A stretch of DNA of 55,896 nt, counting the filler, from Jimgerdemannia flammicorona (Eukaryota): NCBI GenBank assembly GCA_003990765.1. It is 3 parts of 3 records of this genome, joined end to end, with 100 filler letters (N's around TTAATTAATTAA, not from the genome) between each part and the next. Parts side by side here need not be neighbours in the genome. Positions count along the whole stretch, not along the records: positions 37,336 to 55,896 come from RBNJ01002178.1; 2 more parts are not named here. One strand, 5' to 3'. A program made the translations under genes and the position numbers. Below, in pieces: positions 1 to 55,896 of this stretch. The notes beneath the pieces were generated by a model that worked only from the letters and a program-made list of their open reading frames with translations, did not search any database and was not told where the DNA came from. The number at the start of each line of letters is the position of its first letter. The first letter of the stretch is position 1.

Positions 1-157
1 AAAGGCACTATAATTATAAAAATCTAAACCTATTGCTAAAGAAAATACAATATTATCAAAGGTAATTTTTACTATGGATTCTGCTATAGTAAATATATTT
101 AAGATCTATTATACTACTAATTATATCAAATATACTAGATAAATATAGTAAGAAACT

Positions 158-1743
158 TAGTACTCTGAATGAGTCAATTCGAATCAAATCTAGATTCGAT
201 TTGTCACATAATGGTTCAATCTGAATCTCAAATCCGAAGCCATCTGAATCAACTTGGATTAATCCGAATTGCCCCATCTGAATCACCCCATCCGAATCAT
301 CCATCCGAACCACCCCAATCCAAATCACTCAATCCGAATTACTCTATCTGAATCACTCAATCCGAATCACTCAATCCAAATCACTCAATCCAAATCCTCT
401 AATTCGAATCCTCCAATCTGAATCCTCATCTGAATCCTTCAACTGAATTCTCCAATCCAAATCCTCCACATGACTCATATGCTGGATGTGTCCACAATAC
501 ATTACATACACATGCATACACAATATACACACATGCACACACATATACATGTAAACATGCAAACACACATGTCAACAGATCAGTCTTCAACAGTTCACAG
601 TACCAATGATACTTCAAGTCAAACATCTCTGATAGTTCCACACCTTCTATGCAATTCTCGCTCCGAAATCTGGCAACATTATGCTAAGATAGGAGATAAT
701 GTTGTTTGTAATTATTGCAGGTAAAAAATTAAGATGCACCTATTGACTTGTTTGACACACACATGATATTTTTTCATCCACCCCCATAAACTGCACTAGC
801 CAGAAGTTCAAAATGCTTGGTGGTACAATCTCGAATATAAATCAATACATAAAAGACAAGTACTCTGACAAAATCAAAAAGAACATAGAGACAAATAAAA
901 TCAACATCCAAGCTGTGGTGGGTATGTTTATCTGATTGTCCAACTATTTCTATATCAACAATGTCATTTAATCAAAAATATTTAGCCATACTCTTCGGCA
1001 GAATTTCGAAATCGGCTCATTTGCTGGATTGTGTGCACAGACCAGCTATTCACAACTATCGAGAGTGATCAATTGCATAGCATCTTTGGTCTTCTCAAGT
1101 ATGATTTATATTTGCCAAGTGCTGATACTATTCATAAAGATGTCCTGGAGGCCTATAGGAAGGAGCATGACAATCTCTGCCAGACACTTCAGGTAAAATA
1201 AGAGTAGCACTATGACCTTTGCAAGCTGAATTATATAAAAGAGCTCACCAATTTAACCTTACATTCAATAAGCAGAATTTGGCAGGCAAAATTTCATTTA
1301 CAATCGACACATGGACATCCCCCAATGCAATTTCATTTCTGGGCATTACCAGTCATTAGATTGACCTTGATTGGTAGCTTAAATCTCTCACCCTTGACTT
1401 CGTCAAACTTGCTGGCCCTCATTCTGGAGACAATATCACAGATGCTTTTATTAGTTGTATCCGGGAGCTTGGGATCACAACCAAGGTAAAAAAAGGGGGG
1501 CTTGCCATCAGGTTGGTGTTTTGAGGGAGGTCCTTAAACAGAACAGATTTTGTTGGTTATTTATTTTCGCATAATTCACCAACTGAATATTTCAAGTACA
1601 GATTTTGGCCATTATGATGGACAATGCTACAAACAACTCAACATTTTTCCAAGCTTTAGCGGCCAGCCTCAAACAGGAAAACATAGCCTTTGGTGCAGAA
1701 AGCTGCCATATGCAATGCCAGGCCTATGTACTGAACCTCGCTA
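158..1743 (+). mobile_element. hAT-superfamily DNA transposon, left end plus 5' half of transposase (truncated)
   Basis: Starts TAGTACTCTGAATGAGTC, similar to the MITE TIR TAGTGCTCCCAAATGAGTC at 50759. Subterminal GAATC/TCCGAATC repeats span about 170-465, followed by a spliced transposase. Cut off by a family A retroelement fragment at about 1744. Confidence 0.8.
569..1743 (+). pseudogene. hAT transposase with BED zinc finger, intron-containing, with in-frame stops
   Basis: BED-like RSEIWQHY...VCNYC, then ISFTIDTWTS, FLGITSH*ID, HSGDNI, IMMDNATNN and CQAYVLNLA (CxxH-LNL motif). GT-AG introns at about 721-799, 922-985, 1193-1275 and 1486-1601. Confidence 0.85.
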
Positions 1744-2074
1744 TTTAGGACTATTGGGCTACTTGCTTCTTTAATGATGCCAGCTTCTTCCATCTGCTTG
1801 ATTTCTTCTCTGAGCCATTCTTGGTAGGCTGGCAGAATAGGTCTTGCCTTCTGATAAATTGGTTCAGTGTCTCCAGTATCTACTTCATGATAGTAGTGTG
1901 GGGTCTTTCCTTTGATATCCTTGAAATCTGTGGTAAGGATATCTTCAAATTTATAGAATATTTCCTTGAGTTCTTTCTTGAGTGAAAATTCATTTCTGAT
2001 GGTGTAGCTGTGCTTGCTTGTGTTTTCCTCTTTCTTATGCTCAAGTTCGGTGATCTTGGTATTGGTGAATACTC

Positions 2075-2495
2075 CTCTTCCTGTAGATCCAAATCCTTTC
2101 TTTCCTCTTTTCGTTTCCTCCAGCTTCTTAACTTCTATAATCTTTGGTTGTAGCATCAGAAAGATCAACATTTGCACCAATCAGTCCTTCTTCTTGACTG
2201 GAAATGGGATTGTAGGATTGTGATTCCTAGCAATGAGTAGAATTTCTCCAGTATAGTCTGAATTGATGACTCTTTCTTCAATTGTGATTTCACTTCTAGC
2301 CAGGCTGCTTCTTGTCTTGAGAATCCTGACATGATCCTTTAGGATGGTCATCTCCAGTCCAGTTGTGAGTAGAGTGGTTGTCTGGGGTTCCAGTACAGTC
2401 TCTTCTACTGTAGTGATGTCTATTCCAGCTGTATTTTCTGACTTGTATTCTGGCAAGACTACATCAGGGTGGATCTTTCGAATCTTGACCTTGAT
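2075..2495 (-). pseudogene. dUTPase domain of family A pol, between protease and RT
   Basis: AGIDI, RSSLA, VINSDYTGEI, VQMLI and RGKKGFGSTG match the five trimeric dUTPase motifs; one in-frame stop at 2181. Confidence 0.92.
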
Positions 2496-2844
2496 TTCTT
2501 CTTCATCATCACTGTCCTCCAGGAGAGCTGGTGGTTTGTCATCTTCCTCCTTCTCTTCTTCCCTGATCTGTTTTTCAAGAGCTTTCTGCCTTCTTTCCTG
2601 GTGGATCTTCCTGATTCCAATGGTGCACTGGTAGCAATCATTGACATGCTCCATACAGTATATCTTGATCCCATGAGGACAGACTCCTTGTGGTGCATAG
2701 CCTTCTGCCATCTTCTTGTACTATTCTTCTTCACTCATCCATCCAACTTTCTTCTTCTTTGGAGTAGTTACCATATAAGCTTCCTCTTGCTCACTCTCTT
2801 CTTCCTCTATATCAGGCAGGACTCCTTTGTTGACATTGATGGGA

Positions 2845-3195
2845 ATTCATATCTTCTGTCCCCAGTAGGTGATCTGCATCTTCTGAACATTGAGATCAAT
2901 TACTGCCTTGGCTTTGTGAAGCCATTGATTACCAATGAGGATGTCATAGTTGGTGGCATTGGTTACAATTACATCTACTGGGATTGTTGCTCCTCCAATC
3001 TTGATGGGAACATCTCGGATCTTTCCCAGAGGTGTGGCTCTTGTGCTATCAGCTGTGACGAATACCAGCTTAGTTGCTTCTTCCACATCCCAACCTAGGC
3101 GGTCTGCTGCCTTCTTGCTGAGGAGACATCCTCCTGCTCCCATATCGATGATGGCTTCAAAGATTCTATCTTTGATTTAGCATGTTGCATATGCA
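2845..3195 (-). pseudogene. Retropepsin aspartic protease of family A
   Basis: AIIDMGAGG (DTGA-derived) and YDILIGNQWL motifs in ORF 2847..3143. Confidence 0.9.
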
Positions 3196-3759
3196 GAGGT
3201 TTTGCAATTGTCCTCACTTTCTTCTCCTGAGTCCTCTTGAATGTTATTGGCCTCAGTTATCTCCCATCCTTGTTCCTTAGTTGTTTTGGCAAGTCCAAAT
3301 CTCATTTGCTATCTGAATGTTGGGATTTCTGTGAGCTGACCAAAGGTTGCATTGACCTTTTGTTGACTGAGGTCCTTGAAGATATCATACTTGAAGGTCT
3401 TGGTCTTGCGAAGCTTTTTTTCTTTTTCTCCTTCACTAGCTGGAGTGGTTCCTTGGATGATATCTTGAACTGCTTGCTCCAGCTCTGTATCTTGGTCCAT
3501 CTCTTTGGCTTGGCTTTCTGTGGCAGTTTCCATCCACTTTTCCACTGGGTTCTTCTTGGGTCTTCCTGGTGGTCTCTTGTAGGATTCTTTGCGAACATCC
3601 TTCTTGTTGGTCTGAACAGGATAGGCCTCCCATTCCTCTTCATCGGATTCTCTGATTTCTTCAAAGGTGATTGTATTGGCCTGCTCCTTGTTTTGTATAG
3701 TTGTTCTATGATGGAGTTTGTAACCAAGGTGAGAGTTTGGATAACCTCTTCGATTGGTG

Positions 3760-5050
3760 GTCTGGAGATTGCATCGGCAATAATATTTTCCTTGCCAGGG
3801 TGGTACTGGATTTCATAGTCAAAGTTGGTGAGGACTTTCATCCATCTGGCTTGCTTTCGAGAAAGGGTAGCCTGTGTCTTGATGTTGACTAATGACTTGT
3901 GGTCAGTCAATACAGTGAAGTGTGCTCCTTCTAGGTATAGTCACCACTTGATCAGAGTGTCTATAATGGCTAGCATTTCCTTCTCGTGAGTTGCATAGTT
4001 GATTTTGGCATCATTGAACTTGTGGGAGTGATAGGCCACAGGGTGTCCTTCTTGTATGAGTACTGCTCCAAGAGCTAGATCAGAGGCATCAGTAGTGACT
4101 TCATATGGTAGGGCAGGATTTGCTGCTTGAAGTACTGGAGTGGTTATCAAGGCATCCTTTAGTGCTTGAAAGGTGGTATCTTGCTCGGGTCTCCAATTTA
4201 CAAGATTGTTGAAATCTTTCTCTTGTTTCATGGTCTGGGGTTGTTCTTGTTTCTTGCTGTACTTGGTCATTTGGGTGAGGGTGGTAGCAATTTTAGCAAA
4301 GTTGGCAACAAATTGCCTGTAATAGTTTGCTAATCCTAGGAATAGCTGGAGGTCTTTCAGCTTCTTGGGTCTGAGCCAATCCTTGATTGCAGAGATTTTG
4401 CTGGGGTCCACTTTGATTCCATTTGGAGTGACAATGTGTCCAAGGAATTAAATTTCTTTCAGGAGAAATTTGTACTTGCTGAGTTTTGCAAAGAGTCAGT
4501 TTTCTTGGAGTTTCAGTAGTACTAGTTCAAGGTGTTCAAGATGTTCCTCTAGGGTTTTGCTGAAGACTAGGATGTCGTCAATGTAGACAACAATGAATTT
4601 GTCCAGGTATGGATGCAGAATAGTATTCATCAGTATCTGGAAGGTTGCTGGAGCATTAGTTAAGCCAAAGGGCATAACCAGGAACTCAAAGTGTCCATAG
4701 CGAGTTTGGAAAGCTGTCTTGTAGATGTCTTCTTCTTTTATAGCAATTTGCCAGTAACCATTTCACAGGTCAAAGGAGCTCATGAATTGTGGGTTTGTAA
4801 GTCTATCAAATATTTCATTGATCCTCAGAAGTGGGCAACAGTTCTTGATGGTCTGTTCATTGAGATCACAGTAGTCAATGCACATTCACAGGTCTCCTCC
4901 TTTCTTGACAACGAAGAGGACTGGTGCACCATAGGGTGATACACTGGGTCTAATGAATCCTTGTTCTAGTAGTTCATCGATTTCCTTCTTGAGTACATCA
5001 ATTTCTCTTGGAGACATGTGGTAGATTGACTTGAAGGCTGGTTTGGCATC
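3760..5050 (-). pseudogene. Reverse transcriptase and RNase H of family B
   Basis: [21 protein letters not shown] (about 4570-4590), FLGLANYYR, TDASDLALGAVL, EKEMLAI, TDHKSL, ARW and NIIADAISR; several stops. Confidence 0.95.
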
Positions 5051-5329
5051 TGGAATAGTCTTAATAGTATGGTCTACTGCTCATTTGGGAGATAGGCCTT
5101 TCAGGAGCTTCTTTGGGAATATGTCCCAGAATTTCTGGAGTAGTGGTCTGACATGGCTGTCAACTTTGGAAAAGTCTTCTTCAGAGTTCTTGGGTTCTCC
5201 TTTGGATGGATGGATGGAGATAGCAAAGAGAGGGCATTTCTTGGCCAATTTCTTGAGTTGTAGCTTATTGATGTGGGTGATCTTTGGTCCAGGGTCACTA
5301 GAGTTGAGTGGGTCCTTTTCGCCTTGTAG

Positions 5330-5690
5330 TTTGAAGTTGTGGCATCCTTTCTTGATGGTCAGAGAATGGTTTACCCAATCGATCATGGGGTTCTCTTGTT
5401 TTAATCATGGGGTTCCAAGGATGATTTCGTTATCAGGGAGTGGTATGATCTGGAGGGTAACATGTACTTGGTAGTTGCCAATTCGGAAAGGTAGATTGCA
5501 GACTTCTTTGCTAATAACATGTGAGGTTCCATCAGCTATAGCAACTGCTTGAGTTTGCTGTACTGGGGAGGTGAAGACCTTGAGTCTATTGGCTGTCTCT
5601 TCATTGATGAAGTTGCCTGAGGCACCACTGTCTATCATAATCTTGATAGATGCTCCATTGACAAAAGCCTTAAGGGTGAGCAGTTTGTCT
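5330..5690 (-). pseudogene. Aspartic protease of family B
   Basis: MIDSGASGNFI...EIILGTP in ORF 5405..5638. Confidence 0.92.
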
Positions 5691-5904
5691 GATCCAATGG
5701 TGGTGATTTCAGTTGTAGGAGCTTTCCTTCTTTTGGTTCTTCTTTGTGCCAGTTCATTGATACAAGAGAAGCAATATCAATCATTTGGGAAGAGTACATT
5801 CCAATGCCATGAGGGCATTGGCCACTTGGTACATATTCATCTTCGATCTTCTTGTAGAATTGTTCTTCTTTGCTCATGGTATGTTGGGCTAGGGCCTTGT
5901 TTGA

Positions 5905-6305
5905 TGAGCCATTTGGATCCTCGGATGGTAGGCAGTAATTCAAGAACTTCCTTGACTGTCAGGGTTGACTTGATTTTTTCGAATAGGATCTGGGCAATAC
6001 AGAAGCCAATAGGGATCTTGAAGGGTGTCCAACTGTGGTTTCGAATGAGGACAATGATTTCGCCTGTATAATCTTCATCAATGACTCCTCCTTCTACTGA
6101 GAGTCTTTTCAGTACTAGGCTGCTGGACAGCATATTCTTCCAACATGTCCTTCAGGGATTTGGATACTGATTCCTATGTAGACTTGTTTGACTTCTCGGT
6201 TGGAAACTGTAGCTTCTTTGGCTGCATACAGGTCATATCCAGCTGCTTTCTGACTTCCTTTGGTTGGGGCCTTAGCGGTTTGTCTTAACTTGACAAAGTC
6301 CAGTA
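5905..6305 (-). pseudogene. dUTPase domain of family B, between gag zinc knuckle and protease
   Basis: PTKGSQKAAGYDL, SSSLV, GGVIDEDYTGEI, IAQILF and RGSK; a frameshift near 6135. Confidence 0.92.
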
Positions 6306-6319
6306 TTCTTGTGGTCAGG

Positions 6320-8290
6320 TTGTTGAGGTGGTGCAGAGTGGTAACAGTTGCTCATATTGCTGTTCAGAGTTTTCAGTTAGGGCAGGCACTGGCCATGTGT
6401 TCTGTCTTTCAGCAATAGAAGCATACTCTGCTTCTTCAAAGTTCGTTCCTTTCGCCTTCAGTAAGTTTCTTGAAAGTACTTGGCTGGGTGAGTTCATGAT
6501 TTCTGAGTGTCCAAGAGGTAGATGTGGAGGAAGCTCGAGATGCTTCATGCTTGGGTTCTTCTTTCTTGGTCTAAGTCTTTTCCTTATTGTTAAATTGTCT
6601 TCAGGGCAGAATTGGTCCAGCTGTTAGGATTCGCTTGACCATGGTCTTGATTCTTGCCAGGCATCATTGTTGGTGATCACAACCAACTGGGCGGCCTTGT
6701 TCTTGGATTTTTCTAGTAAGCCATTCAGGCAGGACATCAAATAAATGGTCTGCTCTTGTACCATTTCATGCTTCATCATTGGCAATATATCCTAGGCCAA
6801 CAGTGTTCAGGAGTGACTCGAGTTTTGTACAGAAGGTTTCAAATTCTTCTTTGCCATGTATATCAAATTTGAGGTTGCGGAGTTTTACTCAAGATTCAGT
6901 GATCATAGTTTTACTGTGGTATTGAGCGATCATGAGTTGTTTGAGTCCAGGGGCTACAGGATGGGCTCCATATCCTGGGGCATTGTTTGCTGCATTCTGG
7001 GCAACTACTGTAGATCGGGTGTCCCATGTGGGGGGTTTTTCAGGAAGGGTTCACCACCATTCTTCAGCAGGTCCTTGGAAGAATGTAACAACTCAGCGGA
7101 CATAGGCTGTAGTGGTAGCAAAGAGTTGTTCCAGAGTATGGTCTTGATTATTTGTCAGAACGTGGTCAGCAACTCGCTCATTGGTCTATTGATTGGCTTC
7201 GAAATTGGTGTTAACTACACTAATGAAGCTTTGGACTTCTTGTGCAGTACCATTGAAGGTAGGTAGGCTCAGATTTTTGGTAGGTCAGGTCTGTTCAGCT
7301 AAGGCAGTAATAGTTGCTGCCATTATAGCTACCTGGGCTGTGAGATCTAGAATCTGTTGGTTTGCTATATTATTTACTGGAGGCAGTTGGACTACTGGTA
7401 GTAGTGTTACTGGTACTACTTGAGGTACTGGTGCAGAGTGTGATGGGGTTCTTTGGGTCTGTGTAAGCTGCTAGAGTAGTAGTTGTGGATCTGGAGTAAG
7501 GGCTTGATAGATAGCTGTTTGTTGCTGAGTAGGTATATTCTGTCCTGATGGAGGTACTTCTCCTTTGGTAGTATATCTGAGATCGAATTCACTGAGATAC
7601 TCCTCCTCTTCTTTGGTTTGGTCTCCGTGTAATTGGGTTTGCTCGGCGTCAAAGTAGACAGAATCAGTTATATATCTGATTTCAGATAGACTTAATTCAA
7701 AGTCAAGTTCAGGTTTGGTTTGGGTTTCAGATTCAGATAGGGCTGTAGCAGGGCCTACTTCAGGTTCGGAGTCAGGTAGTTGATGAAGGATTTCTCTTGC
7801 TTCTTCTTTAAGAATATGGTGGGCCTTGCTGTTCTGGAATCAGTAGTATAATGTGGTCTTGGTTCTGGTGCGGTGAAAGTCAGTAGAGTTGAGCCACTTG
7901 GCTATAGAGGCTTGGGCTTCATGAGGAACTAAGGCTAGAAAGACTGCTGCTGGTTGTCCTAGGTTGCTCAGATTTGTAGAGCTGACAAAACTCTTATTGA
8001 GAAGAGTAAAGAAGGCTTCAATAAGACCTTCTTCATCTTGACTTGCTGGGTGTAGTGTAAGGAGTTCAGTGAATAGGGTTTCACCTATTTGCTGGTTTAA
8101 CCTGAGTACTTCTTTCTTTGAATAAAGTTTGTCCCACTTGTTGCAGGTGTGAAGGTCAAATTGTCCTTGTACGTCAGGTTCAATTCTCTCCAGATTGTCA
8201 GATGGTTCAGGATAAATTCCAGTTCAGAGGTTGGGCTTTATACCAACTTGTAGGAATTCACAGAGGGGTTTGTAGTGGGGTGAGAAAGCA
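6320..8290 (-). pseudogene. Gag of family B with CCHC zinc knuckle and long N-terminal extension
   Basis: CFYC*KTEHMASAC at about 6384-6425 and capsid-like PTFNGTAQEVQSF near 7260. Upstream coding-like sequence runs toward the PBS; start position uncertain. Confidence 0.75.
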
Positions 8291-8312
8291 TCTTGAAGTA
8301 GAATTGGATTGT

Positions 8313-8327
8313 AAACTGCTGCTACCA
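8313..8327 (-). promoter_or_regulatory. Primer-binding site of family B (TGGTAGCAGC, initiator-Met-tRNA-like)
   Basis: TGG begins after a 3-nt ACT spacer following the LTR end at 8331. Confidence 0.75.
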
Positions 8328-8330
8328 AGT

Positions 8331-10396
8331 TATAAGAGGGTTGCTTTTTAGAGTAACTGTTACATAGTTCTGGAAAGGTTTTCTGGATATTCTGGATGTT
8401 CTGGAAGACTGTTTTCTTATGGTCAAGATCAATTTCATATGGAGTACGTCCTCTATGCTTATTGATTTCAAGATTGGGTTGATGTCTCAACCAAAGTCCT
8501 TTTTCGAACTAGTTCTAGATGTTCAGAATTTTCCATATTTCAGGAAGTTCAAGAAACTAAGACCAGCTTAGTTGAATTGGCATATCACTGCAGACAATAC
8601 CCAATTAGGAAATTTTGTGAGGGGGTTAGGAGTGGAACCTAACAGGGAGTGGATTTACTTAAGAGTGGTTTGTGGGTTATTTGAATAGGTTTATTTGCTA
8701 TTTATGATATTGCTATACTAGGAGTAGTTGTATGAAGGGATATTGTGGAGAAGTATTCAGGAATGTTCTTGTGTGTTTGAGTTTGAGATTCTGAGGTCTG
8801 GGGGAGGTGGTATTTATACTAGTGAGGGGCTATCTGAACTATGCTGAATATGGATGTAGCACTAAGTGCCTTGCTGAGTCGGAATGCAGTCACATAGTAC
8901 AAGTGTGATCTGACATGTCAAGAGATCATCTGACTGCTGAGTCAGTTCACAGTTATGTCATACATACAATGCTAATCTAACTATACTATGACTGCTAGGC
9001 TATTTATGGGTTTAGGCACTATCTGGGTAGTCTTCGATGACATCACTATTGATTGCATCATCTCTGATAAAGTAGTCATCTAGGAAGAGTGGTTCACAGA
9101 TTACTTCTCCTTGTTCACTGAGGTAATAATATATTGGAACTTCATCACCATCTCACAGAATAGCATCATCTGTCTCATAGGCTGGATAAGGTGTTGGTGG
9201 ATGAAGGATGGATATGTTGTTTTCGCTTTCATTGGATTCGCTGTCTGCATACCTTCTATAGGTTATAATACTATAAGTTGCAGGATTGTAGTAAGCTGGT
9301 GGCTGTAGTTCATGTCACTCGTACTCAGGTGGTGAAGTGGTTGGTTCAATCTCGAGGGTTGTCTGGAGGTACAGGTTGTGTTCTCCGGTCTCTTCATTGT
9401 AGTTGAAGTAATCAGGAGTGAATGCAGGTTAGTATTCATGCCAGTGATCATTGTCCCAATAAGTTTCGTATACTGTTATGAATTGTTGTAAGTTCATCAG
9501 CAAGGTTGGCAGTATGATCAGGGTTGGCAGAAATCCTTGGCTAGAGGTCATATTGATGTCAGAGGGATCATTGTCTTCTGCTTCATCTTCATCGAAGTGG
9601 ATTATATCGTAGATATCCTTCATGGTGTATCCAACTTGGGGCATTTGCAGGATATGGTCATTGGAGTGTGGGAAGGTTCTGTCTGTGGTTTCGACATACT
9701 TGAGGTACTTGTGGTTGAGTTTTTGTATCATATCATCGATTTGGCCATAGGACAGAGTAGCAACCATTTCGCTGGTAGTAACTCGGAGATGAGGAATAAT
9801 AGTACTGACCTCATAGAAGAGTTCTCAATGTTTGCGGGCGATGAGCTTCTGATGTTGAGACATCTGGGTAATGTCTGTATCATGGTGGTGTTCAACCATA
9901 TCCTCCAGGAGGTGGCCGATCTGGTAGTAGCTTGAGATTTGTCCAATTCGGTGGGCCTCGCTAAGCATGTTCAGAGTGTTCCATCAGACTTCCATGAAGT
10001 AGAGGGGTGCCAGGCTATGGATATTCATGAGGGGCAGAGGGGGTGTGGCTTGGTTGACAATGGCATTCCAAATGTCAGTGCAGATACAGTTGTAGATCTC
10101 GGTGGTCATGTTTGTGTGTTTGGAAGTTTGTAGTTGTTATTTGTTTTGGTTCTCTGTTTCAACGCATCTCAGTGCTCGATATATGCATTTGATCCTGATT
10201 GATAAGATTCTGTTTGTATAAATCTTGTATTCTGTGACTTCGTATTGACTCAGCTTTATGCACTATGACTTCAGTTTGACTCAGCTTCATGATCAAGCAG
10301 GTGATTTCCAGATTTGTTCGGAGGTTGTGTGAGATTTCAGTAGCTTGTTCAGAGGGTGATGTGTAATTTCGGTGGCTTAGAGGTTGTGTACTTACA
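8331..10396 (-). repeat. Family B 5' LTR, 2066 bp
   Basis: Termini TGTAAG...CTTATA (eroded CTTACA). The same two boundaries appear in the copy at 49419-50536, which is preceded by a PPT; the left boundary also appears at 32130. TATAAATA at 8811-8818. Confidence 0.85.
9012..10109 (-). pseudogene. LTR (U3)-encoded accessory ORF of unknown function, 365 aa with five in-frame stops and no frameshift
   Basis: One frame from ATG 10109 (MTTEIYN...) to TAA 9012 (...EDYPDSA*). Internal stops are 4 TGA and 1 TAA, compatible with C>T or G>A changes. Includes ORF 9429..9767. Confidence 0.8.
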
Positions 10397-10680
10397 GTTG
10401 TGGCTGTGAATACTGCTCTGGTAGGACCTTGTAGGCTGAAGGGTATGAGGGCTACTTGCTGTGCTGCTGTCAGGGTTCTTATAGTGGCATATTATTCGAA
10501 ATCATCAATAAAGGTGATGATTGATTTGTCTGAGGTATATCTATGGAATACTGGTGGTCTCATATCTATCTTGTCTGGGTATTGGGGCTCGGTTTTTATG
10601 GTTGTTCGGGTAGTGGTAGTTGTTTGTTGTTCAGCTTGAAAGTGAGGGATTCATCTTGAATCACCAGCCAATAGGCACCA
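10397..10680 (-). mobile_element. Family A PBS (TGGTGCCTATTGGC) and start of gag
   Basis: TGG after an ACT spacer following the LTR end at 10684; colinear with about 33403-33690. Confidence 0.8.
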
Positions 10681-10683
10681 AGT

Positions 10684-11150
10684 TGTAATATAGCAGATGC
10701 TTACTCTTGAAAGTATGTCAGATTTCTGTATCTTGAAAACTTGACTGTTCTGACTCTCGCTGAGTCTCTTGAAGTTGCCAAGGAGGGTGGGTGAGTTCAA
10801 AGTGTATCTGCCTGCAGACTTACTAGTTCCTTTGCTATCTCTTTGCTTTGAACTATTTCGATCTGAGGTTTATTCACTTGAAGATACTGGGTTATTTATA
10901 CAAGTTTGCTAGCTATAAGATGGTTACTGGGTTATATGGCTAAGTTATGAGTCATTTAACACTTTGCAAAATATTTCACCAGTTGCAAAATGCTATACTA
11001 AATCGAGAAGCTCGATCTTACACTTTGCAAAATATTTAGCAAATGGCGGAATCGAGGACTGCTAACTATGTAGCTATACTACTTTGGGACTAGGTGTGAT
11101 CAAGTATCTATTCCCTATTTCCTTCTTCCAAATCTGGCTATACCATTACA
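10684..11150 (-). repeat. Family A 5' LTR, 467 bp
   Basis: TG...CA termini, highly similar to 53490-53942; TATAAATA and AATAAA on the minus strand near 10870-10900. Confidence 0.92.
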
Positions 11151-12699
11151 ATATATATACTATTATATCAATTAAGATCTAAATATAAAGTATTTTGCAG
11201 TTGTTTTTAATAGTATTTTTAATTACTAAGAGGCCACTAGATATATGTTTGTTTATACTGATAGTAGTTATGATGAGTATTTTAATAGCAGAGATTAACT
11301 ATTTATTATTCATATATATATCTATATAAAATATATCCTCATAATATTGATTTTGAATACTGAAGCTTTTATATTATATATTATCAGTACTTTATATATA
11401 TTGAATGTAAAAACCATAGGCCTGATATAATGAAACAATTAAGATAGAGATCCAATTTTAATAATATTTATTTAAAGCCAATCTTATGTTTACTTTATTG
11501 TCAATAGCATAATTAGAAATTTACTATTAAATATTAGTTAACAGTACTTAGGCAGTCAAACTTATCTAGTTATCAATTATAATTATTTATATTATATCTC
11601 TATCAAATGAATTACCATATTAATGAGAATTTCACTATTGAATAAATCTATTAATCAATAATATATCATACTACTCAATAGCAAAATCAAAATAATATGA
11701 TCAACTTTAGTATGCTACTATTTGTGAGCAAAATGAGATCAAGCAAAAATCCCTAGCTAAAATATAGCACTTTTAATAACTATTACTAAATTTATAAAAT
11801 TGAAGTACTCTGACCAGGATTATTCTTTCTCAATAGTATATATATCTCGCAAAATATAGCTCTATAACTATTTAGATATATCTCTAACTTACAATATTAC
11901 AGAGCTCAAATTCACTATTATTACTTAACTGCAGAGTATTTAGTAATTGAAAAACATTCTATAAAGTAGAATTATAAAAATTCACTAAGCTGATTGGATC
12001 TTGGCAGACTAATTCTATACTAACTAAAATTCAGAAATATATAAAATTGTATTCTATATAATTAATTACAATTATTGCAAGAAATAATTTTAGTTAGCTC
12101 AAAAATCAGTCTACTAATGAGATAGAATTTACCTGAAAAGATAAATTAACTATTCACAAAATTTGAAACTAATTATTATTGATGATATTAGGCTTTGGTA
12201 ATATAGAATAAGGATTTATTATATAAGTATATATATCTATATTTATAAATAAATATAAATAACCTAATTCTTACTTAATATAAATCAATTTTCTCAATTA
12301 TTGTAAGAACTATAGCTAAATTCTTTACTGCTTTATAAGTGCAGTAAAATTAAAAGTCATCTTAGTTATATTATAACTCTCAAGAATATGTATTTATAGC
12401 AAGAGATAACTCTGTATCTCTGTTTATAGTTATTTGCTCAACTATATTACAAAATCAGAATTTGTAATTAGTTATAAGCTATAATATTACATATAAGCTA
12501 TTGAATATTACTTCTAATATATTTGTATATCATTTTCCTTAATCATAAAGATAATTTAAGGATATTATCTTTCTCTACTACAATTTATATTATACAAACT
12601 TCTGATAGTATTTTTAATATAATTTTTGGAGCAAAGGTGATAACAATATAGTAACTAATGAGAGATTAGAGAAGTATACTAGACATAGTGACTTCAGTA

Positions 12700-13500
12700 T
12701 ATTCAACTAACAGTATGTAGAGAGGAGTCATGACTTGAGAGGAAGTATGAGAGATCTGCTAGCTAGAGGATATAGAAGAGGAGATGGTAGTACTAGGAGG
12801 CAGGAGACTGAAAGAGTGAGCTTTGCTGACAAGATTAAAACTGAGTGCTTATTGACAGATCTGGAGATCTAGCTGTAGTGTGATAAGGGGAAGAGGAGGG
12901 ATATAGGGTCTAGTAGAGAGGCTCCTGAAAGTAATAGTAGTAGGGCTGAGAGAGTTATGGCTGAGGGTAATAGGACTGCTAATGGAGAGTGAACTGCTAA
13001 TCTGAAAAAAAATCCATGATGACTGATGGTGGGGCTGGACAGAGATAGGATATAAGGCTCAGAGATCTGACTGATGGTGTAACAGTCCTAGTGGCAGTAC
13101 TGTTAATCAAGAAATTAGTATCTAAATTTACTGTCACATTGTGCTTCTGGGGTCTAGCAGTTATAGCAAGGATAGTTCTGAGACTGCTGGCCCAGGAAAT
13201 TAAAGAGACTGCCTCAGTAAAGTTTTTGAAGAATCTGAAGGGGGTTGAGGTGGGGTTTGAGAAGGAGGAATTGATACTGGGAGTATTGAAGAAGAGTGTG
13301 ATAGTAGGAGAAGTAGTGATCCTTATAACTTGGTACTTATACTAGGATCCCAGAATAATATAGCTAGTGGTAGTAAATATATCAACAGTAAAGAAAGAGG
13401 TAGCAAGGGGGCTGATTGTCAATATCATCAAGGAGTATAGAGATATAGTAGATGTGGGCTTTCAGACAGGTTATACAACCTTCTGATAACACTCATGACA
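12700..13500 (+). mobile_element. Truncated L1/Tx1-like LINE fragment (5' part of ORF1)
   Basis: ORF 13091..13345 is homologous to 13847..14236 and 46468..47106 (FTVTLCFWGL...SVKFLKNLKGVEVGFEK). Confidence 0.8.
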
Positions 13501-13509
13501 TAGTTTTTA

Positions 13510-16500
13510 GAGAAATAATACTAGCAATATAGTGAGCAATAAGTATTCTGAGATGCATACTGGGCAGGGGGGCCTAAGTGTATTTGACTGATAATATGTA
13601 GGGAGAGGCCCTGGCTTGAGGGGAAGCATGAGGGGCCTGTTGGCAGGAGGATGTAGAAGGAGAGGAAGCAGTATTGAAGGATAGGAAATCAGGAGGGTGA
13701 GCTTTGCAGATATAGTGAAGAGGAGAGAGCCAATGACAGAACTGGAGGGCTGGCTAAGGAGAGGCAAGGGAGCAGTGAAGACTGCAGAGCAGCAGTAGCA
13801 GGGGGGAGTCCCTCTGGAGGGTCAGAGTAGTGGGGCTGACAGTGTAGTGACTGAGGGAGTAACTGCTAATGGGAGCATAATGGGCAATCTAAAAAAAAAT
13901 CTAGATAGGACTACTGATAGTGGACTGAGTTATGAGAAGAGCATGAGGCCTAGTGATCTGGCTAATAGTGTAATGAGTCTGGTAGTGGCTCCATTACTCA
14001 AGAAGTTGATCTTAGAGTTTGCAGTTACCTTGTGCTTCCAGAGCTTAACAGTAATAGCAAAGATAGTTTTGGGGCCAATTGCTAAGCAGATGAATGGTAC
14101 AGTATCTGTTAAGTTCCTAAGGAGTCTGGAAGGAGTAGAGGTGGGCTTTGAGAAGGCAGAGCCATTGGAGGAGGTACTGAAGACTGGGTTGATAGTTGGG
14201 AAGGTATATATCTCAATGATATGCTACTTGAGATGAGATCTCAGAGTAGTGCAGCTCTTGGTGAAAGGAGTTCCTATAGTGACTACTGTGGAGATGAGGA
14301 GGAGAGTTGAGGAAGTTATGGCTGAGTATAGAGAGATGGTTGATATAGGGTTCAGGGTCTGGGAAGAGAACTCCTTTCAGATAAAAGATATTGATGTCCA
14401 GATTTAGTTGATGAGAGAGAGGCTACTGGGAAGGCTCATGATTGGCCTTTAGTTATGGTGTGGGGAGCCTTGGTATATAAGGTAACAAGGGTGAAGGGGA
14501 CTGAGGAGGAGGAAGAGAATCTGTTGGAGGTGCTAGAGGAGCTGAGTAGTATGTATAGTAGAGTGGAGGGCAAAGGCTTGGAAGACATATGTGAAGTCAA
14601 TGCACTTAGAGATTATTGATGGGAAGCACATCCACATTGATATGGAGATATGGGAGGGTCCCAAGGATACAAGCAGTAGAGAGAGTTGCTGGCAAAACTA
14701 GAGGGAGAGACAAAGAGAGCTGCTGGTAGTAGTGAGAATACTGGAGGAGCCAAAGTAAGTATCTGGGCCAGCAGAAGTAGAGAGATTGTAGAGGTGGGTC
14801 CAGAGGAGGCCAGGAAGGCACCAAGTAAGAACCTATATGAGGATGGTATATTTGAAGTCTGGGAGGATACTTCTCTCCCTCTTATCAGGTGGAGACCAGT
14901 AGTGAGAGGCCAGGTGGTAGAGGATGTACTAATGTATGATACCTAGTGAGTATATTTTGGGGTTTCTGAGGTAGTGAAGAGAGGACAGGTGGTGGCAGCT
15001 AGAGAGGAGGAACTGGTGGACATCTCAGAGAAAGAGTGGGATGAGACTACAAGTATAGGAGTAGATATATTAATGCTGAGTAGAGGAAAACCAGCAACTC
15101 CAGAGGAGAAGGAGGTGGAAAACCTACTATAGATGTATCAGATGCTGAATAACTTTACAGCTGAGGAGTTGGGAGAAGTGGATCTAAGAGTAATGAGTGA
15201 TAAGCATTTGGCACAGATCCTGTATAGTGATAGAGTGGTAGAGGCACTGAAGGCAGAGGTATATACTTGTAGTTTTCCTGGAGGAGGAAGGGTATGAGGT
15301 TGATAAGGAGAGAGAGGCTGAGCTGGCAGTGGCAGCTGGTGAGCAGACTGCCTTCTGTTAGGCAGAGCATCATAGATTACAGCTCTGGCAGAAGGTCTGC
15401 CTAGAATATCATAAGGTTTTTGAGAAAAAGAAGGATGGGGAACTAAATGAACTTCTGAGAAGACTGGAGGTAAGAAGAGTTGAAGAGGAAGAGGTGACTA
15501 TAGAACATAACTTAGACTTGGTATAGAAAAGGATAAATGTGGAGTTATATAGAGCAAGCAGAATTCTTAACATTATTTCTTATGAATAGTATAACAAATA
15601 TTTTTTCTTTGAATGTGAATGGACTGCAGGGTTCAGTTAGATATCAGAATATTTTTACTTGGCTTAAGAGCCTGGAGGTTGATCTCTTTCTTTTATAGGA
15701 TATTAGATGTAAAGATTACTTAAACAGATTATAATAGATGATAGAATAGGGTAGAGTGGCAGTTTGAAAGAATAAAGTTGGAATCTTGGTTCAGAGAGAC
15801 AGAGGGGAGATATAAGATATAAGGAGCTGGGGTGACAGGCTGGTCTGGAGAGAGTGAATTCAACCAGGTTGAGAGCCAGTTATGGTGGAGTCCCACTACT
15901 GCCCTACTGTATATGGTGAGAGAGTGGATTAGGTGAAGAGACTCCAGAAGAGTGGAGCTCTTGCAGAGGTAGGAGTGGACATTCTTAGAAGGGACTTTAA
16001 TATGGTCTGGGATATGCAGGTAGATAGAACTAATAGAGGGCAGGGGGCTGAGAGTAAGAGCAGGGGTCTGGGGTCATAGAAGGAAGTAGAGAGACTGAGT
16101 TCCCTGATAGATGCTGGCAGGGGACTCTGGAGAGATAGGAGAGTCTATATGTACTGGACCAATGGTCTGGAGATAAGGATTGACTAAATGTTGACAGCAG
16201 ATTGCTGGGGTCTGGATGTTTGGAAATTGCTAGAGGCTGAGTAGTGTCTATGATCTGATCACTGGGGGCTATTAGGGCAGGGTTACTTCAGAGAGAGTGA
16301 GAATAGGTCTGGATATTGGTATCTCAACTCTTCTTTGTTGGCTGAGAAGGTGTTGTGGGACAAGTGGGTAGAGGATATTTGGCAACAAATAGAGGATTGG
16401 ATATGGGAGGGGGCCCCAGTGGATGTCTGATAGGTGAAGTTGAAGGAGGCTACTAAGGTCTACTAGAGTATAGCTGGAAAGAAGACTGGAAGGCAGAGGA

Positions 16501-18568
16501 GGAGGAGAGTGATCTGGGCTTTGGTTAGATTGGCTGAGCTTTAGATAATTGGGCAGAACTCTTAGCCTTAGAGGGAATGGAGGATTGGAGAGTGAGGTGG
16601 GCAAAGTTAGAGGTTGTAGAGCTACAATAAGTATTAAAGGAGAAGAAGGAGATACAGATGTAGAGTTTGGCTGTATGGCTTTGCTGGCAGGAGCTGGAGG
16701 AGGGGGAGAGGCCCTCTAAGTTCCTTTCAGAGTCCCTTAGGGTAAGGAGAGTGCATCAGAGATAGGAGGGGGTCTTAGATTACAATGGTATACTAGTGTA
16801 TAGTCTCCAAGACATTCTGGGCTTACTGAAAGAGAGGTGGAGTAGTTTGTAGAGTGAGGAGGAGAGTGGGGCTAATGAGACTGCTATTGAATATACTTTG
16901 GAGGATTGGTACTCACCACAAGTAGATGGGCTGGGCAGTTTGGTAGTATCAGTACAAGAGGAGGAGGTTTGCCAGATTCTTGTCACAACTATATCAGACA
17001 TGGTACCAGGAGAGGATGATCTGCTCTGGGACTTTTGGAAGAAGATGGTGGAAGTCCCTGAAGTAATGTGGGAGTTGATGGTACTTTGTGACTTGGTTCT
17101 GTAGTCAGAGAGGTGGGAGGGTGAGCAGGATCTGAGGCTGGTGGCACTGCTTTTTAAGGATAAGAGCAGGAGAGAGAATTGGAAGAAATGGTGGCCAATC
17201 ATGCTACTGGATATGGACAGAAAGTTGGTCACTAAGGTGGTGGTGGTGAGACTACAGAAGGTGGCCCAGTAAGTCTTGGGGGAGAAACAGTAATGTTTTA
17301 TAGTGGGCTGGCTAATTAGGGATAGTATGGCATAGGTGCATAGTATTATTGAAGGGGCTTGAGCTTGTGGATTGAATGGGAGATTGGTCTTTTTAGATCA
17401 GGAGAAGGCTTGTGACTGTGTTCAGTGGGTCTGACTGGTGAAGATACTGGACAGGATTGGTATTCCTTGGTAGTTCTAGGAGATGATAGTCAGCCTGTTG
17501 GAAGGGAGTAGAGTAGTACTTATGTGTAATGGGCATAGAGAGATAGTATTCCCTCTTGATAGGGGTATTTCTCAGAGGGACCCACTGTTATCTATTTTGT
17601 ATACTCTGTCCTTAGAGCCATTGATAGATAGGATCCAGCAGAAGATAGTGAGGCTCTCAGTATTTAGTGTAGTATAGAAAGTTGGGGCCTTTGCAGATGA
17701 TATGGTAATTGGTCTGGAATCAATTGTAGATATCAAGGAGCTCCAAGAAATGGTGGAGTAGTACAAGGCACATCTGGGGCAAAGCTCAACTGGTATAAGT
17801 GTAAAATAATAGTATTGGACAATGGCTTGGTGGGAGGGGATGTCATTGGAACAATTGTCCCTGCTAGAGAGGCTGTTAGGTACTTAGGTGTCTATCTTTC
17901 AGTATATGAGTCCATTCTACCAAGACTTTGATAAAAACAGAGGGTGGCTATCTGGGGGGAGGCCCTGTAGAGTTGGAGAGACTGCTGTATTTCTTTGGTA
18001 TAGTATATTACAATTTTGAATGTCTACTGACTGCCGAAGCTATGGTATCTGGCATATTATCTAGACATTCTAGCCTAAGTGATGAAGAGGCTTTTGAAGT
18101 TGGCTAGAAATTGAATCTGGGCTGGGAGGTGGAGTCAGATTAGCTGAGAAATCTTGATATTGCCAGTGGCTAGAGGAGGACTTAGACTGGTTGACTTCCC
18201 AAAGAGGCTGTATTGTTTGAGAGCATAGTGGCTGAAGAGAGCAGTAGAACTGAGGAGTGGTAGCTGGGTTCCACTGATGAAGAAGATCTGAGAGATAAGA
18301 TATTTATCAAGAGGCTCTACCAGAGATCTATTGTCCTTAGTTGGGCTTCAAAATAGTAGGCATATGCAGTATAAGTGCTTCTGGTAGAGAGTAGTAGATG
18401 GGACTCACCATATTGAAATCTGCTGATAGGGAGATAAAGGAGAGGTGTCTTGGGACCTGACAATATAGAGATGAGATAGAGTATTGTTGGGGGGTATCCT
18501 CCTTTTGGAATTTGATATTAGAGATGAGGTTGAATGCCAGAGGGGGTTGGGCCAGGATGCTTTTTTTT
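13510..18568 (+). mobile_element. L1/Tx1-like LINE, degenerate: ORF1 about 13580-15560, ORF2 (APE-RT) from about 15583 to the gap
   Basis: APE motifs SLNVNGL, GDFNMV and SDH; RT motifs PIMLLDMDRK, LDQEKA, SQRDPL and FADD. Colinear with the minus-strand copies. Confidence 0.92.
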
Positions 18569-18668
18569 NNNNNNNNNNNNNNNNNNNNNNNNNNNNNNNN
18601 NNNNNNNNNNNNTTAATTAATTAANNNNNNNNNNNNNNNNNNNNNNNNNNNNNNNNNNNNNNNNNNNN
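18569..18668. other. Assembly gap with artificial TTAATTAATTAA linker
   Basis: 44 N + TTAATTAATTAA + 44 N, identical in form to 37236-37335. Confidence 0.97.
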
Positions 18669-20004
18669 TTTTTAGATGTGTTGAGATGTTTCTATATTAT
18701 CTTTATATATTTGACTTAGAAATGGGAGACACATAACTCAGCCAAAATGCTCAGAGCTCAGCCAAATGGAGAAATGTGTGACCAATCTAAAAATAATTCA
18801 GGTACTGCCGAGTTGTGACTATCGACGCTTTAGACAACCCCTCGATTAGGGAATCCTATTTAAAGCATTTGAGCATTTGTTGCATTTGTTGCACTTTACG
18901 CAATGTTCTCTCTTTCAAACCCTTAGTCGTTACTTCAGGATTTTTTACTCCCTCTCACCTCTCTTTGATCGGGTTCTTATCGAACTGACCGACGCAACGC
19001 ATTCAAGACAGAAACATTCATGCACGCATTCGCCCAAATACAAACAAATGACAATCATTGACAATTTTGTGTTATCGGTTATTGGGACAACGAGGGAGAG
19101 TTGGTTATCAAAGTAGCGAGAGGGATTTAGTCACGTAGCTTCGGTGGTTGGAAGGAAGCAAATTGTATACAGGTTAGCTCACTGTCACGGAAGTTTGGAG
19201 GTAGATGCGTGGGCGCACAATGACTCGAAATGAGAAACGCTCAATAGTTACCTTTCGGGATTTCTTTTCTCCATAGGGCTGCGGGTAGTCATGAGCGATA
19301 TACTCCGAACGTTCTCCCTCGATTTTTGATTCATATCCACCCCCTCCATTAACCAATAGAAACCGGTCACACAAATGATTCCGGTCTAAGGAAATTACGT
19401 TTCATAGTCGTGTAGCAAGATACCTACAAACTGGGAGGTTTTTGTCTTTGCACCTGTCAATGTGGTAGGCTTAGAACGGTGCGTGGTTGTGTGGGAGGAG
19501 ACGAAGTGAAGGGGGGAAAAAATTGGTGGTAGGTGTGTTGAAAGCTTGGTGTAAATATGGGGTAATTCGCTATTTCGGTGAGTCCAGAAACTGATTTGTT
19601 TATGCCCTTGCATATGGGGTATGTACTCCACGTAAGCCTGGCGGCGTAGTCCGGCGGCTCTCGGTGTCGACTCACTGCGGGAGGAGAAGTTATTTGTTAT
19701 GGTTGTTATGGGATAACCCATCGTTGCCTTATGGGGCTCGGCCCGGCGGTCGTCGGCGGAGGTCATGTGATCAATTTTCTCGCGCACTTTTCATGTTGGC
19801 GAGTGTGTGCCTAGTTGTATCGTCGCAGCTGCTCTTTTATTACCATGCAGCGCTTTGCTCTAACCGCTAGCTGGTTCTTGGGTTACGTTGTCAGATCAAT
19901 GCCAATATAGCTCGTCCACCAAGCTACCAGAGGATCAGATTTTGTCTGACGTAACCGTGATCTGTATTTTTGAAACGCCGATCACTAAACTGCTACAGGA
20001 AAAG

Positions 20005-20063
20005 CTCCTGCATGGTATCCCTTTTTTTTTTTTTTTTTTTAACGGACTCCTGCATGGTATCCC
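20005..20063 (-). mobile_element. Poly(A)-tail micro-insertion with 17-bp target-site duplication
   Basis: CTCCTGCATGGTATCCC at 20005-20021 and 20047-20063 flanks T19+AACGGA. Confidence 0.8.
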
Positions 20064-20122
20064 CGATAAACTACCACACCACCACGCGTCCGATGCCGCA
20101 GTAACCTAAATTCCTTGGTCCA

Positions 20123-20241
20123 TTGGCAGACATGGCAGACGTGGCAGACATGGCAGACATGGCAGACATGGCATACATGGCAGACATGGCATACATGGCA
20201 GACATGGCAGACATGGCAGACATGGCAGACATGGCAGACAT
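20123..20241. repeat. 9-bp tandem repeat (ATGGCAGAC), about 13 copies
   Basis: Read directly; lies about 280 bp upstream of the MFS start codon. Confidence 0.95.
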
Positions 20242-20518
20242 ACAGCAACCGGCGTGGTTCTGTAGTAAGTCAAGAGATAGGTTCAGCCAAGCTATATATC
20301 AGCTGGGAAATCAAGCAATAAGATGTGCACCGAAACAACGGCGCAGCATCATTCGTAATCGCCCCCAACGGAAGTTACACAGTCACACACCGATCACTCT
20401 ATCTTTGGCATTTGTCAGCGTGCGGTCCTGTAAACTGTAATGTATAAAGCCCCGCCCATTCTTTCCAACAAACACAACAACCCTCCCACCCCCTACCCCC
20501 TACCCCAAATTACACACC

Positions 20519-22767
20519 ATGACCACGACCTTCCTAAAAAAAATAAGAAAGAAGCTACGCCCGCTCCTTCTTCCCACCTTCTGTCTCGCCCAGCTGCTCG
20601 ATGCGCTAAATTTCTCTGGCGCCAACGTAGCTCTGCCGCGTATCCAGCAGGAGCTTGGATTCTCGGTTGGGACTCTGCAGGTGTGTCTTCTGAAGATCAT
20701 GACGTAGTATCATCCATTCGGCGTCATACTCCGGGCACTCATCTCCATTCTCCACCTCCTCTGCAGTGGGTAATATCCGCGTATGCACTGACTTTCGGAG
20801 GATTTCTGCTGCTGACGGGACGATTGGGCGATGTAAGTTGTCGCTGTCTTCAATGTTGCAAACAATTGTCCGAAAACAATGGCTTACATATTGTGACCTT
20901 CAACTACTTTTCACAGGTGTACGGACATAGGAATTTCTTCATAATTGGCCTACTTTGGTACGTGTTATTGGAATTCGTATTCTTTATCGCAACCCTGGCT
21001 CCATCAATTTTATTAACATATCCCCCCGATGCACAGGTTTACGATTTTTGCCGTGGTTGCGGGTTATTCCACCTCCTCGACGATGATGATATTTGCTAGA
21101 GGACTGCAAGGCATCGGGGCGGCTTCGACGATTCCCAACGCAGTGGCCCTAATCCTCCAAAACTACAAACCCGGCCGCTCTCGAAACCAAGCCATGTCTT
21201 TCTTCGCCTCGACCGGCGCAATCGGTTTTGTAGTAGGCCTGATAGTCGGCGGCGTAGTAACGCAAAGCTCGCTCGGCTGGCGATGGATCTTCTACATCTC
21301 GGCGATGGTCTCTGGGCTCATGGCCGTGCTCTCGGTTCTCGTGATCCCATCCAAGAGCGAAGACGACGACAACGACGAACCGCAGCCAATATCGACAGAG
21401 AAGAAGACGATCGACATTCTCGGCGCGAGTCTATCGACGGCCTCGATGCTGCTTCTGGTGTACGTACTGACGGATGGCAACACAACGGGATGGTCGAACC
21501 CGCGAATTATCTCGCTACTGGTCGTGTCTGTGCTCTTAATGGCGGCGTTCATTGTGGTGGAGTTTAAGATTAGGCAGCCACTTATGCCGCTCTGGATCTG
21601 GAAACTGCCCAACTTCGCGCCCGCGTTCGTGATCGCGTGCTGCCTTGTCGGGTTCTTCCAAGGGTACCTGTACTTTATCACGCTTATCTTCCAGGAAGTG
21701 TTTAATTATACACCGCTTGACTCGGCTATCCATTACCTACCCCTTGGTAAGTTCATATCGTACATCATTCTAGCCATGCACGTACACACGTACACACGTA
21801 TATTTACATTGCAATATCCTAACATACCAACAATTTTTCTCATCACTATTTCCAGGTATCATTGCATCAATCATGGGCGTCACATCCGAAAAAATCATCC
21901 ACCGTTTCAACATCAAGGTAGCACTGATAGCAGGCCTGGCTCTCGGCACAGTTGGTAGGTCTAAATATTGTGGAATTCTCTGTCTGTCCTTTTCATGGCA
22001 AAGCCAGATGCTGATCGCATGATCCAATCCCTTCTCGTTTAGGCAACGTCCTAATTGGGTTCTATAATACCGAAGACCAATACTGGAGTATAGCTTTTCC
22101 CAGCTTTGTTATCGGCGTAACGGGCCTTTCATCCGTATACGCATCGGTCTCGATCGCAGCCATAGGTATGATACAATTCAAATATTTTGTGCATTTGACC
22201 GCTGTCATTTTAATTTGACGCAACTCACACATCTATCTTCAATGTTTCAAGATGCGGCGCCAAGGAGCGAGGCAGGAATCGTGGGTGGCCTGCTTAACAC
22301 CGCCTTCCAAATCGGCGGCGGATTGGGTTAGTATAACTCTTCATTCTCCCACAACCCATCGTGTCAGAGATTTTCAAATCCGAAAAAAAAATTTCATTGC
22401 TTTCCGTTCTGCAATCCTAGGTCTAGCAATTTTGACAGCCGTAGACACATCAGTCAACAAACCGGGCATGACCGGAACAGAGTTACTGCCGGGGTATCAC
22501 GCGGCGCTGTGGACTGGGACGGGCATTATTGTGTTAGCCATGATCGTCGCCATCTTCTTCATTCGCAGCAAACCGCGCAAGGATGAGGAGCAAGAGGAGA
22601 TTAAGGTGATGGTTGAGGAATTACCAGCTGCTGCTGAGAAGAAGATGAAGGATGGGAATATGAGTGAGCGGGAAGGGAATATGAGTGAGCGGGAAGGGAA
22701 AGAGGAGGACAATACTGTTATTGGCGATGAGGACATTGCTGACACAGACATTGCGAAGGAGAAATGA
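20519..22767 (+). CDS. Major facilitator superfamily transporter (DHA2/14-TMS drug:H+ antiporter-like), multi-exon
   Basis: AQLLDALNFSGANVALPRI, WVISAYALTFGGFLLLTGRLGD, ARGLQGIGAA, GWRWIFY and QPLMPLWIW. About 7 short GT-AG introns (e.g. 20681-20766, 20833-20916); stop TGA at 22765-22767. Confidence 0.92.
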
Positions 22768-24050
22768 AATAAGTCTTGCATTGTAATATTTACACTTATG
22801 TACCAGAAGGATATAATTACATAGTTAAAAAACAAAAATAAATAAATAAATAAATACATTTATTAGGTTTATAATGAGAGAGATTCTACGGCCATTATGA
22901 ATATATGACCTCGACCTTGAGCGTTTGAACATAGCTGGTTTTGTTGGATAGCAGGACTTTAACTTTGTGTGGTTTGACATTGGAGTCAACGCGTGATTTA
23001 TTCTCACACTACCAATCAAAGATGTGATGGCAGTCATCTTCTGCGCGTGCGCCAATGGATAAGCACGTTTCTCATATGTATACATTCAGGAACTGGGTAT
23101 TACGGATTTGGCAAAATTAATATTTGGGCCATGTCTTTCCCTCGCTGATATATCCCAAACCGAGGATGTGGAGGGCGGCTCATAGTCCTTCCGCGCGTGG
23201 TAACACACAAAAGATTCTTCCAATGACGCGATCTTGTCCAGATTCGGGAAAGCATCGGCAGATCGCGGAAAAATTATTCCGATAGGCCCCTGAATGTGGC
23301 TGACCAACGCGGCGTCGGATTGTGGGGTCCTCGTTGCTTTTCAATGCGCTTCGCATAGAAAAGATTTGTATTTCTGAATGGTTTGCGTTCGCTCCCCCGC
23401 GCAAAAAAATAAATAAAAATAATAAATTAAATAATAATAATCCAAATCCGCATTCTCACACATTTTGATAATCTGAGCCACAGAATTGTCAAACTCGGCC
23501 AACCGTGGTAAAAGCCAAAGTTACTGCGGCAGGCTGTTGAACCGCTTCACGGCTGCAGAATTAAAATAGTTTTACATCTCTCGTGTCACCCTCCGCTTAG
23601 GAAAATACTCGACTCGGCCGTTGCACGATATCGATTCTACGTCGTCGAAATGCGACCAGTCTTGAGAAGTATATTTCTTGATGGTTGGTGACGACACCAC
23701 ACCAGTGCCGATCGGCCACGTGAAAAATTGATCTCCATGGCCAGCAAATGCGACTTCCACCCGTTTGCAGTTCGTGATGCCAGTTACCCAGCGTTTTTAG
23801 AAGAACAATCACAACCACGATGGCAACGTAAGGGTACCCTTTCATAATTTTCCGTCTCGTTATGCTTTCCCACCTTTGGGGGAACAATAGCAAACATGTT
23901 CTCCAAAGAAAATCCCACAAATAGAACAAATTAATATTCGAGGCTCGCTCCTGGTTCCCGTAACCCATTAGTTTGTAACGGTGTGACTTGTACGGCCCAC
24001 AATTTCGTGATACAATAACACATTCATAAAGACCGCAGCGGATTCAGAAA

Positions 24051-26416
24051 ATGGTACAAATACTCAGCTGGGCCAAGGCCGCACGGCTGCGCAACATGAA
24101 AATCAAGAAGCTCATCGACAACCCTACCTTTAAACACTACTTCTATTACGTCACTCTCGTCTTAGCCACATACTCCATTGTTACAGACTCCTTCTTTCTT
24201 TCGAAACTAGTTTTATGGACTCAACCATGTCTGGCATTCAAAAATAAGCCCCTAGTCAACGCTGCCATTCCTTGGCTTCAGGATGCCAACATTGCGCGAT
24301 GGGAGACCACGAACACAAGCGTTGTTGGCCTGCAGCCCTTCAACTCTCCAGACATGAATACAACCGTTTATGCGCTGGGTGGTCTTTCTATCAAACGCGG
24401 CTCATATTCTGGCGATTTTGAATGGGATTCCTCTTACATTTCAACGAATCCCGACTATATATCCTACGCCGGCGTGGTGGGCAGCGTTATCCCCCTTGGT
24501 GCGAACACATCTTTTCCACTCATCACCCTTGTCGCCGTTGTCGATAGCCATACCACCAGTTACCTCATCATCCGCGAGGGCGATACAAACCCGGCGCCGG
24601 TGTGTTGCGATGTGATACCAAATTGCTAAGTAAAAAAGCAGATTAGTTTCTCCTTTACCTCCATTCTTCCGGCCAGTTCAACGGTCGATTCAACAGCTGA
24701 CGCCGGCTTCGTCAGTCAGCACTACTCTTACTCCACCAAGGGCACCTACAGCATTCGCCCCGGTCTTCGAGTGTACGTTTGCCAGCATTTTGACAATCCC
24801 ACCCATTCTTATAACTGGGCTCGGAAATTCGGTGCGGCGGTGGGCATATTTATCATCGTGCTGGAGTTGCTCAAGGTCCTGGTCATCTTTACTTCGTCCT
24901 TCTATTTACTGGGGTTCAAGCAACCCGGTATCGTCAATTTTTCCAATTATTCGCCCCTGTGGATCTGGGCGTTGCTCAAATTTCCGGCTTCCCACGTGGT
25001 TTTACGATCCGCCATGAACCTCGAAGAGACAAATAGTCTTCAGCTTCTCGGTGACACATTCTTGCATTCGTTACCTATGCTGGTGTTAACGATTCAGAGT
25101 TTAGTGTATCGATCCAATCAGATGGATCAGCCTCCGCCATCACCATTCTGTCTTGCGTTGGTAGCTGTGCTGCGCTATGTTTCGCCTTCTTCCGTCTATA
25201 CGTCGTTATCAAGGTCTCCATTCCGAAGCAGGTCCAAGAATTAAAAGAGGAGCTATCGCAGCACTTGGACGCTCATCCACAAGATGAACGACAGAAGCGC
25301 TCGGTGTTCATCTTCGCCATGATAGACTGTGCATTCAACCTCCTTCCGCTGGACTTTATGATTTCTCTGGCGGTCCAAGAATTCAACAGCGTCTTCGTTT
25401 TCATCGTACCGTTGCTGATCGGCCTCGCAAAGCTGTTGATCTGCGTCTCCATTTTTTGGACGTCGCGTTTCCGAAAGCCGTTGGCATCTCCGCTGATGTT
25501 CTCCTTCGCTTTGAACAGTCCGATCCTTCTCCTCTGCACCATATCTTCACCCGTCCGACAACTGGCTACCATAACAGCAGCCAGCGGTGTCACCGCCTGG
25601 GCCAGTTGGCCATTCGACTTTGTGGCTATTGATCTGCCCATTTTGGTGACGCTCATCATCTTGAAGGGATTCCATTACGGGAACGATCAAGATGTCGCCC
25701 TTCTCGAACAGAACCTCGTGCTGGTTATCTTGGCCATTGTTTTCTTGGTGTGGAGGACTGTCTCGGGAATCTGGTATGCGTGGATCAGCATATCGGTTCG
25801 AATGAAGTCATCCTCCGCAACTTCATGATTTGTCGTCGCATACCATTGTCGTCGTCACACAAGGCGAAGAAGGCGAAGCCGAAACCTTACCTTTCCTGTA
25901 TGGCTTAAAACGAAGCTCCCCGATCTTCGGAATTCTCATCCACACCATATTTAAACTCACCATTTGGGTAACGGGCCTGCGAGCCATAGTGTCCATGGTC
26001 TTCGCCTCGCAACCCCCACCACCAAATCCTATGGCCTTTGCTACCACGTCGCCCAAGATCTTGATGGTGCTCGGTTTGGTTATCTACCTTTGTTTCGATC
26101 TCATCGGTTCCTTAGCGCTATTGGCTTCGTACTATGGCCCCTTTTCCACGCGAACCGTTGCGCTATATCTCAACTCGCCTTTCCTGGTGCTTTTTTACAC
26201 CTCCCTTGGCCCACACTTCCGAACCAAAATCATCACCGCCGCAAGACGCCATGTATACTCATTGCTTCTGTGGAAGCTGCGCGACGTGGTGCTGATCTGT
26301 TCGCTTCTTTTCATATGACCGGGATTCGGGTTTTGATACAAGCCATATGGTCTAGACAACGAATATAATTGGTGGTCGTGGTATGGCTGGGGATATGACG
26401 TCACGACAGAATCGAT
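24051..26416 (+). pseudogene. Multi-pass membrane protein of unknown function, apparently intronless and disrupted
   Basis: ORFs 24051..24629 and 24771..25244 share a frame across a TAA. Frameshifts occur near 25120 and 25815, with TGAs at 26316 and 26334. Many hydrophobic helices; 3' end uncertain. Confidence 0.65.
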
Positions 26417-26584
26417 GAGAAATGATGCTGACAGGTATTGGAACTTTTGCGGGTTATTAAGTGCGATCTTCGGGTTGATTTATTGTGCATATTCGATTTT
26501 GTTAAATACGGTGCCGTTGGATATGCTGGATCCGTACAACGGAAAAGCGTAGTAGTTTTATTAGTATTTCAATATTTAAATGTC

Positions 26585-26585
<1 letters not shown>

Positions 26586-26626
<41 letters not shown>

Positions 26627-26654
26627 TTTGTGTTTTTTTTTTTTTTTTTTTTTT

Positions 26655-26694
<40 letters not shown>
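26586..26694. repeat. Interrupted poly(T) tract of about 109 nt
   Basis: Read directly; no TSD found. Confidence 0.9.
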
Positions 26695-26695
<1 letters not shown>

Positions 26696-27489
26696 TCATG
26701 GAAGCAGGAGATTTTCAGTTACGACGAAAGCTCTTATATCGTATAAATACATATATCCATCCATCCGATTTTTGTAATAGTTTCATCCAACTTGTGAGGG
26801 ACACATTTGATAAAAAAAATTCGTCGAGCAGCAATCGGAACACAAACCCTAATGCACTAGTGCTCACTAGAAGAGTCGGCTGGGTTTTAGCAATGCTATT
26901 ACTAGTGACTTCTTTAAGAACCAAAACTTGATTGGAAAACTGATATTGCTTAATAAAAGCAACAAGTATTTATATAAATTTCTACTGACTATTGAATAAT
27001 ATAAAAAACTAAAACAGAATATATAAGCAAGTCTTATACTGGTCTTTTGTAAGAGTACAGAAATACTATATAAATGTTTATGGAAGCTTTAAGCTGTCTT
27101 ATATACTTCAGAGAGCCTTCTGAAGATAGATTTATCAGTATAAATATCATGGCTTTATTTTGTTATATTTGAGAAAAAAGAAAAAATATCTGTACTTTAA
27201 CTTGAGATGAAATTTTGTTCATCTTATATTATATATTTATAATTATATGAATCTCATTAGACTGCTTGATAATTCATATCTAGATTTATAGAATTTTATT
27301 TTTATTATTATAATTTTTAATTTATGATCTCTTAACATTATAATAAAAAGCTTAAATAAATCTACTACCTTATTATAATATAGGAAAGAAAAAGGAGATC
27401 AAGATGGTGGTTGAGAAATTGTCAGCTGCTGCTGAGAAGCAGATGAAGGAGGGGAATGTGAGTGAGTGGGGAGGGAAACAGGTGGAGGA

Positions 27490-27693
27490 TAGTGTTCCCA
27501 AACGAATCGAATTATCACGTCCAAATTTACCAGCTGGATTTGCCTATACAACGAATAAAACAAGCTAAACTTCATTAAATTTGGACATGTTTTAGCTGAG
27601 TAATTGAATTTTAAAAATAATTTAATTTTTCGAATCGAACTATATATTCGAATCGACATAAATTCGATTCAATTCGATTTGTTGGGAGCACTA
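27490..27693. mobile_element. hAT-type MITE, 204 bp
   Basis: TIRs TAGTGTTCCCAA / TTGGGAGCACTA with an 8-bp TSD GTGGAGGA on both sides. Confidence 0.92.
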
Positions 27694-28289
27694 GTGGAGG
27701 ACAATACTGGTGATGAGGACATTACTGACATTGTAAAGGAGAATGAAGTAAGCTTGCACTATAATATGTACCAGTAAGATATGTATAATTATATAGCAAA
27801 ACAAATACATTTATTATATTTATAATGAGATAGATACTACAGCCATTAAAATTGAAGACCTTGAACTTGAGCAGTGGGTTTTGTTTCTTATTGATTGGAT
27901 AGCAGGACTTTCACTTTGTGTGGTTTGACATTGAGGTCGACGGCAGCGGTACCATTGTTCTATGGCGCGCCATCAGGGTCAAACCTATATCAAACCATGG
28001 ATCAACAAGAAATTTGATAAAAAAAAAATTGGATCAACGACAAAAATTGGATCGACAACAAAAATTGGATCGACGATCAAAATCGGATTGACAACAAAAA
28101 CTGGATTGACACTTTATGTCACCCGAGTTCTTCTGTAAGCCACGATCTTTATTGCAAACATAAGCATCTAATTATGTTGAACGATCAATCAACATCTATG
28201 ATGAAAGGTCACATGAGTTTGAGCTAAAGAAATAACTTTCTGTTCTCTCTCCTTATCCCCACTTGCACCTGCAACAACGTCTCCTCCCT

Positions 28290-28920
28290 TGCCAACAAGT
28301 TTCCGTTCTCTCCACCCGCTGAGTTTCTGTTCCCTCCACTGCCAAGTTTCCGTTCCTTCCATCGCCAAGTTTCCAATTCTCCACTGCCGAGTTTCTATTT
28401 CCTCCACTGCCGAGTTTCCGTTCCCTCCACTGCCAAGTTTCCGTTCCTTCCACCGCCAAGTTTCCGTTCCCTCCACCAAGTTTTTGTTCCCTCCACCGCC
28501 AAGTTTCTGTTCTCTTCACCGCCAAGTTTCTGTTCCCTCCACCGCCACGTTTCCGTTCCTTACACTGCAAAGTTTCTGTTCCATCCAGCGCCAAGTTTTT
28601 GTTCCCTCCACCACCAAGCTTTCGTTCCTTCTACTGCCAAGTTTCCGTTCCCTCCACTATTCCCTCTTGCCGCAATTTTCGTCCGCTGCCAAGTTTCCAT
28701 TCCCTCTTGCTGCAAATTCTCTCCACTGCCAAGTTTTCATTCCCTCTTGCTGCAGTTTCCCTCCGTTGTCAAGTTTCCGCTTGCCGCAATTTCCCTCGGC
28801 TGCCAAGTTTCCTCTTGCTGCAATTTTCGTCTGCCGCTAGGTTTCCACTTGCTGCGATTTTTCCTCCGCCGTCAAGTTTCTGTTTGCTGAGATTTCCCTC
28901 CACCATCAAGTTTCCACTTG
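28290..28920. repeat. Imperfect minisatellite of about 23 bp (CCGCCAAGTTTCCGTTCCCTCCA)
   Basis: Read directly; decays rightwards into shorter variants. Confidence 0.9.
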
Positions 28921-29593
28921 CTGATAAATCTAAGTAAGTGAATATAAATTATTTGGGCTTATTGCAATCGGTCAGTTCGCAATCGCGCAATAAAAGTAGC
29001 GGGAACAGAGATATATATGGAGGCAGGTAGGAGTGCAAAATAAATGCAAGGAGTGACGATGAGGGAGATCTGAAACCCGGTAAATCAACTATCGTGGCCT
29101 TTGACCTAGATTCGGCCGAGATATACTTTGCCCTTTGCTGATTCTCTATCTCTTTGTCAAGGTATGATGGATTCTCACTCAATACATTCCTTGCTGTTCT
29201 TCAATTAATCAAGATGACTGTTATAGTCAGGCTCTCCCTTGTCGGAATTCCTTTCATATTTTTTGTCCAAATTCCCTTCCATTGTCCGAATCCCTTCACG
29301 TTCTTCCCTCGCCCGAATCCCCTTCCTGTCTCTCGTCCGAGCCCGTTCTGATTCCGACCCTGCCAAAGTCAGACGTCGAAGCGTCACTCTAGTTTTCAGC
29401 GTTCTTCTAATTTCATATCTCTCTCCCCAATTCCCTCATCGCTTCACCGCTTTCTGACACGGCGTTCGCAACCCGATCCCATCCCTCCGTTCTAAGTTCT
29501 CGAACATATTCTGCCTGCCGCTCAAGTTCAACACAGCCGATCCAACCCTGATGACATTGTATTTTGAGAACTCAGCAAGTATAACCGTATCTC

Positions 29594-29794
29594 GGTTTGC
29601 ATGGTTTGCACGGTTTGCACGGTTTGCACAGTTTTGCACGGTTTGCACGGTTTTGCACGGTTTTGCACAGTTTTGCACGGTTTGCACGGTTTGCACGGTT
29701 TGCACGGTTTGCACGGTTTGCACGGTTTGCACGGTTTGCACGGTTTGCACGGTTTGCGCGGTTTGCACGGTTTGCACGGGTTGCATGGGTTGCA
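29594..29794. repeat. 9-bp tandem repeat (GGTTTGCAC)n
   Basis: Read directly; about 22 units, a few of them 10-bp variants. Confidence 0.95.
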
Positions 29795-31308
29795 GGGCTT
29801 GGGTGATGTAGCTTAAGTGCTTTGTTCAATAATCTAAGGTCAAGTGGAGATAACAAGGACAAGCCCAGCCACGTAAAACATATCTAATTGAAATATTATT
29901 CCATCATGTGATGTGAATATAAAACTGTCGATCCAATTTTCAAGTTTTGTTGTCGATCGTCGATCCAATTCAAATTTTGTCGATCCAATTTTTGTCGTCG
30001 ATCATTTTTTTGATCAAATTTCTTGTCGATCCACGATTTGATGGGGTTGCCCCTGATGGCGCGCCATATTATTCGTCTGAATTAGCCACATTACCAATCA
30101 AAGAATGTGACGGAAATCATCTACTGCGCGTGCGCCAATAGATAAGCACGTTTCTCATATGTAATTATATACATGTCGCGAGTGGATTAGTAAATCAGGA
30201 ACTGGGCATTACGGATTTGGCAAAATTAATTTCCGGACCGTGTCTTTCACTCGCCGATATATCCCAAACCATGGATGCCAGACCGAAAGGAGGATCGCTC
30301 GAATCATTTATGCGTACGTACATGTGCCATGTTTGTGTTTGAAAAATCTGTCAATGTGTGTAACCACGAATTTTAGCGCGGAAGCACGAGCCGCCTACTC
30401 AGGTAGATCCCATGACAAGAGCGGAAAAATCAATCCCCTGTAACCAGTTATGTCGTGGCTGACCAATGCGGCGTCGGATTGTGTTGTCCTCGTTATTTTT
30501 CAATGTGTTTCGCATAAGATTTGTAATGCTGAATAGTTTGCTTTGGCTCCCCCGCGCAAATAAATAAATAAAAATAAAAATAAAAATAAAGATGAATACA
30601 AAAGCCTTTTTTTCTTTCTTTTTTTCTTTTTTTTTTTTTTTGGTCTGCCGCAGGATGTTATATTGTTCCTTTATATCGATAAGCCAGAGCTCGGCGAAAA
30701 ACACGACAGATCCGTCACGGAATTTGGTAATATAGCGAAAGCGTGATGACATGGCTAACCTGGCCGTTCCAGTAATACCTGGCATAATCATTGAAGTCGA
30801 AATAGGGGTTGAAGAAATCGAAATACGATTCCCCGATAGAAACATGTCCAAATTTAATGAATTTTATTGTGCTGGATTTGCCTATTAGGCTTAAATTTGA
30901 ACATGTTTTGGTCAAGTAATTGAATTTTCAAATTTTTCGAATCGAATCGAATCGGACCTCAATTCGAATATTTCAAAGTATTCCGTCGCGTAATTGCTCG
31001 TCGTAGAGCGAAATGATTATCAATATTAAGTACTGTGCAATAGAGATAATGGGTTTGACTATATGGAAGCATGCGCTTCCAAGGCCCGCCATTCGCGTTC
31101 ATATGCGAAAGGGCCGATATTTTTATTACGTTTTGAACCATAAGAGATGGGTGGGAGGGATGCGCAACTGTAGATACGGAATTACTAAAGACTAATTGCT
31201 AATGTACGGTTAAGATGCTGAAGAACGGTAAAGGAAAACTAAATCGCTCGGCTACTAATGCTTTCTTGACGCTGAGACTGGCGTGAATCCAGGCTAACTA
31301 CATAAGGT

Positions 31309-31350
31309 GATCGGCGCGAAAAAAAAAAAAAAAAAAAAAAGATCGGCGCG
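31309..31350 (+). mobile_element. Pure poly(A) insertion with 10-bp TSD
   Basis: GATCGGCGCG-A22-GATCGGCGCG. Confidence 0.8.
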
Positions 31351-31519
31351 CAGGGGACAAATGAAACGAGCTAATTGGAACCCTTTGCCCATCAAGCCTA
31401 CCAAGCCTATATATGTCAAGCTCTCACAGATAGTATTCATATTGCTACTATAGTTAAACCCAAGCATCTGCTAAAGCTGCCATTACTATTACCAAATAAA
31501 AAGCATAATAGTTGCCAAC

Positions 31520-32130
31520 CATATCATCAATTTGGCCATAGGTCAGAGTGGTAACCATTTTAGTAATAGTGACTCAGAGACAGGGAATAAAGGTACTGTA
31601 CTTATAAAAGAGTTCTCAGTATTTATATACAATGAGTTTCTAATGTTGAGACATTTCAATAATATCTATATCATAGTAGCAGTTAACTATATCTTTAAGG
31701 AGATATCTAATTTGATAGTAGCTGGAGAGTTGTGTGATTCAGTAGGCTTTACTAAGCATATTCAGGACATTTAATCAGACTTCTATAAAGTAGAGAAATG
31801 CTAGACTATAGATATTTATCAGAGGTAAAGATGCTATGGCATAGTTGACAATAATATTCCAAATATCAACATAGATATTGTTATAGATTTCAGTAGTCAT
31901 TACTAGATATATATTTGAGAATTATAGTTATTTGTTTGTTATGGTTCTCTGTTTCAGTATATAATATATCTGATATATATCTCTTTGATTTTAATTGATA
32001 AGGTTCAATTTTCATAAGTCTTATATTCTGTAACTTCAAACTGACTTAGCCTTGTAATCTTACATATAATTTCTAGATTTGTTCTAAGAGTGATGTATAA
32101 TTTTGATAACTTAGAGGTTGTGCACTTATA
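31520..32130 (-). repeat. Family B LTR fragment (U3 start and N-terminal part of the LTR ORF), heavily mutated
   Basis: Colinear with about 9730-10396; ends at the same terminus (CTTATA at 32130). Confidence 0.85.
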
Positions 32131-32925
32131 ATCATCCACTAATCTGTCATTATACAAAATTATGTCTAATTTAGAAACTACCAAAATTGTCCATACTACT
32201 AAATAAGAAACCATTAAACATTTTGTTACTTTTTAATAAAGTAACTAAGGGACTCAAATCAATCTATATAGCTACCTCAACCTTCTAATTTGTCTTCATT
32301 GAGTCAGTATATTATACTAAATATATAAAATAGAATAAGAATTGAAATATAGTAGATTATGATTATACCTCTATAGCTCTTCAATAGTAAGCTCTTAGCT
32401 GTTACTCTTTTTCTAGTAAAATAGTCAGATAAATTTAAAATTAATAAATCTGAATTATTTAAATATATTTTATATTAGTAATTAAATTATAGCACTTATA
32501 TAATTATTTTAAATTACTCTATCCCAGAGGTAAATAAAAAGTCTAGCTCAACCCCCCCCCTCCCCCACACTCTTATACATATATCTTTCTAGTAAGTTTA
32601 ATTCTCTATAATTTGAAATTTTGACCAAGATAATATATCATACTAAATAGATCAAGTAGATTAATCATAATGATATATATATATCAGATACTTTATATTT
32701 TAACTTTATAACTATGATAATATATAATAATATAAATATATATATAACTACTAGCTCAAAATTGAGCAAACTTAAATTGTCTTTTTAGAACTATCTTGAA
32801 TTTATCTCAATTTTAGATTTATATATCATTATATAAGAAGTTTTCTAGATATAGTTATATTACTAAATAGTAGTATTATCTTAAAAGAATATAGAAGTAA
32901 ATTAGTTTTATATTTTATTATCTAT

Positions 32926-35900
32926 TATAATAGTTGATTTAAATTAGAAATAATAATCAAAAGATAGAAATTTGATTGTGATATCTGAATATGATTTCTG
33001 ATATAGAATAGTATTATATATAGTTTAGCAGTTACTTAATCTTACAGTTGTATGATTTGTATAATTATATGAAAAGTATAACTATATAAAACTCACAATT
33101 ATACAGATTATACAAATGTACAGATCTCTCAATTATATGAAATGACTTATAGATAAAGAAGTCTTAACTTAGCTACTATATAACTAATAAACTTATATAG
33201 ATATCTCTAATATCTAAAGTAAATAAACCTCAGATTGAAATAGCTCAAGCAAAGATATAAGAACTAGTAAGCCTGCAGGCAAATATACTTTGAACTTACT
33301 CATCCCTATAGCTGAGAACTCTGAGGAGTCAAAGAAGATTAAGTATTTAAGATAAAGAAATCTGCTATACTTCTGCTAGTATATATCAGCTATATTATAA
33401 CTTAGTATCTATTGGTTAATAATTCAAGATAAATATCTCACTTTTGAGCTAAATAATAAAGAATCACTACTATCTGAATATATACTCAAATCAAAACAAG
33501 ATACTCAGATAAGATAGATATGTATAAGACTACTAGTATTCTACAGATATATCTCTGATGAATTAATCATTATCTTTCTTGATAATTTCAAGTAATATAC
33601 TAATATAAGAACTCTATCACTAGTATAACAAGTAGCTCTTATATTATTTAATCTCTGAGAATCAGTAAGAGCTATTATTTATAACTATAAATTATACTAG
33701 AAATGATAATACTATAATACTAATAGTATAGAAGGCCTGGTTGTAAGCCATCTATTATATAGATAAAATTAAGCAGACTCTGAAAGACCAACTCAATACA
33801 ATCTACTAAGGAATAAATAAAGACTTAAATAGCTTCTATATCTGAATCTACTATTAAATAATCTTGGCCAATTATACTAATACTCTTAGAGATCAAGTAA
33901 CCAAAGTAATCTTTATAAAAAGAATTCATCTATAGATAGCTATGATAATTCAATTATCACTAATAGTCTTAAACTTATCAGAAGATAACTTATGCTCAGT
34001 GATATTGAATAGCCAGACATTCTTATGAAAAGAGTCACTGGAATCAGAGTTGAAATACTCAAGATAACTAGTATAATTCTATCAATCTTAATCAATCAAA
34101 ATATAACTCAATTAAAGACTATAGAGTAGTAAAAGAACAGTGATCCTATAGAGAAACTTGCTAAGAAGTTTACTAAAATAACTATATATATATCTGAGAG
34201 ATATAGTAAAGAAAATTAGAAGAAGAGACTATTATCTAGTTCAGAAGTTTTCTATTACTATAGACAAGAAGAGAGAAATCTGTTACACCTATAGAGAAGA
34301 AGACTACTACTCTTATAAATATATAAGTGAGACCAAGTATAAGGCTCAGTTTAGCAATACTATTAGAAATTATAAACAGATCAATATCATTATCTTTGAA
34401 GAGATTGAAGATTCAAAGAAAGAGCAGAAATAGAAAACTTACTCTATTCTCATCTCTAAGAAGAATATCCATAAGGAGCTCTACAATTAGTCACCAGAAA
34501 GACTCAAAAAGAACTCAGTAGAATAGTCTGCAAAAAGACAAACAGAAGTATCTATAGAAAGTAAAACTATAGCTAAAGAAATAGATTAAGATATAGAACT
34601 CAAATAAGTAGTCAAAGATATCATCTAAGACAATACTCCTATAAGTGAAGGAGAGAAGAAGAGAAAGCTATAAAAGAGTAAGACTTTCAAGTATAATATA
34701 TATCTTCAAAGATCTTAGTTAACAAAAAGTCAATATAACCTTTAGACAGTTGGCAGAAATTCCTATCTTTAGAAAATAAATGAGACTGAGACTTACAGAA
34801 ACAGTCAAGGATCAAGAATAGAAAATAATAAAGATCAATAATATATATATAGAAAGACTTAGATAAAAAGAGTGAAGAAGATAACTATAAGATCTCTAAC
34901 TATGCTACCTACTAGATTAAGAATAGAATCTTTGAAGCCATTATTAATATAGGAGTAGGAGAATATATCTTCAACAAAAAAGCTATAAATTACCTAGATT
35001 GGAAAATTGAAGAAGCTATAAAATTTGTATTTGTTACAATAGATAGCACAAAAGTCACTTTTCTGGAAAAGATCTAAGATGTTTTCATTAAGTTTAGAGG
35101 AGCAAATATTCTTATAGATGTGATCATAATAAATACTACTAACTATAATATTCTTATTAATAACCAGTAGCTTCTCAAGACCAAGACTATAATTGATATG
35201 AATTTTCAGAAGATACAGATTATCTACTAAAGACAAAGATGTAAATTTCAATCAATATTAATAAAGAAGTAATGGAGAATGAAAGCAGTAAGCAAGAAGC
35301 AGCCTATATAGTAACTACTCAGAAGAAGAAGATTGGATGAATTAGTAAAGAAATTGATATAAAAAGATTGCTAAAAAATTTGCTTTACAAGGAGTTTATC
35401 CTTATGGAATTCAGATATATTATTTAAAGTATATAGATAAGTATTACTAACATATTGTCAAGATTGATAAGATTCATTATAAAGAGAAAAAAAGAAGACA
35501 GAAGTAGCAAGAAAAGAAAATTAGAAAGATAAATCACTAGCTCTCCTAGAGAATAGTGATGATAAAGAAGAAATCAAGATCAAGATTTAGAGAATACAGT
35601 CCTTTCAGAATATAAGTCAGGAAATATAGCTAAAATAGACATTGTTACAGTTGAAAAGATAGTTCTCAAACCACAGACAACTATCTTTCTTGTAACTAGT
35701 TTAGAAATAATTATTTCAAAATACTATGTCAAAATACTCAAAACAAGGAGTAGCCTAGCCAAGGGTGAAATTTTAATTAAAGGAGAAGTTATCAATTCTG
35801 ATTATATAGGAGAAATTTCACTCATTATTAAGAACTATAATTCTACAATCTCATTTGTAGTCAAGAAGAAGAATCAATTAATACAAATACTGATCTTTTC

Positions 35901-36824
35901 AGTACTACAACCTAAGATCTTAAAAATAAAGAAGCTAGAGAAAATAGAAAGAAAAAGGAAAGGATTCAGATTTATAAAAAGAGATGTTTTTATCAGTATT
36001 AAGATTACTAAATTAGACTACAAGAAGGAGAAAATCACAGATAAGTATAACTATACTATTGGAAATAAATTTCCATTTAAGAAAGAACTCAAGAAGCTAT
36101 TGCATAAATTTAAAGATATCCTCATCACTAATTTCAAAGATATCAGAGAAAAGACACTACACTACTGTTGTGATATAGATATAGAAAATACCAAACTAAT
36201 CTACTAAAGAACAAAACCAATTCCACTAGCATATCAGAAATGACTCAAAGATGAAATTAAGTAGATAGAAAAAGCTAGTATTATTAAGAAGACTATTAGC
36301 CCATAGTCCTTATCAATTATACTAGCTCTGAAAAAAAGAAGTAAGCTAGGAGAATTTACTCTAAGACTCTATACAGACTACAAAAAACTCAATGAGATCA
36401 CTAAGAAGAAATACCAATTATTACTACTTATCAGTGACATCCTAGTGATATTAGAAGATAAAGCACAATATTATACCATCTTAGATTTATACTCAGAATT
36501 CTATCAAATTAGTCTCACCAAGGAGGCTAGTGAAAAGTCAGTCTTCATTACTCTAGATAGAATCTATATCTATTTGGAAATACTATTTAGAATATACAAT
36601 ACCCTAGCAAGCTTCTAGAGAATGATGAATAAGATCTTCTGAGAAGATATGAGAAAATAGATAATGGTTTATATAGATAATATAATTATATTTAGCAAGA
36701 TAGCTAAGAAATATCTGAATTATATCTATTAAATCTTACAGAAACTGAGAGAGTATAGTCTATTTATCAAGCTAAAGAAGTATAGTTTGTAGAAATTGAG
36801 ATCTTCTACCTGAGATATATATAT
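32926..36824 (+). mobile_element. Family A copy, heavily C>T/G>A mutated: LTR (about 32926-33399), PBS, gag, PR, dUTPase, RT
   Basis: Reverse-complement similarity to 10397-11150 and 1744-3705; RT remnants LDLYSEFYQI and MVYIDN. Left LTR boundary approximate. Confidence 0.88.
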
Positions 36825-37235
36825 TGTAACAGACCAAAAACGTACCACCTGAATTATAACTTAGCCGGATGACACGAACAATTAGCATACTTACTCAGCA
36901 TGATGTGACTTCCAGTGTATCATAGTTACTCATGCCCGCCACACTTATAATTAGCCAAGACACCAGATCAGGATTGTTTACCTGTGTCCTGCGGACACAC
37001 TCATGTCCTGCGGACACACTCATGTCCTGCGGACACACTCATGTCCTGCGGACACACTCATGTCCTGCGGACACACTCATGTCCTGTGGACACACCTGTA
37101 CCCAGAGAACACGCCCAAACATTACCAAAGATAGCAAATGTATAATTAGCCACATAGCAACCAGATAGCAACCAACTTGTATAAATTACCCCAGTGGCGA
37201 GAGTGAATAAAACCTCAGTCCGAAAGTTGAATACA
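36825..37235 (+). repeat. Young family-A-related LTR, truncated by the gap, with a 19-bp tandem repeat x6
   Basis: Begins TGTAAC inside the RT. CTTGTATAAAT...CCAGT...AGTGAATAAA.CCTCAG matches the family A LTR core. (TGTCCTGCGGACACACTCA)x6 at 36985-37095 with CpGs intact. Confidence 0.78.
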
Positions 37236-37335
37236 NNNNNNNNNNNNNNNNNNNNNNNNNNNNNNNNNNNNNNNNNNNNTTAATTAATTAANNNNNNNNN
37301 NNNNNNNNNNNNNNNNNNNNNNNNNNNNNNNNNNN
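37236..37335. other. Assembly gap with artificial TTAATTAATTAA linker
   Basis: Same 100-nt spacer as 18569-18668. Confidence 0.97.
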
Positions 37336-37368
<33 letters not shown>

Positions 37369-40300
37369 AAATATAATTACCTTATTCTTTCCTACTCCCC
37401 CATTCCCCCAGGGCCCCCCCCCCCCCCCCCTCCATCCCTACTCTCTCATGCTTAAATACCACCTTACCACCCACTACTCTAATTCTCCCCTCACTTTTTC
37501 TACAAATTTTCTCTACCAAATGATATTGCTGACTACTCTGTAGCCCCTATCTCAGCCACCAGTCTGTCAAGATATCCTCTATCAACTTTTCTTATCTCAA
37601 CAACTGCTCTCTTAAACTCAAATGCTTTTCTTCCTCAAAAATAAACAACTAGTAATCTGCCAGCCCCATCTGTATAGCCAATACTCAACCCAAAGAGAGT
37701 CACTCCTTCCCAACCCCCTCCACCAATCTATCTCTCAGATCCTCTCATTGATCTCTCTTATCATCTCTTCTTTACACTATATCTAATTTATTCCTAACTG
37801 CTAACCAAAAATTGTCAAGTATCTTGCACTCTCCTAGCCAATGTTCTGAAGTCTACATAAACTCCCCTTTCTGTCCTACATTATAGCACTCCTCATATTC
37901 AAAACTTCTTCCCTTTATAAGATAGCCTGAGCAAAAGTTGAGCATGATATTTCTCTGTAGTATATACCACCAGACCACTCAGTACTTAGGTGGCAACTAT
38001 CACCTTATCTCTGCACTCTAGACCCAGACTCTATTCCAATCCTACTTTTCTCTAATATCTGCCAACTACCAACTACTAGGCCATATATGTATCCTGTCTC
38101 AACCCCCTCTGGTACTCAACTCTATCACTAATATTGAAGTCTATTAGAGGGGTACCTCCCAATAGTACACAATCCCATCTCTACATTGCCAGGCCCCAAG
38201 GCATCTCTCCTTTGTCTTCCTGCCAGCAAATTCCAATATAGTGAGTCCCATTAACTACTCTCTACCAAAAGCTCTTAAACTACATATGCTCAATATTTTG
38301 AAGCCCAATCAAGGACAGTAAATCTCCAGTAGATCCTCTAAGTGAGTACCTCATCTTCCAGACCCTCTTCATTAGAGGAACCCAGCTATTATCTCTCAGT
38401 TCCACTACTCTCTTTAGCCACCATACTCTTAGACAATACAGCCTCTTTGGGAAGTCAACCAGTCCAAGACCTTCTCTAGCCACTAGTAATAATAAGATTT
38501 CTCAGCTAATCTGACTCCTCCTTCTAGCCCAGATCCAATCTTTAGCCAAATTCAATAGTCTCTTCACCACTTAGGCTAAAAAGTTCAGATGATATGCTAA
38601 ATACCACAACTTTGGCAGCCAGTAGATATTCAAAATTGTAATGTGCTCTACCAAAGATAAGTAGTGGTCTCCCCAGCTCTACAGGGTCTCCCTCCAGATA
38701 GCCACCCACTGCTCTCACTAAGATCTTGATAGGGCTGACCCATATACTGAAAGATATAAGTCCAAGTACCTCACAGCCTCTCTAGCAGGGACAATTGTTC
38801 CAATAACATTCCCTCCTACCAGACCATTGTCTAATACTATTGTTTCATACTTGTATCAGTTAAGTTTAGTTCCAGAATATGTCTCATACTACTTCACTAT
38901 TTTCTGGAGTTTCTTGACATCAGCAATCAATTCCAGACCAACTACTATATTATCTACAAAGGCTCCAACTTTCTATACAATATCAAATACTGAGAGCTCT
39001 ACTATCTTTTACTGAATTCTATCTATCAATGGCTCTAAGAACAAAGCATACAAAATAGGAGACAGTGGATTCCTCTGGAGAATATCTCTATTTAGAGAAA
39101 ATACTATTCCTTAATTCCCATTATATATAAGTATCACCCTACTCCCTTCTAATAGACTGATCATCACTACTTAGAACTGCTAAGAGATATCAATCCTATC
39201 TAGACATATCTTTATCAACCAGACTTACCAAATATAGTCATATGCCTTCTCCTGATCCAAGAAGACCAATATCTAGCCCACAGGTATATATCTCTTCAAT
39301 AATACTGTGCACCTAGGCAGTACCATCCCTAATTAGCCAGTCTCTTACAAAATCTTACTGCTTCTCACCTAAGACTTGCTGGGCCATCTTCTGTAGTCTC
39401 ACTACTACCACCTTAGTGACTAACTTTCTATTCATATCTAGAAGTATAATAGGTTGCCAGTTTTTCCAATCCTCTCTCCTGCTCTTATCCTTATAAAGCA
39501 GCACTACCAGCTCCAGATCCTGCTCCCCCACCCACCTCCCTGACTATAGTACCAAGTTACAAAGCACCACCATCTCTCCCAGCACTCCAGGGATATCTAC
39601 TATCTTCTTCTAAAAGTCCCAGAGCAGACCACCATCACTAGGTGCCATGCTCAGTATAGTCATAGTAAGAATCTGACAAATCTTCTCCTCTTAGACTAGC
39701 AATACTAAGCTGCCCAGTCTATCTGCTTACAGTGGGTGCCAATTCTCCAAAGTATATTTAATGGAGTCAGCATCAGCCCCACCCTCCTTCTCACTCTACA
39801 AACCACTCCACCTCTTCTTTAGTGAGCCAAGAATATCTTATAAACCATATACCAGCAGACCATCAGAATCTAGTACTCTCTCCCATCACTGCCTCACTCT
39901 CCTCACCCAAAAGGATCTAGAGAGGTACTTAGAGGGCTACTTCCCCTCCTCCAGTCCCTGCCAGCATAGCTATGCAGCCAAACTCTACACCTACATCTCC
40001 TCCTCCTCTCTCAACACTTGTTGTAACTCTGTAACCTCTAGCTTAGCCCACATTAACCTCCAGTCCTCCACTCCCTCCAGGGCCAAAAGACCTGTCTAAT
40101 ATTCCAAAAGTCTAGCCAATCTAGCAGAAGCCCAGCTCACCCTCTTCCTCCTCTGCCTTCCTGCTATCTTTTTACCCTCACTTCAGTAAGCCTTAACAGC
40201 CTCCTTTAACCATACTCATCAGACACTAACTGAAATACCCTCCTATACCCAACTCTCCACTCTCAGCCAAATGTTCTTAGCCTACTTATCTCACAACCCC

Positions 40301-40608
40301 TTCTCAGCCAACAAGGAGGTATTGAGGTGCCAATATCCAGGTCCATCTCCACTCCCCCTGAAGCTACCCTGTCCCAACAGCTTTCAGTAATCAGACTATA
40401 GGTACCACTCAGCCTTCAGCGATTTCCAAACATCCAAACCCCAGCAGTCCACCATTAGCACCCAGTCAATTCTCATTCCCAGACCACTTATCCAGTATAT
40501 ATATATCCTCTTATCTCTCCAGAACTCCCTGCCAGATCCACCAGAGAGCTCAGCCTTTCTACTTCCTCCTATATCTCCAAACCCCCACTCCTACCTCTAG
40601 CCCCCTGC

Positions 40609-40667
40609 CCTCTATCAGTCCTTTTTTTTTTTATTTTTTTTTTTATAGTCACTCCTCCATCAGTCCT
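40609..40667 (-). mobile_element. Extremely 5'-truncated LINE insertion (AGTGACTAT + poly(A)) with 14-bp TSD
   Basis: CCTCTATCAGTCCT / CCTCCATCAGTCCT flank the insert; TTTATAGTCACT matches the LINE 3' terminus at about 41392-41402. Confidence 0.8.
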
Positions 40668-41384
40668 ATCTACCACCATATCTCAGACCATATTAAAGTT
40701 CTCCCCAAGAATGTCCACTCCAGTCTCTATAAGGGCCCTACTTTCTTAAAGTCCCCTCACCTACTCCACTCACTCACCCTATACAGTAGGGCGATAGCAG
40801 GAACCCACTATTACTAATTTCCAACCTGGCTGAATCCACTCTCCCCAAATTAGCCTATCTCTCTAGCTCCTCATATTTCATATCTCCCCTCTGCCTCTCC
40901 AGACCAAAATCCCAACCTTGTTCTTTTACACCACTATATCTCTCCATTTCTTTATCCAATCTAGTCCATCTCAGTCATCCTTACATCTAACATCCTACAA
41001 AAGAAAAGGATCAGCCTCTAATCTCTTCAACTAAGTAAAAATGTTCTGATATCAAACTGATCCCTATAACCCATTCACATTTAAAGAGAAAATATTAGTT
41101 ATACTATTTATAAGAAATAATGTTAAAATTCAAGTACAATCTCTACTGCTCCACATTCATCTCCTCCTGTACTAAGTCCAAATCATGTTCAATAGCTACT
41201 TTCTCTCAACCCTCCTAGCCTCTAATCCAACCAGTAGTTTTGCAAGCTCTTCATTCTCTTTTTTTTCAAAGTTTTCATGATACTCCAAGCAGACCTTCTG
41301 CCAGAGCTGTAATCTATGTCTCTCTGTCCACCAGAGAGCAGCCTGCTCACCAGTGGCAACTGTCAGCTCCACCTCTCTCACCTT

Positions 41385-44300
41385 TTTTCGTTTATAGTCA
41401 CTTGGACTCTGCCATTTATTACCATCTATTAATAATGTTACAGTTTACCCTCTTACTACCCAATCTCCATAGGAGTACCACTCTGCCTATTCATACGAAC
41501 AAAGACCACTTTCGCACCCACAACCCCAACCCTCCCCCCACTCTGCCTACAGATTTGTTCTACCAAATGACACCTTCAACTCCCTTTCAACCCCCAACCC
41601 AGTCACCAGTCCATCAAGGTGTCTTCCATAAGGCTATGCCACCTCATCAGCCTGACCTTGGAGCCAAGTTTCCTCCCATCCTCAAATACAAATAACCAGT
41701 GACTGGCCAGCCCCACCCAAATGGTCAAAGCCCACCCTAATGTCTACCATTCTTTCCCCACCCCCCCCTCCAGTCTATCCCTTAAGTCCTCCCATCACCC
41801 CCACACATCAGCTCTCCTGTGCACTACTCCCAGATAATCCCCAATGTTCTGCCAAAAGGAACTAAGCACCTCACACTCTCCTAGCCAATGTTCAGGTATC
41901 TGTACATATCTCTCTTCCTGCCCTACATTATAACACTCTTCACAGTCAAAGCAGTCCCCCTCGACAAGGTGACCAGAGTGGAAGTTGAGTATGATATTTT
42001 GCCTCAGTACACACCACCAGACCACCCAGGACTTCGGTGGCAACCACCTCCTCACCTTGGCACTCCAGGCCCATATGCTATGCCAGTCCCACTCCTCACC
42101 AATTCCTACACCCTGCCAACTACTAGGCCACAGATCCTGGCCTGGTCCTCATTGGCATTCGATCCCATCACCAATGTCAAACTCGAGTAAGGGAATGCCA
42201 CCTAGTAACACTCAGTCCCATCTCCACATCACCCAGTCCCAAGCCTCCTCTCCTTCATTTCTCTGCCACCTAATCCCAATGTGGCATACTCCCTCTGCCA
42301 CTCCCCACCAGAAGCCTTTGTACCATAATTGTCCAGAACTCTGAAGGCCCACAAGTACTAGAAGATCACCCATTGAACCTCTCAGAGAGGACCTCATCTC
42401 CCAGACTTTCTGCAGTAGGGGAACCCAACTACCCCCTCTCAACTCCACTGCTCTCTTCAGCCACCAAGCTCTCAAGCAGTGCAGCCTCCTAGGAAAGTCG
42501 ACCAGTCCAAGTCCCCCACTTACCACTGGTAAGGACAAGACCTCCCAGTTGATCTGACTCCACCTTCCAGCCCAGATCCACCCCTTGGCTAGCTTTATCA
42601 ATTGCTTCACCACCCAAGCTAGGAAGTCCAGATGATAAGCCAGATACCACACCTTTGGCAGCCAATAGATGTTTAGAATCGAAATACAGCCCACCAGAGA
42701 CAATTGACAGCCCCCCCAACTCCTCAGGGCCTCCTCCCAAATGCCAACCCACTGCTCCCACCAAAGTCTAGGCAGAACCGACCCATATACTGACAAATAT
42801 ATACCTAAGTACTGTACCACCTCATCAGCAGGGACAATTGTACCAATAATCTCTCCTCCCACTAGATCATTGCCTAACACCATTGTTTCATACTTATGCC
42901 AATTAAGCCTAGCCCCAGAGTTTGCCTCATACCACTCCACTGTCTCCTTGAGCTCCTCAACATCTGCAACAGATCCCAGACTGACCACCATGTTATCTGC
43001 AAATGCCCCTACTTTCCACCTGATGCCAAAGATAGAGAGCCCCACTATCTTCTGCCTTATTCTGTCCATGAAGGGCTCCAGAGACAAAGCATACAAAATG
43101 GGAGACAGTGGCTCCCCCTGGGGCACCCCCCTACCCAGGAGAAATGCTACCTCTCTATATTCATTACACATGAGTACTGCCCTACTTCCTTCTAGTAGAC
43201 TGACCATGGCAGTTCTGAACTGTCATGGGACCCCAATCCTATCCAAAACTTTTGCCAACCAGACCTATCGCACTCAGTCATAGGCCTTCTTCTGGTCCAA
43301 AAAGACCAGATGCCCATCCAGTCCACTGGCTCGTGTCCCTTCGATAATGCCATGTACCCATGCTGTACTATCCCTGATGAGCTGGCCTCCAACAAAGCCC
43401 TGCTGCTCCTCACCCAAGACTTGCTGGGCCATCTTTTGCAACCTTGCGACCACCACTTTGGTAACCAACTTTCTGTCCATATCCAGTAGCATAATCGGTC
43501 TCCAGTTCTTCCAGTCCTCTCAGCTCTCTTTGTTCTTATAGAGCAATGTCACTAACCCTAGATCCTGTTCTCCCACCCATCTCCCCATCTGTAGAATCCA
43601 ATCACACAGTGCCCTCATCTCTCCCACTATTCCAGAGACTCCCACCATCCTTTTCCAGAAGTCCCAGGGCAGACCATCCTCTCCAGGTGTCATACCCAAG
43701 GTTGTCATGGCAAGAACCTAGTGGATCTTCTCCTCTAGAACTGGCAGTACTAAGTCATCCAACCCAGCTGCATGGGTAGGGTGCCAATCCTCCAAGGCTT
43801 GATCAATGTCCTCAGCACCTGCCCCACCCTCCTCCTCACTTCACAATCCACTCTAATGCTCCTTTAACAAGCCAAGAATATCTTATACCCCATGCATCAA
43901 TAAACCATCAGCATTAAGCACTCCCTCCCACCTTTGCTGCACTCTTCTCACCTGAAGGGCCCTTGTAAGAAACTTCGAGGACCACTCTCCTTCCTCCAGC
44001 CCCTGCCAACGAAGCTGTGCTGCCAGACCCTGGACCCTAGCCTCCTCCTCATTCCACAGCACCTGTTGTAGTTCAGCCACCTCTATTTGTAACCATATCA
44101 AACATCAGTCCTCCTCTCCCTCCAATGTCTCCAGTCTTGCCCAGTCCTCCAAGAGTCTAGATAGTCTACAAGATGCCCACTGCACCCACTGCCTCCTCTG
44201 TCTCCCCACCTCCATACCAGCCTCACTCCAGAAGGCCCTGGCCATCTCCTTTATCCTCATCCACTGAATATCAACTGTGACACCTTCTTGCCTCCAGCTC

Positions 44301-47257
44301 TCCACCTGCATTTGAATGACTTCAGCCCATTTACCCCACCAGATGTTATCATCTAGTAGGGAGGAATTAAGATACCAATTTCCAGGCCCATCCCCACTCT
44401 CCCTAAAATATCCCTGCCCCAAAAGCCCCCAATGATCTGACCAAGGACACCATTCCACCTCCAGTGACTTCCAAACATCCAGGCCCCAGTAGCTGGCCAT
44501 CAGAATCCAATCAATCCTTGTCCCCAGGCCCCCGGCCCAGTGTATGTACACCTTCTTATTCTCCCAACATTCCCTACCCATATCTACCAGAGCACTAAGT
44601 CTTTCCACTTCCTCCCATGCTGCCAGTCCTCCACTCCACCCTACAGCACCTTGTCCTCCATCAGTTCTGTCCCTCAATGTATCTCAGACCATATTGAAGT
44701 CTCCACCCAGTACATCTACCCCAACCTCTGCAAGAATCCTACTCTCCTGTAGGCCTATCACCCAGTTCACCTGCTCGCTCCATACCACAGGGCAGTAACA
44801 GGAGCTCACCATGACTGGCTCACAACCTGCATGTATCCACTCTCCCCAGACCAATCTATCCCCCCAGCTCTGCACATCCTATATCTCCCCTCTGCCCTTC
44901 CGCATCAGAATTCCAACCTTGCCCTTCCAAACTGCCTCACCTCCCCACTCCTTCATCCATTCCAGTCTATCCAATTCATCCTCACACCTGATATCCTGCA
45001 AGAGGAAGAGATCAGCCTCCAATCTCTTCAGCCAAGTAAAAATGTTCTTACATCAAGAAGCACCCTGTAACCCATTCATGTTCAAAGAAAAAATGTTGGT
45101 TGTACTTTATAAGAGAAATTATATAGTTTCAGATGCATCCTCTACTGTTCCATGTCCACCTCCTCCTGTGCCCTGTCCAGGTTGCACTTAGCAGTAGCTT
45201 CAGCTTCCTCGATCCTCTTAGCCTCCAATTTAGCCAGGATTTCAGCCATCTCCCCATCCTCCTTTTCCTCAAACTCCTTGTGGTACTCCAAACAAGCCTC
45301 CTGCCAGAGCTGCAGCCCATGCCTCTTAGTCCAACAGTGGGCAGCCTGCTCACCTGCCACAATTGCCAGTGCAGCTTCCCTCTCCTTATCTACCTCATAC
45401 CCCTCCTCCTCCAAGTATACTGCCAGAATCTCTGCCTTCAATGCTGCCTCCACTCCATCGCCTTGCAGGATTCTTGCCCAATGCTCATTGCTCATCACTT
45501 GAAGGTTGACTTCCCCCAGCTCTTCTGCTGCCAAGTTGTTCATCATCTGGCATATCTATAGTAAGTTTCCCACCTCCTTCCCTCCTGGGGTCACTGGCCT
45601 CCCTCCATCTAATATCGTAGTATCAGTCCCCACACTTGCTGACTCATTCCATCTCTCCTCTGGGACATCCACCAATTCCTCTTCCCCAGTTGCCTCTACT
45701 AATCCCCTCTTCTCTATATTTGGGACTCCAAAGTGCACCTGCTGAGCACCATGCATTGGCACATCCTCCACCACCCTACTTCTTGCTGCCAGACCCCTTC
45801 GGATAAGGGGGGAGGGTGAAGGTGAATCCTCCCAGGTTTTCTCCCAAGCCTCTAGTGTGCCATCATCATATGGATTCTTGCTCGGCACCTTTACGGCCTC
45901 CACCTGCCCCCCCTCCTCATTTCTTCCACTACTAGCAGCCCAGATACTCTCCTCAGTATCTCCAGTAGTTGCACTATCACCTGCCTTCCTTGTTGCCTCC
46001 GCCCTCATTTTTGCCAACAATTCCCTCTGCCTTCTATGCCCTTGGGACCTCTCCCATACCTCCTTGTTGATGCAGACTTGCTTTCCTCCAATCACCTCAA
46101 GATGCATTACTGCCTCAAATGCTTTCCATACTTTTGCCCTCCTCTCAACTGCCCCACTCAACTCCTCCAGCACCTCCAGCAAATCTTCCTCCTCCTCCTC
46201 GCTCCCCTTTACTCTTGTCACCTTGCACAAGATAGCCCCCAACATCATCACTGAGGGCCAGTCCCGAGCCTTCCCAGTAGCCTCCCACCCAGCCAGCCAA
46301 ATCCTGATGTCAACATCTCCTGTTTGGAGGGAGGTTCCTTCTCATACTCTGAACTCAATATCAACTACCTCCCCATACTCTGCCATAATCTCCTTGACTC
46401 TCTTCCTCATCTCTACAGCAGTAACAGTAGGAACTCCTTTCACCAGAAGTTGCACTACTCTTGGGTCTCACTGCAGGCATCTCACCATCAGTATGCATAC
46501 TTTGTCCACTTTCATTCCAGCCTTCAAAGTCTCCTCCAGTGGCCCAGCCTCCTCAAATCCCACCTCCACCCCTTCTAGGCCCTTCAGGAACTTAACCGAC
46601 ACTGCCCCACTCATCTGCTTTGCAATCAGCCCCAGAACCATTTTTGCTGTCACTGCCAAGCCCTGGAAACACATTGTGACTACAAATTCTGAGATTGACT
46701 TCTTGAGTAATGGAGCCACTGCCAGTCCCATTACACCATCCACCAGGTCCCTGGGCCTCATGCCCTTCCCACCATTCAGCTCACCATCAGCAGTCCCATC
46801 TAGATTTTTTTCCAGATCGCCCATCACACCCCCATCAGCAGTCCCTACCCCAGCCACTACCCCCCCAGCTCCACCCCTATGGCCCTCCAGAGAGATACCC
46901 CCAAGAGGTTGCTGCCTGGTAGCCCTCACTGGCCCCTTCCCCCCACTCAGCCAGCTCTCTAGTCCTGCTCCCTGCTGACCCCCCTTCACCTTCTCCACAA
47001 AGCTTGCCCTGCCAGACACTTGACTGCCAGCTCTGCCCCCTCTTCCACTGTGGCCTCCCACCAGCAGGCCCCTCATACTTCCCCCCAAGCCAGGGCCTCT
47101 TCCCACTTGCTGCCATTCAAATGCTCCAGGGCCACCCTGCCCAGTACATACCTTAGGAAGCTCATTGGTTGCTATGATACTAGTAGCTTATCTCCAGAAA
47201 CTGTGTTGAAAGTATTGCCAAAAGATTGTGTAACCTGAATGTTACTGGAGAAAAGTG
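41385..47257 (-). mobile_element. Full-length L1/Tx1-like LINE (5.87 kb) nested in another LINE; ORF1 about 45130-47110, ORF2 about 41500-45110
   Basis: 17-bp TSD TCCACCTCTYTCACCTT at 41368-41384 and 47258-47274, with AATAAA and a short A tail. APE (GGDFN, TRIDW, SDH), RT (DQKKAYD, GVPQGEPLSP, FADN) and C-terminal CxxC...HxxxxC; contains stops. Confidence 0.93.
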
Positions 47258-50200
47258 TCCACCTCTTTCACCTTATTGACCTCATATCCTTCCTTCTCCA
47301 AGAAAACTACAAGTACCTCTACCTTCAGGGCCTCTATCACTCTATCTCTATATAGGATTCACATCCAATAATTATCACTTATCATCCTCAGGTCCACTTC
47401 TCCCAATTCTTCAGCCACTAAGTTATTCATCATCTGGCACATCTACTGTAGGTTTCCCACCTCCTTCCTCTCTGGAGTTATCAGTCTTCCTTCTCCCAGT
47501 ATTGAGATATCAGCCCCCATACTTGTAGTCTCATCCCACTCCTCCTCTGGAATATCTATTAATTTATTCGCATTAGCCATCACTACCCATTTCCCTTTCA
47601 CTATCTTAGAAACTCCAAAGTGTATTTGCTGAGTACCTCACATTGGTACATCCTCTGCTGCCCAGTCTCTTGAAGCAGGTCTCTGTCTGATAAAAGGAGG
47701 AGTATCTTCTCAGACTTCAAATATACTATCCTCATATGGGTCCTTACTTAGCACCTTCCTGATCTCCACCAGATCCTCCTCTATCTTCTCTCTACTTTTA
47801 TTGATCCAAATACTCACTTTGGTACCCTCAGCATCTTCAATTTCACTAGCATCCCTCTTTGCCTTCTCTCCCAGGTTTGCCAGCAGCTCCCTCTGCCTCT
47901 TATACTCTTGAGACCTCTCCCATATCCTCTTATCAATATAATATACCTTCTATCTATTATCTCCAAATATATTAACTCTATATATGTCTTCCAAGCCTTT
48001 GTCCTCTGCTCTATCACACTACTCAGCTCCTCCAGTGCCTCTAACAAATTCTCTTTCTTCTCTTCACTCTTCTTCACCCTCATCACCTTGTATAAGAAAG
48101 CCCTCCACACTATTACCAAAGACCAATCTTGAGCCTTCCCAGTAGCCTCTCTCTTAGTCAAATGAATCTGGACATCAACTCCCAGTCTGAAAAGAGATTC
48201 CTTCCCAAACCCAAAAACCAATATTGACTACCTCTCCATACTTGGCCATGACTTCCTCGACTCTCCTCCTAGTCTCTATAGTAGTTACTATAGGAACTCC
48301 TTTCACTAGAAGTTGTACCACCCTGGGGTCCTACCTCAAGCAGTACATTATCAGAATACTCACCTCTCTAATAGTTAACCTAATCTTCAGTATATTCTCT
48401 AATAGCCCAGACTCCTCAAAGCCCATCTCTACTCTTTCCAATCTCCTCAGAAACTTCATAGATACCACACTAGCCACCTACTTAGCAATCAGCCCCAAAA
48501 CTATTTTCACTATCATCACTAAGCCCCAGAAGTACAAAGTAATCATGAACTCTAAGATCAACTTCTTGAGTAATGGGGCCACTACCAGACCTATTACACT
48601 ATCCATCAGGTCTCTCATCCTCTTAGGCCCTATCTTCCCAGCCCTACTATCAGCAGTCATGTTTGGATTTTTTTCCAGATTGCCAGTTACTACTTCATCA
48701 GCAGTTATATCTCCAGCTACTACTCCACCAGCTCTTCCACTCAACACCCCCAAGAGAGCCCCTCCTGGCCCCCCAGCAGCAGCTTTCTTCTTACCCCCCT
48801 ATAGCTATCTATCCAGTCTAGCTGCCTGACTCCTCTGCCTGATCATCTCAGCAAAACTCATCCTCTTCCCCTCTGTCTGTGCCATATCTCCTCCTCTACT
48901 GCTACCAACCCTCCTTCCTTCTGACAAGGTGCTCAGTATCTCCAATCCTGCTTCCTGATCTCTCCCCACATACTGCCAGCCAAATGTACTAGGGCCACCC
49001 TGCCCAATACACTCTGTAGAACTCTGATTCAAGAATATATTCTTAAGACATTTCTCTAAGAATGATATAAAAGTAGGTAATATAATATTTGTATAATGTG
49101 AGATATATCAGGAAGAGATCATATCTATTATATATAATTAATATTTTAAGAAGATAGAATATATTATTCATATCTGTCATCTTGAATTTCTGGCATAGCA
49201 TCACTTTTATATCATTAATCTCACTTATTATTCTGATCAGAATAATACCATGGATCTAAATTTCTAGATATACTATTCCTATATAAATTGGCCTCATAAT
49301 GCTTAAATCTGTTATCTAAGAAATATTTGTTAATTTTTTGATTCTATAGTCTTACTGCTTATTTGATACTATAGAGATCTTTATAGAGTTTATATATAAG
49401 CTCCTTTTGCTCATTATCTGTAAGAGGATTACTTATAAAAGTACTATTACATAGTTCTGGAAGGGGTTTCTAAAAGTTCTGGATATTCTGAAAGACTATT
49501 TTCTTTTAGATCAAGATCAATTTTATATAAAGTATATTCTCTATATTTATTGATTTCAAGATTGAATTAATATCTCAACCAAAGTCCTTTTTTGGACTTA
49601 TTCTGAATATTCAGGATTTTCTATATTTTAGGAAGTTCAAAAAACTAAGACCAGCTTAGTTGAATCAGTATATTGCTGCAGACAATATCTAATTAGAAAA
49701 TTTCATAATAGGGTTAGGAGTAGGACTTAATGGGGTGCAGATTTACTTAAGAGTAGTTAGTGGGTTATTAAATAGATTTATTCACTATTCATGATATTGC
49801 TATACTAGGAGTAGTTATATGAAGAGATATTGTGGGGAAGTATTTGGGAGTTGTATTTGGATCTGTTTAAGTCTGTTTAAGTCTAAATATATTTGATATA
49901 CTTGTGGTTGAGTTCTTGTACCATATTGTCAATTTGGCCATAAGATAGGATAACAATCATTTTAGTAGTAGTAACTTGAAGATAAAGAATAAAGGTACTG
50001 TACTCATCAAAGAGTTCTCAGTATTTATGGGTGATGATTTTCTGGTGTTAAAACATCTGGATAATATCTGTATTGTAGTGGTATTCAACTATATCTTCTA
50101 GGAGATAACGGATCTGATAGTAGCTTGAGATTTGTCCAATTCAGTGAGCTTTGCTGAGCATATTCAGGGTATCTTATCAGGCTTTCACAAAGTAGAGAGG

Positions 50201-50758
50201 TGCTAGGCTATGGATATTTATGAGAAGCAAGAGAGGGGTAGTTTAGTTGACAATGACATTTCAAATATCAGTATAGATACAGTTGTAGATCTCAGTAGTT
50301 ATATTTGTATATGTTTAAGAGTTATAATTGTTTATTTGGTTTGTTATGGTTCTCCATTTTGATATATCTGAGTGCTCAGTATATATATATTCAGTCTTAA
50401 TTAGTAAGATTCTGTTTATATAATTCTTGTATTCTATGACTTTGAGTTAACTCAGCTTTGTGATCTTGCATGTAATTTCCAGATTTGTTCTAAGAGTAAT
50501 ATGTAATTTTGATGACTTGAAGGTTATATACTTATAACTCTTCTCTTTTTAGTTTTGAATATCCTCATCGAGCTCTTCTAAATTTGATCTAGTATTGTTA
50601 CACCATTTGGATAGTCAAAAGTCCAGTAATATTCAAAGTGGTATGCTCATAGTACAGTTGTCTAATACAATAGATTTATATATTAAAAAGTTGTATATTT
50701 GATACTATATACCAGAAGTAATTCTGATATCATTTACTAATGGAGAATTTCCTCTAAG

Positions 50759-51124
50759 TAGTGCTCCCAAATGAGTCGAATCAATTCGAATCAAATCGAA
50801 TGGGGATTTTTCAATTCGAATTAATTTGAATCAAATCAAAAGTCGAATCAAATTGAGGGTCTGATTCAAACCCTAATTTTCAAAATGCAATAACTCAGCA
50901 TAAACTCATCTAAATCTAATGTACTTTAGCTTGTTAGAATCACATTAATACGGTGAATCTAACAAGCTAAAATATGTTAAATTTGGATGAGTTTTCGTCG
51001 AGTTATTACATTTTGAAAATTAAGGTTTGATTCAATTTGAATTGAATTGAATTGGACCCTTGATTCGATCGAATCGATCGAGTTTGGGCCAAATTCGATT
51101 TGATTCAATTTGTTGAGAGCACTA
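50759..51124. mobile_element. hAT-type MITE, 366 bp, largely palindromic
   Basis: TIRs TAGTGCTCCCAA / TTGAGAGCACTA with an 8-bp TSD CCTCTAAG on both sides. Confidence 0.93.
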
Positions 51125-51354
51125 CCTCTAAGGAATCTTCTTAAATATCTATGCCTTATTTCCCACTAGTGATATAGGGAGAATAGGCTAGCTTTTAGTT
51201 TTGCTATTTTTCTAGAAGATCAGTATTCTTTTGTCTTATCTTGCTGAGTTCTTGATTTTATTTGTAATAATTTTAAGGGTATTTGATGTTTAGAAGGAGT
51301 AATATATAGTATAGACTAATAGGTATTGGAGTATTTGGTTTCAGTTGTTCAAAG

Positions 51355-51460
51355 AATTATATTTTTAAACTAAGTTAGTGGTATTCTGGAGATTAGTTTT
51401 AGATTCTCATATCACATTATGGATCAGATAATCTTTCTATTTGATAAGGTATTCTGGATG
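51355..51460 (-). pseudogene. Chromodomain remnant of family B integrase
   Basis: EYLIK*KDYLIHNVI*ESKTNLQN matches the chromodomain pattern EYLVKWKGY...TWEP..NL, with both Trp codons mutated to stops. Confidence 0.75.
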
Positions 51461-53489
51461 GTTCTTGTGGCCATATTTATTAAGGTCTCAATAATCAATA
51501 CACATTTGTAGGTCTCTTCCTTTCTTGACAACAAAGAGAACTGGTATATCATATACATAGTAATATACTGAGTCTAATGAATTCTTATTCTAGGAGTTTA
51601 TCAATCTCTTTCTTGAATGCATTAATTTCTCTCAGAGATATATAGTAGATTGACTTGAAGGTGGGCTTGATATCTGAGATAGTCTTGATGATATAGTCTA
51701 CTACTCATTTAGGTGGTAGATCTTTTGAGAGTTTCTTTGAGAATATGTCTCAGAATTTCTGAAGTAGGGGTCTAACATAGCTGTTGACTTTGAAAAAGTC
51801 TTCTTTGAGGTTTTCAGGTTCTCCTTTGGATAGACAGATAAAGATAGCAAAGAGAGAGCATTTTTTGGACAATTTCTTGAGTTGCAGTTTGTTGATATGG
51901 GTGATCTTTAATCTAGAATTACTAGAACTGAGTGGGTCTTTTTCTGTCTTACAATTTGAAATTGTAGCATTCTTTCTTAATGGTCAGGAAATGGTTTACC
52001 TAGTCAATTATAGGGTTCTCTTACTTTAACCATGGAGTCTCAAGGATGATTTCATTGTTAGAAAGTGATATGATCTGGAGAATAATATGTACTCAATAGT
52101 TACTAATTTAGAAGAGTAGATTGTCAACTTCCTTATTAATAATATATGAGTTTCTATTAGCTATAGCAACTGATTGAGTCTATTGTACTAGAGAGGTCAG
52201 AAACTTAAGTCTGTTGGCTGTTTCTTCATTGATAAAGTTGTCTGAGGCACTACTGTCTATCATAATCTTAATAGATACTCAGTTGACAAAAGCTTGGAGT
52301 ATAAGTAGTTTGTCTGATCCAATTGTAGTAATTTCAGTTGTAAGAGCTTTTCTTCTGTTAGTTCTTCTTTAGGCCAGTTCATTGATACAAAAGAAGCAAT
52401 TATTGATTATTCAGAAAGAGTATATTCTAATACTATAGAGATATCAGCCACTTGGTACAAATATATCTTTAATTTTCTTATAGAATTATTCTTTCTTATT
52501 TATGATAGTTTGGGCTAAGGTCTTGTTTGATGAGCCAAATCCTTTAGATCCTTGGATGGTAGGCAGTAGTTCAGGAACTTCTTTGACTATCAGAGTTGAT
52601 TCAATTATCTTAAATAGGATCTGAGCAATATAGTAACCAATAGAAATCTTAAATGGTCTAATTATGATTTCAGGTGAGAATAATGATTTTACTTATATAA
52701 TCTTCATCAATGACTCCTTCTTTTACTGAGAGTTCTTTTAATGCTAGACTACTGCAATAGTATATCCTTCCAATATATTTTTCAGAAATTTGAATACTAA
52801 TTCCTATGTAGACTTGCTTTATTTCTCAGTTGGAAACTATAACTTCTTCAGCTATATATAGATCATATCTGGCTACTTTTTGGCTTCCTTTGATTAGAGC
52901 TATAGCTGTTGTTCTTAACTTGACAAAGTCTAGTATCTTGGTAGTCAGATTGTTGAGGTGATGCAGAGTGATAATAGTTGCTCAGATTGCTGTTTGGGAT
53001 TTTTAGTTAGAGCAGACACTGACTATATATCCTGTCTTTTAGCAATAGAAGTATGCTCCACTTCTTTGGAGTTCATTTCTTTCTCCTTCAGTAAGTTTCT
53101 TAAAGATATCTAGCTGGGTGGGTTCAGAATTTTGAGATATCCATGAGGTAAATATAGAGAGAGCTTGGGATACTTTATATTTGAGTTTTTCTTTCTTAGT
53201 CCAAGATTTTTCCTTATTATTAAATTATCTTCAAGGCAAAATTAGTCTAGCTATTAGGATTTACTTGACTATAGTCTTGATTCTAGCCAGATACTATTGT
53301 TGATAATCACAATCAATTGAGTATTCTTATTCTTAGATCATTCTTATAAGCTATTCTGGTAGTACATCAAATAAATAGACTACTCTTATGCCATTTTGTA
53401 CTTTATCATTAGCAATATATCCTAGGCCAACTGTATTCAGAAGTGACTCAATTTGTACAGAAGGTTTCAAATTTCTCCTTGCTATATAT

Positions 53490-53942
53490 TGTAACATAGC
53501 AGATGCTTACTCTTGAAAGTACGTCAGATTTCTGTATCTTGAAAACTTGACTGTTCTGACTCTCACAGAGTCTCTTGAAGTTGTAGGGGAGGGTGGGTGA
53601 GTTTGAAGTGTATCTGCCTGCAGGCTTACTAGTTCCTTTGCTATCTCTTTACTTTTGAACTATTTCGATCTGAGGTTTATTCACAAGTTTGCTAGCTATG
53701 AGAGGGTGGCTAAGTAATAAATGAGTCATTTGGACTTTGTCGAAACATTTGGACAATGTCTAAATGCTATACTAAATCAGGATATTCAATTTGGATAATG
53801 TCTAAAATTTAGACAATGTCTAAGAATTTAGATAATGTCGAAATCGAGGACTGCTAACTATAATGCTATACTACTTTGGGAATGGGTGCGATCAAGTGTC
53901 TATTCTCTATTTCCTTCTTCCAAATCTGGCTGTACCATCACA
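53490..53942 (-). repeat. Family A 3' LTR, 453 bp, preceded by PPT (AGGAGGAAGT)
   Basis: TG...CA termini, similar to 10684-11150; inserted into family B gag. Confidence 0.92.
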
Positions 53943-53979
53943 ACTTCCTCCTGAATGGATGGTCTCATCCCTGAGGCAT

Positions 53980-54441
53980 CTATTCAAACTCCCAGGCTTC
54001 AACAGTCTGTATGGTCTTGTACTGTGTGATTTGCTGCATGACTGTTTCCCAATGATGTCTTCTCACTTTCTCGAAGTCAGTAGGAGTTACTCCTCTCAGG
54101 TGGTCTATCGCTGCTTCATCTTCTCTGAATAACTTGTGGATCCTTTTGGCAATAGTGATCTGTAAGTGGGAGAGTTGACACTTGGCAATCCAGTTCTCCT
54201 TGGTCTTTGCTGGATCCTGATTGAGCACCTGTCCAAGCTTGAAGTACTCTTGGAATTCTGCCTGATATTGATAGGCTCTAAAGTGTGAGATCCAAGAGAG
54301 ATGAGTCTGCACAATACTCTGAATATCCTTATAGTATGGCTCTATAGTCAGAGGCTTGGTGGTGTGCCATTGTCTTTTGATGGCTCTTTGGGCAGCACTA
54401 GTGATCTTGAGTGCCATTGCAGTACTTTTGTTACTGGCCAT
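53980..54441 (-). CDS. Family A ORF3, 153-aa accessory protein of unknown function between integrase and 3' LTR
   Basis: Uninterrupted ORF. Its ATG overlaps the last integrase codons (CATGGCCAGTAA) and it ends just before the PPT. Confidence 0.8.
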   Translation of the reverse strand: MASNKSTAMALKITSAAQRAIKRQWHTTKPLTIEPYYKDIQSIVQTHLSWISHFRAYQYQAEFQEYFKLGQVLNQDPAKTKENWIAKCQLSHLQITIAKRIHKLFREDEAAIDHLRGVTPTDFEKVRRHHWETVMQQITQYKTIQTVEAWEFE

Positions 54442-55896
54442 GATATTTCTTGAGTTGGTTTCAGTGAATGGTGGTGGGGATTATTGTGCCTAAGGGTTTT
54501 CATAGCCAAAAGGTAGTCCCTTTTATATCTTGCACAAGGTAAGGTCCTTCCCACTTGGGCTCCAGTTTTCGTGACCATGAAGCTTCTACCATATTCTGAT
54601 ACACTAGGACTTTGTCTCCTATCTTGATAATCTCCAAAGGCTTGTGGGTCTTTTCCACATTCCTCCATTGTAGTGTCTGTGCCTTGGTTATATAATCCTC
54701 AGCCTTTTTCCTGATTTGGTGTAGTTTCCATATTTCTATGTCCACATGTTTCCATACAGCATCTCTATTGGATGATAGGGTTCCTTGAGAACATTCTTCT
54801 CTGAACAGCATTTCTTGAGGGGTAAAGTGGGTGCTTTATGATCAGATATCCTGGAGAGCAGATAATGCTATTGGCAGATAGTGATCCCAGTTCTCGTAGT
54901 TATCACAGATCTTGGCGATAACATTCTTGAGGGTCTTGTTGGTCCTTTCTACTTGTCCATTTCCTTGGGGTGATAGGCTGTGGTTCGAATGTGCTGGATC
55001 TTGTACTTCTTATAGAGAACCTCAAAGAGCTGGTTCACGAATTCTGTTCCTCTATCTGTGGTTACTTGTGTTGGGGTCTTGAATCGGCAGATGATTTCCT
55101 TATGGAAGAAATCAGCGATTGACTGTACATTGGCTTCCTTGAGGGGTCCTGCTTCTATCCACTTCTATGATGACAATGATGTATCGGTTACCAGTCAGGG
55201 TCAAGGGTAGAGGGCTGATTACATCCATTGCTATATGGGCAAATGGTACTGGTTCTATGTGTGCTGATCCTGGGGTTTGATTCTGTTGGTCTAGTTTCTG
55301 TTTCTGGCATTTGTCGCATATTTTGATGAATTGTCTGATATCTTCCTCCATCCCTGGCCACCATATTGTTCTTCTTGCCTTGTCATATGTATTCGTTCCT
55401 CCTAGATGGCCAAGTTCGTGTACTGATTTCATCACTTGCTCCTTCTTGTGTTCTGGTATAACCAGTAGTTTTCCTTTCTTCAGTGTTTCTCTGTCAGTTT
55501 CGAATTGTTTCCATGTCCTGTTGATAATCGTTTTTGTCCATTCTTCCAGATGTTGGGACATCTTTCGCTGTCCCAGGTATGTGATGATTCTATAGTAAAG
55601 CTCCTTATTCATGATTGATTTGTTGGTTGGAGGTAGTTCGAGGTGTCCATGAAAAAGCATCTGTATTGGAATTTGTTCTTCCAGAGCGGTGCACAATGGT
55701 TACATCATAGGCTTGTAACTTCATTATCCATCTGGCATAGATTCCCTTGGGTTGTCCAGTTGTCAGTAACCAGGTGAGAGCTGAGTGGTCCATCTGGATG
55801 GTGAAGTGTCTTCCGGCCAGATAGTAGTGGAACTTTTCCACAGCCCAGATGACTGCAAGGCATTCCAACTTGTAGGACTCATATTCTTTTTCAGCC
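54431..55896 (-). pseudogene. Family A pol 3' part: RNase H and integrase (HHCC, DDE core, GPY/F), no chromodomain
   Basis: ECLAVIWAVEKF, DHSAL, ARWIMKLQ; HELGHLG...WWPGM...CDKCQ; DVISPLP, TDRGTEF, VERTN; PKWEGPY. Contains stops and frameshifts. Confidence 0.95.

Follow-up and report, generated by a model that had tools for sequence, protein, structure and literature searches.

The window analysed here, a stretch of 55,896 nucleotides from the Jimgerdemannia flammicorona assembly GCA_003990765.1, is made up of decayed, nested retroelements that surround a single ordinary gene region. Next to the internal region of one of these elements, named Y, lies a repeated unit, named L, which contains a long reading frame, named ORFX. 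Self-comparison of the window revealed three copies of L. The copies and the features associated with them are the following.

8331-10396, minus strand: copy 1 of L, in 5' LTR position, reading TGTAAG...CTTATA; its ends are common to the other copies, its flanks are unlike theirs.
49419-50537 (start at about 49419), minus strand: copy 2 of L, in 3' LTR position, without the equivalent of 8757-9696.
31518-32131, minus strand: copy 3 of L, a fragment of the upstream ~0.6 kb only, with the upstream end and the N-terminal 128 codons of ORFX.
8316-8328, minus strand: PBS-like site TTGGTAGCAGCAG, two bases past the end of L at 8331; within it, TGGTAGCAGCAG starts at 8327.
50538-50550, minus strand (50550->50538): purine tract AAAAAGAGAAGAG, a PPT candidate of 13 bases, adjoining the upstream end of copy 2.
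10314-10378, no strand: 32-bp tandem duplication within the first 80 bases of L, present in copy 1 only.
3821-8315, minus strand: internal region of element Y, with a gag-like frame, dUTPase, protease, RT and RNase H, without integrase.
51461-53489, minus strand: internal fragment of a second copy of Y, from the middle of gag to the start of RT, 79% identical to 4841-6861.

Read on the minus strand, L starts with TGTAAG (10396->10391) and ends with CTTATA (8336->8331); copy 2 has the terminal CTTACA. The termini form a 6-base inverted repeat, TGTAAG/CTTACA, and have the TG...CA ends typical of LTRs (TGTAAG...CTTA[T/C]A). The upstream end is common to all three copies (10396, 50536/7 and 32131), which diverge immediately outside it into three different flanks; the downstream end is common to both copies reaching that far (8331 and about 49419), with unrelated sequence outside. 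Since the copies align to the same first and last base and are unrelated beyond, L is, as judged from these alignments, a mobile unit with defined ends. No further L sequence was found to the left of copy 3.

The surroundings of the two longer copies are those of an LTR. TGGTAGCAGCAG is located directly after copy 1, where the primer binding site of an element with a 5' LTR is expected, and AAAAAGAGAAGAG is one base from the first base of copy 2; no tRNA genes were found in the window. L is thus found once in 5' and once in 3' LTR position, in the same orientation. The initial annotation had fixed the boundaries by the termini TGTAAG/CTTA[CT]A, a PBS at 8327 and a PPT beside the second copy at 50537, and all three were recovered: the ends are shared by copies with different flanks, the site at 8327 is PBS-like, and the purine tract is in place. 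In the organism A run, one contig runs from the end of L on into the PBS and the leader sequence (X3 record 29, 8201-8394), and another fits from 10397 on, with a different sequence before 10397, i.e. without L. The window holds no element with both LTRs, and no target site duplication joins copies 1 and 2, the 5' flank of the former being ACAAC and the 3' flank of the latter GATAA. The two copies were considered as the LTRs of one insertion, and this was rejected because of the different flanks; it is further ruled out by the break of copy 2 at 53489, which coincides with the LTR end of another element.

The gag-like frame of Y is long, almost open, and contains a CCHC knuckle. It is followed by Pfam domains in the order dUTPase (6276-5915), protease (5692-5345), RT (4840-4430) and RNase H (4195-3821), with E values from 1e-12 to 4e-30. 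In Ty3/gypsy elements the order is gag, protease, RT, RNase H and then integrase, and the preserved part of Y fits it up to RNase H. Beyond RNase H, at about 3800, the homology changes and another element, of the PR-dUTPase arrangement, takes over; integrase is absent from Y in the window because of this break. Copy 2 of L is located 3' of the gag-to-RT fragment at 51461-53489; the 924 bp between the RT fragment and the purine tract are AT-rich, contain simple repeats and were not matched to Y's own 3' end. The ends shared in spite of different flanks, the PBS-like site with gag-dUTPase-PR-RT-RNaseH behind it and the purine tract, taken together, indicate that L is most likely the LTR of a Ty3/gypsy-type element.

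A further repeated segment is found close to L and Y (10444-11151, 53489-53943 and, inverted, 33179-33643). It is composed of a 466-bp LTR (TGTAAT...ATTACA, with TATAAATA and AATAAA), a PBS-like site and the start of gag, all from another family, whose LTR has no homology to L. At 53489 a member of this neighbouring family was inserted into the second copy of Y; its RNase H and integrase are found at 53900-55896, and a search of this element, which has integrase domains, gave no chromodomain match at E<=0.001. The label chromovirus, defined by a chromodomain at the C-terminus of integrase, gains no support from Y, whose integrase end is missing in the window. From the arrangement of the repeats, the association of L with this segment is one of nesting, copy 1 of L having been inserted into the gag of the neighbouring family. 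Both dUTPase arrangements, the N-terminal gag-dUTPase-PR and the PR-dUTPase one, are present in the window. The ratio of observed to expected CpG ranges from 0.01 to 0.38 in the repeats versus 1.05 in the gene region (20000-26000), so that the decay of the repeats looks like deamination of methylated CpG. All three copies of L are dead and show C->T and G->A changes, many of them at CpG; 940 bp are deleted from one copy, and another is truncated.

The reading frame within L, its partial copies and the signals near it are the following.

9012-10109, minus strand (10109->9012): ORFX, 365 codons plus stop, with internal stops at amino acids 42, 95, 227, 265 and 319.
49919-50302, minus strand (50302->49919): N-terminal part of ORFX in copy 2, with 9 stops.
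31517-31900, minus strand (31900->31517): N-terminal part of ORFX in copy 3, 128 codons.
8811-8818, minus strand (8818->8811): TATAAATA box (TATA box), 194 nt downstream of the ORFX stop.
8690-8695, minus strand (8695->8690): AATAAA, a candidate poly(A) signal, this function being presumed.
10246-10283, no strand: two TGACTCA sites (10246-10252 and 10277-10283), upstream of the ORFX ATG.
8938-8944: a third such site, TGAGTCA, upstream of the TATA box.

A frame of 365 codons with five stops and no frameshift had been proposed at the outset, together with the recurrence of its N-terminal part at two other places, and both proposals hold. ORFX contains five internal stops (four TGA and one TAA) and no frameshift relative to two relatives, described below, against an expectation of 18.5 +/- 4.1 stops from shuffles of the same bases; 6 or fewer stops were obtained in 0.05% of 2000 shuffles. 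Its ATG is 287 nt inside L, counted from the upstream end, and this distance is equal in all three copies. Along with the equivalent of 8757-9696, copy 2 has lost the TATA box and two thirds of ORFX.

Relatives were searched in about 5.8 billion clusters and 1.84 billion representatives, amounting to about 15 billion proteins. Only two true relatives, P0004 and P0005, were found among them, both stop-free and fragmentary, and no ORFX homologue outside the LTR context. P0004, a protein of 247 aa without stops, encoded on a 998-bp ENA contig, matches amino acids 115-364 of ORFX with 158 identical and 200 similar residues out of 250 (63% identity), and the alignment stops one residue short of the end of both proteins. 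P0005, with 128 aa and zero stops, encoded on a 1180-bp JGI contig, is identical to amino acids 1-128 at 111 of 128 positions (87%) and has the start Met in common. When a 248-codon frame was allowed to drift at random to 64% identity, it stayed free of stops in 2.3% of 2000 simulations. Two scans of JGI metagenome contigs gave 74 and 188 pattern matches, with 0 confirmed loci, and none of 242 pattern matches in viral contigs was confirmed. Longer proteins containing ORFX were also sought, and none of the 1069 candidates qualified; therefore no pol-ORFX fusion was seen. A repeat protein, P0006, aligned over 39 residues at 36% identity only and was set aside as a chance match or a short shared helix.

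Comparison with relatives and other copies also clarifies the origin of the stops, all five of which the initial annotation had ascribed to changes of the deamination type. This explanation is adequate for four of them: in relatives or other copies, the residue is Arg in the case of stops 42 and 95, Gln for stop 227 and Trp for stop 319, where the Trp codon accounts for 439.8 of 449.1 of the depth in metagenome X1. It does not extend to stop 265, which aligns with Gln in P0004 and is more than one change away from a Gln codon. Between P0005 and the window copy, 12 of 16 single-step differences are C->T or G->A toward the window copy; 7 fall at Arg CGN codons, including both stops in the part covered by P0005.

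The family is multi-copy in several soil metagenomes, with 4838, 688 and 563 matching contigs in X1, X2 and X3, which cover 30, 29 and 30 of 30 bins, respectively; the depth ratios between LTR and internal region were not taken as copy numbers. Among the contigs listed, some from other samples bridge the ORFX ATG, position 9696 and the ORFX stop, and no joint skipping 8757-9696 is present among the metagenome contig joints listed. P0004 likewise spans the junction of the copy 2 deletion. In contigs from three other samples ORFX is joined to both neighbouring parts of the LTR.

These joints bear on whether ORFX belongs to the family at all. L might not be the original LTR: ORFX could be a fragment of a host gene or a small mobile element, captured in one sub-lineage, or L could be an independent element with short inverted ends located beside Y. 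Such an origin would fit the lack of paired LTRs in the window, the size of the neighbouring family's LTR, only 466 bp and unrelated to L, and the breaks of copies 2 and 3, which are both found near 9696-9729. Leucine codon usage in ORFX is also unlike that of gag-pol, CTA and TTA making up 3 of 30 Leu codons vs 17 of 51 in RT-RNaseH. Against it stand the spacing between the ORFX start and the common upstream end, which is equal in three out of three copies, and the two sites that border L, with the PBS-like site 2 bases away on one side and a purine tract on the opposite side. The persistence of the joints with flanking LTR parts in three other samples and the database record, which among about 15 billion proteins holds just the fragments P0004 and P0005 and nothing outside the LTR context, weigh against it in the same way, and this origin is considered quite improbable.

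The coding strand was evaluated from the differences between the three window copies, which share 129-140 codons in each pair. Differences at sense codon positions 1, 2 and 3 number 29/15/48, 36/19/52 and 33/21/38 in the three pairs. The count of synonymous differences was compared with a null in which the same changes are re-dealt among sites of equal base and CpG status, in 1000 shuffles. In the sense frame the first pair has 44 synonymous differences vs 32.7 +/- 3.5, a value reached in 0 of 1000 shuffles; the second pair has 47 vs 36.9 (P=0.01) and the third 34 vs 30.0 (P=0.17, not significant). No synonymous excess is found in either shifted frame. Of the 13 best-supported differences in metagenome contigs inside ORFX, 6 are sense-synonymous, 2 are antisense-synonymous and 1 turns stop 319 into Trp.

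The opposite strand requires separate consideration. The antisense frame aligned with the codons of ORFX (plus strand, about 8990-10135) contains only 5 stops in 366 codons, and these could be explained, all five, by C->T changes on the plus strand. Antisense frames of gag-pol segments have 4.5-7 stops per 100 codons in three of four tested cases, hence more than this one; the fourth segment, gag_core, has 6 antisense stops in 350 codons, its sense frame being probably off. It could accordingly be supposed that the true frame is the antisense one, that both strands code, or that ORFX is open by chance and untranslated. The single-step amino acid differences between ORFX and P0004, distributed as 44/14/9 over codon positions 1/2/3, could be read likewise, 44 of 67 being at the sense first position, a distribution which alone does not discriminate sense from antisense without the DNA of P0004. 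The window copies speak for the sense strand: their differences are most numerous at sense position 3, the equivalent of antisense position 1, and antisense synonymous counts are at or below the null in all three pairs (21/30.2, 29/32.5 and 29/28.5). In addition, antisense-synonymous changes are the minority, 2 vs 6, among the 13 best-supported variants, two gene callers picked the sense frame, and its start and end are common to the relatives. Coding by the antisense strand, or none, is thus regarded as very improbable.

The differences among the three window copies, with a synonymous excess confined to the sense frame, therefore lead to the conclusion that ORFX was once under selection on the sense strand: on these counts it is a sense-strand gene of the family, kept open by purifying selection and dead in the window. 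The stop-free relatives, together with this excess, confirm the early proposal of a genuine gene. The sense-gene reading does not account for the openness of the antisense frame.

Within L, ORFX is located upstream of the TATAAATA box, which had been reported at 8811-8818 and is found there, and is therefore probably in U3. Its position would be that of a U3 accessory gene: it lies behind the PPT candidate, with the ATG 287 nt inside L and the stop 194 nt before TATAAATA. The corresponding layout would be a U3 of about 1.6 kb with ORFX, followed by R and U5; ORFX could fall in R, if transcription started upstream of it. A weak hint toward placement in U3 comes from the depth of X15, for which the label RNA is a guess: it is 10 in the bin 8765-8895 vs 4184 in the bin 8634-8764, just downstream of TATAAATA. 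In the same data, with the same guessed label, most ORFX bins are more than 100-fold lower, and three bins, 9158-9550, are higher only by virtue of one 9.6-kb contig.

Transcription from an upstream start would make the LTR a self-contained gene, starting in the first ~250 nt of L and ending at its own AATAAA, with ORFX in R or in a unit internal to the LTR; every LTR, solo LTRs included, would then be an expression unit. The two TGACTCA sites and GCATATATCG, an ATATAT-like sequence about 75 nt before the ORFX ATG, provide possible upstream elements for such a gene, and AATAAA (8695->8690) follows the ORFX stop; a similar site, TGAGTCA, is found ahead of the canonical TATA box. One of the two TGACTCA sites, however, comes from the duplication private to copy 1, and TGASTCA is not enriched in the window, with 12 sites found vs 10.4 expected, which is not above chance. 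The only strong TATA box is downstream of ORFX, and the deep coverage in X15 (again, RNA by a guessed label) begins just past it, most ORFX bins being lower by the factor given above. A self-contained gene in the LTR is therefore held to be unlikely, if still the strongest of the competing accounts.

The reading preferred here is that L is the LTR of Y, a Ty3/gypsy-type element with gag-dUTPase-PR-RT-RNaseH, and that the family carries an additional gene, ORFX, in its LTR, likely in U3; it is regarded as probable, with appreciable room for doubt. ORFX would follow the polypurine tract and precede the likely start of transcription, a location which defines U3. According to the standard scheme of reverse transcription, which is not a result of this work, the genomic RNA would carry a single ORFX at its 3' end; by the same scheme, the replication cycle would copy it into both LTRs, and any solo LTR would retain a copy; spread by solo LTRs, suggested at the outset, is likewise hypothetical. 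ORFX might be expressed through a subgenomic RNA that covers the 3' end, or it might have its own promoter within the first 287 nt of U3; the RNA would be expected to end at the AATAAA of the LTR.

The product of ORFX has no match in the reference collections: P0001, P0004 and P0005 gave 0 Pfam families at E<=10, and the PDB sequence search gave 0 matches at E<=10. In the ESM Atlas P0004 has no usable match, and recognition of P0005 was below the bar, with under 170 shared features. The full-length AlphaFold model is unusable (pLDDT 32.4). The N-terminal 128 residues were modelled as three helices (pLDDT 60.9), in agreement with the helical-looking N-terminal domain suggested initially, and the N-terminal third is accordingly predicted to be helical. 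A Foldseek comparison of this model with the PDB, the check advised for a fold match, came back empty (0 matches at E<=0.001).

Asp+Glu make up 20% of the tail (amino acids 141-365), Lys+Arg 2%, Tyr 9% and Pro 9%, and its net charge is -41; P0004 is similar in composition, with a net charge of -36. The acidic, Pro/Tyr-rich character attributed to the tail is thereby upheld. The same is not true of the motifs PPEY and PPAY, which are not conserved in P0004, the relative at 63% identity; conserved between the two proteins are HPPTPYPAY and PAFTPDYFNYNE...TGEHNLYLQTT. No membrane-like segment is present, the maximum 19-residue Kyte-Doolittle mean being 0.97 in P0004 and 0.57 in P0005. An env-like role and an obvious enzyme are ruled out for the product. 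A tentative description, possible but with the odds against it, is that of a regulatory or adaptor accessory factor, neither envelope nor enzyme, made of a helical N-terminal third and a tail that is strongly acidic, rich in Tyr and Pro and probably disordered, and lacking a membrane segment. For a role as transactivator or anti-silencing factor the searches gave no homology or fold match.

Accessory genes reaching into U3 are known from retroviruses. In MMTV, a betaretrovirus, sag is a superantigen gene in the U3 of the LTR, and its product is a type II membrane protein; betaretroviruses have the dUTPase ahead of the protease. Lentiviral nef and the foamy virus bel/bet region are accessory genes which overlap the 3' U3 and start in the internal region. 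Like sag, ORFX is a complete sense frame within what is presumably U3, and would thus be expected in both LTRs, and Y also has a dUTPase before the protease. Unlike sag, ORFX is hosted by a Ty3/gypsy-type retrotransposon, not by a retrovirus; there is no sequence or family match between the two (0 Pfam matches), and the maximum hydropathy of 0.97 in the stop-free relative leaves ORFX without the membrane segment of Sag. Like nef and bel/bet, it would be an accessory gene which is located 3' in the genome and runs into U3, but it starts 287 nt inside the LTR and is wholly contained in it, and no homology to them was found. As far as these comparisons go, ORFX resembles MMTV sag by position and, by sequence and features, is in neither the Sag nor the Nef family.

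Additional ORFs of LTR retrotransposons, such as the plant env-like genes, antisense aORFs, Boty and Cer1 CERV, are located in the internal region, according to the accessible part of a survey (PMC7264820); the portion available of another paper describes Cer1 CERV as a non-envelope regulatory protein, also encoded in the internal region (PMC10309623). ORFX is like the aORFs, as presented in the available sections of these two sources, in being a lineage-specific extra gene, assigned to no family and retained in most copies of a retrotransposon family (PMC7264820, PMC10309623). It differs from them in being wholly inside a unit bounded by the shared LTR ends, not between LTRs, and from the env-like ORFs in that its relatives are without a transmembrane-like segment. 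For the ORF3s of bdelloid elements, the accessible text mentions no gene inside the LTR (PMC5408684). Fungal Ty3/gypsy elements with dUTPase, e.g. PosPlaTy3 of Postia placenta, have the dUTPase at variable places in Pol; in the available part of this source no LTR-borne gene is mentioned, and a figure legend lists an 'add. ORF' (PMC2864245). The window elements are like PosPlaTy3, as far as described there, in showing the dUTPase at variable places (PMC2864245). In the full-text literature searched, proteins encoded by the LTR or U3 were reported for retroviruses only, which, subscription papers and supplements being outside that scope, is no proof of absence. An LTR-borne gene is an arrangement known from a few retroviruses and unusual for retrotransposons.

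A U3-borne gene would be doubled at each insertion and would survive LTR-LTR recombination; for this reason its rules of dosage and persistence would differ from those of gag-pol. At its most far-reaching, and this is a speculative and decidedly unlikely extension, the family would be one of soil eukaryotes, probably fungi, in which the LTR is a self-contained gene with enhancer-like sites, ORFX and a poly(A) signal. It would leave two copies per insertion and one expressible copy per solo LTR, and supply an orphan acidic factor in trans to the whole family, e.g. activating promoters or blunting silencing. The ORFX protein is an orphan, yet its DNA is multi-copy in several soil metagenomes. 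If expressed, it may offer a way to study how these elements control their own activity or the silencing by their host, and it would mean that retrotransposons came independently to a habit of retroviruses, the placing of accessory genes in U3.

Sequences belonging to a second retrotransposon family, distinct from the Ty3/gypsy-type element Y, were matched at three positions in the window:

10397-11151, second-family sequence
53489-53943, second-family sequence
33179-33643, second-family sequence, inverted

The LTR of this family is 466 bp long, is bounded by TGTAAT...ATTACA and contains TATAAATA and AATAAA; a PBS-like sequence, TTGGTGCC, and the start of a gag are also present. This gag is interrupted at 10396 by L, the first LTR copy of Y, and Y copy 2 in turn contains a second-family member whose RNase H and integrase lie at 53900-55896. 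Each family is nested in the other.

The placement of the dUTPase differs between Y and another element, a fragment to its left: the dUTPase is found at 5915-6276 in Y, in the order gag-dUTPase-PR, versus about 2300-3212 in that fragment, where a dUTPase-like stretch, recognized from translation (the protease alone scored), follows PR.

ORFX, the 365-codon minus strand frame contained in L, is exactly antisense to a plus strand frame, 8990-10135, with as few as 5 stops in 366 codons. The leucine codons CTA and TTA, which would give rise to stops in the antisense frame, are avoided in ORFX (3 of 30), in contrast to gag-pol. Selection tests gave no support for a coding status of 8990-10135 (+).

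Outside the window, a 278-base stretch about 80% similar to the middle of ORFX, aligned to 9226-9503, was detected near one end of a 9601-base contig from 'organism B' (record 12 of sequencing run X15). Beyond this stretch the contig is unlike the window, and may represent a related element that is organized differently. In addition, P0006, a 436 aa protein from the representatives library, is composed of six 68-residue repeats, each matching ORFX residues 111-149 with 33-36% identity (LSFDKIADFIEKLNNGY vs LSYGQIDDMIQKLNHKY); this likeness may reflect either a short helix motif in common or chance.

Other repeats include a third retroelement family, present as large inverted and tandem copies (13467-18558 vs 37454-48734, 68-76% identical) with CpG observed/expected ratios of 0.01-0.07, and a further inverted pair, 1747-3510 vs 34571-36310, of 70% identity. 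A plus strand frame at roughly 1200-2000 presumably resembles a hAT-type transposase. Near the beginning of the window, at 260-436, is a 14-bp/70-bp tandem repeat (AATCCGAATCACTC); repeats of a similar kind, resembling GATTCGAATTGA, occur at 50780-51090, within the 924 bp separating the RT fragment of Y copy 2 from its purine tract.

Frames matching the Major Facilitator Superfamily (E 1.7e-25) were found at 20434-21958 (+). The CpG observed/expected ratio is 1.05 in 20000-26000, versus 0.01-0.38 in repeats, and this region looks like a host gene island amid methylated, decaying repeats.

Follow-up and report, generated by a model that had tools for sequence, protein, structure and literature searches.

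An intact open reading frame (ORF3) occupies the env position of a decayed LTR retrotransposon in Jimgerdemannia flammicorona, and a second element represented in the same stretch of DNA carries an ORF inside its LTR. This raises the question of what ORF3 is and whether the two ORFs encode related proteins, as an earlier note on this DNA had claimed. The whole stretch (55,896 nt including filler, in three parts, hereafter the window) was therefore analyzed. The element carrying ORF3 was termed family A, and the following parts of it were recognized:

53980..54441, minus strand: ORF3, intact, 153 codons plus TAG, under purifying selection in comparison with the related locus L001
54398..55612, minus strand: integrase remnant comprising the H2C2 zinc finger and the core; its ORF is separate, lies in the +1 frame and starts at the ATG of ATGAATAA
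55605..55895, minus strand: end part of the RT-RNase H ORF; the element continues past the window edge
53944..53952, minus strand: polypurine tract core AGGAGGAAG, after the ORF3 stop and ahead of the LTR
53489..53942, minus strand: 3' LTR, TGTGATGG...GTTACA, 454 nt, abutting internal sequence of family B
10683..11150, minus strand: A-like 5' LTR, then the PBS-like ACTTGGTGCC and a gag start to ~10397, where a family B element is nested

At the 3' end of family A the ORF3 stop is followed by 36 nt holding the polypurine tract (PPT) core AGGAGGAAG, which ends 1 nt ahead of the LTR, and by the LTR start TGTGATGG at 53942. This LTR start recurs at 11150 with an unrelated upstream flank, and the PBS-like ACTTGGTGCC follows the LTR at 10682. 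The same PBS-like sequence was found after the LTR in L001, the sole locus obtained from 305 pattern matches in a metagenome scan with an A-type query. LTR ends of the TG...CA type, a PPT and a primer-binding site agree with family A being a Ty3/Gypsy element, and its PR-RT-RNase H-integrase order is that of Ty3/Gypsy (Metaviridae). L001 encodes, in order, protease, dUTPase, RVT_1, RT_RNaseH, Integrase_H2C2 and rve domains; in the window, RNase H was located at 55608-55895 and the integrase zinc finger at 55115-55699. A chromodomain is absent from family A, as the L001 integrase yielded Integrase_H2C2, rve and zf-H2C2 only. The window copy sits within family B internal sequence at 51461-53488.

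The integrase of the window copy is broken by five in-frame stops and, in comparison with an intact relative, has lost 11 nt and 1 nt in two deletions. This corrected one point of the earlier note, in which the ORF3 ATG was said to overlap the integrase stop by 11 nt: that stop is a premature TAA of the decayed copy, and the natural integrase stop lies 44 nt past the ORF3 ATG, resulting in a 44-nt overlap. In L001, 83 nt extend from the opening of the ORF3 frame to the integrase stop. The integrase ORF is in the +1 frame relative to RT-RNH and ORF3 is again in the +1 frame relative to the integrase, and ATGAATAA at the RNH/IN junction is kept in the window copy as well as in L001.

ORF3 of the window contains neither stops nor indels, as had been described. 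Its frame is open merely from 13 codons ahead of the ATG, which stands in the context ATCATGG, with the A at -3 and the G at +4 shared by the window and L001 copies. ORF3 was also predicted to be open in other copies of family A, and two full-length copies from outside the window were indeed both open, namely P0002 (153 aa, 78% identical to ORF3) and the copy at 5795-6253 in L001 (65% identical). Between window and L001, changes at the three codon positions numbered 39/28/86, with a pN of 0.217 and a pS of 0.80, and the other two frames gave pN/pS values of ~1.0 and ~1.4. Because of this codon-position pattern and the difference between pN (~0.22) and pS, ORF3 is a selected coding gene. In the explanation that we favor, and as a whole consider rather probable, it is a genuine accessory gene, under selection, of a dUTPase-bearing Ty3/Gypsy retrotransposon.

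The earlier note had further stressed that ORF3 is unbroken next to a pol with stops. This is correct as an observation, but it was rejected as a sign of selection on the window copy: ~2.2-2.6 lesions are expected per 153 codons, and a P(0) of ~0.07-0.12 is not significant. Also rejected was an overlapping cis-element upstream of ORF3. Synonymous divergence there is 0.32-0.34 versus 0.46-0.51 in two larger integrase segments, a reduction which corresponds to ~7 changes per compared segment and is not significant.

Despite its position ORF3 probably does not encode Env, in line with what had been proposed. In a Kyte-Doolittle(19) profile the hallmarks of Env (signal peptide and transmembrane anchor) were absent; the maximum was 0.19, without a hydrophobic segment, and the N-terminus is polar. 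ORF3 matched no Pfam family at E ≤ 10, and likeness to fusion glycoproteins was found neither there nor in viral models at E ≤ 0.001, searched with a structural model of pLDDT 60.8. No resemblance to gag or pol was detected, in the window or in L001.

The element with the LTR-borne ORF was termed family B. Its parts in the window are:

9429..10109, minus strand: LTR ORF, copy 1, of 226 codons and a terminal TAA, interrupted by two in-frame TGA codons that start at 9986 and 9827; the protein ends in ...DNDHWHEY
8331..10396, minus strand: 5' LTR, copy 1, TGTAAGTA...CTTATA, then the PBS-like TGGTAGCAGCAG and gag
3755..8327, minus strand: internal region with PBS-like site, gag with CCHC knuckle, dUTPase, protease, RT and RNase H; integrase and 3' LTR are missing
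49419..50536, minus strand: 3' LTR, copy 2, after the polypurine tract AAAAAGAGAAGAG (~50538-50550), with a heavily decayed ORF (profile match 49886-50128)
31520..32130, minus strand: partial LTR, copy 3, with the same 5' terminus and a decayed ORF
51461..53488, minus strand: internal sequence from the end of gag through dUTPase and protease to the start of RT, with 79% identity to 4841-6861 and family A inserted in it

The three B LTR copies have a T(G/A)TAAGT terminus in common, each with a different upstream flank, and copy 1 holds ~910 nt (8785-9696) that are missing from copy 2. The B ORF lies wholly within the LTR (10109-9432 within 10396-8331), 288 nt from its 5' end. It was found in copy 1, a 5' LTR followed by a PBS-like site, and in decayed form in copy 2, a 3' LTR preceded by a PPT, and is thus an LTR-embedded gene. 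ORF3 of family A, which ends 36 nt short of the LTR, is not; the earlier placement of the gene outside the LTR in A and inside it in B was therefore correct. Because the B gene is entirely inside the LTR, it is present in both LTRs and would persist in a solo LTR. Solo LTRs would be more than regulatory debris if the gene copy in the LTR is expressed. TATA-like stretches are located ~75-85 nt upstream of the B ATG and also within the final 400 nt of this LTR, and the earlier assignment of the ORF to U3 is an assumption. The initial 287 nt of the LTR held no integrase-derived remnant (best E 2.7), and no B integrase survives in the window, where 50537-51502 yielded no family in three frames.

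The domain order of family A is PR-dUTPase-RT and that of family B dUTPase-PR-RT, and their RNase H regions are 34% identical. For these two reasons A and B are, judged by their sequences, different Ty3/Gypsy lineages, as the earlier note had suggested.

To compare the two proteins, we started from the peptides on which the claim of homology had been based. Both are present as quoted: EYFKLGQ...HLRGVT in ORF3 and SYYQIGH...HLRVTT at ~9774-9944 (minus strand) in the B LTR ORF, the latter with an in-frame stop after ARKH. The pair had been chosen by eye from a 56-kb window, and a resemblance by chance or composition between two unrelated ORFs would gain support from the pairwise searches. In tblastn of ORF3 against the window the B ORF reached 22.3 bits (E 0.33, 17/59 identities, 29%) and was outscored by an unrelated stretch at 21578-21730. 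An E of 0.003, valid for that single comparison, was obtained by blastp of ORF3 against an intact B relative. In a Smith-Waterman shuffle test the real score was reached by 3 of 2000 shuffles, and for one A-type member the shuffle P was merely 0.028. The pairwise alignment-and-shuffling check that had been suggested thus had a marginal outcome. An earlier, shallower profile gave an hhalign probability of 45.6% only.

Deeper profiles argue against chance. When a profile of 19 sequences (A6) was searched against the six-frame translated window, the B ORF (9687-9941) was the sole strong non-self match (E 8.1e-8), followed by the second, decayed B copy (E 0.041) and by no further match at E ≤ 100. 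The real profile score was attained by none of 1000 shuffles. Since this search covered the whole window, it already corrects for the selection of the pair by eye. A profile built from P0010-type sequences only (a further subfamily, see below), without any window-derived sequence, detected both ORF3 (E 6.5e-13) and the B ORF (E 2.6e-5). Alignment of the A and B profiles by hhalign gave 90.2% (E 1.6e-6) over 140 columns, nearly end to end, with a B side consisting of two sequences, one of them translated across two stops. Start position, length and the C-terminal Trp motif also agree: in a MAFFT alignment the N-terminal Met of all three types falls within ~4 columns and the Trp-bearing C-termini are aligned. 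The A and B proteins furthermore fall in the same neighborhood of a protein-language-model atlas, in which the closest clusters represent families that are unnamed or unrelated and share <170 features. Taken together, ORF3 and the B LTR ORF are best regarded as distant homologues, a relationship that is not significant pairwise on the scale of the window and is clear with profiles; we consider coincidental resemblance highly improbable. One protein family is thus found in distinct dUTPase-bearing Ty3/Gypsy lineages, on either side of the LTR boundary, which is in agreement with the accessory domain shared by two lineages that the earlier note had envisaged.

As a further part of the explanation favored above, ORF3 would belong to a previously unnamed family of small proteins of ~130-230 aa that are predicted to be all-helical. 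At least three subfamilies can be distinguished: the A type, the P0010 type, known solely from short environmental contigs of up to ~7.9 kb, and the B type. All three have an equivalent start methionine, the common core ...EFQxYYxxG...TIAxRxxxLF...H[LIF][RK]G... and an acidic tail in which a tryptophan stands 3-4 residues before the C-terminus. P0010-type tails have 13-14 acidic and no basic residues in 37-39 positions, the B tail has 17 acidic residues, and the A-type tail is weakly acidic. This conserved acidic tail with its terminal tryptophan provides a concrete handle for a host partner. For A-type and P0010-type members the core has a pI of 9.5, 7.1, 6.9 and 8.9; for B the value is 5.4. 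As the core is not markedly basic, nucleic-acid binding is not favored. Hydrophobic segments are lacking in the A-type and P0010-type proteins (maximum KD(19) 0.19-0.74), and the long form of B has a hydrophobic stretch near its C-terminus (KD(19) 1.51).

Members of the family are rare. Among 5.8 billion clusters, three queries retrieved 6, 1 and 11 relatives, and no longer or domain-bearing relative was present among 1.84 billion representatives. A 455-aa tandem-repeat protein, P0009, was discounted because its match (E 5.3e-6, 6 stretches) is inflated by repeats. The B, A and P0010-type alignments gave 80, 29 and 22 pattern matches in viral contigs, of which none was confirmed, and a scan of genome contigs likewise confirmed 0 of 66. 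No description of the family was found in the literature. It has no Pfam entry and hardly any representatives in protein databases, and naming it would help to annotate repeat-rich genomes.

The sharp fall in identity at the ORF3 boundary suggests cassette exchange. Such exchange would also suit a host gene or gene fragment that A and B acquired in separate events, or an exapted copy serving the host, and LTR elements frequently capture accessory ORFs and share them across lineages, as reported in the accessible portion of PMC5408684. However, all copies of known context lie in elements (window A, window B three times, and L001), the representatives searched included no longer or domain-bearing relative, and the elements that carry the window copies are decayed, with nothing that points to host-type conservation. 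A host origin is therefore very unlikely in our estimation.

Structure prediction and fold searches, which had been recommended for finding a DNA-binding or other fold, did not lead to a match. The AlphaFold model is all-helical with a mean pLDDT of 60.8 (10-residue block means of 58-84 over residues 31-110; a first structural model was poorer, with a pLDDT of 49.1). Foldseek with this moderate-confidence model gave a best E of 0.48 against the PDB and of 0.24 against BFVD viral models, and by sequence no PDB entry matched better than E 0.33. With VIA-align, 3 of 48,161 chains reached Z ≥ 5 and none Z ≥ 8, the best Z of 5.2 being under the noise level quoted for helical proteins. Helix-turn-helix candidates were KorB (Z 5.0, rmsd 2.3, 53 residues), ParB (Z 4.4, rmsd 1.8, 43 residues) and SopB (Z 4.3), scores that tie with many unrelated helical chains and are under the quoted noise level of the tool. 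In Pfam, the 19 members gave scattered weak matches with a best E of 0.01; no family was hit in more than 4 members and none above its gathering score. HTH_Tnp_Mu_2 matched weakly in 2 of 19 members (best E 0.031).

How the protein may be produced was deduced from the layouts. Those of A and B would differ solely in the position of the PPT, and hence of the LTR boundary, relative to the gene. If the B gene lies in U3, the A and B genes would both be the 3'-terminal ORFs of the genomic RNA. The two families offer a natural experiment on the way in which a gene of an element comes to be LTR-borne, a situation known from a few retroviruses. The ORFs of family A (gag-PR-dUTPase-RT-RNH, integrase and ORF3) would form a staircase of +1-shifted overlapping ORFs, an arrangement that suits termination-reinitiation or alternatively a subgenomic message. 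The +1 position and the overlapping frames (83 nt in L001), together with an integrase that is itself +1 to RT-RNH and has no chromodomain, could also be read as a C-terminal integrase extension, with ORF3 translated by +1 frameshifting as a targeting module that replaces the chromodomain. We regard this as unlikely, because the B homologue stands alone within the LTR, beyond the PPT and with a stop codon 10 codons upstream of its ATG, the start methionines of the three subfamilies coincide in the alignment, and the ORF3 ATG has the same flanking A and G in both copies. The protein would rather be made from its own ATG and not as an integrase fusion.

With regard to function, we tentatively propose a non-enzymatic adaptor or regulator, whose helical core would bind nucleic acid or an element protein and whose acidic tail, which contains aromatic residues, would recruit a host factor. 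Its likeliest role might be that of a transcriptional activator of the element's own LTR. We consider this functional assignment as a whole possible but doubtful. The conserved Trp-bearing acidic C-terminus would equally suit a protein acting in particle assembly, trafficking or cell-to-cell spread, as an adaptor that links the particle or the integrase to a transport or membrane factor of the host. A core that is not clearly basic, the hydrophobic stretch in the long form of B, and the precedent of small Ty3/Gypsy accessory ORFs with a transmission role and variable position (described in the available part of bioRxiv 10.1101/2025.03.14.642691) are compatible with such a role. Against it, A-type and P0010-type proteins have no hydrophobic segment, and no known trafficking or fusogenic protein was matched in Pfam, the PDB, Foldseek, VIA-align or viral models; we rate it as a weak possibility. 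More speculative, and in our view rather improbable in its full form, is a scenario extending the proposed regulator. Here the family would comprise trans-acting retroelement regulators, either activators or modulators of copy number or silencing, and in one lineage the gene would have been carried across the PPT into the LTR. Every such LTR, including the solo LTRs that recombination leaves, would be a potential coding unit acting in trans on the family, and expression in lineage A would occur by termination-reinitiation as the last step of the +1 staircase.

Several retroviral genes occupy comparable positions. The sag gene of MMTV is an ORF inside U3 of a betaretrovirus LTR and encodes a type II membrane glycoprotein superantigen; in betaretroviruses the dUTPase is located upstream of the protease. 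Like sag, the B accessory ORF is complete within the LTR and hence duplicated at both ends, and family B places dUTPase before PR as betaretroviruses do. Unlike Sag, the A-type and P0010-type proteins have no TM segment and resemble no viral model, and the host here does not belong to a vertebrate virus system. Foamy virus Tas/Bel1 and HIV nef are 3'-end retroviral regulators that reach into U3, and Tas has a DNA-binding part and, at its C-terminus, an acidic activation domain. The genes described here are likewise small and non-structural and follow pol, lying at the PPT/U3 boundary or across it, and a DNA-binding and acidic-tail architecture as in Tas may be surmised. They differ from Tas and nef in showing no sequence or fold similarity to them, and no env separates them from pol.

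Beyond animals and plants, hardly any accessory gene of an LTR retrotransposon has been characterized. In bdelloid rotifers, the accessible sections of PMC5408684 describe dUTPase-bearing, Ty3/Gypsy-like LTR retrotransposons with a third ORF after pol, of env-like, GDSL esterase, DEDDy exonuclease, coiled-coil or TM type. An ORF3 type can be common to unrelated retroelement lineages there, indicating modular exchange. Family A resembles these elements in its dUTPase, in the ORF3 after pol and in an ORF type common to lineages; it differs in that its ORF3 encodes a small helical protein without a known domain, and none inside an LTR is reported in those sections. In insects, sORF1 and sORF2 of MDG1-group Ty3/Gypsy elements encode ~70-110 aa under purifying selection and are located upstream of gag or downstream of pol depending on the lineage, according to the available text of bioRxiv 10.1101/2025.03.14.642691, where sORF2 and its relatives are termed 'sORF2/FAST-like' and proposed to be infectivity factors in cell-to-cell transmission. 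The ORFs analyzed here share with them the small size, purifying selection and a position that varies between lineages; in contrast to what is described in that text, they are longer, helical and shifted across the LTR boundary, and the A type has no FAST-like features.

Among fungi, the consulted part of PMC2864245 presents PosPlaTy3 of Postia placenta as a dUTPase-bearing Gypsy element of basidiomycetes, and some fungal Gypsy elements are drawn there with an 'add. ORF' of unknown function, which is mentioned there solely as an abbreviation in a figure legend. The dUTPase of fungal Gypsy elements is placed in that part at the N-terminus of pol, between PR and RT, or at the C-terminus, a variation that matches the difference in dUTPase position between families A and B.

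The surroundings of ORF3, the small gene 3' of the integrase in family A, comprise the following features:

53980-54441, minus strand: ORF3, 153 codons plus TAG
55605-55895, minus strand: end of the RT-RNase H ORF, 5' of ORF3 on the same strand
54398-55612, minus strand: decayed integrase with H2C2 zinc finger, 5' of ORF3
53942-53489, minus strand: family A LTR, ending in GTTACA

The ORF3 stop is followed by 36 nt ending in AGGAGGAAGT and by the LTR start TGTGATGG. The TG terminus recurs at 11150, behind an unrelated AT-rich upstream flank, and in L001, a near-complete family A element of 6479 nt obtained by a metagenome scan; the LTR end GTTACA followed by ACTTGGTGCC was likewise found at 10682 and in L001. 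ORF3 is therefore internal to the family A element, between integrase and polypurine tract, in agreement with the earlier note, which had placed the gene outside the LTR in this family. An 11 nt overlap of the ORF3 start with the integrase stop, which had also been proposed, involves a premature TAA and was discarded: the L001 integrase extends 44 nt beyond the ORF3 ATG to a TAG that the window shares. In both copies the RT-RNase H ORF ends with CAT GAA TAA, and the integrase ATG, within ATGAATAA, lies inside this end (window 55605-55612, minus strand; L001 4612-4619). The integrase of family A is its own ORF, in the +1 frame relative to RT-RNase H, and the junction could act either as a +1 frameshift site or, by stop-start overlap, through termination-reinitiation. 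RT-RNase H, integrase and ORF3 would form a +1 staircase of three ORFs, and the position of the ORF3 start would fit either termination-reinitiation or expression from a subgenomic message.

Among 5.8 billion protein clusters, a word-indexed search gave 11 candidates, including six ORF3 relatives (62-78% identity), one of them full length (153 aa) and five truncated by contig ends. When 1.84 billion representatives were searched exhaustively with a profile, five proteins were detected at E ≤ 0.001: three of the same subfamily, a tandem-repeat protein, which was left out of the family, and P0010, a distant ORF3 relative of 165 aa (E 2.9e-5). In L001 a single frame of 1281 codons spans gag, which has a CCHC knuckle, and the protease, dUTPase, RT and RNase H; the contig also encodes an integrase with one in-frame stop and an intact ORF3 of 153 codons. 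Differences between the window and L001 ORF3 fall on codon positions 1, 2 and 3 as 39, 28 and 86 (pN 0.217, pS 0.80), with pN/pS of ~1.0 and ~1.4 in the two other frames. The comparison argues that ORF3 is a real gene under selection, and the 153 aa relative and L001 are two full-length outside copies in which it is likewise open. The earlier contrast between an unbroken ORF3 and a pol with stops holds as a description, the window integrase having five in-frame stops and two deletions over ~405 codons; it carries little weight, because by our own arithmetic only ~2.6 lesions are expected in 153 codons at the integrase rate, with P(0) ~0.07, or ~0.12 once the lesion-free RNase H part is counted.

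Identity to L001 changes from 85-95% at the integrase C-terminus (54635-54456) to 62-68% within ORF3 (54456-53981), and pS is 0.80 in ORF3 and 0.46-0.51 in the integrase. From these values the ORF3 cassette looks either older than pol or exchanged independently of it. The 5' end of L001 (1-176) comprises the final 13 codons of an ORF3, a polypurine tract and an LTR start, which are nearer to the window type (54019-53842) than to the 3' ORF3 of L001 itself (6216-6391); this end reflects either a tandem array with a common LTR or two subtypes wrongly joined in assembly.

Both peptide strings quoted in the earlier note were recovered exactly, one in ORF3 and the other in the B ORF, the gene embedded in the family B LTR, at ~9774-9944 (minus strand) in a frame that opens with ATG 10109, closes with the TAA after 9432 and is interrupted by two TGA codons. 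At these two positions P0012, an intact B ORF relative of 128 aa (87% identical), has arginine. With ORF3 as tblastn query against the window, the B ORF gave E 0.33 and a chance match ranked above it; in blastp against P0012, ORF3 gave E 0.003 and P0010, end to end, E 0.002. The real Smith-Waterman score was reached by 3, 1 and 0 of 2000 shuffles for three family members, and by 79 of 2000 for a fourth. Pairwise similarity of ORF3 and the B ORF alone is thus not convincing, and the profiles decide. P0010 as query added 11 proteins of its subfamily. A profile of 19 sequences (A6), searched with hmmsearch against the six-frame window, ranked ORF3 first, followed by the B ORF (9687-9941, E 8.1e-8) and the decayed second B copy (49886-50128, E 0.041), with no further match at E ≤ 100. 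A profile built only from P0010-type proteins, without any window sequence, matched ORF3 (E 6.5e-13) and the B ORF (E 2.6e-5). In hhalign, 45.6% with an 8-sequence profile rose to 90.2% (E 1.6e-6, 140 columns) with a deeper one, and for each of three profiles all 1000 P0012 shuffles fell short of the real score. These results argue firmly that ORF3 and the B ORF are homologous, as had been claimed. Independent of the profiles is the agreement in a joint MAFFT alignment: across the A-type, P0010-type and B-type subfamilies the start methionine falls within ~4 columns, L104 and F105 never vary, and T96, R100 and H114 hardly do. In all three the C-terminal end is acidic and has its tryptophan 3-4 residues from the terminus (EAWEFE in A type, [DE]EWD[LV] in P0010 type, DHWHEY in B type).

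Three B copies (8331-10396, 49419-50536 and 31520-32130, all minus strand; copies 1 to 3) have the terminus T(G/A)TAAGT in common (10396, 50536, 32130), with a different upstream flank in each. Copy 2 is preceded by AAAAAGAGAAGAG and ends in CTTACA at 49419. Copy 1 ends in CTTATA at 8331 and is followed by ACT TGGTAGCAGCAG; next come a long gag frame, which includes a CCHC knuckle, and the dUTPase, protease, RT and RNase H. Copy 1 is therefore a 5' LTR and copy 2 a 3' LTR. The common terminus and the flanks place the B ORF within the LTR, its ATG 288 nt from the terminus, confirming that it is LTR-encoded. Copy 2 is without ~910 nt of copy 1 (8785-9696), and with them it lacks the C-terminal third of the ORF; we read this as a probable deletion in copy 2, because the copy 1 ORF ends with the tryptophan motif of the family. 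The position of the ORF in U3, as given in the earlier note, is putative: TATA-like AT-rich stretches lie ~75-85 nt 5' of the B ORF ATG, beside a duplicated 29 nt unit with TGAGTCA, and others in the final 400 nt of the LTR, along with AATAAA. The duplicated unit (10232-10291, minus reading, ~125-180 nt 5' of the ATG), single-copy in copies 2 and 3, contains in TGAGTCA an AP-1/Gcn4-type core.

The two carriers are different lineages, as proposed: the order is PR-dUTPase-RT in family A and dUTPase-PR-RT in family B, and RNase H identity between them is 34%. No chromodomain was found in family A, and the B integrase is missing from the window. Elements are nested within one another in the window: B copy 1 interrupts the gag of an A-like element (11150-10397, continuing at 3686-1756), and the ORF3-bearing A element is inserted into a second B element. 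Two more A-like fragments (33055-36695, plus strand; 1756-3686, minus strand) are 66-71% identical to L001, and neither extends to an ORF3 inside the window.

Genes borne by the LTR or overlapping U3 are familiar from retroviruses (MMTV sag, foamy virus Tas, HIV nef). Third ORFs common to unrelated lineages are described in a report on bdelloid rotifers (PMC5408684), and small accessory ORFs 5' of gag or 3' of pol, depending on lineage, in one on the insect MDG1 group (bioRxiv 10.1101/2025.03.14.642691). For fungal Gypsy elements, a variable dUTPase position is mentioned together with an 'additional ORF of unknown function' (PMC2864245). The literature searched gave no description of the ORF3 protein family. 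Our analysis shows a small stand-alone selected ORF that is common to separate lineages and lies before the PPT/LTR boundary in one and beyond it in the other. A shift of this boundary relative to the gene would convert the A layout into the B layout or the reverse, and expression would proceed from the gene's own ATG.

The family matched no Pfam family and no sequence relative in the PDB. AlphaFold (32 sequences) returned an all-helical model with a mean pLDDT of 60.8 (10-residue block means 58-84 over residues 31-110). A DNA-binding or other known fold was not recovered from it: Foldseek gave nothing above background (best E 0.48 in the PDB, 0.24 among viral models), and in VIA-align (best Z 5.2) ParB/KorB-type helix-turn-helix domains were level with many unrelated helical chains. 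Kyte-Doolittle analysis found no hydrophobic segment in A type and P0010 type, so that the stated absence of a TM segment in ORF3 stands. The long B form has, in its C-terminal part (9432-9530, minus strand), a proline-containing hydrophobic stretch, FLPTLIILPTLLMNLQQFI (KD19 1.51), 17 residues before the C-terminus, absent from the other types. Tails are strongly acidic with aromatics in P0010 and B types and weakly so in A type; A-type and P0010-type cores range from near neutral to basic (pI 6.9-9.5), and the B core is acidic (5.4). As to function, the weakest step of the analysis, we lean with low confidence towards an adaptor or regulator without enzymatic activity; with its helical core and acidic aromatic tail, the protein would most likely activate the LTR of the element. 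A role as trafficking or particle adaptor instead is about as likely.

Decay of the CpG-transition type was seen in the integrase (54398-55612), where three of five stops are TGA in place of CGA in L001, and in the B ORF (9429-10109), where both stops are TGA in place of arginine in the intact relative and arginine has become cysteine at two sites close to the N-terminus. This decay points to a host that methylates cytosines in repeats. Two adjoining open frames at 20434-21955 (plus strand) match the Major Facilitator Superfamily (21017-21955, E 1.7e-25), apparently the sole host gene in the window. Four 44-base N runs form two pairs (18569-18668, 37236-37335) at the position of the filler between records, and tandem-repeat arrays are located at 28200-28930 and 29593-29801. 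A third repeat family (37827-40619, 41874-44665, 16029-18558, 13558-16333, 44361-47146) consists of 2.8-kb direct repeats that are 71% identical and inverted copies at 71-78%, with an RVT_1 match at 42215-43222 (minus strand).
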